Assembly: GCA_001643675.2 (NCBI GenBank)
Contig: LSRY02000028.1
Span: 868,001 to 932,000, forward strand
Direction of reading: 5' to 3'
From: Monocercomonoides exilis PA203
Taxonomy: Eukaryota; Protista; Preaxostyla
DNA: 64,000 nt
Part shown: positions 1-64,000 of the stretch, piece after piece
Position numbering within the stretch: position 1 is the first letter of the stretch
How the letters are laid out: every line of letters starts with the position of its first letter
Position numbers and translations under genes: made by a program
The notes under the pieces: generated by a model
Seen by the model: the letters and a program-made list of their open reading frames with translations, nothing else
Database searches by the model: none
What the model was told of the DNA's origin: nothing

Positions 1-2767
1 GTCTTCCTTCTTCCCTTCTTCTTCCTCTGCTTCTGCTTCCACTTCTTCTTTGTCTTCTTCTTCTACTTCTTCTTCTTCAACTACTCCTTCTTCTTCCTCT
101 TCTTCCTCTTCTTCTATTATGTCTGCTCCTTCTCCTTCTCCTTCTCCAGCCACCCGCCTCACACAGAACCCAGCTGTTGCACTGAGCTCTTCCCAGCTGC
201 AAGTGCTGGAGAGAGGAATTATGTCTGTTGTGTCTAACCTTCTCCCGCTGCCTCCTCGTTCTGTTGTCGCAAACAGCATCTTGAACGACGTGAAGGCGCT
301 GGTGCAGGAGTTATATCAAGGCGTGCTTATTTTGTTTTTTCATTGTTGATTGAGTAATGGTATTATTTTGTTCTTTTTATTTTTTTCCTTCTTCTTCTTC
401 TTCTTCTCTTCCTCTTTTATTTATTTGTCTATCTATCTATTCATTCATTCATTCATTCAGATGCCACTGTGGATGTCAAGATCTCAGGCTCGTATTTTTC
501 TGGGCTGTGTCCTCCGCTCTCCAATCTCGATCTGGTTGTTATTCCTTCGATAGCAACACCTCTTTTACGCATGTCACTCAGCCAACTTATTCCCATCCTG
601 TCTAAGAAGTATGTGCTGAAGAAGAAAGCAGAGAACGAAAGGGCAGACAGAAAGAAGAGAGAAGGGAGATGGAGGGATATGATGAGAGAGAAAGAGAGAG
701 AAAGGGAAAGAGAAAGAGAAAGAGAGAGAGGGAAAGAGGCAGAGAGAGAAAGAGAGAAAGAGAAGGAATGGATGCGAAGCAGAAGGAGTGAGAATGAAGT
801 GGGCAAACTGACAGTGCCACAGAAAGCTGATCTGATTGCAGCCAGCTCAGCATTTGAGACACGTCCATCTTCAGTTGCAGGCTCAGAGGATTCATCCAAC
901 CCAGCTAATGTTGCTCCTTCTCGTTGTACCTCTGCCTCTTCTGCCTCTTCCTTGTCTTCTATATCTTTTGCGTCTTCAGCGTCTTTCGCATCTTCCTTGC
1001 CTTCTCAAGCAGATACCCCTTTCGCTGCTCATTTATCTGCTCCAGCGCCTTCCTCCAAAGCAGCCATGAGTTCAGACAAACATCCAGTGAACACTTTCTT
1101 CGATGATGTCTGCAACGTCTATGAAATGGATGGGCTGCAGTGTTACTACGACGAGAGAGGAAATCTGGAGAAGATCGGCTTTTATGTCCCTCTCTCGTCA
1201 ACAGGCCCTTCTGCCCATCCTTCCATTGCTCTGCCTGCTCCTTCTGCTCCACCCACAAATGCAGGGATGGGTTCTGCTGCTTCTTCTTCTGCTTCTTCTT
1301 CTTCTGTTTCGTCGGCTTCTTCTTCCCCTTCCTCTTCCTCTTCCTCCTCCTCCTCATCATCTTCTTCTTCTTCTTCCGCTGCTCTTTTGCCAATCTCAGA
1401 TGCCTCACCATTGCCTTCCTCGTCTTTTCTCCCTTATTCTGCCTATCAGACAGCGTCGATGCCTTCCTGCTATTCTTCCACTTTGACTCATCTGTACTGC
1501 CTGATCACTCTGGACAATGTACCTTTCCTTCATTACTCCAATCTGCTTCATTTGTATTGCATCACCGACTCGCGCTGCCTCCAGCTCGGCTTGTTTATTT
1601 TGCACTGGGCAAACGCGAGAATGCTGGACAGAGAAAATGAAGGTGTGTGGCTATTGCCTGTGTATTTGGGTTGATGAAATGAGTAAAAAAAGGATGGTGA
1701 CATTGTTAAACGTTAATTGTTTATAAATCAAAGAAAAGATGGATTAGAAAATGAAACTTTGCTATTTAAACAAAAATATTATTTCCAATATTTAATATTC
1801 TTATATATTTAATTTTGTTCATTTTTCTTGTATATTTTTTTATCAATTGTGCAATCAGGCTGTCTATCACCCCGCTGCTTCATCTGCTTGGTGATCTTTT
1901 TTCTCCAGCAGTGTGATCCGCCAGTTCTGCCCTCCTTCCAGTCTGAGTCTATCATTGCACTTTCCTCTTCGTTTGTGCACACCACAGTCAATCAGATGGT
2001 CATCCGCTATTCGACCGACCACCACATCTGGCGGACCAAAGGAAGCACTGCCAGCAATCGGGAATCAATGGCTATGCTGGTCATAGACTTCTACAACTTT
2101 TGGCTCTACCACTTCCACCCGAACTCACAGGTGGTCAGCATTCGGCTTGGCAAGGTGTGAAAAGATAGGGAAGATGGTGCTATTGAAATATGGTAATATT
2201 TTTTAATGTGATTAAAAGTGCCTGTAAAAAAAATCTTGTTCAATTTATATATATTTGGAATATATAACCTTTTTTTTTTTATATATGAATATGCATTCAT
2301 AATTATTCTTTTTGTGCACACAAAATATTCATATGTTTAGTTTTTACATCGGAATGACTGTATCTGGAGGCAAACGAAAAAGGAAGGGAAATCAACTCAT
2401 TTGTTTCCAATTGAGGATCCATTTGACAACCAAACAGACATTGCTTCATCTGTATGCTTCTTTCTTTTTATTATTTGATGGTTGTCTTATTATTATTATT
2501 TATTTACTAAACTTTATTTTATTTTATTTTATTTTATTTTATTTTATTTTCCTTCTTGTTGTTTGCGTGCACAACTGTCCTTCTTCATTATGTTCTATTA
2601 TTTAATCCATCCAATTGATCTGTCATCATGTGAATGTGTTTTATTCTGCTAAGCTGCAACCACACAAACTGCGAGAGCTGAAAAACGAGCTTCTTCGAGC
2701 ACTGATGTTTCTCGTGAAGGGGCAACCCCTTCTTCGATTGTTTGAGCCAAAAAAGAGAAAGAAATAA
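1..2767 (+). CDS. Cid1/TRF4/TUTase-family nucleotidyltransferase-fold protein with PAP-associated domain; 5'-partial; probably catalytically degenerate
   Basis: Exons <1-320, 461-1642, 1859-2154, 2341-2451, 2654-2767 (TAA). The spliced protein reads ELYQDATVDVKISGSYFSGLCPPLSNLDLVV (GS..DxD-like motif), LGLFILHWANAR, GCLSPRCFICLVIFFLQQCDPPVLP, FYNFW and IEDPFD, all typical of TUTase/non-canonical PAP. The first intron is GC-AG. Confidence 0.85.
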
Positions 2768-3299
2768 GCAAACATGCTTGGTCTTTTGAGCAATTTAACT
2801 TAAAAGGCATTTGATATTGCAGGTCAGAGGAACTATTTCTTTAGTGATTAAAAAGACAAATGAACAAAGTTGTTTGCGAAAAAGGACAAAATGGAAAAGA
2901 AATACGCAAAAATGTGGAGGGACATATTTAAAATCCTGTTCATAGGAACAAATACGAAGCATTTTACAATGAAATAGATATTTTTTGGATGCAGAGAAAT
3001 GTCTATGAATAAATACTATTAATTATTCATTGTCCATTTTTCTTTTCTTTTCTTTTCTTTTCTTTTCTTTTCTTATTATCTTTTCTGTCGCTTTCTATAT
3101 TTTTATATTAATGTTGGTGAAAGTTAGTAGTGTTCGATATGTATTTGTGTTAAATCATTCCTTGTGGTTTATTACTAATCTGACAATGTATGTATTGTAT
3201 CGCTTGTCAATTTATTGACTTATATTTTTTGATTATTTTGCATGATTATAACTTTCGACTGATATCAATCTGCTTTTTCTGCTTATTTATTCTCACAAT

Positions 3300-4560
3300 T
3301 GGAATATCCAAAAAAGAACTAAGTTTTATATGTTCATAAGGATATTAACCAAAAAAGCACGTCACATTGTTACTTTATTTTCTGAGTTCTTATTTTGCTG
3401 CCTTTGCTGCTGTAATGTTTGATTGATACTTTTGTAGAATCCTTAAGCGGTCATTGCTGCAGTTTATTATTTCTTATGCTTTTCTAATATTTGTCTTCTT
3501 CACTTATGTTTTTAAAATTCTTCTGCTTCTTCTAAATTGACGCTACTTTCGATTAGCAATGTTTCTTTTTCTAACACTTTCATTCTGAATCTTTTATTTT
3601 CACAAAACGCATTCTTAGCTTTATTAGCATGAAATAAAAATTATTTATTTTCAGGTGTTTGTCGTATTTGTTCATTCATCGTTTATGGTGATGATTGGTT
3701 TACACTTTGCAGATGTATTTATTTTGTTTTTCTTTTCTTTCACACAAAAAAAAAAACTTATATTTTGACTTATTTTCCATTTTTGTGGTTTTCTATGGAT
3801 CCTTCGAGCTATCGCCTCATGGTTTCATAGAATTATTATGTTCAGTCTTTTTTCGAATTATTTTTATTTTATTTATTTTATTCATTTTATTTTTGACATT
3901 TACTGATTTGTATTAACAGACTACTACTGTTTTTGAGTTTTTGTTCTTTTCTTCTATTTTATTCGCTTTTGTTTATTCGTCGAGTCTTTTTTATTTTAAT
4001 TTAATTTTTTAAAATCTGTTCAACTAGTTTTTCCTTTCCTTTTCTTTTTTTTTTTTTTATTTTATTTTTTTTTTTTCTTTTCTTTCCTATTTAAATGAAT
4101 TCAAGTTTATTGAATCGATATTATTTAGCTTTTTTCCCAAAAAGAAATCTGAGACGTCAAATTTAAAACTATATTTTCTGGACTGCTTCAGTTGTTGAAG
4201 ATATAATGTTCCATTTAATTATCTTTTTTCATTGAAAGCATTCGAAACAAAATCTTTTTGATGCTTCCTCGTTTTGTTTTTGTGATTAGGTTCCTTTGTT
4301 TTCTTTTCTGAAGATAAGTTTACACTTCTCCCTCCATTATTTTTTTGATTTGCTTCTTTCTTTCTTTCTTTCATGTTTTGTTCTTTTCTATTTTTTCAGC
4401 TATCGTTTTTTTTATTATTTGTACTTGATACCTCTATGACTTTGAATTGTATTTGTTCCTGATCATCTTCTAATGTAGTTTTCCCTCAGGCTGACGAAGT
4501 TAATTTCATTCACCACATACGTCAGAATTTGAGACTGATATTGGTTGATTGATTATTTTT
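3300..4560 (-). pseudogene. Possible decayed coding relic (K/E/N/S-rich, many stops and frameshifts)
   Basis: Minus-strand fragments translate to protein-like stretches (e.g. TTLEDDQEQIQFKVIEVSS, FRMKVLEKETLLIESSVNLEEAEEF) broken by stops. No intact ORF and no recognisable family. Confidence 0.25.
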
Positions 4561-5199
4561 TCAATTAAAAAAGACATCACCCTTTAAAAAATATACCTTT
4601 CTTTTTTTTTATTTTTGTTATTTTTTTAAATTTTTATTTGATAAAAATTTTCAAAGAGAGGGAAAAATTAAAGAATGTGTATGTACTTGAAATGGAAAGA
4701 TAGCAAATTGATAACTGTATCAGGCTCTTCAAAATAATATGCTTGGTACAGCGTTGAAAAAGAATATAAATTTATCAAACTTTTTTTCTTTCTTTCGAGA
4801 TGTAAAATAATAATAATATGGAAATTTTTTTTTTTTTTTTTTTTTTTTTGTGAACAATTTTTCCCAAGCCAAATATGTTATGTGATTAGGAACAAAAAAC
4901 CTTTTAAAACTTTAATTGGGAGTAGTTTGAGAATGAATAAAAAACGAAAAATTTACATGAATAAACAAATAAATTGTGTTGATATTTTTGAAATCGACAA
5001 TTTTCTTTCAAAAGATTCAAAATGAAATGTTGTTTCAAACACATTCAAAAGAACAATTAACAGAAAAGTCACATTTTGTGATTATTTTTCGAGAATTTAT
5101 TTCAACTTTTGGCTTTAGAAACACTTTCAATTGATTTAATTCCAGAATAAAAAATATCCAGCCAATTGCATAAAAACAATTAATTATCGAGAGCGCGAA

Positions 5200-6200
5200 A
5201 ATATATGGGTGATTATTTTTGAAACACCATTTTTTCTGTTTGAATATTCGGTTTGAATATTAGTTTTGAATATTCATGAATGAACGCTGAAAAGGATTAA
5301 ATCCATTTTGCGATACCTCAACTGTTTGTTTAAGTCAAACATTGGCTTTTGAAACGGATGAAAATCATTTTAAATAAAAATGAAAAATATTTTTTTATAT
5401 GTGGGTGATCATTTTTAAAGTCATATTTTTACATTCAAAATTTTCGATTCAAGAATTTCTTTTGAATATGAATTCATAGTCACTAAAGAGAGAAAAGGCT
5501 TAATAAAGACATTTGAATATTAATTTCAGTTGATTCACTTAATCTTGAAACTGGTGTGATAAATTAAACATTTGAATTAATAAGCTCTTTTCAACGACAA
5601 GCATATTTTGAAAAATCTGCAACCAGAAAAAAGTTATGATTTTTAAAAATAAACACACATGTCAATGAATTTTCACAAAGACAAACATCCCGAAAAATGT
5701 TATGGTTTCAAAAAATAATTGAACATATTTTGGTGATAATTAATGAATCCTAATTTTTTAGATAAAAATTCGGTGTGAAAATTCGCTTCGAATATCAATT
5801 AAACATCACAAAATAGTTTTACCAACTTTCAAAGTTGTTTTTTTTTATGAAGGATATTTGAAGCATTAATTTTTTAGTCTGTTTTCATTTTTTTTTTAAA
5901 TGGAAAATTCATATCCAATTATATATTAAACCAATAAAAAGTAGACATTCCGAAAAAAGATATGATCTTTAAAATATACACCCATTTAATATCATATTTG
6001 TGTGTTGAAATTTATTGAAGCAATCTGATATCCTTTGGATTTAATTTTCATGGTTCAAAAGCACACAATCATTATCCACTGCTTATTTTGATATCAATCT
6101 GATTCAATTTACTTTTTCCGAACCCTTCATTTTTGACTCCGTCTCAAACTTTCAAAATGAAACGGGTGATAATAATGGAAATCTTAACTTTTTTCAGAGT
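5200..6200. repeat. Degenerate dispersed direct and inverted copies of a ~35-bp motif (old foldback/MITE relic)
   Basis: A TGGGTGATTATTTTTGAAA-like motif lies at ~5206, ~5402 and ~6163 on +. Reverse-complement-like copies lie at ~5627-5660, ~5692-5728 and ~5952-5987. Confidence 0.35.
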
Positions 6201-6430
6201 TTTGATTCTTCAAAGGTTTTATTTCTTTGGAGATAAAATATTCTTTCCTAAAAAAAAAAATCATGGTAATCGTTAAAAATGAAGATGTCTGAGATTCAAT
6301 TCGTCAAAAAATTCACTTTAAAGAGTTAGTTCACTTTAACTGCTTTTATGTTCATATTTCAAAGTGAATTCTCAAACTGAAATATTTGATTGAGATAATA
6401 TGGATTCAAAAACAATCACTAAAATATATT

Positions 6431-6856
6431 CAGTCAAGCTCGGTCATAATCACAAACCATTTTGCCCGATTTTTTGAGATTAATACAGAACTTGATTATA
6501 ACCGAATCATTTTTTCGTTGGAAAGTATTTCTGAATTTTTTTCTTGAAGATAAACAAAGAAAATTTTCAATGTTTATTAAAATCCACACATTTGTTTTGA
6601 TTATTCAATTTTTTATGTTAAATGAAATTTTTTATTCATTTTAAAGCAGAAAAAATCAACTTTCATTTTTTCAAAATTTTCAAAATAGACAAAAAAAATC
6701 ACTTTTAATTTTTCAAAATATGTTATTATTCACGATTTTAGTGTGATTATAACCGATGAAATCACACATAAAAAATGCAAAATTTATTGATGCACAAAAA
6801 ATGTGATTATTTGCGATCTTGATTACAACCGAAGTGATTATAACCGAGCTTCACTG
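6431..6856. mobile_element. Non-autonomous MITE with CAGT-ended TIRs (Tc1/mariner, pogo-like)
   Basis: TIRs 6431-6453 (CAGTCAAGCTCGGTCATAATCAC) and 6834-6856 (GTGATTATAACCGAGCTTCACTG) match at 21/23 bases. Internal copies of TGATTATAACCGA occur at ~6493, ~6744 and ~6820. No transposase ORF. Flanks are TT/TG, not a clean TA duplication. Confidence 0.7.
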
Positions 6857-7337
6857 TGCCAAAAAAAATAGAAAAAGAAAACAGATTCTGTTGGAAAAAA
6901 TAAAACTTTATTCCTCGTATAAAACTTCAAATTTCGAGATAAATATCTGAGCTATAAAAAAATCATTATTGTGAACAATTAATTAAACTAAAATTTAAAA
7001 AAACACACAAAATCGTTTTCAAAGTTAATAAAAAAAGAGTTTATTTTCCTTTCAAATTGTTTTCTCAAAATATGTTCAAATATATTTATCACATTTTGAT
7101 AAAAATTATTTTAAACCAAATATTACTAAATAAATATTTTCAAAAAAAATTTGAGAAAAAATAACATTGACCGAAATTAGTGAAGGGTATTTGATCAGTA
7201 ATTTTTTTTTTGAAAAAATTTTAGTGACTGAAAATTGAATATTGCGATCCATGTATGCGCAGATTATTATAATGAGAAAGAATTGAAAAATTGGAAAAAA
7301 CTTTTTTTTGTACAAACAATCAAAAGCACAATTTTTG

Positions 7338-9493
<2,156 letters not shown>

Positions 9494-10313
9494 AGCTAAT
9501 GGCTCATTATAACGAATTAATAATTAATTTTTTGTTTAAGAATTTTGTTAAACTTTGGTATGTTTTTTTGTTTTTTGTATTTTATATTTTTTAACATTTT
9601 GAATTTTATTTTTTTGTTTTTTTGCATTGCTTGATTTTGTTGAAATTTAGTTTTTACCAATATTTATAAGTTAGCTTTTTGAATGATTTATTTCATTCTT
9701 TTTTTAAAAGGCATACGTTATTACGAACAAATGGAGTACGTTGTTCGAGTAAATTGGATGCTCTTATATTTAGAAACCTCTAAATAATTTTATTATGAAT
9801 TGTAATTCAGTGAAAAATTGATAACGGATGCATATTTTGTAAAAAATAAGTAATTTTTATGTTTTGAAGTTGATTATCATCAGCTAAAATCTTGTTAAAG
9901 ATTAGTCTTTCTTTTTTCAATGATAATTTGCTTTTCACAAACTCAATACAAACATTTCCCCACATATTGAATCACATATTTTTGCATTATAAATGCAACA
10001 ACACTTACATTATCGACAATTAACTTTATTTTGTACTTATCACGCAAAAAATCCATTATTTCAATAACAACAAAATCATCATCATCATCATCATCAAAAT
10101 ATCTTATTTGATAATTGAGGAGAAATAAACAAGAAATTAAATAAAATCACTAAAATTTTTAACATGTAACTATTGTAAAACAAATATTCTTAATAAAAAA
10201 ACGCACAATCACAACAAAAAATATAACTTCACAATATTGTAGGTTTACAATTTAACTTTTCCAAATATGCAAATCAATTGCTTAAATTCAGAAAGTTATT
10301 TTTAATTCGAAGC

Positions 10314-11188
10314 TCAAACTTCTTCATCGTTTGTTGAAATCAAATCTAAGCACTGCTGAACAGAATCGTGATATTGATTTTGAAAGGTTATCAAATTTTC
10401 AATTTGTGATAAAATTGATGTCTATTTTTTTTTTTTTCCATCGAAACATTCATTTCATAATAGAGAAAATAATTCTTTTTAAAAATGAACAAACCATTTC
10501 CAACGGAGATTCCATAAATTGGAAAGCCCAGATAATTTTCTTGAAACTGTCACAAAGATTGGCGAGAATTGTTGGTATTTTCATCACCATTGAATTGAAT
10601 TCTCTTTGAAACAACATCATTTGAAAAAAAGTTAAAAAAGATCTCCAAACTCTTGTCCTTCTTTCCCCAATGAAATCCAATTCGACTGAGAAGAACGCTG
10701 TAATATGATACTTATTTTATCTTTTTTTGCCAAGGTTTGCTTTAAAAGTTCTGAAACTTTTGACACCGCACTTATTTTGCTCACTATTTACTTTTAAAGT
10801 TCAGAAAAATAAAAAATATTCACAAACTTATCGATGATTCTTCACAAAAATCCGCAGTCTTTTCTTTTAATCGTAATATTTCAATCATATTATTTTGCTG
10901 AAAATTGATTATTGTGAAACTATTTAAATTAAAATAAAAGTTTGCAAAACCTCAAGAAGTTCGGCTTCTTTTTGTAAAATGAGCATCTGAATATCATATA
11001 ACTTATCTTCTTTTTTTATTTCCAATTGATTTGATATGGCCTTTAGCAAAGTGTTGAAGATTCAAAAAGAATTTATCTGTTCAAACCAATGGAATTCCGC
11101 ATTTTTCTGCTAAAGATAAAGCAGAATGAACTCCACCTGTTACTATTGCTGTTGATTTCTGGGGTTTTGAAACATCTTGAATGTTCAT
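10314..11188 (-). CDS. HAUS2: Augmin complex subunit 2 (HAUS2/AUG2-like), ~203 aa; not visible in the ORF track
   Basis: Six exons 11188-11087, 11040-10951, 10897-10828, 10783-10651, 10603-10495, 10421-10314, all GT-AG and phase-consistent. The segment IEILRLKEKTADFCEESSIMSKISAVSKVSELLKQTLAKKDKISIILQRSSQSNWISLGKEGQEEF...IIWAFQFMESP resembles the HAUS2/AUG2 core. Confidence 0.7.
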
Positions 11189-11248
11189 TATGACAAATTA
11201 ACAAAAAAGTTTGATTCACATATGAAAGATGGCATTATTTGATCAATT
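11189..11248. promoter_or_regulatory. Very short divergent intergenic region (60 bp) between the HAUS2 and SYF2 start codons
   Basis: Head-to-head ATGs at 11188 (-) and 11249 (+). Confidence 0.55.
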
Positions 11249-12550
11249 ATGAATAATAATACCGAAGAAAAAATCTCAAAGGAAGTTACAAATGACAATT
11301 CAGAGATATCATTAAAAAAAATTAAAAGGCCATCTTCTTTTAGCGATGATAGCTCCGATGAAGAGCTTGATTCAATTAAAAACAAAAAATATGATCTCGA
11401 TGATTCTTCAAGCGAAGACAATGATCATAAAGATGAAAGTGGAGAAGGAGGGGAAGAAAAACATATGACAGATGATTCTGATGACTACAAAAGTAATTCT
11501 GAAGATACATCTTCGGACATTTCAGAATCTGATGATGAAACTTTGGACAGACTAGAACTTAACAAAAGGAGATTATTCGAATTGCGCTTGAAGATGGCAT
11601 GCACTTAAAGCTATTTTTTATAAAAATAAAATGAAAATATATTTGTTTTATTTTCTTTAGAATGAGGAAAGAAAAAAAATCCGTGATGTTATTGTTGAAG
11701 AGGAGTTAAAGAAATCATTGCCTTTTTGGAAACAGGAAAAAATTAGAAGAGCAAAAGAGAACCAAGAAAAACAAGAGAAACTAGCCGCTGCACTCGAATC
11801 AGGTGAGACTATTGATCCATCTCTTATGGAAGAAACTGCTCTTGAAGCTGGACTTCGAATGAAGCAAGCGAAAAAACGAGAAAAACAAAAGCAACTCGAT
11901 GGATTTCACCGAGGTTTGACAAAAAAAATCTCTGTTTAAAATTCATCTATTTTCTAACAACATTTTTTTTTGAATTTCTCTTAAATCGATTTCAAAGATT
12001 TTGTGAATTATGAAGCAACCAGAAAAGCTTTCAAAAAGAGATCTGAAAACCTCTTTGTCGATTTGGTATGTTTCATTTCTTATTTTATTTGCGCTTTGGA
12101 AATATTTTTTTCTTTTTCTTTTTCTTTGTCAAAAGGATGAATACGAGAGAAGAAAGCAAAATGAATTGACCTCAAGCACCGCATCTCTTTCTGAGAAAGG
12201 TCAAGTTATTTTACCAGTTGATAGAAAGCGCGTTGATGAATTTATAAAGACTTTGAATAAAGAGTATGAAACTCAAAATTTTCTTTGTAACTGTCAAAAT
12301 TTTTATGTATATAAATCAAATACCAAATTATATATTTATGCAATTTTACAGAGATTTACGAAAGGAAAAATTCCATCGTCATCGGAGATCAGTTGGGCTT
12401 ATGGCTGGAAAGGATATAGACAAAGAAGCAGAAGAAGAAGTAGATGCAATACATGAAGGAAACAAGAAGTTTAACAAGAAGCTGCGGAGAGATTATGATA
12501 AGCACACAACTGCCATCAAGGAAAGCCTGGAAAGAGGTACAGCTGTATGA
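11249..12550 (+). CDS. SYF2: Pre-mRNA splicing factor SYF2 (NTC31/p29) with acidic N-terminal extension
   Basis: Exons 11249-11596, 11661-11913, 11998-12065, 12136-12263, 12352-12550. Motifs RLFELRLKM|NEERK, AFKKRSENL.VDLDEY, KFHRHR, AIHEGNKKFNKKLRRDYDKHT and terminal SLERGTAV. The first intron must use a GC donor. Confidence 0.9.
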
Positions 12551-13133
12551 AATAGTTGGTCCATTTGAAGCCAAATGTGTTATGATATGATTAATTCGGA
12601 GATATAAGAACACTTCTGATTTCAATGATTGAGGAATGCGCAAGCAGGCGATGAACTGAACTCGGGATCATTTACAGAAAACCTGCCATTCTTTAATGGG
12701 ATCAATTGCCCAATTCATAATTGATTTTTCGTTTACTAACACATGTTTGTTAAACATGATATTGTGAAATCTAAGTCTTTGAAATAATTGCTTTCTATTT
12801 TTATTAACATTTAAAAACTGATGACAAACAATTGATTCGCATTGAATGTTCCCTAATGATTCAAGGGCTCAAAATTTTCAACAATGGTTATAATTTAATA
12901 ATCGTGAATTCTGCAGCCTAATGAGTTACAAATTGCAATAGATTGTTTTGTAACATGCATTAAAGAAGGAAAAAAAATTGCTTTTGAATTATGTACAAAA
13001 TACAGCTGTTTGAAATAAAGGTGAGCGTCAAAAATCAAATAAATACGATATGAAAATACATAAAAGGTAATAAATCCATAGAGACTGATTGTAAGAAAGA
13101 CATTCAAAATAAATAATAATTTTTTAGAATAAA

Positions 13134-13153
13134 TTCCCTCAAGCTTGAGGGAA
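13134..13153. repeat. Perfect 20-bp palindrome TTCCCTCAAGCTTGAGGGAA
   Basis: Self-complementary sequence read directly, lying in the convergent gap between SYF2 and the PKS. Confidence 0.8.
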
Positions 13154-13476
13154 ACAGCACTCGGAAAACTCTCAAACCAAGATGATAGTGTTTATGAACA
13201 TAACAAACATAACATTTCTTGCTAAACGTGGAATCCTTTATCAAATCCCAATAAACAGCAACATATTAGAACTCAAGATTGCAATGACGCCAATTTACAA
13301 CATATCTTTCAATAACATTCTTAATAAACAGAGTGGATAATAATTATAAGAGAATTCAAACAATAAAAAACAAATGAACAAAAAAACATAAAGTTAAAAT
13401 AAAACATAACAAAATTAAATATTAAAATAAAAAATAGAATAAATTCAGGTAAAAAAATTTGGAGCAATAAATTATG

Positions 13477-16400
13477 TTAGTTTTGAACTTCTTCCTTTAC
13501 CAATTGTTCAAGTACTTCTCTGTCGGTTGCAAAAGTCAATATCTCAATCCCACTGTTTACTGCTCCTAATGTTGCTTTTCCTTTTTCAGTCGCATTTGGT
13601 GAAGAACGATTGTTCATACGGATAATAAATTGTTGTATCTTATGTCCTTGTTCTCCTTGTTCTTTCAAACGCATTATCGATTTTGAGAACATTGTAGACA
13701 ATGTTTTTGAAGGCCCAATTTCAATAACTCGGCGGATGCCGTTTAACATAAAGGTGTTTTGAGTGTCAATCCACTGTACAGGTGATGCAAACTGATATGA
13801 AAGTGATTCCCGAAGAAGCAAGCGTGCTTTTTCATTGTTGCTCATAGAGAGCCAAGGGGGGTATGCATTAGACGATGAGGATGATTGTGAATTCTTCATT
13901 CCATGAATAAGTACCATTTCGTTGACACTCGGATCTACAAGTTGTCCAACAGCTTCTCTCAAATACGGTGAGTTGGTGACTGCTATAAGCTGGCGAACGT
14001 AGCTCAGAGAGAGTGAGAATGTTTCCTTGCTATAAGTGTTTGTGATAAATTTGCCTATCAGACGATCAGCGTATGCGAAGGCGTCAACGGAAGGAAGCCT
14101 CGAATCCAAGAAGGAGCGGAAGAGAGGGACAACTTTTCTCAGCACACTCGAGTGGAAAGGCATGTCAATACCTTCAAGGGGCATTACAGAAGTGGTGCGA
14201 GGTAACTTGATTGGTGTTGATGCATAGGGATATGCAGAAATTGCTTCGTAACAGAATCGATCAATCTCACTGAGGATTGATTTTGCGAGCAACTCTTCGT
14301 CGTATTTGAATGATGAATCTTCATTTTTCTTCCGGGTTTGCTCCTCAACGTGTGTAAGTACAATAGAAAGCTGCCAGATAGCATACTTCTCACCAGATAC
14401 GACATATTGATCATTGTAAACATTGTAATTCACGATCTGTAGAAGTCTTCCTCCGCATGAGTTGACAGTGCATTCAATAACATTCTTAAGATGTTCGATC
14501 TTGAACCAAGGAGCCACACGCATTGGTGAAACAGCAGCCATTGCATAGTCAGTCATGTGCGTGACAGGATCACGAGGAACACAGCTCTGCATCACCATTC
14601 CTCGCATGAAGCACACCATTGCCATTTCTTCTGCCGAGGCAATTCCTCCCATCGCTGTCAAGGCGCAATACTCGCCCAATGAATGACCACAGAAAAGATG
14701 TCTATTAGAAAGGTCCTCTTTGATTTGCTTGCTATTTTGATGGCTTCTCAGGCAGGCCAAAGCAACATACTCGTAAATGATGATGATAGGCTGAGCAAAG
14801 TGTGTCATTGAGAGAAGTCCTGTGGGAGAATGGAAGATAAAGTGAGGTGTGTCTGGCGCAACATTCGGGAAAGCACGTGAATTGATTGTTGGATCAACTG
14901 AATGCACTTCTTTCATGACAGCATCATCGTTAGTAATTCTGAAGTTCATGTACTTCTCGCGCAAAATCCTTCCTTTTTCTCCATCAGTGAAATCAATTTT
15001 GTATTCAATTGGATTTTCTCTCACAATTTTCAGAATTGAAATTCCAAGCTCCTCCATAAAGTGGGCATCACATTTGTCCCATATTTCTTTGGCTTCTGGA
15101 TACAGTTCATATATGTCCATTCCAACGCCTGCCTTCAATCCTGATTGGCCTGTGAACACGTAAGCAGTCAATGGCTGCTTCTTTTTCTCCTTATGTTCTT
15201 CAAACTCCTTTTCAGGCAAAGACTGCGCTTTCTCAGTAGCTCGCTCAGACTGCTTGGTTGATGCTGTAGATGCACTTGAGGCGGTACTTGTGCCACTTGT
15301 AGTTGCTTCTCCTGTTTCGGATGGAGTAGACTGTTTTGGTCTCTGGAATTTTTCATAAAACTTGGCCAGCATGCTCCGCGCCAGCTGGTCGGACGATGGT
15401 CCCCTCACAAAGTCAACAACAGGAATGTCAACTTTCACTTGCTTCTCTGTCCAGTTCTTCATTTCAACAGCTGTAAGTGAATCAAGACCATATTGGGAAA
15501 GTGGAACATCTATTGATATCTCTTCTTCTGACGATATACCCAAAACGCGAGCAGATTCTTTGGCAATTGCTTGAGCAAGGAATGCTACAGACTCCTCAGG
15601 GGACACTATTGTCCTCAATGCTTCTGCTACAGAAGCATATTGTCCGCTTTTGCTCGTTGAAGACGATGATGTCGATTCAGTCGCGCTGCCACTTTCATTT
15701 GATTTTGATGTTTCGCTTCGAAGCTCAATTTCTCTGTCGACTTGTTCTTTTATGTACTTAAACCGTCCAGTTTCTGCGAGCGATGCCATGAATGCAAATA
15801 GAGGCTCCCAACTAACATTGAACACGCCTACAGTCACAGGAACTGAAAGCGGATGATTGAACACACGTCTTGCAGCTCGTATGTTTGTTAGAGACTCAGC
15901 TCCATCAAAGAAATGCGATGGATGTTGTGCTTCATTTTCAGGTCGGAGCGAAAATGGACGAAGGCCCATTGGCAGCTTCTTGAATGTTTCTGCCTGAAGC
16001 TGTGCAAGTGATGCGCTAAGAGAATGATGACCAGCGTTCTCTTCGAGGAATCTTTTCCGTCCAATGTGTTCATCCTCAATATCAGCTTGTGCTTCAAGAC
16101 ATGTATGCAGAATTCTATTCGCCCAGTCTGATGAAAATGCTCTGAATCCAAACTGTCCCATATTTGCTCCAAGTGTTGTTGTGTTTCGATGAACATACCC
16201 AACTCCACCAAGCACTCCCCATTGCACAGAAATGCATGGAAGTCCTTGTGATCGTCGATATAATGAAAGTGAATCAAGAAACATGTTTGCTGATCCATAG
16301 TTTGCCTGTCCGTGTGTACCTACAACAACATTCAAAGAAGAAAGAAGCACAAACATTGTGATAGGATCATTATTCCTAACAGTGTCCTCGTGTATCAGCC

Positions 16401-19400
16401 ATGCGCCAAAGGATTTTGGACCAAGAACCTCCCAAAACGCTTTATCATCCAGATTCATCATATACCCATCATGCAAAAGCATAGCACCGTGAATGACACC
16501 AGTAATTGGAGGCATTGTCTTTCTTATCTCAGCCAACATTGCACGAGTTTCCTCTGGTGAAGATGCATCGCACTTGAATACTCTAATATCAGCACCATAT
16601 TTCTTTCGTAATGCTTCAAAGTGCTGTTGACGCGTTGAATCGCCCTTTCCTGAACGAGAAGAGACAGCAAGATACTTTGCTCCTCTTTTCAATAGTCCTG
16701 TGGCCAATGAGAGAGAGAATCCAGCTGTACCACCTGTCACAAGGTATGTCTTTGTTGCATCAATATAGTTTCCTTGCGACTCTGCTCCAATGACTCGGCG
16801 GAAGTGTGGTACGCAGAGTGATGTATATTCATTTGATGAGCTTGTGCACTCACCGCACAAAGGAAGATTAGAAGAAATCGGAGCAATCACAACTTTCCCC
16901 ACATGTCTACCATCTTTCATGAACGAGTAGGCATCTTCAGCTTGAGAGAGTGCAAATGTGGTGACAGGAGGTGGAACAAAAGAGTTTGAACAAAGCAATT
17001 TAGAACATCCATCAAACACCTCAGATAAAATATCGTCATTATCATAAATGAATTGATCTATGGCTACAACTCTGTATGTAATATTGGAAATGAATGGAAG
17101 AAGAGAAACCATTGTTCCTTGATACAAGTCAACTTTTCCGATTTCAACAAATACTCCTCCTTTGCACAATGAAGATAGTCCAGCATGTATCAGCTCTTGC
17201 GACGGAAGAGAGTTCAGAACAATATTTACACCTTTTCCATTTGTGATCTTTTTGCATTCTTGTGCGAATGCAGGTGATTCTGATGAAAGAACATATGGAA
17301 CTCCCATCTTTGAAAGATAGTTTCGCTTCCATTCTGATCGTGTTGTAACAATTGGAATGGCACCGAAGTGTCTGCATAGAGATATGGCACACAATCCAAT
17401 TCCACCGCTTCCAGCATGGATCAGCACATAATCACCTTTTTTCACCTTGGCAACAGTAACCAACGAATAATATACAGTGCTCATCTCCAACCCAATGGCA
17501 CCAAGTTGATCCCATGAATACTTACCATCATTTGGACATAATCCAACATTCTTTTCGTGTACAACCGTGTACAGGCCACAGCACTCCCTTCCAACACCAA
17601 ACACTCTATCGCCAACTTTCACACGAGTCACGCCATCTCCAATTCGACGTACTATTCCAGCAAATTCAATACCCAAGTTAGAACCTTGCCTTGCATTCTC
17701 TGGAAGCTGCCACGTCCACATCATCACATCTCGATAAACAACACCAGATGCTGCCACTTCAACCTCAACTTCTCCAGCTGGCAACTCCGCCATTCGGAAA
17801 CGCTCTTCAAGACATAAAAGATTTTTCCTTGGTGTTGTTAACGTGTAATAAGATTCAGAAGCTCCTGTGCAACTGGATGAAGATGCAGAAGAAGCAGAAG
17901 CAGAAGCAGAAGCAGATGAATTTGAAGATGGTGCAAGCGGAATACTTGGAAGAGATTTTTCCACAAGTGCTAATTCTGAGCTATCGTGGAATTGAATAAG
18001 ACGCTGTCCAAAGCATTTGTTACCTCTAACTGCAATTTCTGTCTCGCATAGTTCAACAACAGCAGATGTTGGTGCTTTTATTGATGGAGAGCTTCCTTCT
18101 TTTTCGGCCTTTTCCTTTGCATCAAGGGCTGTTGAGCTGAGAATACCCACAACTCCACTGACTTCAGTGCTTCCAGGACATCTTGCAATGTCGAGCGAAC
18201 GAGGATGAACGGAGTCGAGCTCGTTGATAATGGATCTGTTAAGTCCCCATATGGTTGACTGCCCAAGACCAACTTCACCTTTCACCATTCCCTGTGAGCG
18301 TCCAGTCACACACCACACTCCTTCTGTCACTCCCCAAGTGGTTATGTGCGAAGAAACAGCTGGTGTCTTTGAAGCATCCATCAGAGCATGCGCCATATAC
18401 AATGGTGAATAAATATTCATTTCAAAACCATGTTTCACTTCATCTTCAGTCTTTGCAACACATGGCAGATCAAGTGACCAGAGATGGACAAGTGCAACGA
18501 TTGCAGGCAACTTCTTTTCTGTCACGAGATTGAAAATGGAATCATAGCCATCACGCTTTGTTGAAGCATCAGGAATATATATCGCATAAAAGTTTTGTAG
18601 AAATGCAGATATTTCTTTCTCATCAAGCAGAGATCCATACGGCTTTTGTGGATCATTTGGAAGAACATTTTGTGAAGATGCGCAAAGTTGATGAAGAAGC
18701 GATGCAGAGTCACTCTCTTTGGCATTCGGAAGTGGTGAATGTGTTGCTCCAATGACGATATGGCCATCCCGAAGAAGAGAAGAAATGAGTCTCCCTGAAA
18801 CGAGGTTCCTATCTTCCACAAATACAACGCATGTTGTTGTTGCCTTGGATTTGCCTGCCTCAGTTGCGTGCTCAATCCATTCTTGTTTCTTTTCAGAGAA
18901 AAGAGCGATTTGCTTGTCAATCTGTTCTTTTGGTAATTGAGATGCCTGTGCAACAGTAACACCCAAACGTGCAAATATCTTCTTTTGTTGAGAATCACCT
19001 TGAATTCCAGCTGTCCATTCATTAAATACATGACTTGATGAAAACCCAGTCTCTTTCAATATATCTCTCCACATGTCCGGGGTCAACAATGGATGCTGTC
19101 TGAATTTTGTATCTTTGAGTGCCCACCATCCGTCGGTTAATCCAAAGACAATATCAAGCCATTTCAGTCCGCTCAAAGCTTCGAGAAGTATTAAGTACCC
19201 TCCTGGCTTGAGAAGCTGTTGAATGTGAGAAAGTGTAGCAGACAGATCAGATGTGGCATGAACAACATTCGCTGCAATGATGATATCCTGTGAGTGTGGC
19301 TCAAAGCCTTGCTCTACTGGAGAATTCTCGATGTTTAACGTCTGGAAATTCATGAAAGATGCATAGCGAGAGAAACGTTGTTTTGCCGTTCCAAAGAAAG

Positions 19401-22400
19401 ATGCTGAAATGTCGGTGTATGTGTACGTTGTGGTAAGCGGATCCAAAAACTCCATCAAATATGCAGTTGTTCCACCAGTTCCTGCTCCAACTTCAAGAAT
19501 TTTCAGCGGACAATCACTTTTTGTCTCTTTTAGCACAGTTTCTTCTTCAGAAAGTCCAGCTGCCTCTTTGTTCTTCTTCTGTGCTTGCACCGCTGCAACA
19601 AGCCTTTGCAAGACACCCTGTGTCACATAGTTCAGTGTACGCACCTCTCCATCGTCTCTGTAAACAGCATCAGCAAGCCCTTTATCTTTAAAGATCAATG
19701 TGACTGCATTTTCACCGTCCACAATCACATCTTTCATCCTTCGCCCAACATCCATCATGAGAGTGGTAGAAGGGCGCATTTGAGGGTATTTTGTAAGAAT
19801 CTCAGCAGCCAATGCGTTGCAGTCTTCGTTGTGAGGAAGTGTCTGCGTTTCATCATGGAAGAACGGTGCTAATGGAGCTATAACATAGTTTTCAATGAAG
19901 AATGTGGGTTCAGTGTTCGCTTTTTGTTGAGCTTCTGGAGTTAATGACAAAGTTAGATATCCAGCCTCAGAAAGATAGCGGGATAGAAGCAAGAAGAGTC
20001 TGTGATAGAACGGAAGAATATTTACGGATTCAGCAAGTTGTTTCACTGGAATAGCTTTGATTGCAGAAACGTCAATCTTCTTTGAGCGAATCAGCTCAGC
20101 TTCTTCTTTCCATAGATTCAATTTTGATCTGAAAACTTCGAGAATAATAGCAACAGTAAGCGTGTTATTCATTGGAACAACAACATCTGCCATTTCCTTT
20201 GTCTGAAATTCTGATCCTATTCCGTTCATCATCGCATTGCATTCTTCTAAAAATTGAGCGTTGTCAAGAGAAGGAAGTCCTGTGGTATTTCCAAAATCTT
20301 TGTCCAGTTCATCAAAGGAAATTATTGGAAATGCAGCTGATTTCGATTGTGTTTCGCTCGATGAAGATGGCAGAGTTGCAATCTGCTCCCATTTGTGTTC
20401 AAACATCGGAGTTTCTGCTCCACCAATCATTCCCAGTTTGCTTCCTCTTTTTCCTGATTCCAAATATCGAATAAGAACATCCTGAAGAGATCCATACACT
20501 TTTCCTTCGTCATCACAGCATGTCATAGACAGTCGCCCAGTGATTGGATCCTTGCGAGATAATGACCAGCAATGTCTTGCCGTCTTTGGCACTGATCTGA
20601 TAAAGCTCGCACGCACAGCCTCAACAGGGAAGAATGCACCTCTTTTCTCTCTGGCTGACAGACCTGACTGCAAGCAGGAGTCGAGGAAAGGAGGATACAT
20701 AAATCCCCACTTCCCGAGCTCTTCTTCGGTTGTCTCTGGATTGACTTCAATGTAGGCAAGTGACATTAAAGGATTGTCTCTGTCATTGATCCAAATTCGT
20801 CTTGTAAGACGCAACTGGCGTTTAAGTTCCAGTCCATCTGTCCAAAGCTGGGCGAAGAATTGGTCGATTGGTATTTCGATAGGGCACATCTTTCTGTACG
20901 CATCGAGATCAATTGTATCAAACGCTTGACTTGGCTGCGAAGGAACAAAGTCTGGCTGAAGGAGCGGGATTGTTGTTAACTGTTGCTTTTCTCTCTTAAT
21001 CACTTCCTCTTCAGCTTCCATCACAACAGCACAGTGCAACGTGAACTCACCTTTTGGAAGAACACGAGAAGATAATGTGACATTGTATGCATTAACTGTA
21101 GCAGAACGGGAGCCTGGCTTGTGGATAGGATCAAATGAAATATTCACTCTGACCGTTTCTCCTTTGTTCATATAGAATGCATTCAGAAACTGCACATCTC
21201 GCAGCCAGAAAGGTCTGTCTCCAAATACTCTTCGTCCACAAGTCAATATACACTCCACAAAAGTCACTCCAGGAACGACAATGTTTCCTTGCAGGCAATG
21301 GTCCAGCACCCACGGGATGTGTGATGTAGATATATCACTCTGCCAGCAAGGGTTGAGTGTGTCTTGTCTAATTCTCGCAATGGGGTGTCCATCAGCTGGA
21401 CCCAAACGATGCTCATGTTGCATTGGAGACTCATTCCAGCACTGTGTTCGTGTCCATGCGTACAATGGCAGTCCTTCAACAAAGCAGTACTCACTCACAT
21501 CCTCTTTTGCAGACAATGAGGACTCTTCGAACAAAACACGTGCTTTTCGTTCGTCGTATGTGTTGTATGGCACAAACACAGACTTCTTCAAATCCAAATT
21601 GTACCCAAGACAATACACGTTTGCCAGGGATCGCAGCATCAGCATTCTTTCATTTTCAGCTTTTCTCAATAGTGTTGGAACATAAATGAAAGGCTTTCCT
21701 TCCGAACCCATAATTTCTCCGAGGAATGTTCGAAGCACGTTGTGGGGCCCACATTCCAAGAATACCCATTCGATTTCCTTTGCAGAATGGCTTGATCCAT
21801 CTTCCTTTTTATCTTCATCTTCCTCGTTTTTTACTGAATCCTCGTCTCCTGAAGAATCTGTAGACGTTCGCCTAATCATCTCTAGAATGGCTCCCATAAA
21901 TTGTACAGGGTTACGCAATGATGCCCACCAATACTCTCCATCCATTTTCACTTCCTTTTCCAAGGGTGTATATGTTGATACAAGTGGTGTTGAAGGTCGT
22001 AGAGGTGTGATTCCTTTCAGCCCTGAAATGATCTGATCGTGAACAAGATCCACATACTGTGAATGCATTGGCTCGTCAACAAGAAGCCTTCTGACACGAA
22101 TTGATGATTCTTCGTTTTCAGTTGCAACTCTTTCCACTTCGTTCATGTCTTCAGTTTCGCCTGAAATATTCCAACGCGTTGGTGCGTTGTGTCCTGCAAT
22201 ATCCACTTTCTTTCCTTCAATCAGAGATAAAAGATCATCTTTCTCGCCAGTGACAGCAGCCATATGACCCATTCCGTTGCAGAACTTTTGTCCTTTCGAA
22301 CGCTCCCATGCAACGCGAGTCGCATCTTCAATTGATAAAGCTCCAGAAACATGAGCAGCAGCAATCTCTCCCAGTGAATGTCCGACAATGATATCAGGCT

Positions 22401-24324
22401 TCACACCAGCGGCTTCCATCACTTTGTAAACGCAAACCTGGATGGCAAAGAAGATTGGTTGAAGATATTCCACTTGATCTACATGGGATGTTTCCTCTGT
22501 TCCTGTGATAATTTCCTCGACAATTGAATATTCTGCTCCGAGTTCCTTCAGGCAATTGTCTATTCTATCCATCCATTCTCGAAATACAACATTTTCTCTG
22601 TATAGTTCTCTTCCCATTCCGTACCATTGCGATCCTTGTCCACAGTAAACAAGGCACAGCTTTCTCAACTTTTCAGTAGGTGTTAATGAAGCAAACCGAG
22701 TTTGGACAATTCCTGTATCTTTCTCGTCATTCACAAAAGCTCTAAGTTCTGCAATTGCTTTCTCTTTTGAGTCAGCTACAAAGGCAAGCCTACACTGCTT
22801 GTGTTGTGTTCGATGGCAGCCAAGTGTATATGCTACATGCTGTATTGGTGCCGATGATGGCATTTCCAAATAATCTGCAAGTCGTTTCGCTTGTTCTTTC
22901 AATGACTCAACAGAACGAGCAGAAAGCAGAAACAGTTCATCTCTTTCGATTTCTTTTACACCACTCTTCACATCTTTCAATCCTTTGCCTCCTCTGTATT
23001 CTTGAATTACACATCCACCATTCGTGCCTCCAAAGCCAAAGGCTGAAACAAGTGCAGAGCGAGGAACTTCTGGCCGTAGAGGAGCTGGGAATTTTGTTGT
23101 TGTTGTAACTATTTTCATGTTAAGCTTTTTCAAGTCAATGTTCGGATTAGCTTTTTTCACATTTATTGTTGGAGGAATAACTCCATGCTTCATCACCATA
23201 GCCATTTTAATCAACGAAACGATACCTGCTGCAGGTTCTAAATGCCCAACATTTGACTTTGCTGAACCGATGAGAATTGGATTTCCAGTATCACGCCCAA
23301 TATTAAGCACAGAACTAACTGAGCGACATTCAATAGGATCTCCAACAAAAGTACCTGTTCCATGAGATTCAACATAAGTAATGTCAGCTGTTGATATACT
23401 AGACTTTCTCAGCACTTCTCGAATCACAACAGCTTGCTGCTGCTCAGATGGAGATGTCATTTGTTGTTGATAATGGCCATCCGACCCAACGTGGGTTCCT
23501 CTGATAACTGCAAAAATTCGATTACCATCCCTTTCTGCATCAGACAAACGTTTCAAAAGGACCATTCCACATCCTTCAGATCTCACGTATCCATTTGCTT
23601 TTGCATCAAATGCCTTGCAATGTCCGTCTGGAGAGAGCACTCCAAGTTTTGAAAATCCAATTGAAATTTCGGGAAACATCATTAAATTTACTGCTCCGCA
23701 TAACGCTGAATCGCATTCGTGAGTTCTCATCGACTGGCAAGCACAATTTAATGCAACAAGCGTTGAAGAGCAAGCAGTGTCTACAATGAATGAAGGACCA
23801 ATAAGATTGTAAAAATATGATATGCGATTTGCAACGATTGAAGTAGAAACGCCAGTTTGTGTGTGAACATCAATCGTATTAATGTCCGGAAATTGTAAAT
23901 GTGAATAATCTGTTGCAGAGATTCCAACAAAAACTCCAGTTCGACTTCCGCTCATCTGCTCAAGTGCAACTCCTGCATTTTCGAAAGTTTCATAAGTAAC
24001 TTCTAGCAATAGTCTCTGATTTGGATCAAGGGTCTTAGCTTCTCTTGGCGATAAATAGAAGAATTTCAAATCTACCTCATCGATATTATATCCTTTCAAA
24101 AAGCCACCCTTATCTTGAATAGATTTACCAACAAGTCCAAGGTTTTCCGGATCATGGAAATATTTCCCATCCCAACGATCCTTTGGAATATCAGTTATTG
24201 CATCATAACCTTCAAGAAGCAAGTTCCAAAACTGTTCAGGTGAGTTTGCACCCCCTGGCAAACGCGCACCAAGTCCAACAATGGCTATTGGATCCTGGGG
24301 CCCCAATAAATCTTCAGAAATCAT
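13477..24324 (-). CDS. Iterative highly reducing type I PKS/FAS: KS-AT-DH-cMT-ER-KR-ACP plus C-terminal fungal-FAS-type MPT domain (3615 aa, intronless)
   Basis: KS: DPIAIVG, DTACSS, ESHGTGT, KSNVGHLEPAAG. AT: GQGSQW, GHSLGE. DH: WVLDHCLQGNIVVPG, LDSCLQ. cMT: ILEVGAGTGG, IIAANVVHAT. ER: LIHAGSGGIG. KR: YLVTGGTAG, GQANYGSAN. ACP: GLDSL (Ser at 15478-15480). MPT: YVFTGQ, GHSLGEY, IVNYNV, PFHS, YQFASPVQWIDTQ, VIEIGP. The probable ATG is 24324 (MISEDLLG); the ORF upstream of it is AT-rich and looks non-coding. Confidence 0.95.
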   Translation of the reverse strand: MISEDLLGPQDPIAIVGLGARLPGGANSPEQFWNLLLEGYDAITDIPKDRWDGKYFHDPENLGLVGKSIQDKGGFLKGYNIDEVDLKFFYLSPREAKTLDPNQRLLLEVTYETFENAGVALEQMSGSRTGVFVGISATDYSHLQFPDINTIDVHTQTGVSTSIVANRISYFYNLIGPSFIVDTACSSTLVALNCACQSMRTHECDSALCGAVNLMMFPEISIGFSKLGVLSPDGHCKAFDAKANGYVRSEGCGMVLLKRLSDAERDGNRIFAVIRGTHVGSDGHYQQQMTSPSEQQQAVVIREVLRKSSISTADITYVESHGTGTFVGDPIECRSVSSVLNIGRDTGNPILIGSAKSNVGHLEPAAGIVSLIKMAMVMKHGVIPPTINVKKANPNIDLKKLNMKIVTTTTKFPAPLRPEVPRSALVSAFGFGGTNGGCVIQEYRGGKGLKDVKSGVKEIERDELFLLSARSVESLKEQAKRLADYLEMPSSAPIQHVAYTLGCHRTQHKQCRLAFVADSKEKAIAELRAFVNDEKDTGIVQTRFASLTPTEKLRKLCLVYCGQGSQWYGMGRELYRENVVFREWMDRIDNCLKELGAEYSIVEEIITGTEETSHVDQVEYLQPIFFAIQVCVYKVMEAAGVKPDIIVGHSLGEIAAAHVSGALSIEDATRVAWERSKGQKFCNGMGHMAAVTGEKDDLLSLIEGKKVDIAGHNAPTRWNISGETEDMNEVERVATENEESSIRVRRLLVDEPMHSQYVDLVHDQIISGLKGITPLRPSTPLVSTYTPLEKEVKMDGEYWWASLRNPVQFMGAILEMIRRTSTDSSGDEDSVKNEEDEDKKEDGSSHSAKEIEWVFLECGPHNVLRTFLGEIMGSEGKPFIYVPTLLRKAENERMLMLRSLANVYCLGYNLDLKKSVFVPYNTYDERKARVLFEESSLSAKEDVSEYCFVEGLPLYAWTRTQCWNESPMQHEHRLGPADGHPIARIRQDTLNPCWQSDISTSHIPWVLDHCLQGNIVVPGVTFVECILTCGRRVFGDRPFWLRDVQFLNAFYMNKGETVRVNISFDPIHKPGSRSATVNAYNVTLSSRVLPKGEFTLHCAVVMEAEEEVIKREKQQLTTIPLLQPDFVPSQPSQAFDTIDLDAYRKMCPIEIPIDQFFAQLWTDGLELKRQLRLTRRIWINDRDNPLMSLAYIEVNPETTEEELGKWGFMYPPFLDSCLQSGLSAREKRGAFFPVEAVRASFIRSVPKTARHCWSLSRKDPITGRLSMTCCDDEGKVYGSLQDVLIRYLESGKRGSKLGMIGGAETPMFEHKWEQIATLPSSSSETQSKSAAFPIISFDELDKDFGNTTGLPSLDNAQFLEECNAMMNGIGSEFQTKEMADVVVPMNNTLTVAIILEVFRSKLNLWKEEAELIRSKKIDVSAIKAIPVKQLAESVNILPFYHRLFLLLSRYLSEAGYLTLSLTPEAQQKANTEPTFFIENYVIAPLAPFFHDETQTLPHNEDCNALAAEILTKYPQMRPSTTLMMDVGRRMKDVIVDGENAVTLIFKDKGLADAVYRDDGEVRTLNYVTQGVLQRLVAAVQAQKKNKEAAGLSEEETVLKETKSDCPLKILEVGAGTGGTTAYLMEFLDPLTTTYTYTDISASFFGTAKQRFSRYASFMNFQTLNIENSPVEQGFEPHSQDIIIAANVVHATSDLSATLSHIQQLLKPGGYLILLEALSGLKWLDIVFGLTDGWWALKDTKFRQHPLLTPDMWRDILKETGFSSSHVFNEWTAGIQGDSQQKKIFARLGVTVAQASQLPKEQIDKQIALFSEKKQEWIEHATEAGKSKATTTCVVFVEDRNLVSGRLISSLLRDGHIVIGATHSPLPNAKESDSASLLHQLCASSQNVLPNDPQKPYGSLLDEKEISAFLQNFYAIYIPDASTKRDGYDSIFNLVTEKKLPAIVALVHLWSLDLPCVAKTEDEVKHGFEMNIYSPLYMAHALMDASKTPAVSSHITTWGVTEGVWCVTGRSQGMVKGEVGLGQSTIWGLNRSIINELDSVHPRSLDIARCPGSTEVSGVVGILSSTALDAKEKAEKEGSSPSIKAPTSAVVELCETEIAVRGNKCFGQRLIQFHDSSELALVEKSLPSIPLAPSSNSSASASASASSASSSSCTGASESYYTLTTPRKNLLCLEERFRMAELPAGEVEVEVAASGVVYRDVMMWTWQLPENARQGSNLGIEFAGIVRRIGDGVTRVKVGDRVFGVGRECCGLYTVVHEKNVGLCPNDGKYSWDQLGAIGLEMSTVYYSLVTVAKVKKGDYVLIHAGSGGIGLCAISLCRHFGAIPIVTTRSEWKRNYLSKMGVPYVLSSESPAFAQECKKITNGKGVNIVLNSLPSQELIHAGLSSLCKGGVFVEIGKVDLYQGTMVSLLPFISNITYRVVAIDQFIYDNDDILSEVFDGCSKLLCSNSFVPPPVTTFALSQAEDAYSFMKDGRHVGKVVIAPISSNLPLCGECTSSSNEYTSLCVPHFRRVIGAESQGNYIDATKTYLVTGGTAGFSLSLATGLLKRGAKYLAVSSRSGKGDSTRQQHFEALRKKYGADIRVFKCDASSPEETRAMLAEIRKTMPPITGVIHGAMLLHDGYMMNLDDKAFWEVLGPKSFGAWLIHEDTVRNNDPITMFVLLSSLNVVVGTHGQANYGSANMFLDSLSLYRRSQGLPCISVQWGVLGGVGYVHRNTTTLGANMGQFGFRAFSSDWANRILHTCLEAQADIEDEHIGRKRFLEENAGHHSLSASLAQLQAETFKKLPMGLRPFSLRPENEAQHPSHFFDGAESLTNIRAARRVFNHPLSVPVTVGVFNVSWEPLFAFMASLAETGRFKYIKEQVDREIELRSETSKSNESGSATESTSSSSTSKSGQYASVAEALRTIVSPEESVAFLAQAIAKESARVLGISSEEEISIDVPLSQYGLDSLTAVEMKNWTEKQVKVDIPVVDFVRGPSSDQLARSMLAKFYEKFQRPKQSTPSETGEATTSGTSTASSASTASTKQSERATEKAQSLPEKEFEEHKEKKKQPLTAYVFTGQSGLKAGVGMDIYELYPEAKEIWDKCDAHFMEELGISILKIVRENPIEYKIDFTDGEKGRILREKYMNFRITNDDAVMKEVHSVDPTINSRAFPNVAPDTPHFIFHSPTGLLSMTHFAQPIIIIYEYVALACLRSHQNSKQIKEDLSNRHLFCGHSLGEYCALTAMGGIASAEEMAMVCFMRGMVMQSCVPRDPVTHMTDYAMAAVSPMRVAPWFKIEHLKNVIECTVNSCGGRLLQIVNYNVYNDQYVVSGEKYAIWQLSIVLTHVEEQTRKKNEDSSFKYDEELLAKSILSEIDRFCYEAISAYPYASTPIKLPRTTSVMPLEGIDMPFHSSVLRKVVPLFRSFLDSRLPSVDAFAYADRLIGKFITNTYSKETFSLSLSYVRQLIAVTNSPYLREAVGQLVDPSVNEMVLIHGMKNSQSSSSSNAYPPWLSMSNNEKARLLLRESLSYQFASPVQWIDTQNTFMLNGIRRVIEIGPSKTLSTMFSKSIMRLKEQGEQGHKIQQFIIRMNNRSSPNATEKGKATLGAVNSGIEILTFATDREVLEQLVKEEVQN

Positions 24325-24503
24325 AAATATTCGCTCGCAAAAATCTTTACAGATCTTAACACCCATACAAACTATTTTCAATCGAAAAATCAAAATAGTT
24401 ATGTGATAATCATTTTTTGTTAATTTTAAACTGAAATGCAATATATTTTCAGACTTAAATGAATAAAAAATTGATATGGCATTAATGATCATAATTTATT
24501 TGA
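24325..24503. promoter_or_regulatory. Divergent promoter region (179 bp) shared by the PKS and POLR3C
   Basis: Head-to-head ATGs at 24324 (-) and 24504 (+). Confidence 0.5.
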
Positions 24504-27500
24504 ATGGAGCATAATGATTATCTCCTGGCTTCAACAATTGTCAATCATTATTTTGGAGATGCTGCAGCAGTTAGTTATTTTTATTATTATTAAATTTGTT
24601 CAATTTTGTTTAGAAAATTGTAACATATTTGCTGAAAAGACCAAAACGAACCGCTTACGATGTAGTGTTATCAACTGGACTAAAACAGGAAGTAGTTCAA
24701 CCAACGATACTCACTTTAATTAACCATAATATTGTAATTTTCGAACTATCACCTCTTCCACCTTCAGAAGGTAAAACGTCCCAAAAGCATCCAATTTCTT
24801 TGTCACTTTTATCTGCTGATTTAACCGCAATACTGATGCGCTTACGCTTCAAATCGTTTTCGTACTTCATTTTACAACAATACGGAATGCTGTCATCTCT
24901 TCTTTTTGATGTCTTTCTCGAAAAAGGAAGATGCTCATTTCAACAGGCTGTTTCTGCTGTTGTCAAACAACGTCCCGATCTTGCTGACCAAATAATAGGA
25001 CATATGAGTCGAGGTGATGGTAATGTTGTTGATAAAGCCTTTACGGCTCTGACTGCAAATCATTTCTTGATCAGAAGTTCTTTATCGAAGTTTGTTGCTT
25101 TAGTTTAAAATTAGCCGAAATCAATGGGAAATTTTTTTTAAACATTATAAATATATTGTTTTGTTTTGTTTTGTTTTGTGTTAGCTTTGATTCGACTCCA
25201 CTTCCGGATGTTGCTTCAATGTCTTTTCAGACTCCATCTTTTGCGACCCCTTTCTTTGCAGCTCCAACCTTTCCAACTCCTGACTCTCAATCATCCACTT
25301 CATTGCCTACGCCTCCTCCAGAAGGAGGTTCATTTTCATACACTCCAGCTGCTCCAGTTCAATCGTCGCAATCACTTTCACCCCACAGCGCTTCTTCTTC
25401 TTCATCCAAGTCATCGTTGGATCAATCCGTTGCTTTTAAAGAATCATCTTCTTCATCTACGCTTTTCCCTACAGCAGCAAATGATGCTCGGCAAGCAAGC
25501 TTATCTCCTTCTTCGTCTTCTGCTTTTTCCATTGCTTCTTCACTTTCACCAGCACCTCATCAATACCAGCCATCATCATTATCACTTTCTTCCTCTTCAG
25601 TTACTTCTGCTTCTTCTTCAGTTTTTTCTTCTCCTTCACCTTCTTCTTCTCCTCGACCGTCTTCTGTAGCCTCCACCTCGTCCACTGCTTCATCTTCCCA
25701 CATTCCTCTTTTCCGAGTGAATTACTACGAGTTCAGCAATGTCTTCTTCCGCCACCAGCTGCTCACTCCTTCATTCGGACTCACTTTTCTCCCAGCCACC
25801 GCCACAACTGACCCAAAGGCTCTTCTGTCCTTTCTCGCTATTCAGATCCTCAGCAGGCCAAACCTACCGTTCCGCTTGCTTCCGTTTGAGATGAAGCTTG
25901 TTTTGGACACATTGTTTGACTTGGGAGAAGGAAAAGGAGAATATGACGAGTCTGACAAGCAGGTTGGAGCAGCTGGGCAGATGGGGATGGCTGGAGGAGC
26001 ATTGAGACAAGCAGCACTGGCGAAGGAATTGGGTGCACAAGGGGGCATTGCAGCAGGAAAGGATAAAGCGAGTAGCGGAGCAGGTGGAGAATCTGGAAAA
26101 CAAAAGAAAGGAAGGAAGAAATCGGAGGAGCCGAAGAAAGCGGGAAGAGGAAGGAAATCAGAGACGAAAGACTCCGGCGCTTCCTTATTGAATGAGATTA
26201 TCAACAACGAGCTGCATCTTGATATTGGTTCCGGTGCAGGGATGGGCGCAGCAGGTGTCATATTGGGTGGGGTGGGTGGAGGTGGTGGTGGAGGTGGAGG
26301 TGGAGGTGGAGGTGGAGGTGGAGGAGGATCTGGTTACTCTGAGAAAGGAGTGGGCGAGACATCACATTCATTCACGTTGGAGTCGTTCTGCACTGCGATT
26401 CAGCAGAACATTTCGAGGACGCCAGCGGAGTGGGAAATGCTGCTTCGCTTTTTGTGTGAAGAGCCTCCTTTTGTTCTCGAGATGAAGACAACAACACAAA
26501 TCGTGTTTTCTGTAAGTATGTTCAAATGGAAAGTGTTAAAAAAAATTTTTTTTGAGTCTGTGATTTTATTTTGGTTTTAATGTTTTCGTTTTGGCGATAT
26601 TAATTTTATATGAAATCGTTGTTTTTGTGTATATTGTGAGAAAACGCATTCACTTTGCTTTTAACTTTTTCCTCCTTTTATTTTAATATTTTGAAATTCT
26701 CATTTTTTTTTTTTTTCTGTTTTTGTGATTGATTCAAATTGTGAATTTTATTGAAGATTATCTTGCTCTGAAAACAACGCTGAAGGAAAGGCTTCTCGAA
26801 GACTATATTCTGAAAGAGTATGTTTCTCTTTTGAATCATTGAATTCACTCATTCTATTGCTTGATATTTCAAACTTATAATAAATGACTCATTTATATTT
26901 ATTTATTTATTTATGTGTATTTTGCAATATGTTCTTGTGTTTGATTCAGAATTCGTTTCATACACACCACTGCCAATTCAGATGAAGAGAATGCAGCAGA
27001 AAATGATTCAAATGACGATGCCTTGTGTGTCTGGCGTATTCTTCGCCGCGGAGATTACATCACATCAAAAGAAGTGTGCAAATCCAATCGAGTTTAACTT
27101 CTATATAAGTTTTCTCAAATGATTATTGAAAATAATTAAAAATAAATTATTTTTTTTTTTTTTTTTGACAATTAATAAAATGAAAATCACTGAATTAATT
27201 CATTCATCTTTCATCTGTCCATTTTTATCAATAATGCTATTTCTCTTTTTCTTTTACATCTTTTTTTCACAGATTTCTGAAAAAGGCCTTCTCAATCTGT
27301 TTGATGTGAATCGCTTCTTGTATCAACTGATGACTAACTCACTTATTTCTTGTCAGGTTTCTCTTTCTTTTTCATTCCAATTTCCTTCATCTGAAAAATT
27401 CATCCATCCAAAATAATAATAATTCATCTCTATTTATTCTCATTCTTAATTTTTAATTTAATTTTCTGCTTCATTTTTATTTAAATTTATAGGAAATCCC

Positions 27501-27908
27501 ACAAACATCAGAATATCGCCCTCAAAAAACAACTTATTTGTGGAGACTCTCATTTGACGATGCTGCTGATACCATCCTTCAAAAGCTCTATTTTTCTGCT
27601 GCAAATCTTCTGATTAGATATTGGAAAGAACAGTCAATTCTGAAAGTTTGTTTCAAAAAAATTTTTGTATAAAATTTTTATCTTCTGATAATTATTCGAC
27701 TGTTAATCGATTTTTCACTTTGATTTCACAATTTCATTTCAAAAAATGAACTTGCTTTTAGGCACTTGGAGATTCAATCACTTCAACTACTTCTGCAATT
27801 GCTCTCCCAGATTCACAGCGCTTCCAACAAATGAGAAAAGCTGTGATGCGTCTTGAAGCCGACCTTATTCGAATTGACAAATGCATAATGATCCTTCGCG
27901 ATTTTTAG
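24504..27908 (+). CDS. POLR3C: RNA polymerase III subunit RPC3 (RPC62/RPC82) with Ser- and Gly-rich inserts
   Basis: Exons 24504-24569, 24614-25089, 25185-26515, 26757-26817, 26950-27073, 27273-27356, 27493-27645, 27762-27908. Motifs LASTIVNHYFG..KIVTYLL, LINHNIV, LMRLRF..QQYG, FRVNYYEF, CQEIPQTSEYRPQKTTYLW and terminal IDKCIMILRDF. Confidence 0.85.
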
Positions 27909-28132
27909 TGTTCTAATATTTCACTTCACTTTAATTTTTAAAAATAACAATAAAAATTTAATTCTTTTACTATTGTTCCCATATCTCGCATAATTGTTGA
28001 TCAACTTAAACCAAACTAAAATACAGAAAATTCACGAAAAAGAAAAAGCTTCATTTTAGCATTAAGTATGGAGCTGTCGATTGCATTTTCGTTTTTAATT
28101 TATTTTAAAATTTTAATGTGTATTTGAAGGTT

Positions 28133-30583
28133 ATGAAGCAGTCAAATAAGAGCAATACTTTAGGAATAGATCGAACTTTTGTTTCTTCTTTTGAGAAAAA
28201 TGTTATTGATGTTTTACTTCAGTTACCTAGCATTCATTCAAACGAAAAACAATTTGAATCATTGCTTAAACAGTGGAATCGACGCGCTCAAGAGTTTACA
28301 AAAGAAGGGAATGATTTATTTCTCAAAAATCCTCAATTCAAATCTTTGCTTCGGGGAAAGCGCTTAACTGACAACGACATCACCGAAAATCTTTTTTTGT
28401 TACTGAAAATGGCAATTTTTTTAAGTTTGCAATCCGAGGAAGCTGATGTTTCGTCAACAATTATACAACTTTATGAATCGGAAATCATGGTTGATGAAGC
28501 ATCAATTGCATCCCTTTGTGGAGATAAAAAACAACAACTTCAATGTTCTCCAGACAGTGAGGAACTTTTTCAGAAACTCTCCGATTCTTCCTTGTCATCA
28601 ATTGCCACAATAATTTCACGAGGAGTATATATCCAGCCATCAATTGTAGAATCGATCATCGAATATTCTTTCAGTACTTTTGGAACATTATCGCGTGCAT
28701 CTGGAAATGGCACTATAAAATATCCGTCTTGGCCTTTGATCGCTCTTCTTCTTTTAACAAACAACATTACACCTGAGACTTCACCAATTCTAACAAACTA
28801 CGCACTAAATCCATCGTCATTTCTTTTTCTTGTGCGCTTATCTTCTATCACGCACTCACAGTTCCATCCTCTGCCTTTTATCACACATTTGTATCTGTCT
28901 CATGTATCTATTCGCGACGAGGATATCTTTTCTGATGCTGCTTTGTCGTTGCTGCTCACGAATGCTGATGCCCAGCAAATATACTCTTCAATGCCTTACT
29001 CATCAATGGAGCAAGCTCAAAAGCAGCTGAGCATCCAACTTGAAGGGAATGAAGACGAATCCGTCTCAGAAAAGTCACTCACTTCACCAGTTCGGCGAGA
29101 AAAGAAGAGGAAAAGCAAAGTGGATGCAATAAATTCCAGCAGCAAATCCAAAATGACTCCAGTTCCTTCGCCCCTTCCGACAGCTCGTCCGCTCACCGCC
29201 TTGCAAGTAACAGAAAGTATTCAATCGCTGAAAAGGAAGAAGGAGACAGTCATTTCTGTTTCATACAGAACATACCCAACTCTTCGACATTCACTTGTTT
29301 GTACATCCTCATCTCGCATCCTCAGTTCTTCTTCTGCTGCTGCCCCAACTTTAAAAATGCCTCCTCAGGAGTTTTATCTGCGCATCCTGTTTTCCAACCA
29401 TGTTTCTTCTTCGCAGCTCACAAGCGCTCTTCTTTCCACCCCTCTGTTTCACACTCTTGTCACAGAGCCGAGCGATGATGAGTCTGTAAAAGAAAGTGAG
29501 AAAGACAGCAAATCTGAAAAATACCCGGAAAAGCCGCTCGCATTGGAAGTATTAGCTCTTCTCCTGACACAGCTGGAAGGCTGGGTGAGGGCTCTTCGGT
29601 TGTCTGAGTCTTCCATTAGCAGCAGGCCAGACATCATAACACCTGAGCGTCTATTATCATCACGCACAGATCCAAATCCGATGATCTATGCTGTCAGCTC
29701 ACTCCACTCGCTTTCTCCACCTCTTCCTCATTCATCGGCTGTGTTATCACTTGTCTCCTCTATTCTCGATGTGTTCTCGCCCACACTCATCAGACAGGCT
29801 GAGTTCCATCCGCTTGTCGCAAGAATGCGCAGTTCTGTGTCTGCCGCTGCGATTTCACTCCACTTTATGACAGATGTGAAAGGGCTGATTGGAGGGCTTG
29901 TTGAAGAAAAGGGATATTCTCGGTCGAAAATGAACGAAGCTGCCTTTGCAACAGATGCAACATCTGGATTGGCTGATGAAAAGGAAGGAAAGAAAGGAGA
30001 AGGGAAAGAGTTTGACTTCTCAGCAGTGCCAGAAGCCGAAGACTATCTGTGTGTGTTGGCAATGCATTCGCTTCTTCCTGCGCAGTCTGCAACAAATCTG
30101 ATGGTCAAATATGTTGGACCAGACAAGGAAAACAGCACAGCCCCTAGTTCAGAAGGTGCCTCTTCGTCTTCCAAGCAGCAGAGCTGGACTGTGCAGAGCC
30201 GCCCATTCATGCTTCCCCCGCAGCAGCTGATTGAAAGTGGAGAGTGGTGGAGAGAGAAGAGCTGGTGCGACACAGTTCAGTGGGCGTCTGCAGAGCTGAA
30301 GGGGGAGAGGATGTTCATCAGAGATGCTTCTGCCAGCAGTGCGCTGACGGCTGTGACGCTTGTGAGGCAGAGCGATGAGGCGATTGTGCAGACTGTTAGA
30401 AAAAGAGTGATGAAGGGACAAGAAGGATCAAAGAAGTCGAATGATGGAAAAGACAATGATGCTTCTGGAGACAAAGAAAAAGGAAACAATAGAAATGCTG
30501 TGCTTGAGAGTGTTATTGCTCAAATAAAACCTTCTGTTGATTTGCCGCTTGTTGGGTATGATGTGATTGAGATACCTTTCTGA
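28133..30583 (+). CDS. Uncharacterised ~816-aa protein; C-terminal helices weakly resemble NOL11/Utp8-type nucleolar proteins
   Basis: Long open frame with coding-like composition. VLSLVSSILDVFSPTL..LVARMRSSV and terminal GYDVIEIPF recall the NOL11 C-terminus. The start is uncertain (a short upstream exon from ATG 28068 is possible). The CDS is secure; the identity is weak. Confidence 0.6.
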   Translation: MKQSNKSNTLGIDRTFVSSFEKNVIDVLLQLPSIHSNEKQFESLLKQWNRRAQEFTKEGNDLFLKNPQFKSLLRGKRLTDNDITENLFLLLKMAIFLSLQSEEADVSSTIIQLYESEIMVDEASIASLCGDKKQQLQCSPDSEELFQKLSDSSLSSIATIISRGVYIQPSIVESIIEYSFSTFGTLSRASGNGTIKYPSWPLIALLLLTNNITPETSPILTNYALNPSSFLFLVRLSSITHSQFHPLPFITHLYLSHVSIRDEDIFSDAALSLLLTNADAQQIYSSMPYSSMEQAQKQLSIQLEGNEDESVSEKSLTSPVRREKKRKSKVDAINSSSKSKMTPVPSPLPTARPLTALQVTESIQSLKRKKETVISVSYRTYPTLRHSLVCTSSSRILSSSSAAAPTLKMPPQEFYLRILFSNHVSSSQLTSALLSTPLFHTLVTEPSDDESVKESEKDSKSEKYPEKPLALEVLALLLTQLEGWVRALRLSESSISSRPDIITPERLLSSRTDPNPMIYAVSSLHSLSPPLPHSSAVLSLVSSILDVFSPTLIRQAEFHPLVARMRSSVSAAAISLHFMTDVKGLIGGLVEEKGYSRSKMNEAAFATDATSGLADEKEGKKGEGKEFDFSAVPEAEDYLCVLAMHSLLPAQSATNLMVKYVGPDKENSTAPSSEGASSSSKQQSWTVQSRPFMLPPQQLIESGEWWREKSWCDTVQWASAELKGERMFIRDASASSALTAVTLVRQSDEAIVQTVRKRVMKGQEGSKKSNDGKDNDASGDKEKGNNRNAVLESVIAQIKPSVDLPLVGYDVIEIPF

Positions 30584-31475
30584 GACAATTCTCGTTGAAT
30601 TGATGCCTTCCTTTGCATGATAACTCTTCCATTTCATCTAAACATTTCACCTTCAAATCATTGTTTTGCATCAAAATAAAAATAATAAAATCAGGTTGAT
30701 TGTTAATTTTCTTTCTTTCTTTTTTCTTGAATTTAAAATGGAATTATTGCTTTATTAAGCAGTAACGATGAAAAAAGCTGCTCATAATAATAATAATAAA
30801 TATGCCTTGAACGAAAAGCAACAGCTGGAGAATAAAGATACTCGATATTTGAATAAAGATCAAAAAGCCATCACAATGATAATGATAACAAAAATAATGA
30901 ATATGCAGTAAGATCTCAAGAAATGGCAGAATTACAGAAAATGTTTTATGAATGAACAAATGAATGCAAATGCTAATTTTATTTTCTTTCAAAAGCAAAC
31001 GCAAATTACACGGCTAATGGCTTTTGGTATGTATTAAGAACAGACATATCATCGCTCTCCTAAAAGAAAAAAAAAACAGAAGAAACAAGATTAACAACAA
31101 AAAGACAAATGAATCAAAAAATATCAGTAAACAGACATATAAAATTACGAAAAGAATGTTTTGACTAACTCTTAGAAATTAATGCTTCTGCAAAAAACTT
31201 AAAAAAAAGATAATAATAAAATATTAAATGGAAAACGAAACAAAAAGAAAAGAAACACAAAACAACAGAGACTAAAAGCTTAAATCAAAGAAGAATCAAT
31301 AGAAAGAATATAAACACTCAAAAATCAAAATATTAAATTATTATTATTATTATTATTATTATTAACATTAATATTAAAATAATAAAAGAATATTATTCAA
31401 ATTATCAATAAATCGAATTATGAAGATTACATTTCCAATCACATTATACTTTCTCTCTCTCTCTCTTTCTCTCTT

Positions 31476-32118
31476 TCACTCGCCCCACAGCTGTGCCTTT
31501 TTCTCCAGCAGCGAAAAGAGCGGCGGCTCAATCTCGTTGATGCGCTGGCAGAACTCGTCCCAGTCCTGTCTGCTCGACACCAGAAACGCCAGCATCATCG
31601 ACGGGTCGATGTTCGCCATGTTGATGGAGAGGATGTTCTTCTGGTGGAATGTGTGCATCATCGGCTCAATCTGCTCTCTTTTGGTGACGGCTGGCTGTGT
31701 TACGTGCGGATCCAGATAGAACAGCCGGTTCTGCTGCACCCCAACAAACCAGTACGACGAGCGGGGCTTGCCGCCCACAATGCCGAGGGTGAAAGGGAGG
31801 GTGAAGATCGCTCTGAGTGAAGGGTAGTAAACTGGATTCACACTCTCCACGCCCAGCCTCACTGGCACTAGCAGCACCAGCGGATGCCACGGGCCAGACG
31901 GAGGGGCAAGAGCAGTATTCGGCACAAGAGAAGAGGTGGAGCAAGAGAACTTCCCGTCGGCTGTCCAGGCGGAGGGGGAGCCAGGACGCACAGCTGTGGA
32001 GCGCCCACGCTGTCTGATGTATGAGATGGACTCGAAGGTCGATGGAGAGGACGAGGCAGACGCGAATGTGGGTGCTCGGCGGAAGCGGAAGAAGGCAGAG
32101 GAGCCAGTTTTGGAGGAG

Positions 32119-32150
<32 letters not shown>

Positions 32151-34277
32151 GGAGGAAGATGATGACGATGATTTGGATAAGCTGGCTGCAAGAGAAGGAG
32201 CAGAAGAGGCAGATTTCATATAAGAGACAGAGCCAGATATGTCTGGCAGACTGGGGCATTTGTATGCTCCTCTGTCTTCTTTCTCCTTCCCTGTGCCATC
32301 TGTGCTGTTGCCATCCTCTTTCTCTCCTTTGTTCTCCTCCTCTTCTTCTTCCTCTTCCTCTCTCTCCTTCCCTCTGCTGTTATCTCTTGGGGCATCTTCT
32401 ATTTCAGAGAGATCAATTGTGCGTGTTGAGTACAGTGTGTGAATTGGATCATCTGTTGTCTGAAGGGGCCTCGGCGGTTCAACAGGGAATGGATGGAGGG
32501 ACAGCGGCTGAAGAGAGGAGGAGGTGCTGGTGAGGCTGGATGCTTCTTCAGTGAAGACAGAGGAAGACAAAGAAGAAGAAGAAGAAGAAGCAACAGAAGA
32601 AGCAGGTGATGACGAAGAAGAAGATGTTGATGAAATTGAAGAAAACGATGCTGACGAAGGTCTGGTTGAAGGGTTGAGCATGCCACGTGAGGGTGTTGCA
32701 GCATAAGCAGCAGGAAGGCTTCCATTTTGAGAGAGAGAAGAAGAATGAAGGCGATTCAGCGGCGTTTCACCGACCAGCTCGAAGTTCGTAAGCGACTCGT
32801 CGTCGCTCTCGTTTTCGCTTTCGGAAGCATTTTGAGATGTTTTGGGGGAGATGAGAGTGGAAGAAGGGACGATCTCTTTGGAAGGAAGATTCTTGTGTGC
32901 TGTGGATGAGGGAGAGCGAAATGAAGAAGAGGGGGAAGATGAATTAGATGAATTAGATGAGGATGGCGATGATGGTGATTGAGATGAAGATATAGAAGAA
33001 GAAGAAGAAGAAGAAGAAGAAGAAGAAGAAGAAGAAGAAGAAGAAGAAGAAGAAGAAGAAGAAGAAGAAGATGATGATGATGATGATGATGATGATAAGG
33101 CATTTGAAGAGCGAACAGAATCGTCGGGAGAAATGTTGAGTTTTTCAGTGATTGCCTGAGAGATGGCAGAAGAGACAGAGAGAGGGGTGGAGTGTGGTGA
33201 GGAGATAAATGACTGATATGGCGAGGTTGGAATAGAAGAAGGAGAAGACGATGCTCCGATGGAGATGGAAGAGATGGAAGAGATGGAAGGGACAGAGGAA
33301 GGAAGAGAAGCACCAGAAGACAGCTGGATGGAGCGGAGTGAGGGCAATATGGGGATTGGGTGTGAGTGGGGCGAGCTTATTGGAGAGATCTGAGAAGGAA
33401 GAGGAAGTTTTGGGGCAGAAGAGTCGGAGCCAGAGAGGATGGATGTTTCTGTGGCGGTGGTGAGGGAGGTGGTGAGGGAGGTGGCGAGCGAAGGAGAGGA
33501 AGAGAGGTGATCAGCCTGGTGAGTGGAAGAAGAAGAAGAGAGAGCATTCGACACAACCTGTGGAGAAGGTGGGTCAGAACACGTGGACGACGGAGAAATA
33601 GAAGCAGAGCGGAGGATGGCGGGGGCAGGGAGAGGGGTGAAGAAGGAGGATGAAGTGTCTGTGGAGGAGCGGGAGCTGATGGAAGAGGCAGAGGGAGAGA
33701 AGGTGCGGCTGGGTGAAAGAGAGGCGTGGGAAGGAGAGAGACAGGTTGACTGTATATTCGGTGAGGTTGAAGAAGAAGAGGATGATGATAAAGTTGTCGT
33801 TGAACATGAATTGTTGTTTGAATTAGAAGAAGAAGAAGATGATGATGATGATGTCGAAGAAGCCAATGTTCCATTTTGAGATGTCTGTGCCTGTGATTGC
33901 AGCATCGGGCTTACTGGCGATTGGCCCTTCAGAGGAGACGCTGCTCTTGCTGTGTGTTTTGCTTCTGCTTCTTCTTTGTCTTCCTCTTTCCTCAAAAACG
34001 AATGTGCGAAAGAGGCTGAAAGCGATGTTGGTTTTGAGAGATAGAACGGCTCAGAAGTGTTTGTGAAGGAGGAGAGAGAGAGAGAAAGACGGGCAAGAGA
34101 AGAGGGGCAGGTGAGCATGGCGCCTGTGTGCTGCTGAGAGAGGATGACAGGCATGTTGGCTGGCTGCTGGAGAGGAGAGGAGACTGTGATTGAGCTGCTG
34201 CTGGTGTCATCAGGTGAATGAGGGGATAGCCCAGCAGAAGATGAAGAAGAGGAAGAAGAAGCAGAAGGAGATGTTGG

Positions 34278-34309
<32 letters not shown>

Positions 34310-35606
34310 GCAATGGAGAGAGCTGTGTATGATTAGAAGAAACAGACTGAACAGGGCTGCTGTTTGCAGGAGATAGAGGGGTTTTGAATGGTGATGGCGG
34401 GATCATGTCTTTCTGCTCTGCTTCCTGCAGCTGCTGGAAGCTTGAGGCCGATGCTGACCTCTCAACAGACGCGATGGAGTATGTGGAGACTGGAAGCGAC
34501 GACGAAAGAGACAGTTTCATCAGCAGCTGCATCTTTTCGTTGTCTGTCTTCGACTGCTCTTCTTCGCTGCTTGCTCCTTCTTTTGCTTCGTCTGAGCCTT
34601 TTTGGGATTCAGATTCGCCTGATGCTGTTGCATTGTTCTGCTCTTCGTCCAGCTTGTCATCGTTCTCGTCTGCGACAATAGACGTAAAGCCTTCGAGATC
34701 TTCGCACGGAGCATCTTCCCTCACAATCCGTGAGCCAATCTTGATACAGTTAGATGATTGGTCTATTGAGTGCGACGATGGAGATGATGATGACGACGAA
34801 GTTGACGTTGATGAACTTGAAGAAAGTGACAGATTGATAGCTCCAGGATTTGTGGGTGCAGGAGCTGATCGTGGAGCAATAAATATTGTTTGTTTCTGAT
34901 AATCCAACGGAGCAAATCGATGCCTGGCTTTCCCTTTAACAATCCCAAGGTCGTGTTCAATCGTTTTCTGAGAACGAAATTTCATTGGCATTTTTTGAAC
35001 TCCATCAGGTCCCACTGATGGATGAGGTGCAATTCGCGATGTGCGAAGCAAAGATTTCTCAACTTGTCGTTGGTTCAAATCTGCCAAACGTTGGTATATA
35101 ACTTCCTTTAAAATTATTGTATCCATACATGATATAACTGCTGGAAATTTCAAATTGTTTGATTGAAGGGAAATGTGCTGGAGCGTGTTTGCACCGTCAG
35201 AAGGACCAAACCAAGATCCAACCTTCTTTCCAAATCTTGTTCCAACAACACTAATGTTATGAAGAGAAAATGGAGAAAGAGGTGTATCAAGAAATTGATT
35301 TATGATAGCATCAATATCCAAAACACTATCGTCAGGCAATCTTTCCTTTTCAACTCTCAGAAGAGCCTCAGCAAACATCATTTGACTTGTGCGAAGTAAA
35401 CAACCCCAACCTCTGTCAGAAGTTATTTTTGTATTTAATAATGGAGGAAAGTTTCGTCGGTATGTGAGCAAAATCAAAGATTGAAGTCGTTCTTGATACG
35501 TTATTTTATTTTGAAGTGTTGGATCAGACTTCAGCTTGAGAATAGATGGATACGGTGTTCCAAGAACCCAAATAGTGTCTTCTCCATAAACATAAAAGCT
35601 ATCCAT
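31476..35606 (-). CDS. ATG4: Autophagy cysteine protease ATG4 (peptidase C54) split by a ~1060-aa Ser-rich insert
   Basis: N-half: LTYRRNFPPL, SDRGWGCLLRTSQM (catalytic Cys), PFSLHNI, GKKVGSWFGP. C-half: WHPLVLLVPVRLG, GIVGGKPRSSYWFVG, YLDPH (Asp/His), HTFH, IDPSM. Confidence 0.93.
32995..33096. repeat. Coding microsatellite (GAA)25(GAT)9 encoding poly-Ser in the ATG4 insert
   Basis: Pure trinucleotide run read directly; TCA/TCT codons on the minus strand. Confidence 0.9.
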
Positions 35607-35797
35607 AAACTAGTCGACAATAGCAGCCGACTGTGGGAAACAATAAGAAGAAAAAATATATTTGTTAAAGTAAGGTTTCGATCAGTATCTTTTGTTTATA
35701 AACTTTCACATATGAATTTTCCTCAATCTTTCAAATATCATTTTATAAAATAAAATAAAATATGAAGTGTATTTTGAAATAAACGCAAAAGTTAATT

Positions 35798-36651
35798 TTA
35801 TGCTGTTTTTTTGGATTTTTTGTTATCCTCATTTGATTTCTTTTGATTAAGTCTCTGAGCCCAAGTTTTTGTTTCTTTTGGCTTCAATAAATCTGGCCTA
35901 GGATTCCTACCTTCCATTAAAACGTCAATTGATTCGAGGTCATCCAATGGAGTCATTTGACGGGCTTGCCTGAAGATTGAAAAAGAACAGCAGAAATAAA
36001 TATGGATAATATTAGTTAAAAAGGGAGGAAGAACACAAAAATATTTCATGAAAAAAACATCATAATATTCAATTTGTTCGAAAGCACGAATAACAACAAA
36101 AAAAAAAGCATTCATCTCCAAATATTTCTTTTTCAGTTCAGCATGCCTTGTCAAAAACAGCGTATCCTTCTGTTCTCTTCTCTTATCTCTGCGACTCATG
36201 TTGTTTTCTTCTGTCTTGTCCTTAGCTTGTTTCTCTTCGCTGCGTTCAATCACGTTCTTAGAAGACAAAGCAGCACGATCATCTGCTTTTTCTTCGCTGC
36301 TGGCTGATCCTCTGCTTATCACAGGCTCAGTCTGCTGAGCAGCTGGGGCTGAATCAGAAGGAGAGCGTGGCTCATAAACAATCTTCCCGTCTTTCTTTCG
36401 GGGAAAGAGGGTGAATATGCGTGTGCCCTGCCGCAGCGCCATCCACTTTCTGACGAGAATCGCCTTGTCTCTGATTGAAAAGGGCGATGCAAACAGATTC
36501 AGATGCTGTGCTGTCTGCTTTTGCACACGTTCGGCGAACTCTTCAGGCGTCTCGGTGGGCTTGATGGATGAGGGAGCTAAGAGTGAGATGGTGTAATGCT
36601 GAAACAAATTGGAGTTTTATCAGAGAGAAAATTGGTTTGTTTTATTTTATT

Positions 36652-36682
<31 letters not shown>

Positions 36683-37761
36683 TTTTTTGTAATGGCACAA
36701 TGAGAATGCATCCAGCAGAAAGATGATATGAAAATGAATTGTTAATCAAAGTAAATGAATGAATAAAAGAAAGAAAGAAAGAAAAAGATAGAGAAAGATA
36801 ATAATAATTTATGCAGAAGTTAGTATCAGCAGGATGCAAAGTAAAAACTGCATACATGATAAGGTTTAAATAGCATTACAAAGATATCTGACGTGAGAGT
36901 GGCGCAAAGGTAATGATCGTGAAGAACACTGTCAAATGGAGCATTGACAGAAATTGCCATGGGATATATTCGATGTCCAAGAGAAAATAAATGTCTATGA
37001 TACTGAAGAAGACATGTTTTTCCAGATGTTAGACCTCCCTAGTAAATTTTTGTGTTCAAAATGGTTATAAAAAATGGAATTATTCTTGTGAGTTTGTTTC
37101 TTTGGAAAAGAATACCTCTGCAAAGCAAAGTATTGGAAGGTTGCTTGTTTTCAAATGTTTTGTAATTTGATCACGAACGTATTGTCGATCGGACAAAGAA
37201 ACATAAAGTGGATGAATTGATTTCACCATTTGTTTAGTAATCAAAAATGTCTGGTAGTACAATGGAGTTATTGCTGCACATTCAAAACTTCCTCTAACTG
37301 CAACAATATCAAAATCGTTAATATGATTTGATATCATAATAACAGGTTGCCCAGTCCAATTTTCTCTGAATAAAAAGATGTTGAATGGATGGTTGAAGAA
37401 TTTTTTCACACTTTCCCTTCACTGTCACAAAAATCCCGAGCATAAAGCGATAAACTTAATGAAAAAGAAACAGTGTATTAATGATTATTCGTTCAAATTT
37501 AAAAAATGAAATTTTTCTAAAATTCAAACATTTGTACATGGCATTCTCAAATCCAATAATTCGTGAAAGTGGAAACAAAAAAAGTTCTGCTGCAACCACG
37601 AACATAAGTCTTATTGCCAATAAAGCAAGTCCAAAAGGAATGTACAACATAAAAAAGAAATAAGGCCAAGTTCTTCTTGGTCTTGTAAAACGAGTGTGAT
37701 CCACTATATCTTCTACACAAAATTTTCCTGCATCAGGATCAACAATGTCTGTCCTTCTCAT
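35798..37761 (-). CDS. AUP1-like / PlsC-family lysophospholipid acyltransferase-domain membrane protein
   Basis: Exons 37761-37530, 37454-37412, 37365-37116, 37038-36856, 36598-36147, 35969-35798. N-terminal hydrophobic hairpin (LYIPFGLALLAIRL), ISNHINDFD (HxxxxD), ILCFAEGGLTSG and ETPEEFAERVQ..DK, as in AUP1. The last intron is best modelled as GC-AG. No CUE domain is seen. Confidence 0.8.
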
Positions 37762-38259
37762 TTTGATAAAATTTCAATAATTACAGGATCGTAAATTTGC
37801 CATAATATTATAATTTTTCTTTTCAAATGAATTGTTTTTAATCCAGAACAATAGAAAATATTCATACAAACAAATAAATTATTGTAATGTTCAAAAAAAT
37901 TCCTTTGAAATATTATTTTCTTTGAAAATCAATAATTATTTTTTTTTTTTTTTGTGAAGAACAACTAATTCCATAAATCAAATGACCATTCATTATTCAA
38001 AATACTAATTTGAGGAAATAAAAAAATATATTGCATTCAAATTTGCTGCAATGAATAAAAAAAATCAAATAAGTGACGTGTGCAAAATGTTTTATAATAT
38101 CTCAATAATCTTCAATTATTTCCTGAAAGAAAAAATTTTCCACTTTCCATTTGTCAATTCTTTATTTCATTTATTTTCATTAATGAAAAAAAAAAAAACA
38201 GTTTAAATAAATTGTCATATAATCATAAGAATGACAAGTGATTAAATACATCAATTAAT

Positions 38260-39975
38260 TTTCAAATTTGGAAAACTTCTTATTCAAAATTGTTAGAATT
38301 ATTTTGACAAAATTAATAAAATAGAGTATTTTTCAAAAAACTTTTTTGTGAAATTTTGTATTTGGAGGAGTATCGGTAAGTGATAATTATATTATATTTT
38401 TCATTATTTGCAAAAATAATGACAAACTGAATCCCAATTAATCATATTTGTCAATGAACATGAAATTTTCTGATTTTTCAGAAAAAATTTATCTTCATGG
38501 AAATCATATAATTTTTAAATTATTTCACCACACATTGTTGGGTCACACATTATTCAATCAAAATAATTAATTTGTATCTATTTCTCTTATTGAATTGAAA
38601 TATTTTTCAGAATAAAATAAATCCACGAATGCCCTTTCTGAATTCTTTATTTGTTTTTTATTGTTTATCTGAATAAACTTATAGGGTCAGAAATTTATCG
38701 GTACCCAAAAAATTAATCGGGACCTAAATTTTCTGGCTCTCAAGAGCACTTTCAGAAAAAAATAAATAATAGAAAATTATTAATATGTTATAATATACTA
38801 TTTCCGAAAATATTTTTTCATATTATAATTTTTGTGAAAAGATCTGGTGTTTTTTGATTTATTTTTAAGATCAAAGACTTGCTCGTATTTTCATGAGCTT
38901 TTTGTTTTGAGATTTTTAAGTATTGTTATTGTTATTGAACATAACTTCTTTATAATTTTGGTTATTTTTCATTGTTAACACTTCGTTTTTTTATTATTTT
39001 TTGCATTTCACTAAATTTCGATAAAATTAAAAATAAAATGTGAAATTAGAGTTAGCATGTTTTTGTTCATAAAAGAATAGTTAAAAAAACTAATTGATAT
39101 GTGTATCACCAAAATTTTGAAACGAAAAAATATGATTTGAAGTTAAAAACACAAAAATACACAAAAACATGTTTTTTTGAATAATGATCTCGATCATTAA
39201 AAATTAAAGATTTTCTTATTTCTGATTACCTTTATTTGTTGATAATTAATATATTTACGCTTTTAAATTAACGAAAAAACTTATTTATTCAAATGCATTC
39301 TTCAATTTGTTGAAATTCAGTGAAAAGAAAAAAATAATAAAAAAATGAAGTGTTAACAATGAAAAATAACCAAAATTATAAAGAAGTTATGTTCAATAAC
39401 AATAACAATACTTAAAAATCTCAAAACAAAAAGCTCATGAAAATACGAGCAAGTCTTTGATCTTAAAAATAAATCAAAAAACACCAGATCTTTTCACAAA
39501 AATTATAATATGAAAAAATATTTTCGGAAATAGTATATTATAACATATTAATAATTTTCTATTATTTATTTTTTTCTGAAAGTGCTCTTGAGAGCAAGAA
39601 AATTTAGGTCCCGATAAAAAAAAGGGGATATGATAAACTACTGACCCTATTGATGCAAACAACTTTTCTTGGTTGAATAATGCATTATTTATCGATGTGA
39701 GGTGCAATAATTCAAAAATAAACCAATTTCCATGATGATGAATTTTTTTCTGAAAAATCAGATAATTTCATGTTTACTCACAAATAATAAAAATCTGGGT
39801 TCAAATTCTCATCTATATTTCGAACATTGAGTGAATATAATATTTTCTATATTTTCTGATATTTAGCCAAAAACCAATTTTTCACAAAAAAAAATTTTTT
39901 TTTTGTAAATACTCAATTTTATTTATTTTGAATAATTAATTGACCAATTTGGAATAATAAGAAACCAAATTTGAA
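38260..39975. mobile_element. ~1.7-kb foldback (long inverted repeat) element, non-coding
   Basis: 38716-38984 is the reverse complement of 39347-39615 (269 bp, one mismatch seen). Degenerate inverted similarity continues outward (e.g. 38450-38537 vs 39692-39790; 38261-38420 vs 39810-39975) and inward. Confidence 0.8.
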
Positions 39976-40228
39976 TAGAAAATGGTGTAAAAATTTTCCT
40001 AAATTTAAATTATGAATGGTGTTATTTCTTTTCAATGTTATGTTCAAGTTATTTACCGAAATGTTTTGCTAATATATTTTTCAAAATTTAAAAAATGAGG
40101 AATGATAAAAACAAAAACAAAACAACACTATAACATCTTTCGAAAACAAAAATCATAATGGGTATTAATATTTTCATTTATTCTCTCTAAATATTCGAAG
40201 CACAAAAAAAATACAGTGATTTTGCTTC

Positions 40229-43200
40229 ATGAACAGTGGTGCGATTTTTCATTCCATTCTTTTTTTATTTTTGTTTTTTTTCTAGAATTTATTCCATTGA
40301 CAAAAGAAAATTTTCATCAACAAATTATTGGATTGGATGGAGTAATTCAAGGAGTTAAATCAACACAAAGTAATTTTTAATTATTATTTTGTTTTTTTAT
40401 TTCATTTAATTTTTAAGAAGAAAAATCAGTTGAATGTTTGAACTACTTCCGATCTGCATTTTACGTTTTTCCTCCAATTGAAATGGTTAATGATCCCACT
40501 GAAACATGGAAAAAACTTCTTGAATATCTTATTACATTACTAACGTATTATAAGACTCCACCGTATGTTTATTAATCATTATTATGCGCTTTTTTATTTT
40601 TTGAATGAATTTTAGATCATACCCTTCCGAAATGTGGAACGAAATTATTAAAAAATTTCAAGATATTTTGCTCGTCATTGGTGAGTGCTATAAATTAAAG
40701 CCACAAATACCTCAATTTTTGGAGGCAATTACTTCTTTCTTTGGAAATATCTTCTCAGAATTTGTACAAGATTTCAATGAGCAGATATCTGATAACATTA
40801 CCACAGAATTTGACAAAGATATTATTCCTATTGAATATCTTCCAAATTCACAATTTCAAATTAAAATGATTGAATGCCTATGGAAAATAGATTTTTATCA
40901 TGCACTAATTGCAAATATTCAAAATGAGTTTTGTACGAGCAATGAGGAAAACTTGAAGGTCAAAGAACTTACTGAAAAGCTCTTCTTGCTCGAGAAGATC
41001 TGCTATGTTATTAAAACAGAACCTTTGAAAAATGCCGGCTTACACGAAATTTTCAATCACGTTCAGACGCTTGTTGCATCTTTTAATTTTGATGCACTGA
41101 ATGAAAATTCGTTTGAATATGTGAAAACCATCATCATTATTCTTGAAGAGTGTATGTTTAAAACCACCACAAATACAACGGACACAAGATATCAGATGGA
41201 GAGTATGCTTTTTAATGTAGGTGCACAGATGCTGAAATGCAGTAAGATAAAGACAAAACTGAAGGGACTTGAGTTTCTCACGATTCTTACTCGCACATAT
41301 GATCTTGATTTGCATTTTCCCGTAAGGCCACACTCCGAGATTTCCCTTCAGAATTTGAAAAATCTTGTCAAAGAGATCCCTTCATTTGAATGGGACGAAT
41401 ATAATAAAATGCAGCTTCCATCGGTAATTGAAAGGACTCTTGCGCTGACACCGACTCTCCTTTCGAGAATGGTGGACGAGTCGAATATATTCGATTATTT
41501 ATTTGGAACAGACTGTCACAATGAAATAGCTACGAAAGGAAAGCCTTTACTAGAATATCTTGCAAAAAATGATTCATTAACTCCACAACAGATTATTAAA
41601 CTGTATGAAAAGATGATGATACAGCAACAAAACCTTGCAGCAAGCATTATTAGATCTGGCATAAGCATTTCATTAATGATGTTGTCAAATAAAGGAGCGA
41701 TATGTTCGCTTGTGAGACTGCTTCTACAAAATGAAGAGTGCACACGCGACGAAGGCGAAAAACCTGAATCAGCTTCTTGTTCTGCATCGTCTTCATCTTC
41801 CAGTACAACTCAGGCTTTGCCAAGAAAAGATGGCGAGCTTGGCCTTCCTTATAATCTTTTCTTTTCATTCAAAAGGCAACTTACCCAGCAGACGATGGAG
41901 ATACTGGGTGAAATCCTCATTGCTTCTGAAAGTCATAACTTTACTGATATTTCACAACCTATTTTTTACTTTATTTTTCAAGTGTTGTTGGGGCACCCGT
42001 GCTTTGTTGTTATGGACGGAGCTCCATCACCAGTCATTGAGTCGTTGAAAAAGCAATGGACCCAACATCATCACACGGATTCAGCGGCCGAAAGTCAAAG
42101 AAATGCATCAAGCTGTTTCCTTACCCTTCCAACTATCAGTGAAGCACTAATCAACAGTGCACTTTTTGTTCTCGACAAGTTTTGCACAGCGCTAACCAAG
42201 AAAGAACGTTGCCATGACTATGTCAACTTCTTATACAAAGTGCTGAAGGAGGAAGGATATCCGGTGCAAGCGCTGTTGCTCATGCAGTCAATTTCGAAGT
42301 GGACGGATGAGCTAAAAAATATTTATGATAATTCGATCGAGAAGATGTGTTTGCAGCCCTTAATTCAATACAAGCAAAACATTGCAGATCAATACCACTT
42401 TTCACACTGCTATGCAAAGTGGGAAGCAGAGTCAGTTTTTGATAGGGAAGATAAGAATGAAAGAGATGAAACTCCACAGAAAAAGAGAATTGCAATTCAA
42501 ACATTGCTTCCACCTACAGATGATCCTCAAATTGACGAGTTTCGCTTTTCAGGATTACCACATCATACCGCTGTTTTAGCAATCGCAAATTTTATTAAGG
42601 AGATGTTGAAAAACACAGGTTATGTAAGCGATACTTTGATTGATAGATTATGGGATTCTCTTGTTAGAGATGCACTTTCTCGGAATGAAAGAAAGGTTGG
42701 AACGCAATTCTTTCTTGATCTGTTTTCTCTTCCATTTGACGAAGAGTCAAAGATATTCGTGGCAAATATTATTATCTCAAAGTTTCGTTTGACTGAGTCT
42801 TACATAACAAACACAGAGAATGAGGATCTTACACACGCACCGATTTCACCGCTTTTTCTAAGTGAAGATGATTTTGCGTTGTTCCGAGAGTGCCTGAAAG
42901 TTGTGAAAGAAAGCAGTGAAACTAGCAAAGACATAAATATAAGTGCCCGTGCTACCAAATATTTTATGAAAGCAATAAACTGTTTATTGGATATTGTCAT
43001 AGCAAATGGTGGAGAATTTGATTGGATGCAAACAGATGCTTCTGAGTCATTAAGTCAAACACAACTTGAGTGGGTGAATTCTTTCAAAACACGCCTCACA
43101 AAGAAGGTGAATTTGTGTACTTCCTCAACTTCCAGCCATTCAAATGAAGAAGCAGGAGCATCTCTTGATAACACGACACATTTTCATGAAACTTGCTTTG

Positions 43201-46200
43201 ATTCATTCACTTCGCCCATTCAAAGGGATGCAATTTCTGCAGAATATAAACAGTCAAGAAGTGTTGGAGAGCTTTCTAGAAATCTGTTGTGTTCACTTGC
43301 TTCCCCAAGCAACGGTCTTGAAAATAAAGCCAACTTTATAAGAACAAACATTATTACTAAACTCATTAAACTCTTGGGACATATCAACCGTTGCATCCAC
43401 GAGAATGCTGATACAAGCTCTGTGTTTCCAAGAAAATATCAGAAAAACCGTGTGGAAAATATCCTTCGTCTTATTCGCGAATTGCTGTTTGCATACGATT
43501 CAACGCTGAACTTTGAGAAGCGAATAAGCTTTTCTCGTTGCGGACCTGTTCCGCATTTTGAAGTTTCTGTAGATGTGAAGAAATACCGAGTCATATCTGT
43601 CAAAGTGAGCCATCTTGTGTGCGTGCAGGAACTGCGCACGAGAATCGCAAAAGAACTGAAACTGACGGACGGAGTTTTCATCCGCTTGTTCATTGGGGAT
43701 AAAGAGATCACACTCCGCCGGGAACTATTGGTGCAGTTGGGAGTCAACGAGTCTACGAAATTTGTGGCATATAGACAAATACCCTACAGCTTGCCCCTTA
43801 TCAATCCACTAACCCATGAGCAAGTTAAACTTTTCTATCCGGAACAACTTGACAGTGTCGTGCCTGTCTTCAATGAAAATGCGAGGGGGCTGTCAACCGA
43901 TCCGCTCAACTTCAAAGAGGCCACATTCTGCGCCAGCGACTTCCAGAGCCATCCATCCGTCATGATGAAGCACAGCCACAGCTTGCTGTTTGAGCTGATG
44001 CCACTCTCTACCCAGATTGCTGCCATTGTGCAGGATCTACTTTGCTACATCCAAGTTTCTGAAGAGGTGACACAGGTGCTGACGGAATGCAACCCTGATA
44101 CAAACTGGGCAGATGTGCTTGGCGTCAACTCGCCTCCAAAGATGGAGTATATAATGAAAATCGTGCTTTCACTTCTGATAAAATCGATAGATACTGTTAT
44201 CGATTCAAACGATGCGTTTGCCAATGAGAATTCTCTTAAAATCGCATCTGAATCAGAACATACGCAACCACCGATTATGCTCACTCTCCATGCACCAAGC
44301 GATGGAAGCTCGTCTGCATCTTCATCCGCATCACAAAAAGTTAAGCAAATCAATCTTCGGTGTTGGCGCATCCGCTTCATTTCTTCAGGTGCTCTCAATG
44401 CGATTGTCAACTACGTGGTCTCGTTTGTTCCGTTTGTGAAGGCACTTCCTCAGCACTCGTCTGACACAACTGCAATAAACGGGCAGCTTTACATTTCACT
44501 TGTATATTCACTCAATGTTCTTTGCATGTTCTTCTTTTGCCAAATTCAAACAACGGATGGACTCAATTCTATGCTTCTAAGAAACGTTCTAGAGTATCCT
44601 GTCAAGTCTTTTGAGCCTCTTCTCTCTTTATGCAACGAACATGCAGCATTTGCTGAGTTTAGCAAGGCGAATTTTTATTTCTTTGCCGAGCTTTTGAGAA
44701 GTACCATCGCAGTCTTGTGCCATCGCCTTCTTCCGTTTCCTCTTGCTATTGAAACCTATGCTTTTTCGCCTTCTGCAAGTTCTTCTTCATCAAATGGTTT
44801 TGACTCTGATATTTCAAAAAATACGGAGTCTGCAAGATTTTTGGAGAAAGTTAAGATATGCACGTCTTCATCGGCAGTTATGTCAGAACCATTCATACAT
44901 CTTCTCCTTTCAACAGAGTATTCTGCATTTGAAGAAAAAATGCGAAACCCAATGACTCTGATGAGCTGCTTCAACAGCACCAGCATTTTGCCATCTGCTC
45001 ATCCTCAGTTTTCATTGCTGGATCAACAATCGCTCGGGGAACATATCGACTTTCCTCTTGGAGGTGATGAACAGGAAAAAAAGTTTGTTGGTTTGGCTAA
45101 TTTTCTTCATTCGTTTTGTCATACATACTGTGACGAGCTTGCACCACTTGTTTCCTGCCCGGCATTTCGCCCATATATTCTGGCGCTTCTTGTAGCTGAA
45201 GATCAGTGGAGCAGACCTGCGAGCGAGTCTATTGCGATGAGCCTTACGACACTAACTTTGTCCGAAAAGAGTGCTTCGACTGAGATATCATCCGGACTTT
45301 TGAATCTTCTTTCTTTATTGCCAATCATTCACAAACACTACCAGAATCAATCTTCTTCATATTTCAATGTACTTACGAGTGCCATTTCATTACAAACAAT
45401 GAGAGAGATGCCATCAAAACTTATGATGAGACTAGCCATTGTTCTTTCGACACTCATAAAGGAATGGAAAAGCATTGATATGCACCAACAGAGATCTGCT
45501 AGCAACGAGGAATATCTTGAAAGGCTCCTTGAATTGCTTATTCATATTATCGAAATCATTGGCTATTCTTCACTTGCAAATGGCAATCTTTATTTGTACG
45601 ATTCTATTGACATTGGAAAATTAGGATCTCGCAAGCCATACGAAATGTTGAAGTTTATCTACAACACAATGCTGATGGGAAGTACACAAATAGATGATTG
45701 CTCTCAAACGCCATCAATTTGCGCATCGAAAATAACTTCTTCCAATTCATCTTCTGCTTCATCATCGGCATCATCTTCTTCCTCTTCCTCTTCAATGATA
45801 TCTGATGTATCACAGAGGCACAGCTCCTTTAAAGATTTGTTGGCTCCATCAAAGCGATGCAATGATCCAAAAACAAGAACAGCTGCATTCACTTTGATTA
45901 CAACTTTGTGTTTATATTCGAAAGAGAATATTCGCACATTTGTTTCTCTGTGTTTTCCTGTAATCCAAAAAGCTCTTACACATCCTGATTTGAGAAACAC
46001 GTTCAAATACAATCTTCCACCGCCACTGCGCTCTTCCTCAGAGTATGTTGGCCTTCAAAACCCAAGCCAAATCTGCTATATGAATTGCTTCCTTCAGCAA
46101 TTGTATATGCATTATCCATTCAGATACTCACTCTTCACTCTCCATCCAAAGCAGGCTTCAACTCCACCAGCAGCAGAAACAAAGGCTTTGCCATCAAATC

Positions 46201-49200
46201 ACAATGAAACAGCTTTAACAGCAAGTGCCACAACAGTTGCCGAACAGAATGCTCAGGTTTGGGATCAACTTCGCTCGCTTTTTGCATCACTGCAGGAGTC
46301 TCACGAAAGCAAAGTGAATATGAAGGATTTTCTCCAGCACTATTATTTATTTGGGAAGCCAATCAATGTGGGGCTTCAAAGAGATGTGTCTGAATTCCAA
46401 GTGGAGTTGTTCGATAAGCTTGAGTCACATCTCTTAGCGTCGCATCTGCCAAATGTTTTGAAGATGTATTTTGAAGGAGAAACCACGAACATATTCCATT
46501 GCTGCCACGGGCATGTTTCAAAGAAGAAAGAAGTGTTTAGCCTTATTTCATGTGATATCAAGCAGAAGGCAGATCTTACAAAGTCGTTAGAGGTGCTTAT
46601 ACAAAAGGAGACACTTGACGGAGACAACAAGTGGGAGTGCACAGAATGCAAAGAGCACGTGAAAGCGACAAAACAGACTGTGTTTTCAAAGCTGCCAAAT
46701 ACGCTGTTCATCCACCTCAAAAGAATAGAGTTTAACGTTACACTTCAGAAGAATGTGAAAATCAATGATCGATTTGAGTTTCCTATTGAAGAACTTGATA
46801 TGACTCCTTATACACTTGATTCAATTATGCAATCTGAAGAACAATATGAATCTTTACCAGCATCTGACAGAGGAGATAATAATAATAATTCTGCTAATCA
46901 GAATTCATCCAAATCTTCTTCGAGTCTTTCATCGCAAGTTGACGCTTTTTCAAAGCAAACTGATGATAACAATGAATCAGCAAATTCATCTACAAAGATG
47001 TCTTATTCAGAATCATCTTCAATGTCTATATCATCAGAATCAACAAGTGAATCTTTTCTTCGCCATCAAATGAATAATGAAGCATTTCCATCTGTCAATT
47101 CTCATGTGAACTCAAACAAATACGTACTTAGTGGAGTTATCGTGCACTCTGGAACCGCTGACGGTGGTCATTACTATTCGCTCATTCGTGAGAGGGTTCC
47201 GCCGCACAACTGGTATCAGTTCAATGATAGTGTTGTCAGTCCATTTGTCCTGAAGGATCTTCCTTCAAAGTGTTTTGGAGGATCTTCATATTTTCTGAGT
47301 GAGATGGAAATCGGCTCGGCCTATATTCTTGTTTATGACCGCATAAATCCTGTTGATGAGTGGGCGACATTTACTGAGGAGACAATGTGGAATGACATCC
47401 AATCAATTAAGGGTGGCATTTCCAAAGAGAAGAATGAGCCAGAACAAGCTTTAGCAAATTCAAGCCAAGCGGCAGTTGAAGCAGCAAGCAGCGAGCAAGT
47501 AATGGCAATGGATGAAGAAGGAGTAGATGAACAAGATTTCGAAAAAGCACTCCAAATGGCCATTGAAGCGAGTCGTCAACAGTCGGAGGAGCAACAGTTA
47601 CCACCGCTAACCAGCCAGCCAACGGTTGAAGAAGAGAGAGCAGCTTTCCACGAAGAGTTTTGCCAAATGATTCAAAATGTGCAAAAGTTTTCATTGATCA
47701 ATGGGCCTATGGACGAGAAGAGCCAACAAGAGTTGATTCCTTTGGAAAATTTGCAGCCTATTATACAAAGAAATTTTGAAGAAGTTTATAAAAGCCATAT
47801 CTTTTCGCTCAAATTTGCACAATCGCTTCATGATGCATATGTCATAGTGAATGCCAAAGAAATAAATCGTAATGCCAGTAATTCTAAAATAGATAAAAAT
47901 GATAATCGCGCTGCTCAAGTAAAGTTTTTCTTGGATCTCGAAGATGCAATGATAAATTCCAAATTCAGTATGGACATGCTCAAAGGAGATGAGCATCTGG
48001 TGAATTTGGCAATGATATGGATTTGGTTGCGCTTTTTATTGCAGGTTCACTCACGAATGGTTGACTGCCCGTTCTTTGGAAAATGGTGCAAAGAACTCGA
48101 AGTTACTTTAACATGTGTTCCAGGTTTGACGCCAGCTCTTCTGATTGTGCTTAGCAATCAGCTTGAAGATGATGTCAATACTATTCGGAACTTGAAAACT
48201 GTCTCATCTGCACCGAAACTATCTTCATTAGTTGGACAAATTATGCAATTAAAGCTTGTGGGAACGCCAAAAACAGAGGTTATGCGCCTTCTGTTTGTAG
48301 CCCTCGGTAACGTTCACTCATCAATGCTTTTCCAAGAGGCATTGAGTATATATGCAAATGCTACTGAACATTATCGCTCGCGCTTTAATGTGCCGGTTGA
48401 GGAAGAAACCGATCTTTATATGAAAAAGATGGCTTCATCCAAGATGGCAATGGAAAAACTGCTCATGTGCTTTTTGAAGAACACTGAAAAAGCGGAGCAA
48501 CTTCGTTCAGCATCCGATTCTGAAAAGATTTCATTCTGCGACAAGGCTGGCGTTAGCCTTATGGATTTAGAGCTTTATTACTCACTTTTTACTGATGATA
48601 AACTCAGCTCAAGTGATTCAGGCGAAGACAAACTTTCTTTTCCAATTGTTCAGAATTCAATCGGGAAAACAGCTGCAGAAAAAAAGCTTAATGAAGAAAT
48701 GAAAGAAGAAATGGAAAGACCCACATCAGCAATCTTCATCCTAAGCCGCTTTTTCCTTTTGCTATTTGAATTACTTCCTGGGCAGCAGCCTTTGTCTGAA
48801 GAATGGATTTCCTTCTTCATTCTTTTAAAGGACTTTGCCCTTCTTTCACCTTTTGCGTCTCTTCTTCTTTCTGCACTTCAGCTTCCATATCGCTGTGCAG
48901 ATTTCTACCTTGCTGCAAGCTCCTATTATCCCTGGTTCTCCAACTTCAAAAAGAAGATCGAACCCAAGGCGATGTCGACATTTATAATTAGAAAAAGTGG
49001 TCATACGGAGCTTGCACAAGCAATGGCTCTGGCGATGTGTGCATGTGCAGCTGGAGTATCGGCTGGCGCGCCAGAGGGATGGATAAATAGAGCAGAGTGT
49101 GTTTGCCGCTTCCTTCAAAGAGAGAATTCTGTGCCTGTCATTACTGCTCAGCTGCAAGATTCAGAATCAATCATGTTTATTGATGATGTGCCAAGCATCA

Positions 49201-50357
49201 TTCCATCTATCGATCAGCCATTTTCAATTGTGCATCCAGCTTCGCTGATTCCGAGAGACTTGTGGTTTTTGTATCTTGCACTTAATGGAAAATGCGAGCG
49301 AATATTATCTGCTGCCATCGGATTTGCATGTCTTCGCTTCCCAGAACACAGCCAAAAATGGATGGAAACCTTGCTCGCAGCAGCGTACAGGATTTGTCCA
49401 TCAAACCCACTTGTCAGTATCTTGTTAGATTTGTTACTCACATTTAGCACAGTTCCATTAACGCAAAAGAATGAAATGGCACAATCAAGTTCAGCGAGAT
49501 ACAAGAATGCTGAAACAATGAGTGATGAAGAGGAGTGGATTCCAGATTATAAGTCAATGTTACCATACCAGTGGTGGGAAAACAGTTACTTGACGAAGAT
49601 TATCAAACTTGAGGAAGCAACAAAGAAATTACCAGAAGCAAAGAAAGCTACTGATTCTTCTTCAACGCTTACTTTGAGGCAAGCGTATCATATTTCCTCG
49701 AAATATTTACCGAATTTAGTGTATTTGCAAGATGTAATGGAATTGCTGCTTTCTCCCACATTTAAGCATTCAAGTCAAAATCCTCTCAGTTTATTAATAA
49801 ATTATTCCAGTTCCAGTTCGATTTTATCAGACAGAATTCTACAATGCCATTCAGAAGAACTGAGCACAGCAGCATCAGAGCATTCAGATCTAGCCGTTCG
49901 AGATATTTGCCGACAGCTTTTGGAGAAGGTCAAAGATCCATCGAATGGAGAGAAGACAGTTGGGGACGTTAGATACATATTGAAGAAGTATTCTTCCGCT
50001 CAGTCATTATTCGAGTCTTTCTTCAGGCTTTCTGTAATCAAAGACGGATTACCATTTGCGATGGTTGCTTCATCTGCGCATAAGGAGCCGTTCACTTTCT
50101 CACCTTCTCTACTTCCGTACGAAGATAGAAAACTAATTACGCAAACCTGGCAAGGAAAAGAAATGTTTCAATTTCCTTCATTAATGTTTGCAGAAACTCC
50201 GTTGTTTAAATTGAAACCTGCTTTGTACAACTCAATTCCTTTGACGAAAGAGGATCTGGACATTTCTTTACAATATAAAGACTTGATAACAAATGAACAG
50301 CATTCAAATACTACATCGCATGAAAGCTTAAAATTGGATTTCGCTTCTTATTCTTAA
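40229..50357 (+). CDS. Large ubiquitin-specific protease (C19; USP9X/USP24/USP34-like), ~3.3k aa, with internal UBL-like segment and a UIM
   Basis: Exons 40229-40238, 40286-40369, 40418-40562, 40616-50357. Cys box GLQNPSQICYMNCFLQQLY, QRDVSEF, WECTECK, LPNTLFIHLKRIEF, His box GVIVHSGTADGGHYYS..WYQFNDS, AYILVY. UIM-like DEQDFEKALQMAIEASRQ. Confidence 0.92.
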
Positions 50358-50968
50358 TTATGTATTCAACTTCAAAAATATTTAAAAAAAGAGAGATAAC
50401 ATCGTTTTCTTTGTTATTGAAAATGAGTTATTTCGATCTGATATATCGCAAAAGCGATTTATTATTCATCAATAAAAGATAGTTATCAACTTAAATTCCA
50501 TTCTATTTAAGATCGAGAACAATAACTATTTTTACATCCTTTACCAAGACTTTTGCAAACTATTTATTACCCAATTATATTTAGTTCGTTTACGAATAAC
50601 TTAATTTTTTCTAGCAATGTTTTGCCATGTGATTACATGCATTTATGCAATTCAAATGCAATTTTATTTCTTTAAAGTTTTATGGTGTATTCTTTCAAAT
50701 GCATTTCACTTTTTTCAATAAGTTGAGGAACTAACTATGAACAGCAATGTTTGCTATTTTTATTAATTGTAAATTGAAATACTTTTAAAATTGAAGAATA
50801 AATAATCGACAAATAAATACAATGAAAAAATCATTAAAATAAACACAAATGAATTGAATCTCAACAAAAAAATGTCAAACGGAGACAAAACTTCAAACCA
50901 GATTAATTAAACAAATACATTTCCAACAAATTGGCAAAATTCTGATATGAACACTCAATGACTGATTC

Positions 50969-53900
50969 TCATTTTTGAATATTCAATTCTTCTCCTTGAA
51001 CAAGTTGGTAAACACAAATCAGTTCGCGAAATGCATTGTTGTCGCCCTCCGTTGCCTTTTTCAGGAGGCTATCAACATACTCAGAGGGACGGAGTTCATT
51101 TAATCTGGACACCACTGCAGCAAGGAGAGTTTCGTGTGCTATTTGATTGTCAACTCTTTGAACAGCTCTGACAATTGCCTGCTTTTCAGCCACTGAAGCC
51201 TTGAAGACAAGAAGCACAATTTCTCGTGTGACACTTTGTATTTGATCTATCAAACTGGCAGGAGGAACAAAATCATCATCATTGCTTTCTGAAGAAGAAG
51301 AAGAAGATTGAGAAGAAGAAGAATCCGTCGAAGCAGTCGATGGATCCAACATCTTTGCAGCTTCGATGCTCTCCATTTTCGACACAGTGATTGATTCAAC
51401 CATCTGTCGTAAAGCACTCAATAGCTCTTCATCAACACGAACAGCTTCAATATAATCTCCACTTTCCGCTAGCAATGAAGCAGTTTGTGCTAATGAAGTC
51501 AACGTGCGAAGGTCTCCAACCCCAAGTATCTTCTTTCTAGAGGCTAGGCATAATTTCGCTGCTTCCAACCCTTGCTGTAACGATCCTTCCTCCTTCAATG
51601 TTTCCGCCAATTCAAACCTAACATCTGCCGCATCCATAGAATTTTCCCCCAGTACAGCTTCTGTGATGCTCAATGCACGCGTAAAGAGTCTGGCTGCCTC
51701 TTTTGCTTCGCCCCTGCGTCTGTATTCACGTGCCATTAGGAGATTGCATCGTGTTGTTAATGGATGATGCGAACCGACAATTTTCGTGCTCAATTCAGCG
51801 GCTCTCTCCAGATGCTGCATAGTCCGTTTGTATTCATGAACAAGTTCGTGCGATTTTGCCAATGCAAGCGCCAGCTCAACAAGAAGAGGATGGCTGGGTC
51901 CAAGATGCCAGATAATGAACACTGAAGCAACGTGCGCACACAGAAGTCCTTCTTCTTTCTTCCCTTGCGCAAATAATACATCAATTAATCCAATGAGTAT
52001 CTGTGCGTTTTCTCCATGATAAACAGCTGGCGATGCTCCAAGGGCTGCCTTCATGTACATCTCTGCAACTCCATCCCTACCAGCAGCGTGATGCACTTTT
52101 CCGATCTGAAGCAAAGCTTTTGAGACAGGACGGCTCGGTATTCCGCAGCTAGATCGTGCAATGTCCAGCATTCTGTTGAGAATTTGAAGAGAATCGTTGT
52201 AATTGCCTGTTTTTGCCAAAATGGTTCCGCATTCAGAGAGTCTTCGCAGAAGGAAAGTGAAATATGGAGGAGTTTTTATTTTCGATTGGAACTTCTCAAA
52301 ATCGTCCCACGAAATGGGACGAACTTTGGACCTCCGAACACAAAGCCAGCCTTCAGTGGGAATCTCGTTTGAGAGCGTGTTCTGTATATAAGATTTGACA
52401 GCAATTACAAAAGGAGGATAGATGAGTGGCGGATGAAGGATGTCAAGCCCTTCGCGCGGAGCGATCTTCAAGTACTGCGGATGGATGGCGAGCGTGCATG
52501 AGAGAGAAAGCTGAGCAGATGGAATGGCAGATTTGGGAAATATTTGGCTTTCTTTTGTGAGAGGTTGCGGAAGCAAAGAAGGTGATATTGAAAACGTTGC
52601 AATGGTGTTTGTTCCGACAAGAGAAGAGGAAGGAGAAGGTGATGTTATGGATGCTGTGGATGGAGAAAAAGGAGAAATGGCTGTTTGTGGTGTAGCGGCT
52701 GTAGAATATGAGAGAGGAGAAGATGAAACAGAAGACATCGAGTTTAGCATTGACGAAGTGGATGAGTATGCTGACGATTCAAACTCTCCTTCTGCCGATG
52801 CAACAAGAAGTGGATAGAGATCACTTTCTCTGAAAGTTATTCCCGTCAAGCGCTGCATTTCCATAAACAGTGAAGGTCTGTGAAACGTCCCCTGAGGAGA
52901 CAAAACGTAACCATAATCCCGTTCGACAGAAGGTGCTATTACACATGCCCAAAACCAGCTCGATTCAGCAGCAGTTCCCAACGTCAGATTGAATACATCG
53001 ACAGATATTTCCATCATCCGGCGGGAGATGCTGCTTCCATTCTTGGGTATTGGAAGGTCATTCTGGAGAAGAAATGGGATGTAGTTCAAAGGATCTACAG
53101 CATAGTCCTCGGGGATTTGGCAGAGGAATGACTGAAAAGCAGACTTGTACATATTCACTCGATCCATAGAACTGAAATATCGGCGGTGGGGCATTTCGCT
53201 AAACGGGTTTTCAGCCAAAGAAATCCGTTCCTTTGTAAAAATAAACCGCAGAAGGCGAGCAAAGACACGCGACACCATCTCCACTTCGCAGAGCGACCGG
53301 ATGTGCGGCAGCTGCGTCATCTGCGCCAGACGACCGAGTAAAGAAAGAGGAAGACCAGCAGCATGAAGCTCATCCACAAGCTGCTCGAAGCAGCAAGGCC
53401 AAATGTGCATTGTGTCAATGGCTTGTGAAAATGCCGTTAGGCGCTCCTCAATCAGAGACTTGGATGCATCAGAAACTTCAGCTGCGTTTGCTAGCGTATC
53501 AGGAAGAAGAGGAATATGAAGGTGTAAATCAGAATTAACTGATAGTGGTTGAATCGAAGAAGAACTGCTGGATGACGATGATGCAGATGAAGACCCCGAT
53601 GCAGGAGAGCTCATGATAGAAGTGTTTGTAGATGAACTTGAAGAATGCGAAGAAGAAAGAGATTGCGGTGTAATGGGTTGAGGGGGAGGAGGAAGGATAT
53701 TAACAACGCAGGCCATGTTTGGAGGAGGATGTGTTGTGGATGTAACAATAAGCTGAGAAGGTGCAGAATTTGCAGCTGATGAAGAAGTTGGAGGATTAGG
53801 AACAGAATCAACAATTGCACTCAGTCTATGTCCAAATGGATTGGTTGGAACATCAGGCGAAACTGGACTTCCAAGTGATAAAAGATGCTCCACACGAAAC

Positions 53901-56611
53901 TGAGACAAAGCCTTAATTGGCAAAGGAGTTTTTGAAGCAAGAAAAGACGGTGGCAGAAAAGCAAACAGTGACAGCTCTTTTATTTGAGAAGGAAGAGCAA
54001 TAGATAGTGGCACAGATTGCGGAGGCTGCACAGCAAGCGGACCGCTCAAAAGAGGTGGCAGAAGGCTGTAGTGATTGTATGAGTACAAACGCTCATCACT
54101 TCCGCGAAGAATAATAAATGAGTGAGGAAGAGCAATTTCTGTATCAATGAACTGTTGCTGTGGTTGTGTTGCAGAAGAACTCTGAGTCGATGCAGCAGCG
54201 CCATTCCTAATCGGTCTTTGCCTTTGACTTCTTTTTCGTTCGTTATTATTGCCTTCTCTTCTCTCACCCCCGTCCTCATCCTCATCCTCATCATCATCAT
54301 CATCATCATCATCATCTTCTTCTTCTTCCTCTTCTTCCTCCTCCTCGTCATCTTCATCTTCCATCATATTCTTGGCCTTCTTACATTGCAAGTGCAAGTG
54401 ATCCTTCAAATTCCATAGAGAACCGATTGCATTCAACTTCGATTTCAACGAGGCCATCACAAAATCATGCTCAACAGACAAAGCACAGTTGGTTTCATCA
54501 ATTTTTGGTCCAAAAAGAGGATTCTCTTCTTGAAGCTGCGGAACGGGAATTGATGCTTCAGCATAAATGCGCATGCCCATATAGTCCACAGTGCAGCAAA
54601 GAGGGATGCGAACAAATCTACCTGCTGCTGGAGAAGCAGCAGATGAATAGCTTTGCTCTTGAATGTCTGAATCCGCGCTCATTCTTCCTCTTGTGGCTCC
54701 ATCAGAATCAGAGTCAGGTTCTGACTGTTCGTTAAAATCGTCTAAAAACCCCGACTGAGCTCCTTTTAAAGTCACTGAAATATGTTCATTCGTGGATGTC
54801 TGAAGAAAGCTTATAAGTCCCATTGCTTTCATTTCTCTTGTTGCTTCAGTTCGTGTTATATCTTCGCTCCAGAACGAACCGTAGCAATCTCGTGACTCGA
54901 GTGGTGGCTTCGATGAATGGGCAGCGCACAGGCGCAAGCGAATACCGTTCCGCACCATGTGAGTTGGTGGAAGTTGCGCAGGATCTAATGGTTGAGATCT
55001 GAACGAGGTCTGAGACGAACCTTCAGAAGGCACGGAATGGTTTTGGCAGTCTGACCGAATAAACGGAATCCCCCTTCGTTGGATAAAGTTTGTGATCATG
55101 GAAATGGCGGCTTTCCGAGCTTCTCCAACAAACTAGAATCAAAAACATGTGAAAGGCGTGGTAAATTATATTCATTTGCATTTTAAATTCAGAACGTTAT
55201 TATGACAAAAAGTTAAAATAGGAGCGAAAATTCAACAAAAATAACACACTTGGCCCACAATCTTTGCACGTTCAACCTCAAAAAGAAGCCGGTGAGTATT
55301 GACTCCTCTTTCATGCATCATCCATCGAGTGAACCTGGACATATTCTTAAGCCAATCAGATGCAGAAACAAATTCATTGTTGATGTCGTGCTGTTTGTTT
55401 GCTTCAGAAGATTCGCTTCCTTTCTCATCGTTTCCGGATCCTTCCCGCTCTTCTCCTCCGGACTCTTTTTCTCTATTATCTTGCTCTTTTTTATGTGCAA
55501 CAGCATGAAAAGTTGATTTCTCTGCTTTTTTAGCACCGTCACCTTTGACTTTTTTGGATGAAATGCCATCAACAAGATTTTGAAACAGCTCGTTCCATTT
55601 CATTTGAGAAAAATCAACGCTTTCTGGTTCTTCTTCTTCTTCGGCTCCTGTTATCAATCGTTGCTCCAAGAATCGTTGTTTTCTCAATTCTTTATTATCG
55701 CCTATTGCCTTTTCAGCACCCAAGACCTGGGAATGCCAAGGTGATGAATCTACAATTCTGAAAAGTAAATTTCCTCTTGGTAGTTTAAATAAAGAAAATA
55801 ATGGATATGTTTCGTGAACAAGAGTTTTATCTCCCTTGGCATGCGAATCAGGAAGATGTTGAGCATCAATTGAAGTGATTGTGCTAAGTGACGTTATTGA
55901 TGGTATTTCTGGAGTTGCTTGTGAGGCTTTTATTGAAACCTTTGTATTCTCTATCATAGACATCCTAATTATTGCACATTTTTTCAAAAAAAGAAACAAA
56001 ACACGCAATTTTTACCAAACCCTTCAGTTTGAATTATATTTAGTAAATTGCTCGAAATTGAAGAACCTACGGGTCGCTGAATTGCTTCAACGCAATCCTA
56101 CAAACAAACATTATAAGAAACAAAGAAAGCGTATTGTTAAGAAAACTCTTTAAGTTCTAATTTAATGATCATATACAAAATTTCGCATTTTCAATGCACT
56201 AATCCAATCAGCACGCTCTGCAGCAGAAATACAATGGAAAGTTAGTATCTTTGCAGGCGTCTTAATTTTTACGTCAAATACGTTATTCCTATCGAATTGA
56301 TTGCTAATAACAGGAATAATTTCAGAGCCTGTCAAATCATATATTCGTGGTTTTTTCGTTGAATTTGGAGTTTCTATGATTATTGATTTTTTGGTTAATT
56401 GCACAAATCGTTGATTCCATTTTTTAAAAATTCCACGAGATCGTTTGAACAAAGTTCCAGCAAAAAGAGGAAGATCATCATCTTAAATTAATTTCGAATG
56501 ATTAAACATATTAAAATATTTAAAAGTTGTATCATTTAGTGTATTTTTTGAATTTTGATAGTTGATAAAATACACACTGTCAGTAACCTCGGATTTCTTT
56601 TGTTGTTGCAT
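50969..56611 (-). CDS. PH domain + CLU (clustered-mitochondria/CLUH-like) domain + CLU-central + kinesin-light-chain-like TPR protein
   Basis: Exons 56611-56578, 56481-56177, 56097-56021, 55964-55250, 55132-50969. PH: GTLFKR..WNQRFVQL..ERADWISAL. CLU: WNELFQ, FVGEARKAAISMI, PLCCTVDYMGMRIYAEASIP, RGSDERLY. Central: LVDELHAAGLPLSLLG, EMVSRVF. TPRs: LGPSHP, VGSHHP, LGENS. Confidence 0.85.
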
Positions 56612-57101
56612 TTGTGTTAGTTCAAATGATCAAATTGAAGATCAAATTTCTCATAATTTTTTTATTATAAATTAATTTGAATTGAAAACAACTTTTGTTT
56701 GAATGGTCTATTCTTTCCTGAGGTTTTTGTTACATTTAATTCCATCATTTTTTCACAATGATCTGACGAAAATACAAAAAATTTTGTGAAATACTTCAAA
56801 TAATACACATTTAAACATAAAAAATTATATATGAAAGATAAAGTGTGCCAATAAAATAAAAGAGAAACAGGAAGGAAAATGGACATATAACATTTTATAA
56901 AAAAAATGGTACAGATAAAATTCGATGCCTTGATAAAACAATAACCCCTATATTTTGAACCGAAAAATTTTAATAAAAAATAAATAAAAACCTAATTCAA
57001 GAAAATCAATGACACATACAAACTCAGAATATTTATCTACATATAGAATCTCTTTTTTAAAATTGATACAATTTTCTTCGCGCATAACTTTCTCCAAGAA
57101 C

Positions 57102-57105
<4 letters not shown>

Positions 57106-57169
<64 letters not shown>

Positions 57170-57212
57170 TAGAATAGAATAGAACAGAATAGAATGGAAA
57201 AGAATGGAAAAG
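57106..57212. repeat. Compound simple repeat: poly-A, (GA)n, (AGAAT)n
   Basis: An A run of about 33 nt followed by GA dinucleotides and AGAAT units. Confidence 0.85.
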
Positions 57213-57855
57213 AAAAACAAATTATTAAATGGAATCAAGAAAAATAATAGAAAAAAATTTCAAAAAAAAGGTATTTTTGAATTGTCGAAAAATATTTACA
57301 AAATTAAAGCTTTAAAAAGAATTGAAACAAAAAACTTTGAACACAATGACTTTTAGCGAAATGGAAAAATTTTTGAAACAAAACAAACATAATCACAATA
57401 AATGAAACGTTCCTTTTTATTAGGTGTATCTCATCGTTTGTGGGAGAGAATAAGATAATCAGCAACTTTTCTTTCCGAAGTGATAATGCGTTTGTAAAAA
57501 GAAACATTTCAAAAACGAATTCAAAATATTGTTTTTGTTTCAGCACCATTTACATAAAATATTGAAAGAGTAATGCATACATAAAGCAATCTATTTCCGT
57601 AAATGGTCTGTAAATACACATAACCGAAGATACTAGAATTATCTGGAAGAAACCTTCATATACATCCGTTTTCTTTTTCTTTTTCGATTTCTTCTTCATT
57701 TTAACTTCGTTTCTGAGATGCTTCCAAAGCGATGAAATTGCTCGAACTTGATTTTATTCTTATCGAGATTGAGATGATCAATCACAATTCTGAACCACAA
57801 TTATTTCTTTATTTTCTTGATTCAAGGAAGCAGCAGAAGAATAAATGTCGGATGA

Positions 57856-60800
57856 TTAAATATCGAAAATATCTGTTTTCGTAACTGTTGGACCTTCGCT
57901 TGATGAAAATTTTTCATTTTTTGATTCATCAAACAAGGTTGAATTAACATCAGGTAACTCACCATTCGATTCTTCTTTTTGTTGCTTTTGTAATTTCTTC
58001 TTCTTCTTCTTCTTCTTTTTCTTCAATTTGTCCGGAATTATATTTTCATTCACAAGAAACTCTTCTGGAGAATTAATGGCATTCTCCTTTGTTTGCTCCT
58101 TATCAGATTTGATATCGGTAAAATTATGTGCATTTAATGCTTCCGAATCTCCATCTTTGGGCTTTTCCACTGAACAGTTTTGATCAGACGATGATTTATC
58201 ATGCACTGCATTCAGAGCTGAAAATTGATCAGTTTCTTTCTGTTCCTGCTCTTCGATATTGTTATTCACATGAATTGCAGGATCCCCTGATTGTTCAGAA
58301 GTGCTTTTTTCAACTTTCTTTTTCTTTTTCTTCTTTCGAAGACGCTCTTGTTTGCGCTCTCCATCTGCAACTGGAGGATTTTCAGATTCCATATTGCAAC
58401 ATCTTGTATTTACTTCACCCTGCCCAGATTGGGCTGAATCTACAGGATTATCTGGAGTTGTTTGTTTAAATGATGCACTCAGAGTATTAACAGAAACAGT
58501 ATCATCAAGAATCGTATCTGTTCTGATGATGTTTTTTGTATTTTCTGATAAATTGTTGCATTGTTTCAATTCAGAATCTTCAGTAGCTTTGTCGTCATCT
58601 CCAAATAAAGAGAAAGGAGTGCTCGATGCTGAAGAAGATGCATGATAATATTCAGGAGATTTAAAATTAACCGATTCGATGTTATCAGATCCATTATTTT
58701 TTTCTACCATTGCAACTGTATTTTTCAAAAGGATTCCTTCACATCCCGTCTCTTCTTTTTCATTTTCTGGTTGCACATCATTCAATTTTGCTCCCCTTCT
58801 ATGCGTTCCTTTCTTTCCTTTCTTTTTCCTTTTTCTTTGCGAAGGATTTGCCATTTGTTCAGAATCCCGTTTCAAGTCAATATTCTCATGAGATGCAAAT
58901 GCAGGACAAGCGGCACTAATCTCAGTTAATACATCTTGAGAATCGCCCGTTATTTCATTTTTCGGCAGAGCATTACGCATCATTGAAGTCATTAAAAGCT
59001 TGCTCATTATATCTTCTTTTAATTCATCAGAAAAAGAATCATTCTCAGCTACACTGAAATTTTTAGACATGAAGCCGTTATTTGACTGAGATAGATCCAA
59101 ACTTTGTGCAACTGAGTTATTTTCATTTGCCAGAAGCGCTGCTGTTGAAGAAACAGACAACAAATCTGTTGAGCCCTGTTTAAACGAGAGATTATCTGTA
59201 TTTTGCCCATTTGGATAAAGTGATTCAAAAGATTCAAGAAAGCTGGAATTACCTGATATATCAGCTGACGAGCATTCATTGTATTCTTCATTTGGTGAAT
59301 CGTTAGCCAATCCAGGAGTATTCTCAAATGGATTTGTTGATGCGGGCGACGAATTGTTAAGTTGTTTCTTATTAATACCATCTCCATCAACATTTGAAAC
59401 CTTCGATGATTGAATAACGATCGACGAATTATCCCGTTTTGATATCGTCTTATTAACAGGATTTATTGCTATCCCTTGTTTGTCGTTTTCGTTCATGCCC
59501 GTCAATCCCTTTTCTTCACATTCTTCATTAATATCTCTAATTTCGATTCCTTTCCATTTATTTGAGCGCTTTTTCTTAACAATTACAATAACAGCAATAA
59601 TCACAGCGATAATCAAAACTCCAACAATAATAAGTATAATCCACCAAGGAAATGCTTTTGCTGATGATTTGGAAGTATCATTAGGTTGTTCAATAACATC
59701 TTGCAAAAGTACAGGTTCCGTTTTAATAACACGAACACCGTTTGAATGTTTTTTAGAAAGAGCGTTCTCTTTCAATGAAAGAACTGCTCGAACCCAAATT
59801 TGAATATTTGTTAAGTCAAATGCAGACTGAAGCTGAGATTTTGATGTCTCGATTGCATTCTCATCCTGGTTGATATACGTGCATGTTACAAAGGATAAAG
59901 AAATTTCTTGCATTCTTGCATTTTCATCAGATACATTTAAGGAAAACAATTCATATGAAACGAGACACGGCAGAAGGTTATTTCCTTTGAAATGGATAAT
60001 TGTTTTATCATCCTCATCAATTCTCATTGTTGTCAAGACGTGAGGCCTGCAAAAAAGATAAGTTTTTTGAGGAAATTCTTTCAATGTCTCTTCAGATAAA
60101 TCACCGCTTTCTTCAGAACTCCAATTCAGTGAACTGTTTATTGAACAGCCACTATTCTGAATCCACATTTCGAGATATTCACCATCGAGAAGAAGATTTG
60201 GATCTTTGATTCCAGATTCGTCGGAATATGAATCAAATGAAAGTGCACCCGAATCACACAGAATGTTCCTCCGAACAGAAGTGTACCCTACAGAGTTTAT
60301 TGCATTGTTTATAAATTCACACTCAATCAGGTTAGCATACCCTCCAATAATAATCAACGCTCCAGCCGATGAATTCTTAAATGTCACGAAATTTATAGTT
60401 GAGATGCAGTTTTTTAGTGTTACAAGCGATCCCTCAAACCTGCAGCTGAAATGCTCTTGATTTTCTTTGTTATTGATTGAACTAATCCTATCACTGACAC
60501 AAGATATTGAGCAATTATATAACTTCATAATACTATCCGTAGCACTTAGTATTTCTTCATTTTCTGAAAGAATGAAACATGAACATAAATTCGAATTGTT
60601 AATAGAGATATCCACTGAATCTAAATTTATCAACGATCCAACTCCCGTATGCGTAACATTGCAAAAATTTAAATTTCGAACAATAACAGACGCCTTTTCT
60701 GAAGTGGCTGTTCGAAAACTGTTGACAACAGAAGTTGAAGAAAATACAATGTTTTTGAAAGAAATATTTGAAACTTCGAATGCTATTTGCTCGTTATCTT

Positions 60801-63800
60801 GAAATATAAAATTTCGTGAATATTTTGATGCATTAAGTTTTAAATCTTCATTGAACGATTCGACTGGCGTAATATCATCAATTATTTGCAGCATGTCTCC
60901 ATTTACGATACTCACTCCATCAATAGAAACATCTTCCACTTTCATCGAAGATAGCACATGGGAAATCACAAACAAAACTGCTTCAGAACGAACAACTTCT
61001 CCGCAACCATACAGTTGAATGCATTTAACAATCAATTCTCCTTTAATTTTTGCCAGTATTCCAATGTCTTTTGAGTTGTTATTTATTCTGAAGTCACATT
61101 CTCGAATCTTCAAGAATCCGTCAGTTGAGCGAATCACGCAAACATAGCCCACTTTCTCGAGATCAAAAAGAAATCCCCCGATTGTAATGTTTCCAGAAGA
61201 AGAAAACAATGAGTCGAGTCTTTCCTCGCCAGTTGGTGCTGAATATCCAATAGTTACTGGAACAGGATAAGAGTCGCTGCTGCCAACGCTGCAAAAGCCA
61301 TGAAGTCCTCGATTCTCAAGTTCCCCAACAAAAATAATTTTTGATGTTATTGAATACGATGAATCAACATACAGTATTGCGGATGAGGCATCTTTCTCAA
61401 ATTTATTTCTAATGAATTCATTGGATTTGCAAGGAAACGTTTTCGAACCGCATAAAAATGAATCTTCCCCATGCTCAAGAGACAAATAGATAGAGTCTCC
61501 ATGATATGTCCAATAAGTGAACAAATTGATAGGCTCATCATCGTTCTGATATCTCGTTCCAAAATATAGCAAGCATTCATCAATATTGATTGTGGGAAGA
61601 TAAAAATCAAACTGATTCAATGGAGCAACGAATTCAAGATCATCACATTCCACAAAAATGTTTTTTCCTACTTGAGCGTTACAAAATTCAAATGAAAGAT
61701 CTTTCAATTGAAATCTATTCGTTTCATTTTCAATCACCTTCATGAAAAAAGCGCCTCCTCTTCCATTTAATTCAGATGCTGAACAATTATCAAATGAACA
61801 ATCACCAATTTTACAAAAGCCATTCGAATATATTTTTGAGTAAAATCCGCCTCCGTTTGTGTTGTCGTTGATTAGATTGTCATTCAAAAAGGTGCAATTA
61901 GAAATAAATGTTTTCTCATTTTCTTTTGTTACAATAATTCCTAAAGTTCCATTCGATACTGTTGATGTGACGTTGATGAAGCTGCAGTTATCAAAAGAAA
62001 CCAGAACACTCACATCATTCATTTTATTCATTGCAGAAAATTGTCTAACAAATGTGACGCCTTCGAATAGAACAAAAGGTGTGATGGCAAAATGCAAATC
62101 AATAAATGAACAATTTGCCAAAGTAACAAATCCAGATAATACAGTCATTAGCGAACAATTTAGAAATGCGCTTCCTCCTTCAATCGCAAAATTGATTGTA
62201 TACAATCCAGTACTTTGTGAACTATTTTCTGATAAAATGATTGAAACAATGGAATTTGGTAGTTGTCCAGAAATAATGAATCGTAGTCTTGATAATTTTA
62301 TTGTTTTGTAATTTATCATAACACATCCGACAGCATTTGAGAAAGATGATGGAACAATAATATTTGCTGTTGATGAATCGTAAGATCTCAGTTCGTATCC
62401 ACTTAATTCTTCTTTAGAACGCAAAGTCAAATTTGAACAAACACATATTGTGAACGAGTTCACACTTAGATGTAATTTCCCATAGAATAAAGACTCACAA
62501 GGCTCGTTAATTGATCCACACCTCGAGACATCGATCCCTTCATCAGAAATAAATGTGCTGTTTGATGAATATACAATCAGAAATCGAAGCAGATCAAAAT
62601 TCATAATCCTTTCATCATTTGTGTCATTACCCACAAACGCATTTTCAACATTTGCAAAAGTATCAAAATCAAAATCAAAATTTCTTAAGCAAATTGTTCC
62701 ATTGAGATCTTTGCCAATCATAAATAAAAATTTGGCTTTATATGCTGAGCAGTTAATGAACAGAATATTCCTCAAGCTCAGTTCAATAGGCGAATGATAA
62801 TTCAAATAAATAGCTCCTCCATAAGAAGTATTCCCTTCTGCAGAGTCATTCGTAAAATTAACATTATTTAGAACAATATTAGAAAGTTCCTCGGAAATTT
62901 CTTCCATGAAAATACAAGAACCGTTTCCTTGCAGCGAGCGAATAGCGTTAAATGCGCAATTAGTGACATTCATGCCAGAATTGCATCCTTTCACAATGCT
63001 ATCGCTGGAAAATTGTAATTTCTCAAATTGTGAATCACCCATAGCAAGCGAAGCACTGCTTGAATTGATATTAAACAAAGAAGATGACGGAAAACTCAGC
63101 AAAAATGCAGAAAAATTGCAAATGAAAATTTTTCCTCCACAGATTCGTGCAAATCCATATCCAATTTCTGTTTCGGTGCTTTGTATCCCACACTTGTTAA
63201 AATTGAGATTGTCTGAATCAACTCGAAATAAAGATCCTCGACCATTTAACGTTCTGGATAAATTAAACATTATATTATTGAAATATGAAGACGCTTTTGT
63301 AATCATCAGCTCATCTTGGACAAGTTCGATTGGTGATATAATAGCAAATCCATTTGAGGAAATGCAGGATGAAGAACTAATTCTCCATTCCTGATCATCA
63401 AAAACGAATTCTTCATCAAAAGCAAAAGGCTGAGAAATTAACAAAACGCGAGGCTGTGAACCAAATCGAGATTCTGACGAAATGTTCAATGAACGACATG
63501 GATAATTCATAAATCCACAAGCAGAGAAATCAGCACCTTCTGTCCCATTAATGAAAATTGGTAATGATAAATTTTTCAAATAAAGATCAAGTGGAATCAA
63601 TAAATTTACTCCTGCTGTTTCTCTTTCAATTCCAGAATATGAAAATCTCTCTTCTTCATTTATAGACAAAGCAAAAGAAAACTTATTAACAGCTCTAAAT
63701 AAATTGTTGGAATTCACAAACACGTTCTTCCCTGCATCGGCTCCGCATTCTTCAAACATCACTTCTTTCAGAAAGAAATCGGAAGCATTTCCAACTAACA

Positions 63801-64000
63801 ATAAACACAGGCCACCTCCGCAACCACCATTTCCTTCTTCGCTCCTTATTGAAGTACAGTTCTTCAACCCTGTTGCTCCATTTCTATAACTTTTAGAATC
63901 TTCTTCGTTTTTTGTCTTGACGTTAGACACGTTTCCAATGCTGAACCATGATCCTTCCTTCATCTCAACGCACATTCCTCCTCCATTTCTGCCAATGCAT
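57856..64000 (-). CDS. Large single-pass surface protein with repeated beta-helix-like GG(A/G) motifs and CGxxxxPC modules; low-complexity cytoplasmic tail; 5'-partial
   Basis: The frame is open to the window end. Three modules: GADFSACGFMNYPCRS, GIDVSRCGSINEPCES, GEDSFLCGSKTFPCKS. GGAIYL/GGGFYS/GGAFFM..C.A..GKN.FV repeats, a transmembrane segment WWIILIIVGVLIIAVIIAVIVIV followed by KKKR, and a poly-Lys tail. Confidence 0.85.
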   Translation of the reverse strand, partial: CIGRNGGGMCVEMKEGSWFSIGNVSNVKTKNEEDSKSYRNGATGLKNCTSIRSEEGNGGCGGGLCLLLVGNASDFFLKEVMFEECGADAGKNVFVNSNNLFRAVNKFSFALSINEEERFSYSGIERETAGVNLLIPLDLYLKNLSLPIFINGTEGADFSACGFMNYPCRSLNISSESRFGSQPRVLLISQPFAFDEEFVFDDQEWRISSSSCISSNGFAIISPIELVQDELMITKASSYFNNIMFNLSRTLNGRGSLFRVDSDNLNFNKCGIQSTETEIGYGFARICGGKIFICNFSAFLLSFPSSSLFNINSSSASLAMGDSQFEKLQFSSDSIVKGCNSGMNVTNCAFNAIRSLQGNGSCIFMEEISEELSNIVLNNVNFTNDSAEGNTSYGGAIYLNYHSPIELSLRNILFINCSAYKAKFLFMIGKDLNGTICLRNFDFDFDTFANVENAFVGNDTNDERIMNFDLLRFLIVYSSNSTFISDEGIDVSRCGSINEPCESLFYGKLHLSVNSFTICVCSNLTLRSKEELSGYELRSYDSSTANIIVPSSFSNAVGCVMINYKTIKLSRLRFIISGQLPNSIVSIILSENSSQSTGLYTINFAIEGGSAFLNCSLMTVLSGFVTLANCSFIDLHFAITPFVLFEGVTFVRQFSAMNKMNDVSVLVSFDNCSFINVTSTVSNGTLGIIVTKENEKTFISNCTFLNDNLINDNTNGGGFYSKIYSNGFCKIGDCSFDNCSASELNGRGGAFFMKVIENETNRFQLKDLSFEFCNAQVGKNIFVECDDLEFVAPLNQFDFYLPTINIDECLLYFGTRYQNDDEPINLFTYWTYHGDSIYLSLEHGEDSFLCGSKTFPCKSNEFIRNKFEKDASSAILYVDSSYSITSKIIFVGELENRGLHGFCSVGSSDSYPVPVTIGYSAPTGEERLDSLFSSSGNITIGGFLFDLEKVGYVCVIRSTDGFLKIRECDFRINNNSKDIGILAKIKGELIVKCIQLYGCGEVVRSEAVLFVISHVLSSMKVEDVSIDGVSIVNGDMLQIIDDITPVESFNEDLKLNASKYSRNFIFQDNEQIAFEVSNISFKNIVFSSTSVVNSFRTATSEKASVIVRNLNFCNVTHTGVGSLINLDSVDISINNSNLCSCFILSENEEILSATDSIMKLYNCSISCVSDRISSINNKENQEHFSCRFEGSLVTLKNCISTINFVTFKNSSAGALIIIGGYANLIECEFINNAINSVGYTSVRRNILCDSGALSFDSYSDESGIKDPNLLLDGEYLEMWIQNSGCSINSSLNWSSEESGDLSEETLKEFPQKTYLFCRPHVLTTMRIDEDDKTIIHFKGNNLLPCLVSYELFSLNVSDENARMQEISLSFVTCTYINQDENAIETSKSQLQSAFDLTNIQIWVRAVLSLKENALSKKHSNGVRVIKTEPVLLQDVIEQPNDTSKSSAKAFPWWIILIIVGVLIIAVIIAVIVIVKKKRSNKWKGIEIRDINEECEEKGLTGMNENDKQGIAINPVNKTISKRDNSSIVIQSSKVSNVDGDGINKKQLNNSSPASTNPFENTPGLANDSPNEEYNECSSADISGNSSFLESFESLYPNGQNTDNLSFKQGSTDLLSVSSTAALLANENNSVAQSLDLSQSNNGFMSKNFSVAENDSFSDELKEDIMSKLLMTSMMRNALPKNEITGDSQDVLTEISAACPAFASHENIDLKRDSEQMANPSQRKRKKKGKKGTHRRGAKLNDVQPENEKEETGCEGILLKNTVAMVEKNNGSDNIESVNFKSPEYYHASSSASSTPFSLFGDDDKATEDSELKQCNNLSENTKNIIRTDTILDDTVSVNTLSASFKQTTPDNPVDSAQSGQGEVNTRCCNMESENPPVADGERKQERLRKKKKKKKVEKSTSEQSGDPAIHVNNNIEEQEQKETDQFSALNAVHDKSSSDQNCSVEKPKDGDSEALNAHNFTDIKSDKEQTKENAINSPEEFLVNENIIPDKLKKKKKKKKKKLQKQQKEESNGELPDVNSTLFDESKNEKFSSSEGPTVTKTDIFDI

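What the first reader, a model, noticed from the sequence alone, without database searches (positions are those of the whole stretch)
13477..15180. HR-PKS/animal-FAS-type module terminated by a complete fungal-FAS MPT domain: a chimeric synthase that probably releases acyl-CoA
Seen: after the ACP and a Ser/Thr linker, the last ~560 aa read TAYVFTGQSG..GMDIYE..EIWDKCDAHF..SILKIVRENP..GEKGRILREKY..GLLSMTHFAQP..GHSLGEYCAL..RGMVMQSCVPRD..IVNYNVYNDQYVVSG..PLEGIDMPFHS..YQFASPVQWIDTQ..VIEIGP. Established: this is collinear with the malonyl/palmitoyl transferase of fungal/mycobacterial barrel-type FAS I. It includes both the part ending yeast Fas1 and the part starting Fas2, here contiguous. MPT releases finished chains onto CoA, whereas KS-AT-DH-cMT-ER-KR-ACP synthases normally end in TE, R, C, carnitine-acyltransferase-like or no domain. 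Inference: an MPT was taken out of its barrel context and used as the release domain, so the enzyme would deliver methyl-branched acyl-CoA directly to lipid synthesis. I do not know of a described synthase with this architecture.
Basis: partly seen in the sequence, partly recalled or inferred. Interest (0 to 1): 0.93.

Follow-up and report, generated by a model that had tools for sequence, protein, structure and literature searches.

The report
Oxymonad polyketide synthase ending in FAS-type MPT
The mitochondrion-less protist Monocercomonoides exilis and its oxymonad relatives carry expressed giant lipid-building enzymes in which a bacterial-style polyketide synthase ends in the loading/unloading domain of yeast-type fatty acid synthase, an undescribed combination that probably hands its product to coenzyme A.

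Summary
Window 13477-24324 (minus strand) is one uninterrupted gene of Monocercomonoides exilis with the domain order KS-AT-DH-cMT-ER-KR-ACP, a 56-residue linker and a 510-residue C-terminal domain.

That last domain is a full malonyl/palmitoyl transferase (MPT) of barrel-type FAS I:
- It matches fungal FAS beta 1666-2050 (E 2e-68) and the FAS alpha N-terminus, contiguously.
- The AlphaFold model matches the yeast MPT domain (TM 0.89).
- Every residue invariant in the aligned MPT set is kept, including the Ser, His and carboxylate-binding Arg.
- In trees it lies inside the barrel-FAS MPT radiation, far from PKS acyltransferases, including the enzyme's own.

The fusion is not an artefact. It occurs in three M. 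exilis paralogues, in Blattamonas and, with the MPT region only, in Streblomastix. It also occurs on metagenome contigs, one of them from a GC-richer organism. Contigs from RNA libraries span the junction.

The genome has no other barrel-FAS part. Its other PKS genes end in a thioesterase where I could read the end. I found no paper describing this architecture, and the M. exilis genome paper reported finding no short-chain fatty-acid synthesis components.

Release of the product as acyl-CoA is the most economical mechanism but remains an inference. The conserved Arg suggests the domain may still also handle malonyl. I rate it a new variant of a known kind, of moderate to high interest.

The parts
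13477..24324 (-). Whole coding sequence of the PKS-MPT megasynthase. It starts at Met57 of the long ORF, has 3615 codons plus the stop at 13477-13479, and has no intron.
   Evidence: ORF list and translation. It is 100% identical to the public M. exilis protein P0001 apart from a 13-residue gap in that gene model. RNA-library contigs tile 13005-18800 with no differences and no joints.
23158..24294 (-). Ketosynthase (KS). The active-site Cys241 codon is 23770-23772. The two His motifs HGTGT and GHLE are present.
   Evidence: Pfam PF00109/PF02801. Motifs are conserved in five oxymonad proteins. It is 49% identical to bacterial modular PKS KS domains.
21643..22650 (-). Internal cis-acyltransferase (PKS type). 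It has GHSLGE with the Ser706 codon at 22375-22377, the Arg of WERS, and an unusual EPMH specificity motif.
   Evidence: Pfam PF00698. Motifs were checked. In the tree it lies a very long branch away from the terminal MPT.
20449..21357 (-). Dehydratase (DH), with the HxxxGxxxxP and DxxxQ motifs.
   Evidence: Pfam PF21089/PF14765; motifs.
19003..19575 (-). C-methyltransferase (cMT). It has the SAM motif LEVGAGTGG, NVVHAT and LLEA.
   Evidence: Pfam PF08242 and related models. PDB hits are the CurJ, LovB, PsoF and citrinin PKS methyltransferases. Motifs are conserved.
16885..17778 (-). Enoylreductase (ER). The NADPH loop HAGSGGIG is canonical in this copy.
   Evidence: Pfam PF08240/PF00107/PF13602. 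The loop is degenerate in paralogue 2 and in both Blattamonas proteins.
16210..16749 (-). Ketoreductase (KR), with GGTAGFS and the catalytic Tyr in ANYGSAN.
   Evidence: Pfam PF08659; motifs.
15349..15573 (-). PKS-type acyl carrier protein. The GLDSL Ser3005 codon is 15478-15480.
   Evidence: Pfam PF00550 / PF23297. The motif is identical in all five oxymonad proteins. It is not the fungal Fas_alpha_ACP type.
15181..15348 (-). Ser/Thr/Lys-rich linker between ACP and MPT. It is poorly conserved (31-37% identity).
   Evidence: Translation, per-region identity, and pLDDT below 50 for the first 16 residues of the model.
13648..15180 (-). Terminal malonyl/palmitoyl-transferase (MPT) domain of barrel-FAS type. 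Key codons are Gln3116 at 15145-15147, nucleophile Ser3271 at 14680-14682, carboxylate-binding Arg3297 at 14602-14604 and His3447 at 14152-14154.
   Evidence: PDB phmmer hits, invariant columns, AlphaFold model with pLDDT 90.9, Foldseek match to the yeast MPT domain with TM 0.89, trees, coordinates.
13480..13647 (-). C-terminal tail of 56 residues after the MPT. It is poorly conserved (25-32%) and is partly predicted as helices.

Best explanation
This is a real, expressed gene of the oxymonad Monocercomonoides exilis. It is one of three paralogues and belongs to a family shared with Blattamonas, with Streblomastix (MPT region only) and with uncultured relatives.

The gene encodes a single-module, fully reducing, C-methylating type I polyketide/fatty-acid synthase (KS-AT-DH-cMT-ER-KR-ACP). 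Its body is bacterial in type. Its C-terminus is a complete and apparently active MPT domain derived from a eukaryotic barrel-type FAS I.

Proposed mechanism (inferred, not shown):
1. The module works iteratively.
2. The internal AT loads extender units onto the PKS-type ACP.
3. The chain is reduced and, at some cycles, methylated.
4. The ACP then presents the finished acyl chain to Ser3271 of the tethered MPT.
5. The MPT passes the chain to free CoA, as yeast MPT does with palmitoyl.

The product would therefore leave as acyl-CoA, ready for ER elongases and glycerolipid acyltransferases. The reaction is reversible and the malonyl-binding Arg is retained, so the same domain may also load malonyl or acyl-CoA primers.
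For: Shown here:
- Architecture and intact motifs of every domain.
- The terminal domain matches fungal FAS beta MPT at E 2e-68 and also the FAS alpha N-terminal segment.
- All residues invariant in a 46-sequence MPT alignment are kept, including GQ, GHS, Arg213 and His363 of the 587-residue piece. The Ser-to-Arg spacing is 26, as between yeast S1808 and R1834.
- The AlphaFold model has pLDDT 90.9. Foldseek gives TM 0.89 to the isolated yeast MPT domain and 0.84 to the M. tuberculosis MPT.
- In a 94-row tree the oxymonad-type MPTs form one clade (SH-aLRT 99) within barrel-FAS MPTs. A 100-supported, very long branch separates them from cis-AT domains, including this protein's own AT. A careful 46-row tree gives 100/99 for the clade.
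- The MPT is conserved at 57-74% between species, like the catalytic domains, while the linker and tail are at 25-37%. This indicates purifying selection.
- There is no TE, R, C or carnitine-acyltransferase domain anywhere in the protein.
- A FAAL-primed bimodular PKS in the same genome ends in an ordinary thioesterase.
- The same ACP-to-MPT junction occurs in independent assemblies: three loci in this genome, Blattamonas and JGI contigs. Streblomastix contributes fragments that cover the MPT region only.
- RNA-library contigs span the junction, e.g. unitig 14530-15463 in all four runs.
- The genome supplies what the enzyme needs: a PPTase candidate and ACC carboxyltransferase loci.

From the literature:
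- Yeast MPT loads malonyl and unloads the finished acyl chain to CoA through one Ser (PMC5353594).
- M. exilis has malonyl-CoA-dependent ER elongases and glycerolipid synthesis, but no recognised short-chain FAS (PMC6759080).
Against: - No biochemical data exist for any family member.
- The protein has two apparently active acyltransferases, both with the carboxylate-binding Arg. Which one loads and which one unloads cannot be read from sequence.
- Retention of the Arg over a long, fast-evolving stem argues that malonyl (or another carboxy-acyl) transfer is still selected in the MPT.
- The ER NADPH loop is degenerate in paralogue 2 and in both Blattamonas proteins. Products probably differ among members and need not be saturated fatty acids.
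- Iterative use is assumed from the single-module layout.
- The RNA evidence consists of assembled contigs from one study, which cannot exclude DNA carry-over.
Confidence: 0.6

Rival explanations
1. The terminal MPT is mainly the malonyl loader, that is, the extender-unit transferase. The internal AT has another job, such as loading a starter or methylmalonyl. Product release would then be by hydrolysis or by a separate enzyme.
For: The malonyl-binding Arg and all catalytic residues are invariant in every oxymonad-type MPT, including the divergent P0178. Yeast MPT is the malonyl loader. The internal AT carries an unusual EPMH/EAMH motif in place of the usual HAFH/YASH specificity motif, and Blattamonas has AHS instead of GHS.
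Against: The internal AT also keeps its Ser, His and Arg, so it looks competent for a carboxylated extender. No other release domain exists in the protein. In fungal FAS, malonyl loading and acyl unloading are not separable activities of the MPT, so this rival mostly overlaps the main reading rather than replacing it.
Confidence: 0.2
2. The MPT works as a primer loader. It takes scavenged long-chain acyl-CoA onto the ACP, in the way a starter-unit transacylase does. The module then adds a few methyl-branched units, as mycocerosic acid synthase does with acyl-CoA primers.
For: The MPT reaction is reversible (established knowledge of the family). M. exilis feeds on bacteria and its medium is rapidly depleted of fatty acids (PMC12308965). 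The KS-AT and ER-KR regions have mycocerosic acid synthase among their best solved relatives.
Against: A C-terminal position after the ACP is typical of release domains, not loaders. This reading still leaves release unexplained, unless the same domain also unloads. No data exist on primers.
Confidence: 0.12
3. The terminal domain is a non-catalytic or structural remnant, for example a dimerisation or docking element. Alternatively the fusion is an assembly or annotation artefact.
For: The tail and linker are poorly conserved. The public gene model does contain one doubtful 39-nt intron elsewhere in the gene.
Against: All catalytic and family-invariant residues are kept. Between-species conservation equals that of the catalytic domains. 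There are three uninterrupted ORFs in this genome. The same junction occurs in other species and metagenomes. RNA-library contigs span it.
Confidence: 0.03

Closest known systems
MPT domain of fungal and other eukaryotic barrel-type FAS I (yeast Fas1 C-terminus plus Fas2 N-terminus; single-chain versions in oomycetes, Kickxellomycotina, Thecamonas and Carpediemonas)
   Same: It is homologous over the whole domain, including the segment that yeast encodes on the alpha subunit. The fold is the same (TM 0.89). The Ser/His/Arg/Gln active-site set is the same. It lies inside this clade in trees.
   Different: It is not embedded in a barrel. There is no DH upstream, no FAS-type ACP downstream and no other barrel part in the genome. 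It is tethered to a PKS-type ACP and lies at the protein's C-terminus. It sits on a long stem branch and is only 33-36% identical to barrel MPTs.
Bacterial fully reducing cis-AT PKS modules and mycocerosic-acid-synthase-like iterative PKS (CurL/CurJ, Lsd14, MAS)
   Same: The KS-AT-DH-(cMT)-ER-KR-ACP order is the same. These are the best solved-structure matches for KS-AT and ER-KR. The KS is 46-49% identical to bacterial modular PKS KS domains.
   Different: Those enzymes pass the chain to a next module, a TE, or a separate acyltransferase such as PapA5 (from memory). None is known to me to carry an MPT. This one is a eukaryotic nuclear gene.
Fungal highly reducing PKS with a C-terminal carnitine-acyltransferase (cAT) release domain (recalled from the literature, not re-read here)
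   Same: The concept is the same: an acyltransferase, not a thioesterase, at the C-terminus of an HR-PKS that moves the product to a small-molecule acceptor, reversibly.
   Different: The fold and family are unrelated. The cAT is a choline/carnitine acyltransferase, and Pfam finds none here. The acceptor there is carnitine or a polyol, not CoA.
Animal FAS
   Same: The overall megasynthase layout is the same, with a (pseudo)methyltransferase position between DH and ER.
   Different: Animal FAS releases free palmitate through a TE and uses one MAT for loading. It is a more distant sequence relative (KS-AT 335 bits, against 560 for CurL).

Membership tests
Barrel-type FAS I malonyl/palmitoyl transferase (MPT) domain | Full-length sequence homology to MPT, including the segment contributed by the FAS alpha N-terminus | tested here: met
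   FAS beta 1666-2050 at E 2e-68 and FAS alpha 7-76 at E about 1e-9; single-chain FAS proteins align contiguously to query residues 21-525.
Barrel-type FAS I malonyl/palmitoyl transferase (MPT) domain | Catalytic Ser-His dyad, GQ oxyanion motif and carboxylate-binding Arg 26 residues after the Ser | tested here: met
   G31 Q32, G185 H186 S187, R213 and H363 are invariant in 46 sequences, including all oxymonad-type ones. One search gives the roles of yeast S1808 and R1834.
Barrel-type FAS I malonyl/palmitoyl transferase (MPT) domain | MPT fold (FabD-like core with the enlarged MPT subdomains) | tested here: met
   pLDDT 90.9. TM 0.89 to the yeast MPT domain 9pqz_G and 0.84 to M. tuberculosis MPT 9pqy_A. 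FabD proteins match with far weaker E-values.
Barrel-type FAS I malonyl/palmitoyl transferase (MPT) domain | Phylogenetic placement among MPTs, apart from PKS cis-AT domains | tested here: met
   a 100-supported branch of length about 4.7 on each side separates MPTs from six cis-AT domains; the clade is nested among eukaryotic barrel-FAS MPTs. FabD proteins themselves were not in the tree.
Barrel-type FAS I malonyl/palmitoyl transferase (MPT) domain | Location inside a barrel FAS polypeptide (DH upstream, FAS-type ACP downstream) | tested here: not met
   it is preceded by a PKS-type ACP and followed only by a 56-residue tail; the genome has no Fas1 helical domain; only three MPT loci exist, all at PKS C-termini.
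Barrel-type FAS I malonyl/palmitoyl transferase (MPT) domain | Malonyl-CoA:ACP and acyl-ACP:CoA transferase activity | not testable with these tools
   This needs enzyme assays.
Type I fully reducing (HR) PKS / FAS-like megasynthase | KS-AT-DH-(cMT)-ER-KR-ACP order with intact catalytic motifs | tested here: met
Type I fully reducing (HR) PKS / FAS-like megasynthase | A canonical chain-release domain (TE, reductase, condensation or carnitine acyltransferase), or none | tested here: not met
   the only domain after the ACP is the MPT-type acyltransferase.
Type I fully reducing (HR) PKS / FAS-like megasynthase | Iterative use of the single module | not testable with these tools
   This is inferred from the single-module layout and the absence of partner modules. 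There is no direct evidence.
Fungal HR-PKS with cAT release domain | C-terminal choline/carnitine acyltransferase-fold domain | tested here: not met
   Searches find no such Pfam family. The terminal domain is Acyl_transf_1 (FabD/MPT fold).

The most novel reading that the evidence does not exclude
These PKS-MPT enzymes are the overlooked de novo fatty-acid synthases of amitochondriate oxymonads. They would be a third architectural solution to type I FAS: a bacterial-derived PKS body that kept only the CoA-unloading MPT of an ancestral metamonad barrel FAS. On this reading they make (possibly methyl-branched) acyl-CoA directly for membrane lipids. This would fill the gap that the genome paper reported for short-chain fatty-acid synthesis.
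Probability: 0.3. Interest if true: 0.85.

Novelty: new variant of a known kind. Interest (0 to 1): 0.64.

Why it matters
If the MPT does unload to CoA, it is a natural example of a portable, CoA-dependent release domain that works with a PKS-type ACP. PKS and FAS engineers have wanted such a domain for making acyl-CoA products directly.

For protist biology, it gives a concrete candidate for how the best-known eukaryote without mitochondria obtains acyl chains. The genome paper reported finding no short-chain fatty-acid synthesis components (PMC6759080).

For evolution, it shows a barrel-FAS domain surviving on its own after fusion to a PKS of bacterial type. A complete barrel FAS is still present in another metamonad, Carpediemonas, so a vertical remnant origin is possible.

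Tried and rejected
- Complex prediction of the ACP (residues 2955-3055) with the MPT (3100-3630) gave no verdict (score 0.00, controls not run). It counts neither for nor against docking.
- The KS-AT search with the search for homologous proteins was swamped by multi-module bacterial PKS, whose scores sum over modules. It cannot identify a nearest neighbour.
- I did not build a proper KS tree. No eukaryotic reference PKS/FAS sequences were available as referable ids. Only similarity rankings are given.
- The exact donor of the MPT is unresolved. The sister was a long-branched Coemansia paralogue in the 94-row quick tree. In the careful tree it was a weakly supported protist assemblage. A clade of oxymonads with Carpediemonas is not rejected (p-AU 0.35), but it is not shown either.
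- Literature searches for the architecture found nothing. The library lacks most subscription journals.
- Two equal-length 1376-codon ORFs elsewhere in the window looked like a duplication but are unrelated.
- The first attempt at the alignment script timed out, and one Pfam call exceeded the size limit. Both were repeated correctly.
Full report
**What is in the sequence**

The window carries a single open frame of 3671 codons on the minus strand, 13477-24492. The public protein for it is a Monocercomonoides exilis entry named only 'putative polyketide synthase PksE' (P0001). P0001 starts at Met57 (window 24324). It is otherwise identical to the ORF, except that the gene model removes 13 residues as a 39-nt intron.

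Pfam gives KS 67-445, AT 615-872, DH 1046-1348, cMT 1666-1767, ER 2239-2536, KR 2582-2761 and a PKS-type ACP 2974-3048. It also gives a second Acyl_transf_1 hit in the last 587 residues.

**Identity of the terminal domain**

- Sequence against solved structures:
  - The best hit of the last 587 residues is fungal FAS beta-subunit residues 1666-2050 (E 2e-68).
  - Residues 469-537 separately hit the first ~70 residues of FAS alpha subunits (E ~1e-9).
  - Mycobacterial FAS I scores 1e-31, a trypanosome acyltransferase-like protein 1e-23, and FabD proteins 1e-10 or worse.
- Single-chain FAS proteins of oomycetes and early fungi align contiguously to residues 21-525.
- A 46-sequence alignment shows that every column invariant across the aligned barrel-FAS MPTs is also kept in the oxymonad sequences. 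These include GQ (31-32), GHS (185-187), Arg213 and His363.
- The Ser-to-Arg spacing of 26 equals that between yeast S1808 and R1834. In yeast, S1808 carries both malonyl loading and acyl unloading, and R1834 binds the malonyl carboxylate (PMC5353594).
- An AlphaFold model built on that alignment is confident (pLDDT 90.9, pTM 0.90). Foldseek places it on yeast, Candida and Thermomyces FAS beta chains, with TM 0.89 to the isolated yeast MPT domain and 0.84 to the M. tuberculosis MPT.

**Phylogeny of the terminal domain**

- In a 94-row tree, a 100-supported and very long branch separates the barrel-FAS MPTs from six cis-AT domains, including this protein's own internal AT. The oxymonad-type sequences form one clade (SH-aLRT 99) inside the MPT radiation.
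- A careful 46-row tree gives 100/99 for that clade. Bacterial (CMN and myxobacterial) MPTs split off at 100/100.
- That tree places the oxymonad clade in a weakly supported (88/92) group with oomycetes, the apusomonad Thecamonas and the metamonad Carpediemonas. It does not place it with the named fungi (identities).
- Carpediemonas has a complete single-chain barrel FAS.
- A clade of oxymonads plus Carpediemonas is not rejected (p-AU 0.35).
- The donor is therefore unresolved. A remnant of an ancestral metamonad barrel FAS remains possible.

**The fusion is real and conserved**

- The genome (82.3 Mb, 101 contigs) holds exactly three loci with this domain. Each lies at the end of an uninterrupted ORF of 3533-3672 codons.
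- The same architecture occurs in Blattamonas nauphoetae: P0005 and P0006 full-length, and P0176 as cMT-ER-KR-ACP-MPT.
- Streblomastix strix fragments match the MPT region at 47-53% identity. They do not reach the ACP, so they cannot show the junction.
- It also occurs on JGI metagenome contigs: P0004 (ER-KR-ACP-MPT) and P0342 (ACP-MPT).
- A more distant contig (L004, protein P0178) is collinear from the end of the KR through the ACP and linker to the MPT, at 32% identity. Its GC content is 55%, so it comes from a different organism.
- In the tree the three M. exilis copies group together and the Blattamonas copies group together. The fusion therefore predates these genera, and the paralogues arose later.
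- Contigs from four RNA libraries of one study tile 13005-18800 with no differences and no splice joints. One unitig (14530-15463) runs from inside the ACP through the linker into the MPT. Coverage ends about 470 nt past the stop codon. These are assembled contigs from RNA libraries. They show presence in RNA libraries, not a proven single transcript.

**State of the other domains**

- Catalytic motifs of KS, AT, DH, cMT, KR and ACP are intact in all five full-length proteins.
- The ER NADPH loop is canonical in this copy and in paralogue 3. It is degenerate in paralogue 2 and in both Blattamonas proteins. Products probably differ among members.
- Between species the MPT is 57-74% identical, similar to the cMT, DH and KR. 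The linker and tail are 25-37% identical. This points to selection on the MPT.
- The PKS body resembles bacterial PKS:
  - KS-AT scores 560 bits against CurL and 510 against mycocerosic acid synthase. It scores 440 against Dictyostelium PKS16, 392 against LovB and 335 against animal FAS.
  - The KS is 46-49% identical to KS domains of myxobacterial and other bacterial modular PKS. It is 37-45% identical to the KS domains of the other M. exilis PKS genes.
  - An embedding search also returns bacterial clusters.
  - These are similarity rankings, not a phylogeny.

**Genomic context of the pathway**

- The genome has six type I KS-containing genes. These are the three PKS-MPT genes, two bimodular genes on contig 28 and one on contig 5.
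- One of the contig-28 genes reads FAAL-ACP-KS-AT-KR-ACP-KS-AT-DH-ER-KR-ACP-TE. It therefore uses an ordinary thioesterase for release.
- No Fas1 helical domain exists in the genome, so no barrel FAS remains.
- A PPTase candidate and acetyl-CoA carboxylase-type carboxyltransferase loci are present.
- The M. exilis genome paper reports ER elongases that use malonyl-CoA and full glycerolipid synthesis. [quoted passage not shown] These synthases were evidently not considered there.

**Mechanism**

What is shown: the terminal domain is a complete MPT with its full catalytic equipment, under selection. It is tethered by a flexible linker to a PKS-type ACP, in a protein with no other release domain.

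What is inferred: the domain transfers the finished chain from the ACP to CoA, as in yeast. The product would then leave as acyl-CoA, which elongases and acyltransferases can use directly.

The Arg is conserved and the reaction is reversible. Malonyl loading or primer loading by the same domain therefore cannot be excluded. Sequence alone cannot assign roles between the two acyltransferases. An attempt to model ACP-MPT docking gave no verdict.

**Novelty**

I found no paper describing a PKS or FAS ending in an MPT. The only mention of M. exilis together with PKS in the library concerns FAAL domains. The proteins are in public databases under generic and mutually inconsistent names.

All the parts belong to known families, but the combination and the implied release chemistry are new. 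I therefore class it as a new variant of a known kind, restricted as far as seen to oxymonads and one unidentified GC-richer organism.

Noticed in passing
window 21220-21260 region (ORF residues 1081-1093): The public gene model P0001 removes 13 residues (CILTCGRRVFGDR) just after the DH HxxxGxxxxP motif, as a 39-nt intron. The stretch is in frame and is conserved in all five full-length oxymonad proteins, so the intron is probably an annotation artefact.
   Followed up: partly
G000:C28:1017376-1033086 and G000:C28:712396-728370 (loci L011/L006/L009 and L012/L007/L010): There are two uninterrupted ORFs of 5237 and 5325 codons, each with two KS domains. The first reads FAAL-ACP-KS-AT-KR-ACP-KS-AT-DH-ER-KR-ACP-TE, a FAAL-primed bimodular PKS with an ordinary thioesterase. 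I did not read the domain order of the second.
   Followed up: partly
G000:C5 about 1337000-1347000 (locus L008): This is a sixth PKS gene (AMP-binding, ACP, KS, AT, then DH and KR). It is split into two open frames at about L008:3760-3792 by a stop or an intron. Both ends run off the fetched piece.
   Followed up: no
paralogue at G000:C2 (P0002) and Blattamonas P0005/P0006, ER domain: The NADPH-binding glycine loop of the ER is degenerate (TGATGATG, HNAADAIG, HNATEAVG), against canonical HAGSGGIG in the window copy. Some family members may therefore lack enoyl reduction.
   Followed up: partly
L004:1-200 (JGI contig of P0178): Upstream of the ACP-MPT part, the KR-like sequence has in-frame stops. 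The position of the catalytic Tyr reads Ile. This could be an intron, a degenerate KR or a pseudogene in an unidentified organism with 55% GC.
   Followed up: partly
protein P0238 (Carpediemonas membranifera) and P0189 (Thecamonas trahens): Both protists encode complete single-chain barrel-type FAS I (AT-ER-DH-MPT-ACP-KR-KS-PPT). The Thecamonas model carries an extra DnaJ/zuotin part at its end, which is probably a merged neighbouring gene.
   Followed up: partly
PDB 7pua/7pub chain Fg (Trypanosoma brucei): A 550-residue 'acyl transferase-like protein' in mitoribosome assembly intermediates is a clear relative of the MPT domain (E 1.5e-23, Foldseek E 1e-19). This is another case of an MPT-like domain outside a barrel FAS.
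   Followed up: no
window 31476-35606 (minus strand): This 1376-codon ORF has long GAA/AGA/GAT triplet runs, which explains the strong GC skew of 32-34 kb. The N-terminus contains a GWGC motif that I recalled as Atg4-like (peptidase C54). I ran no domain search on it.
   Followed up: no
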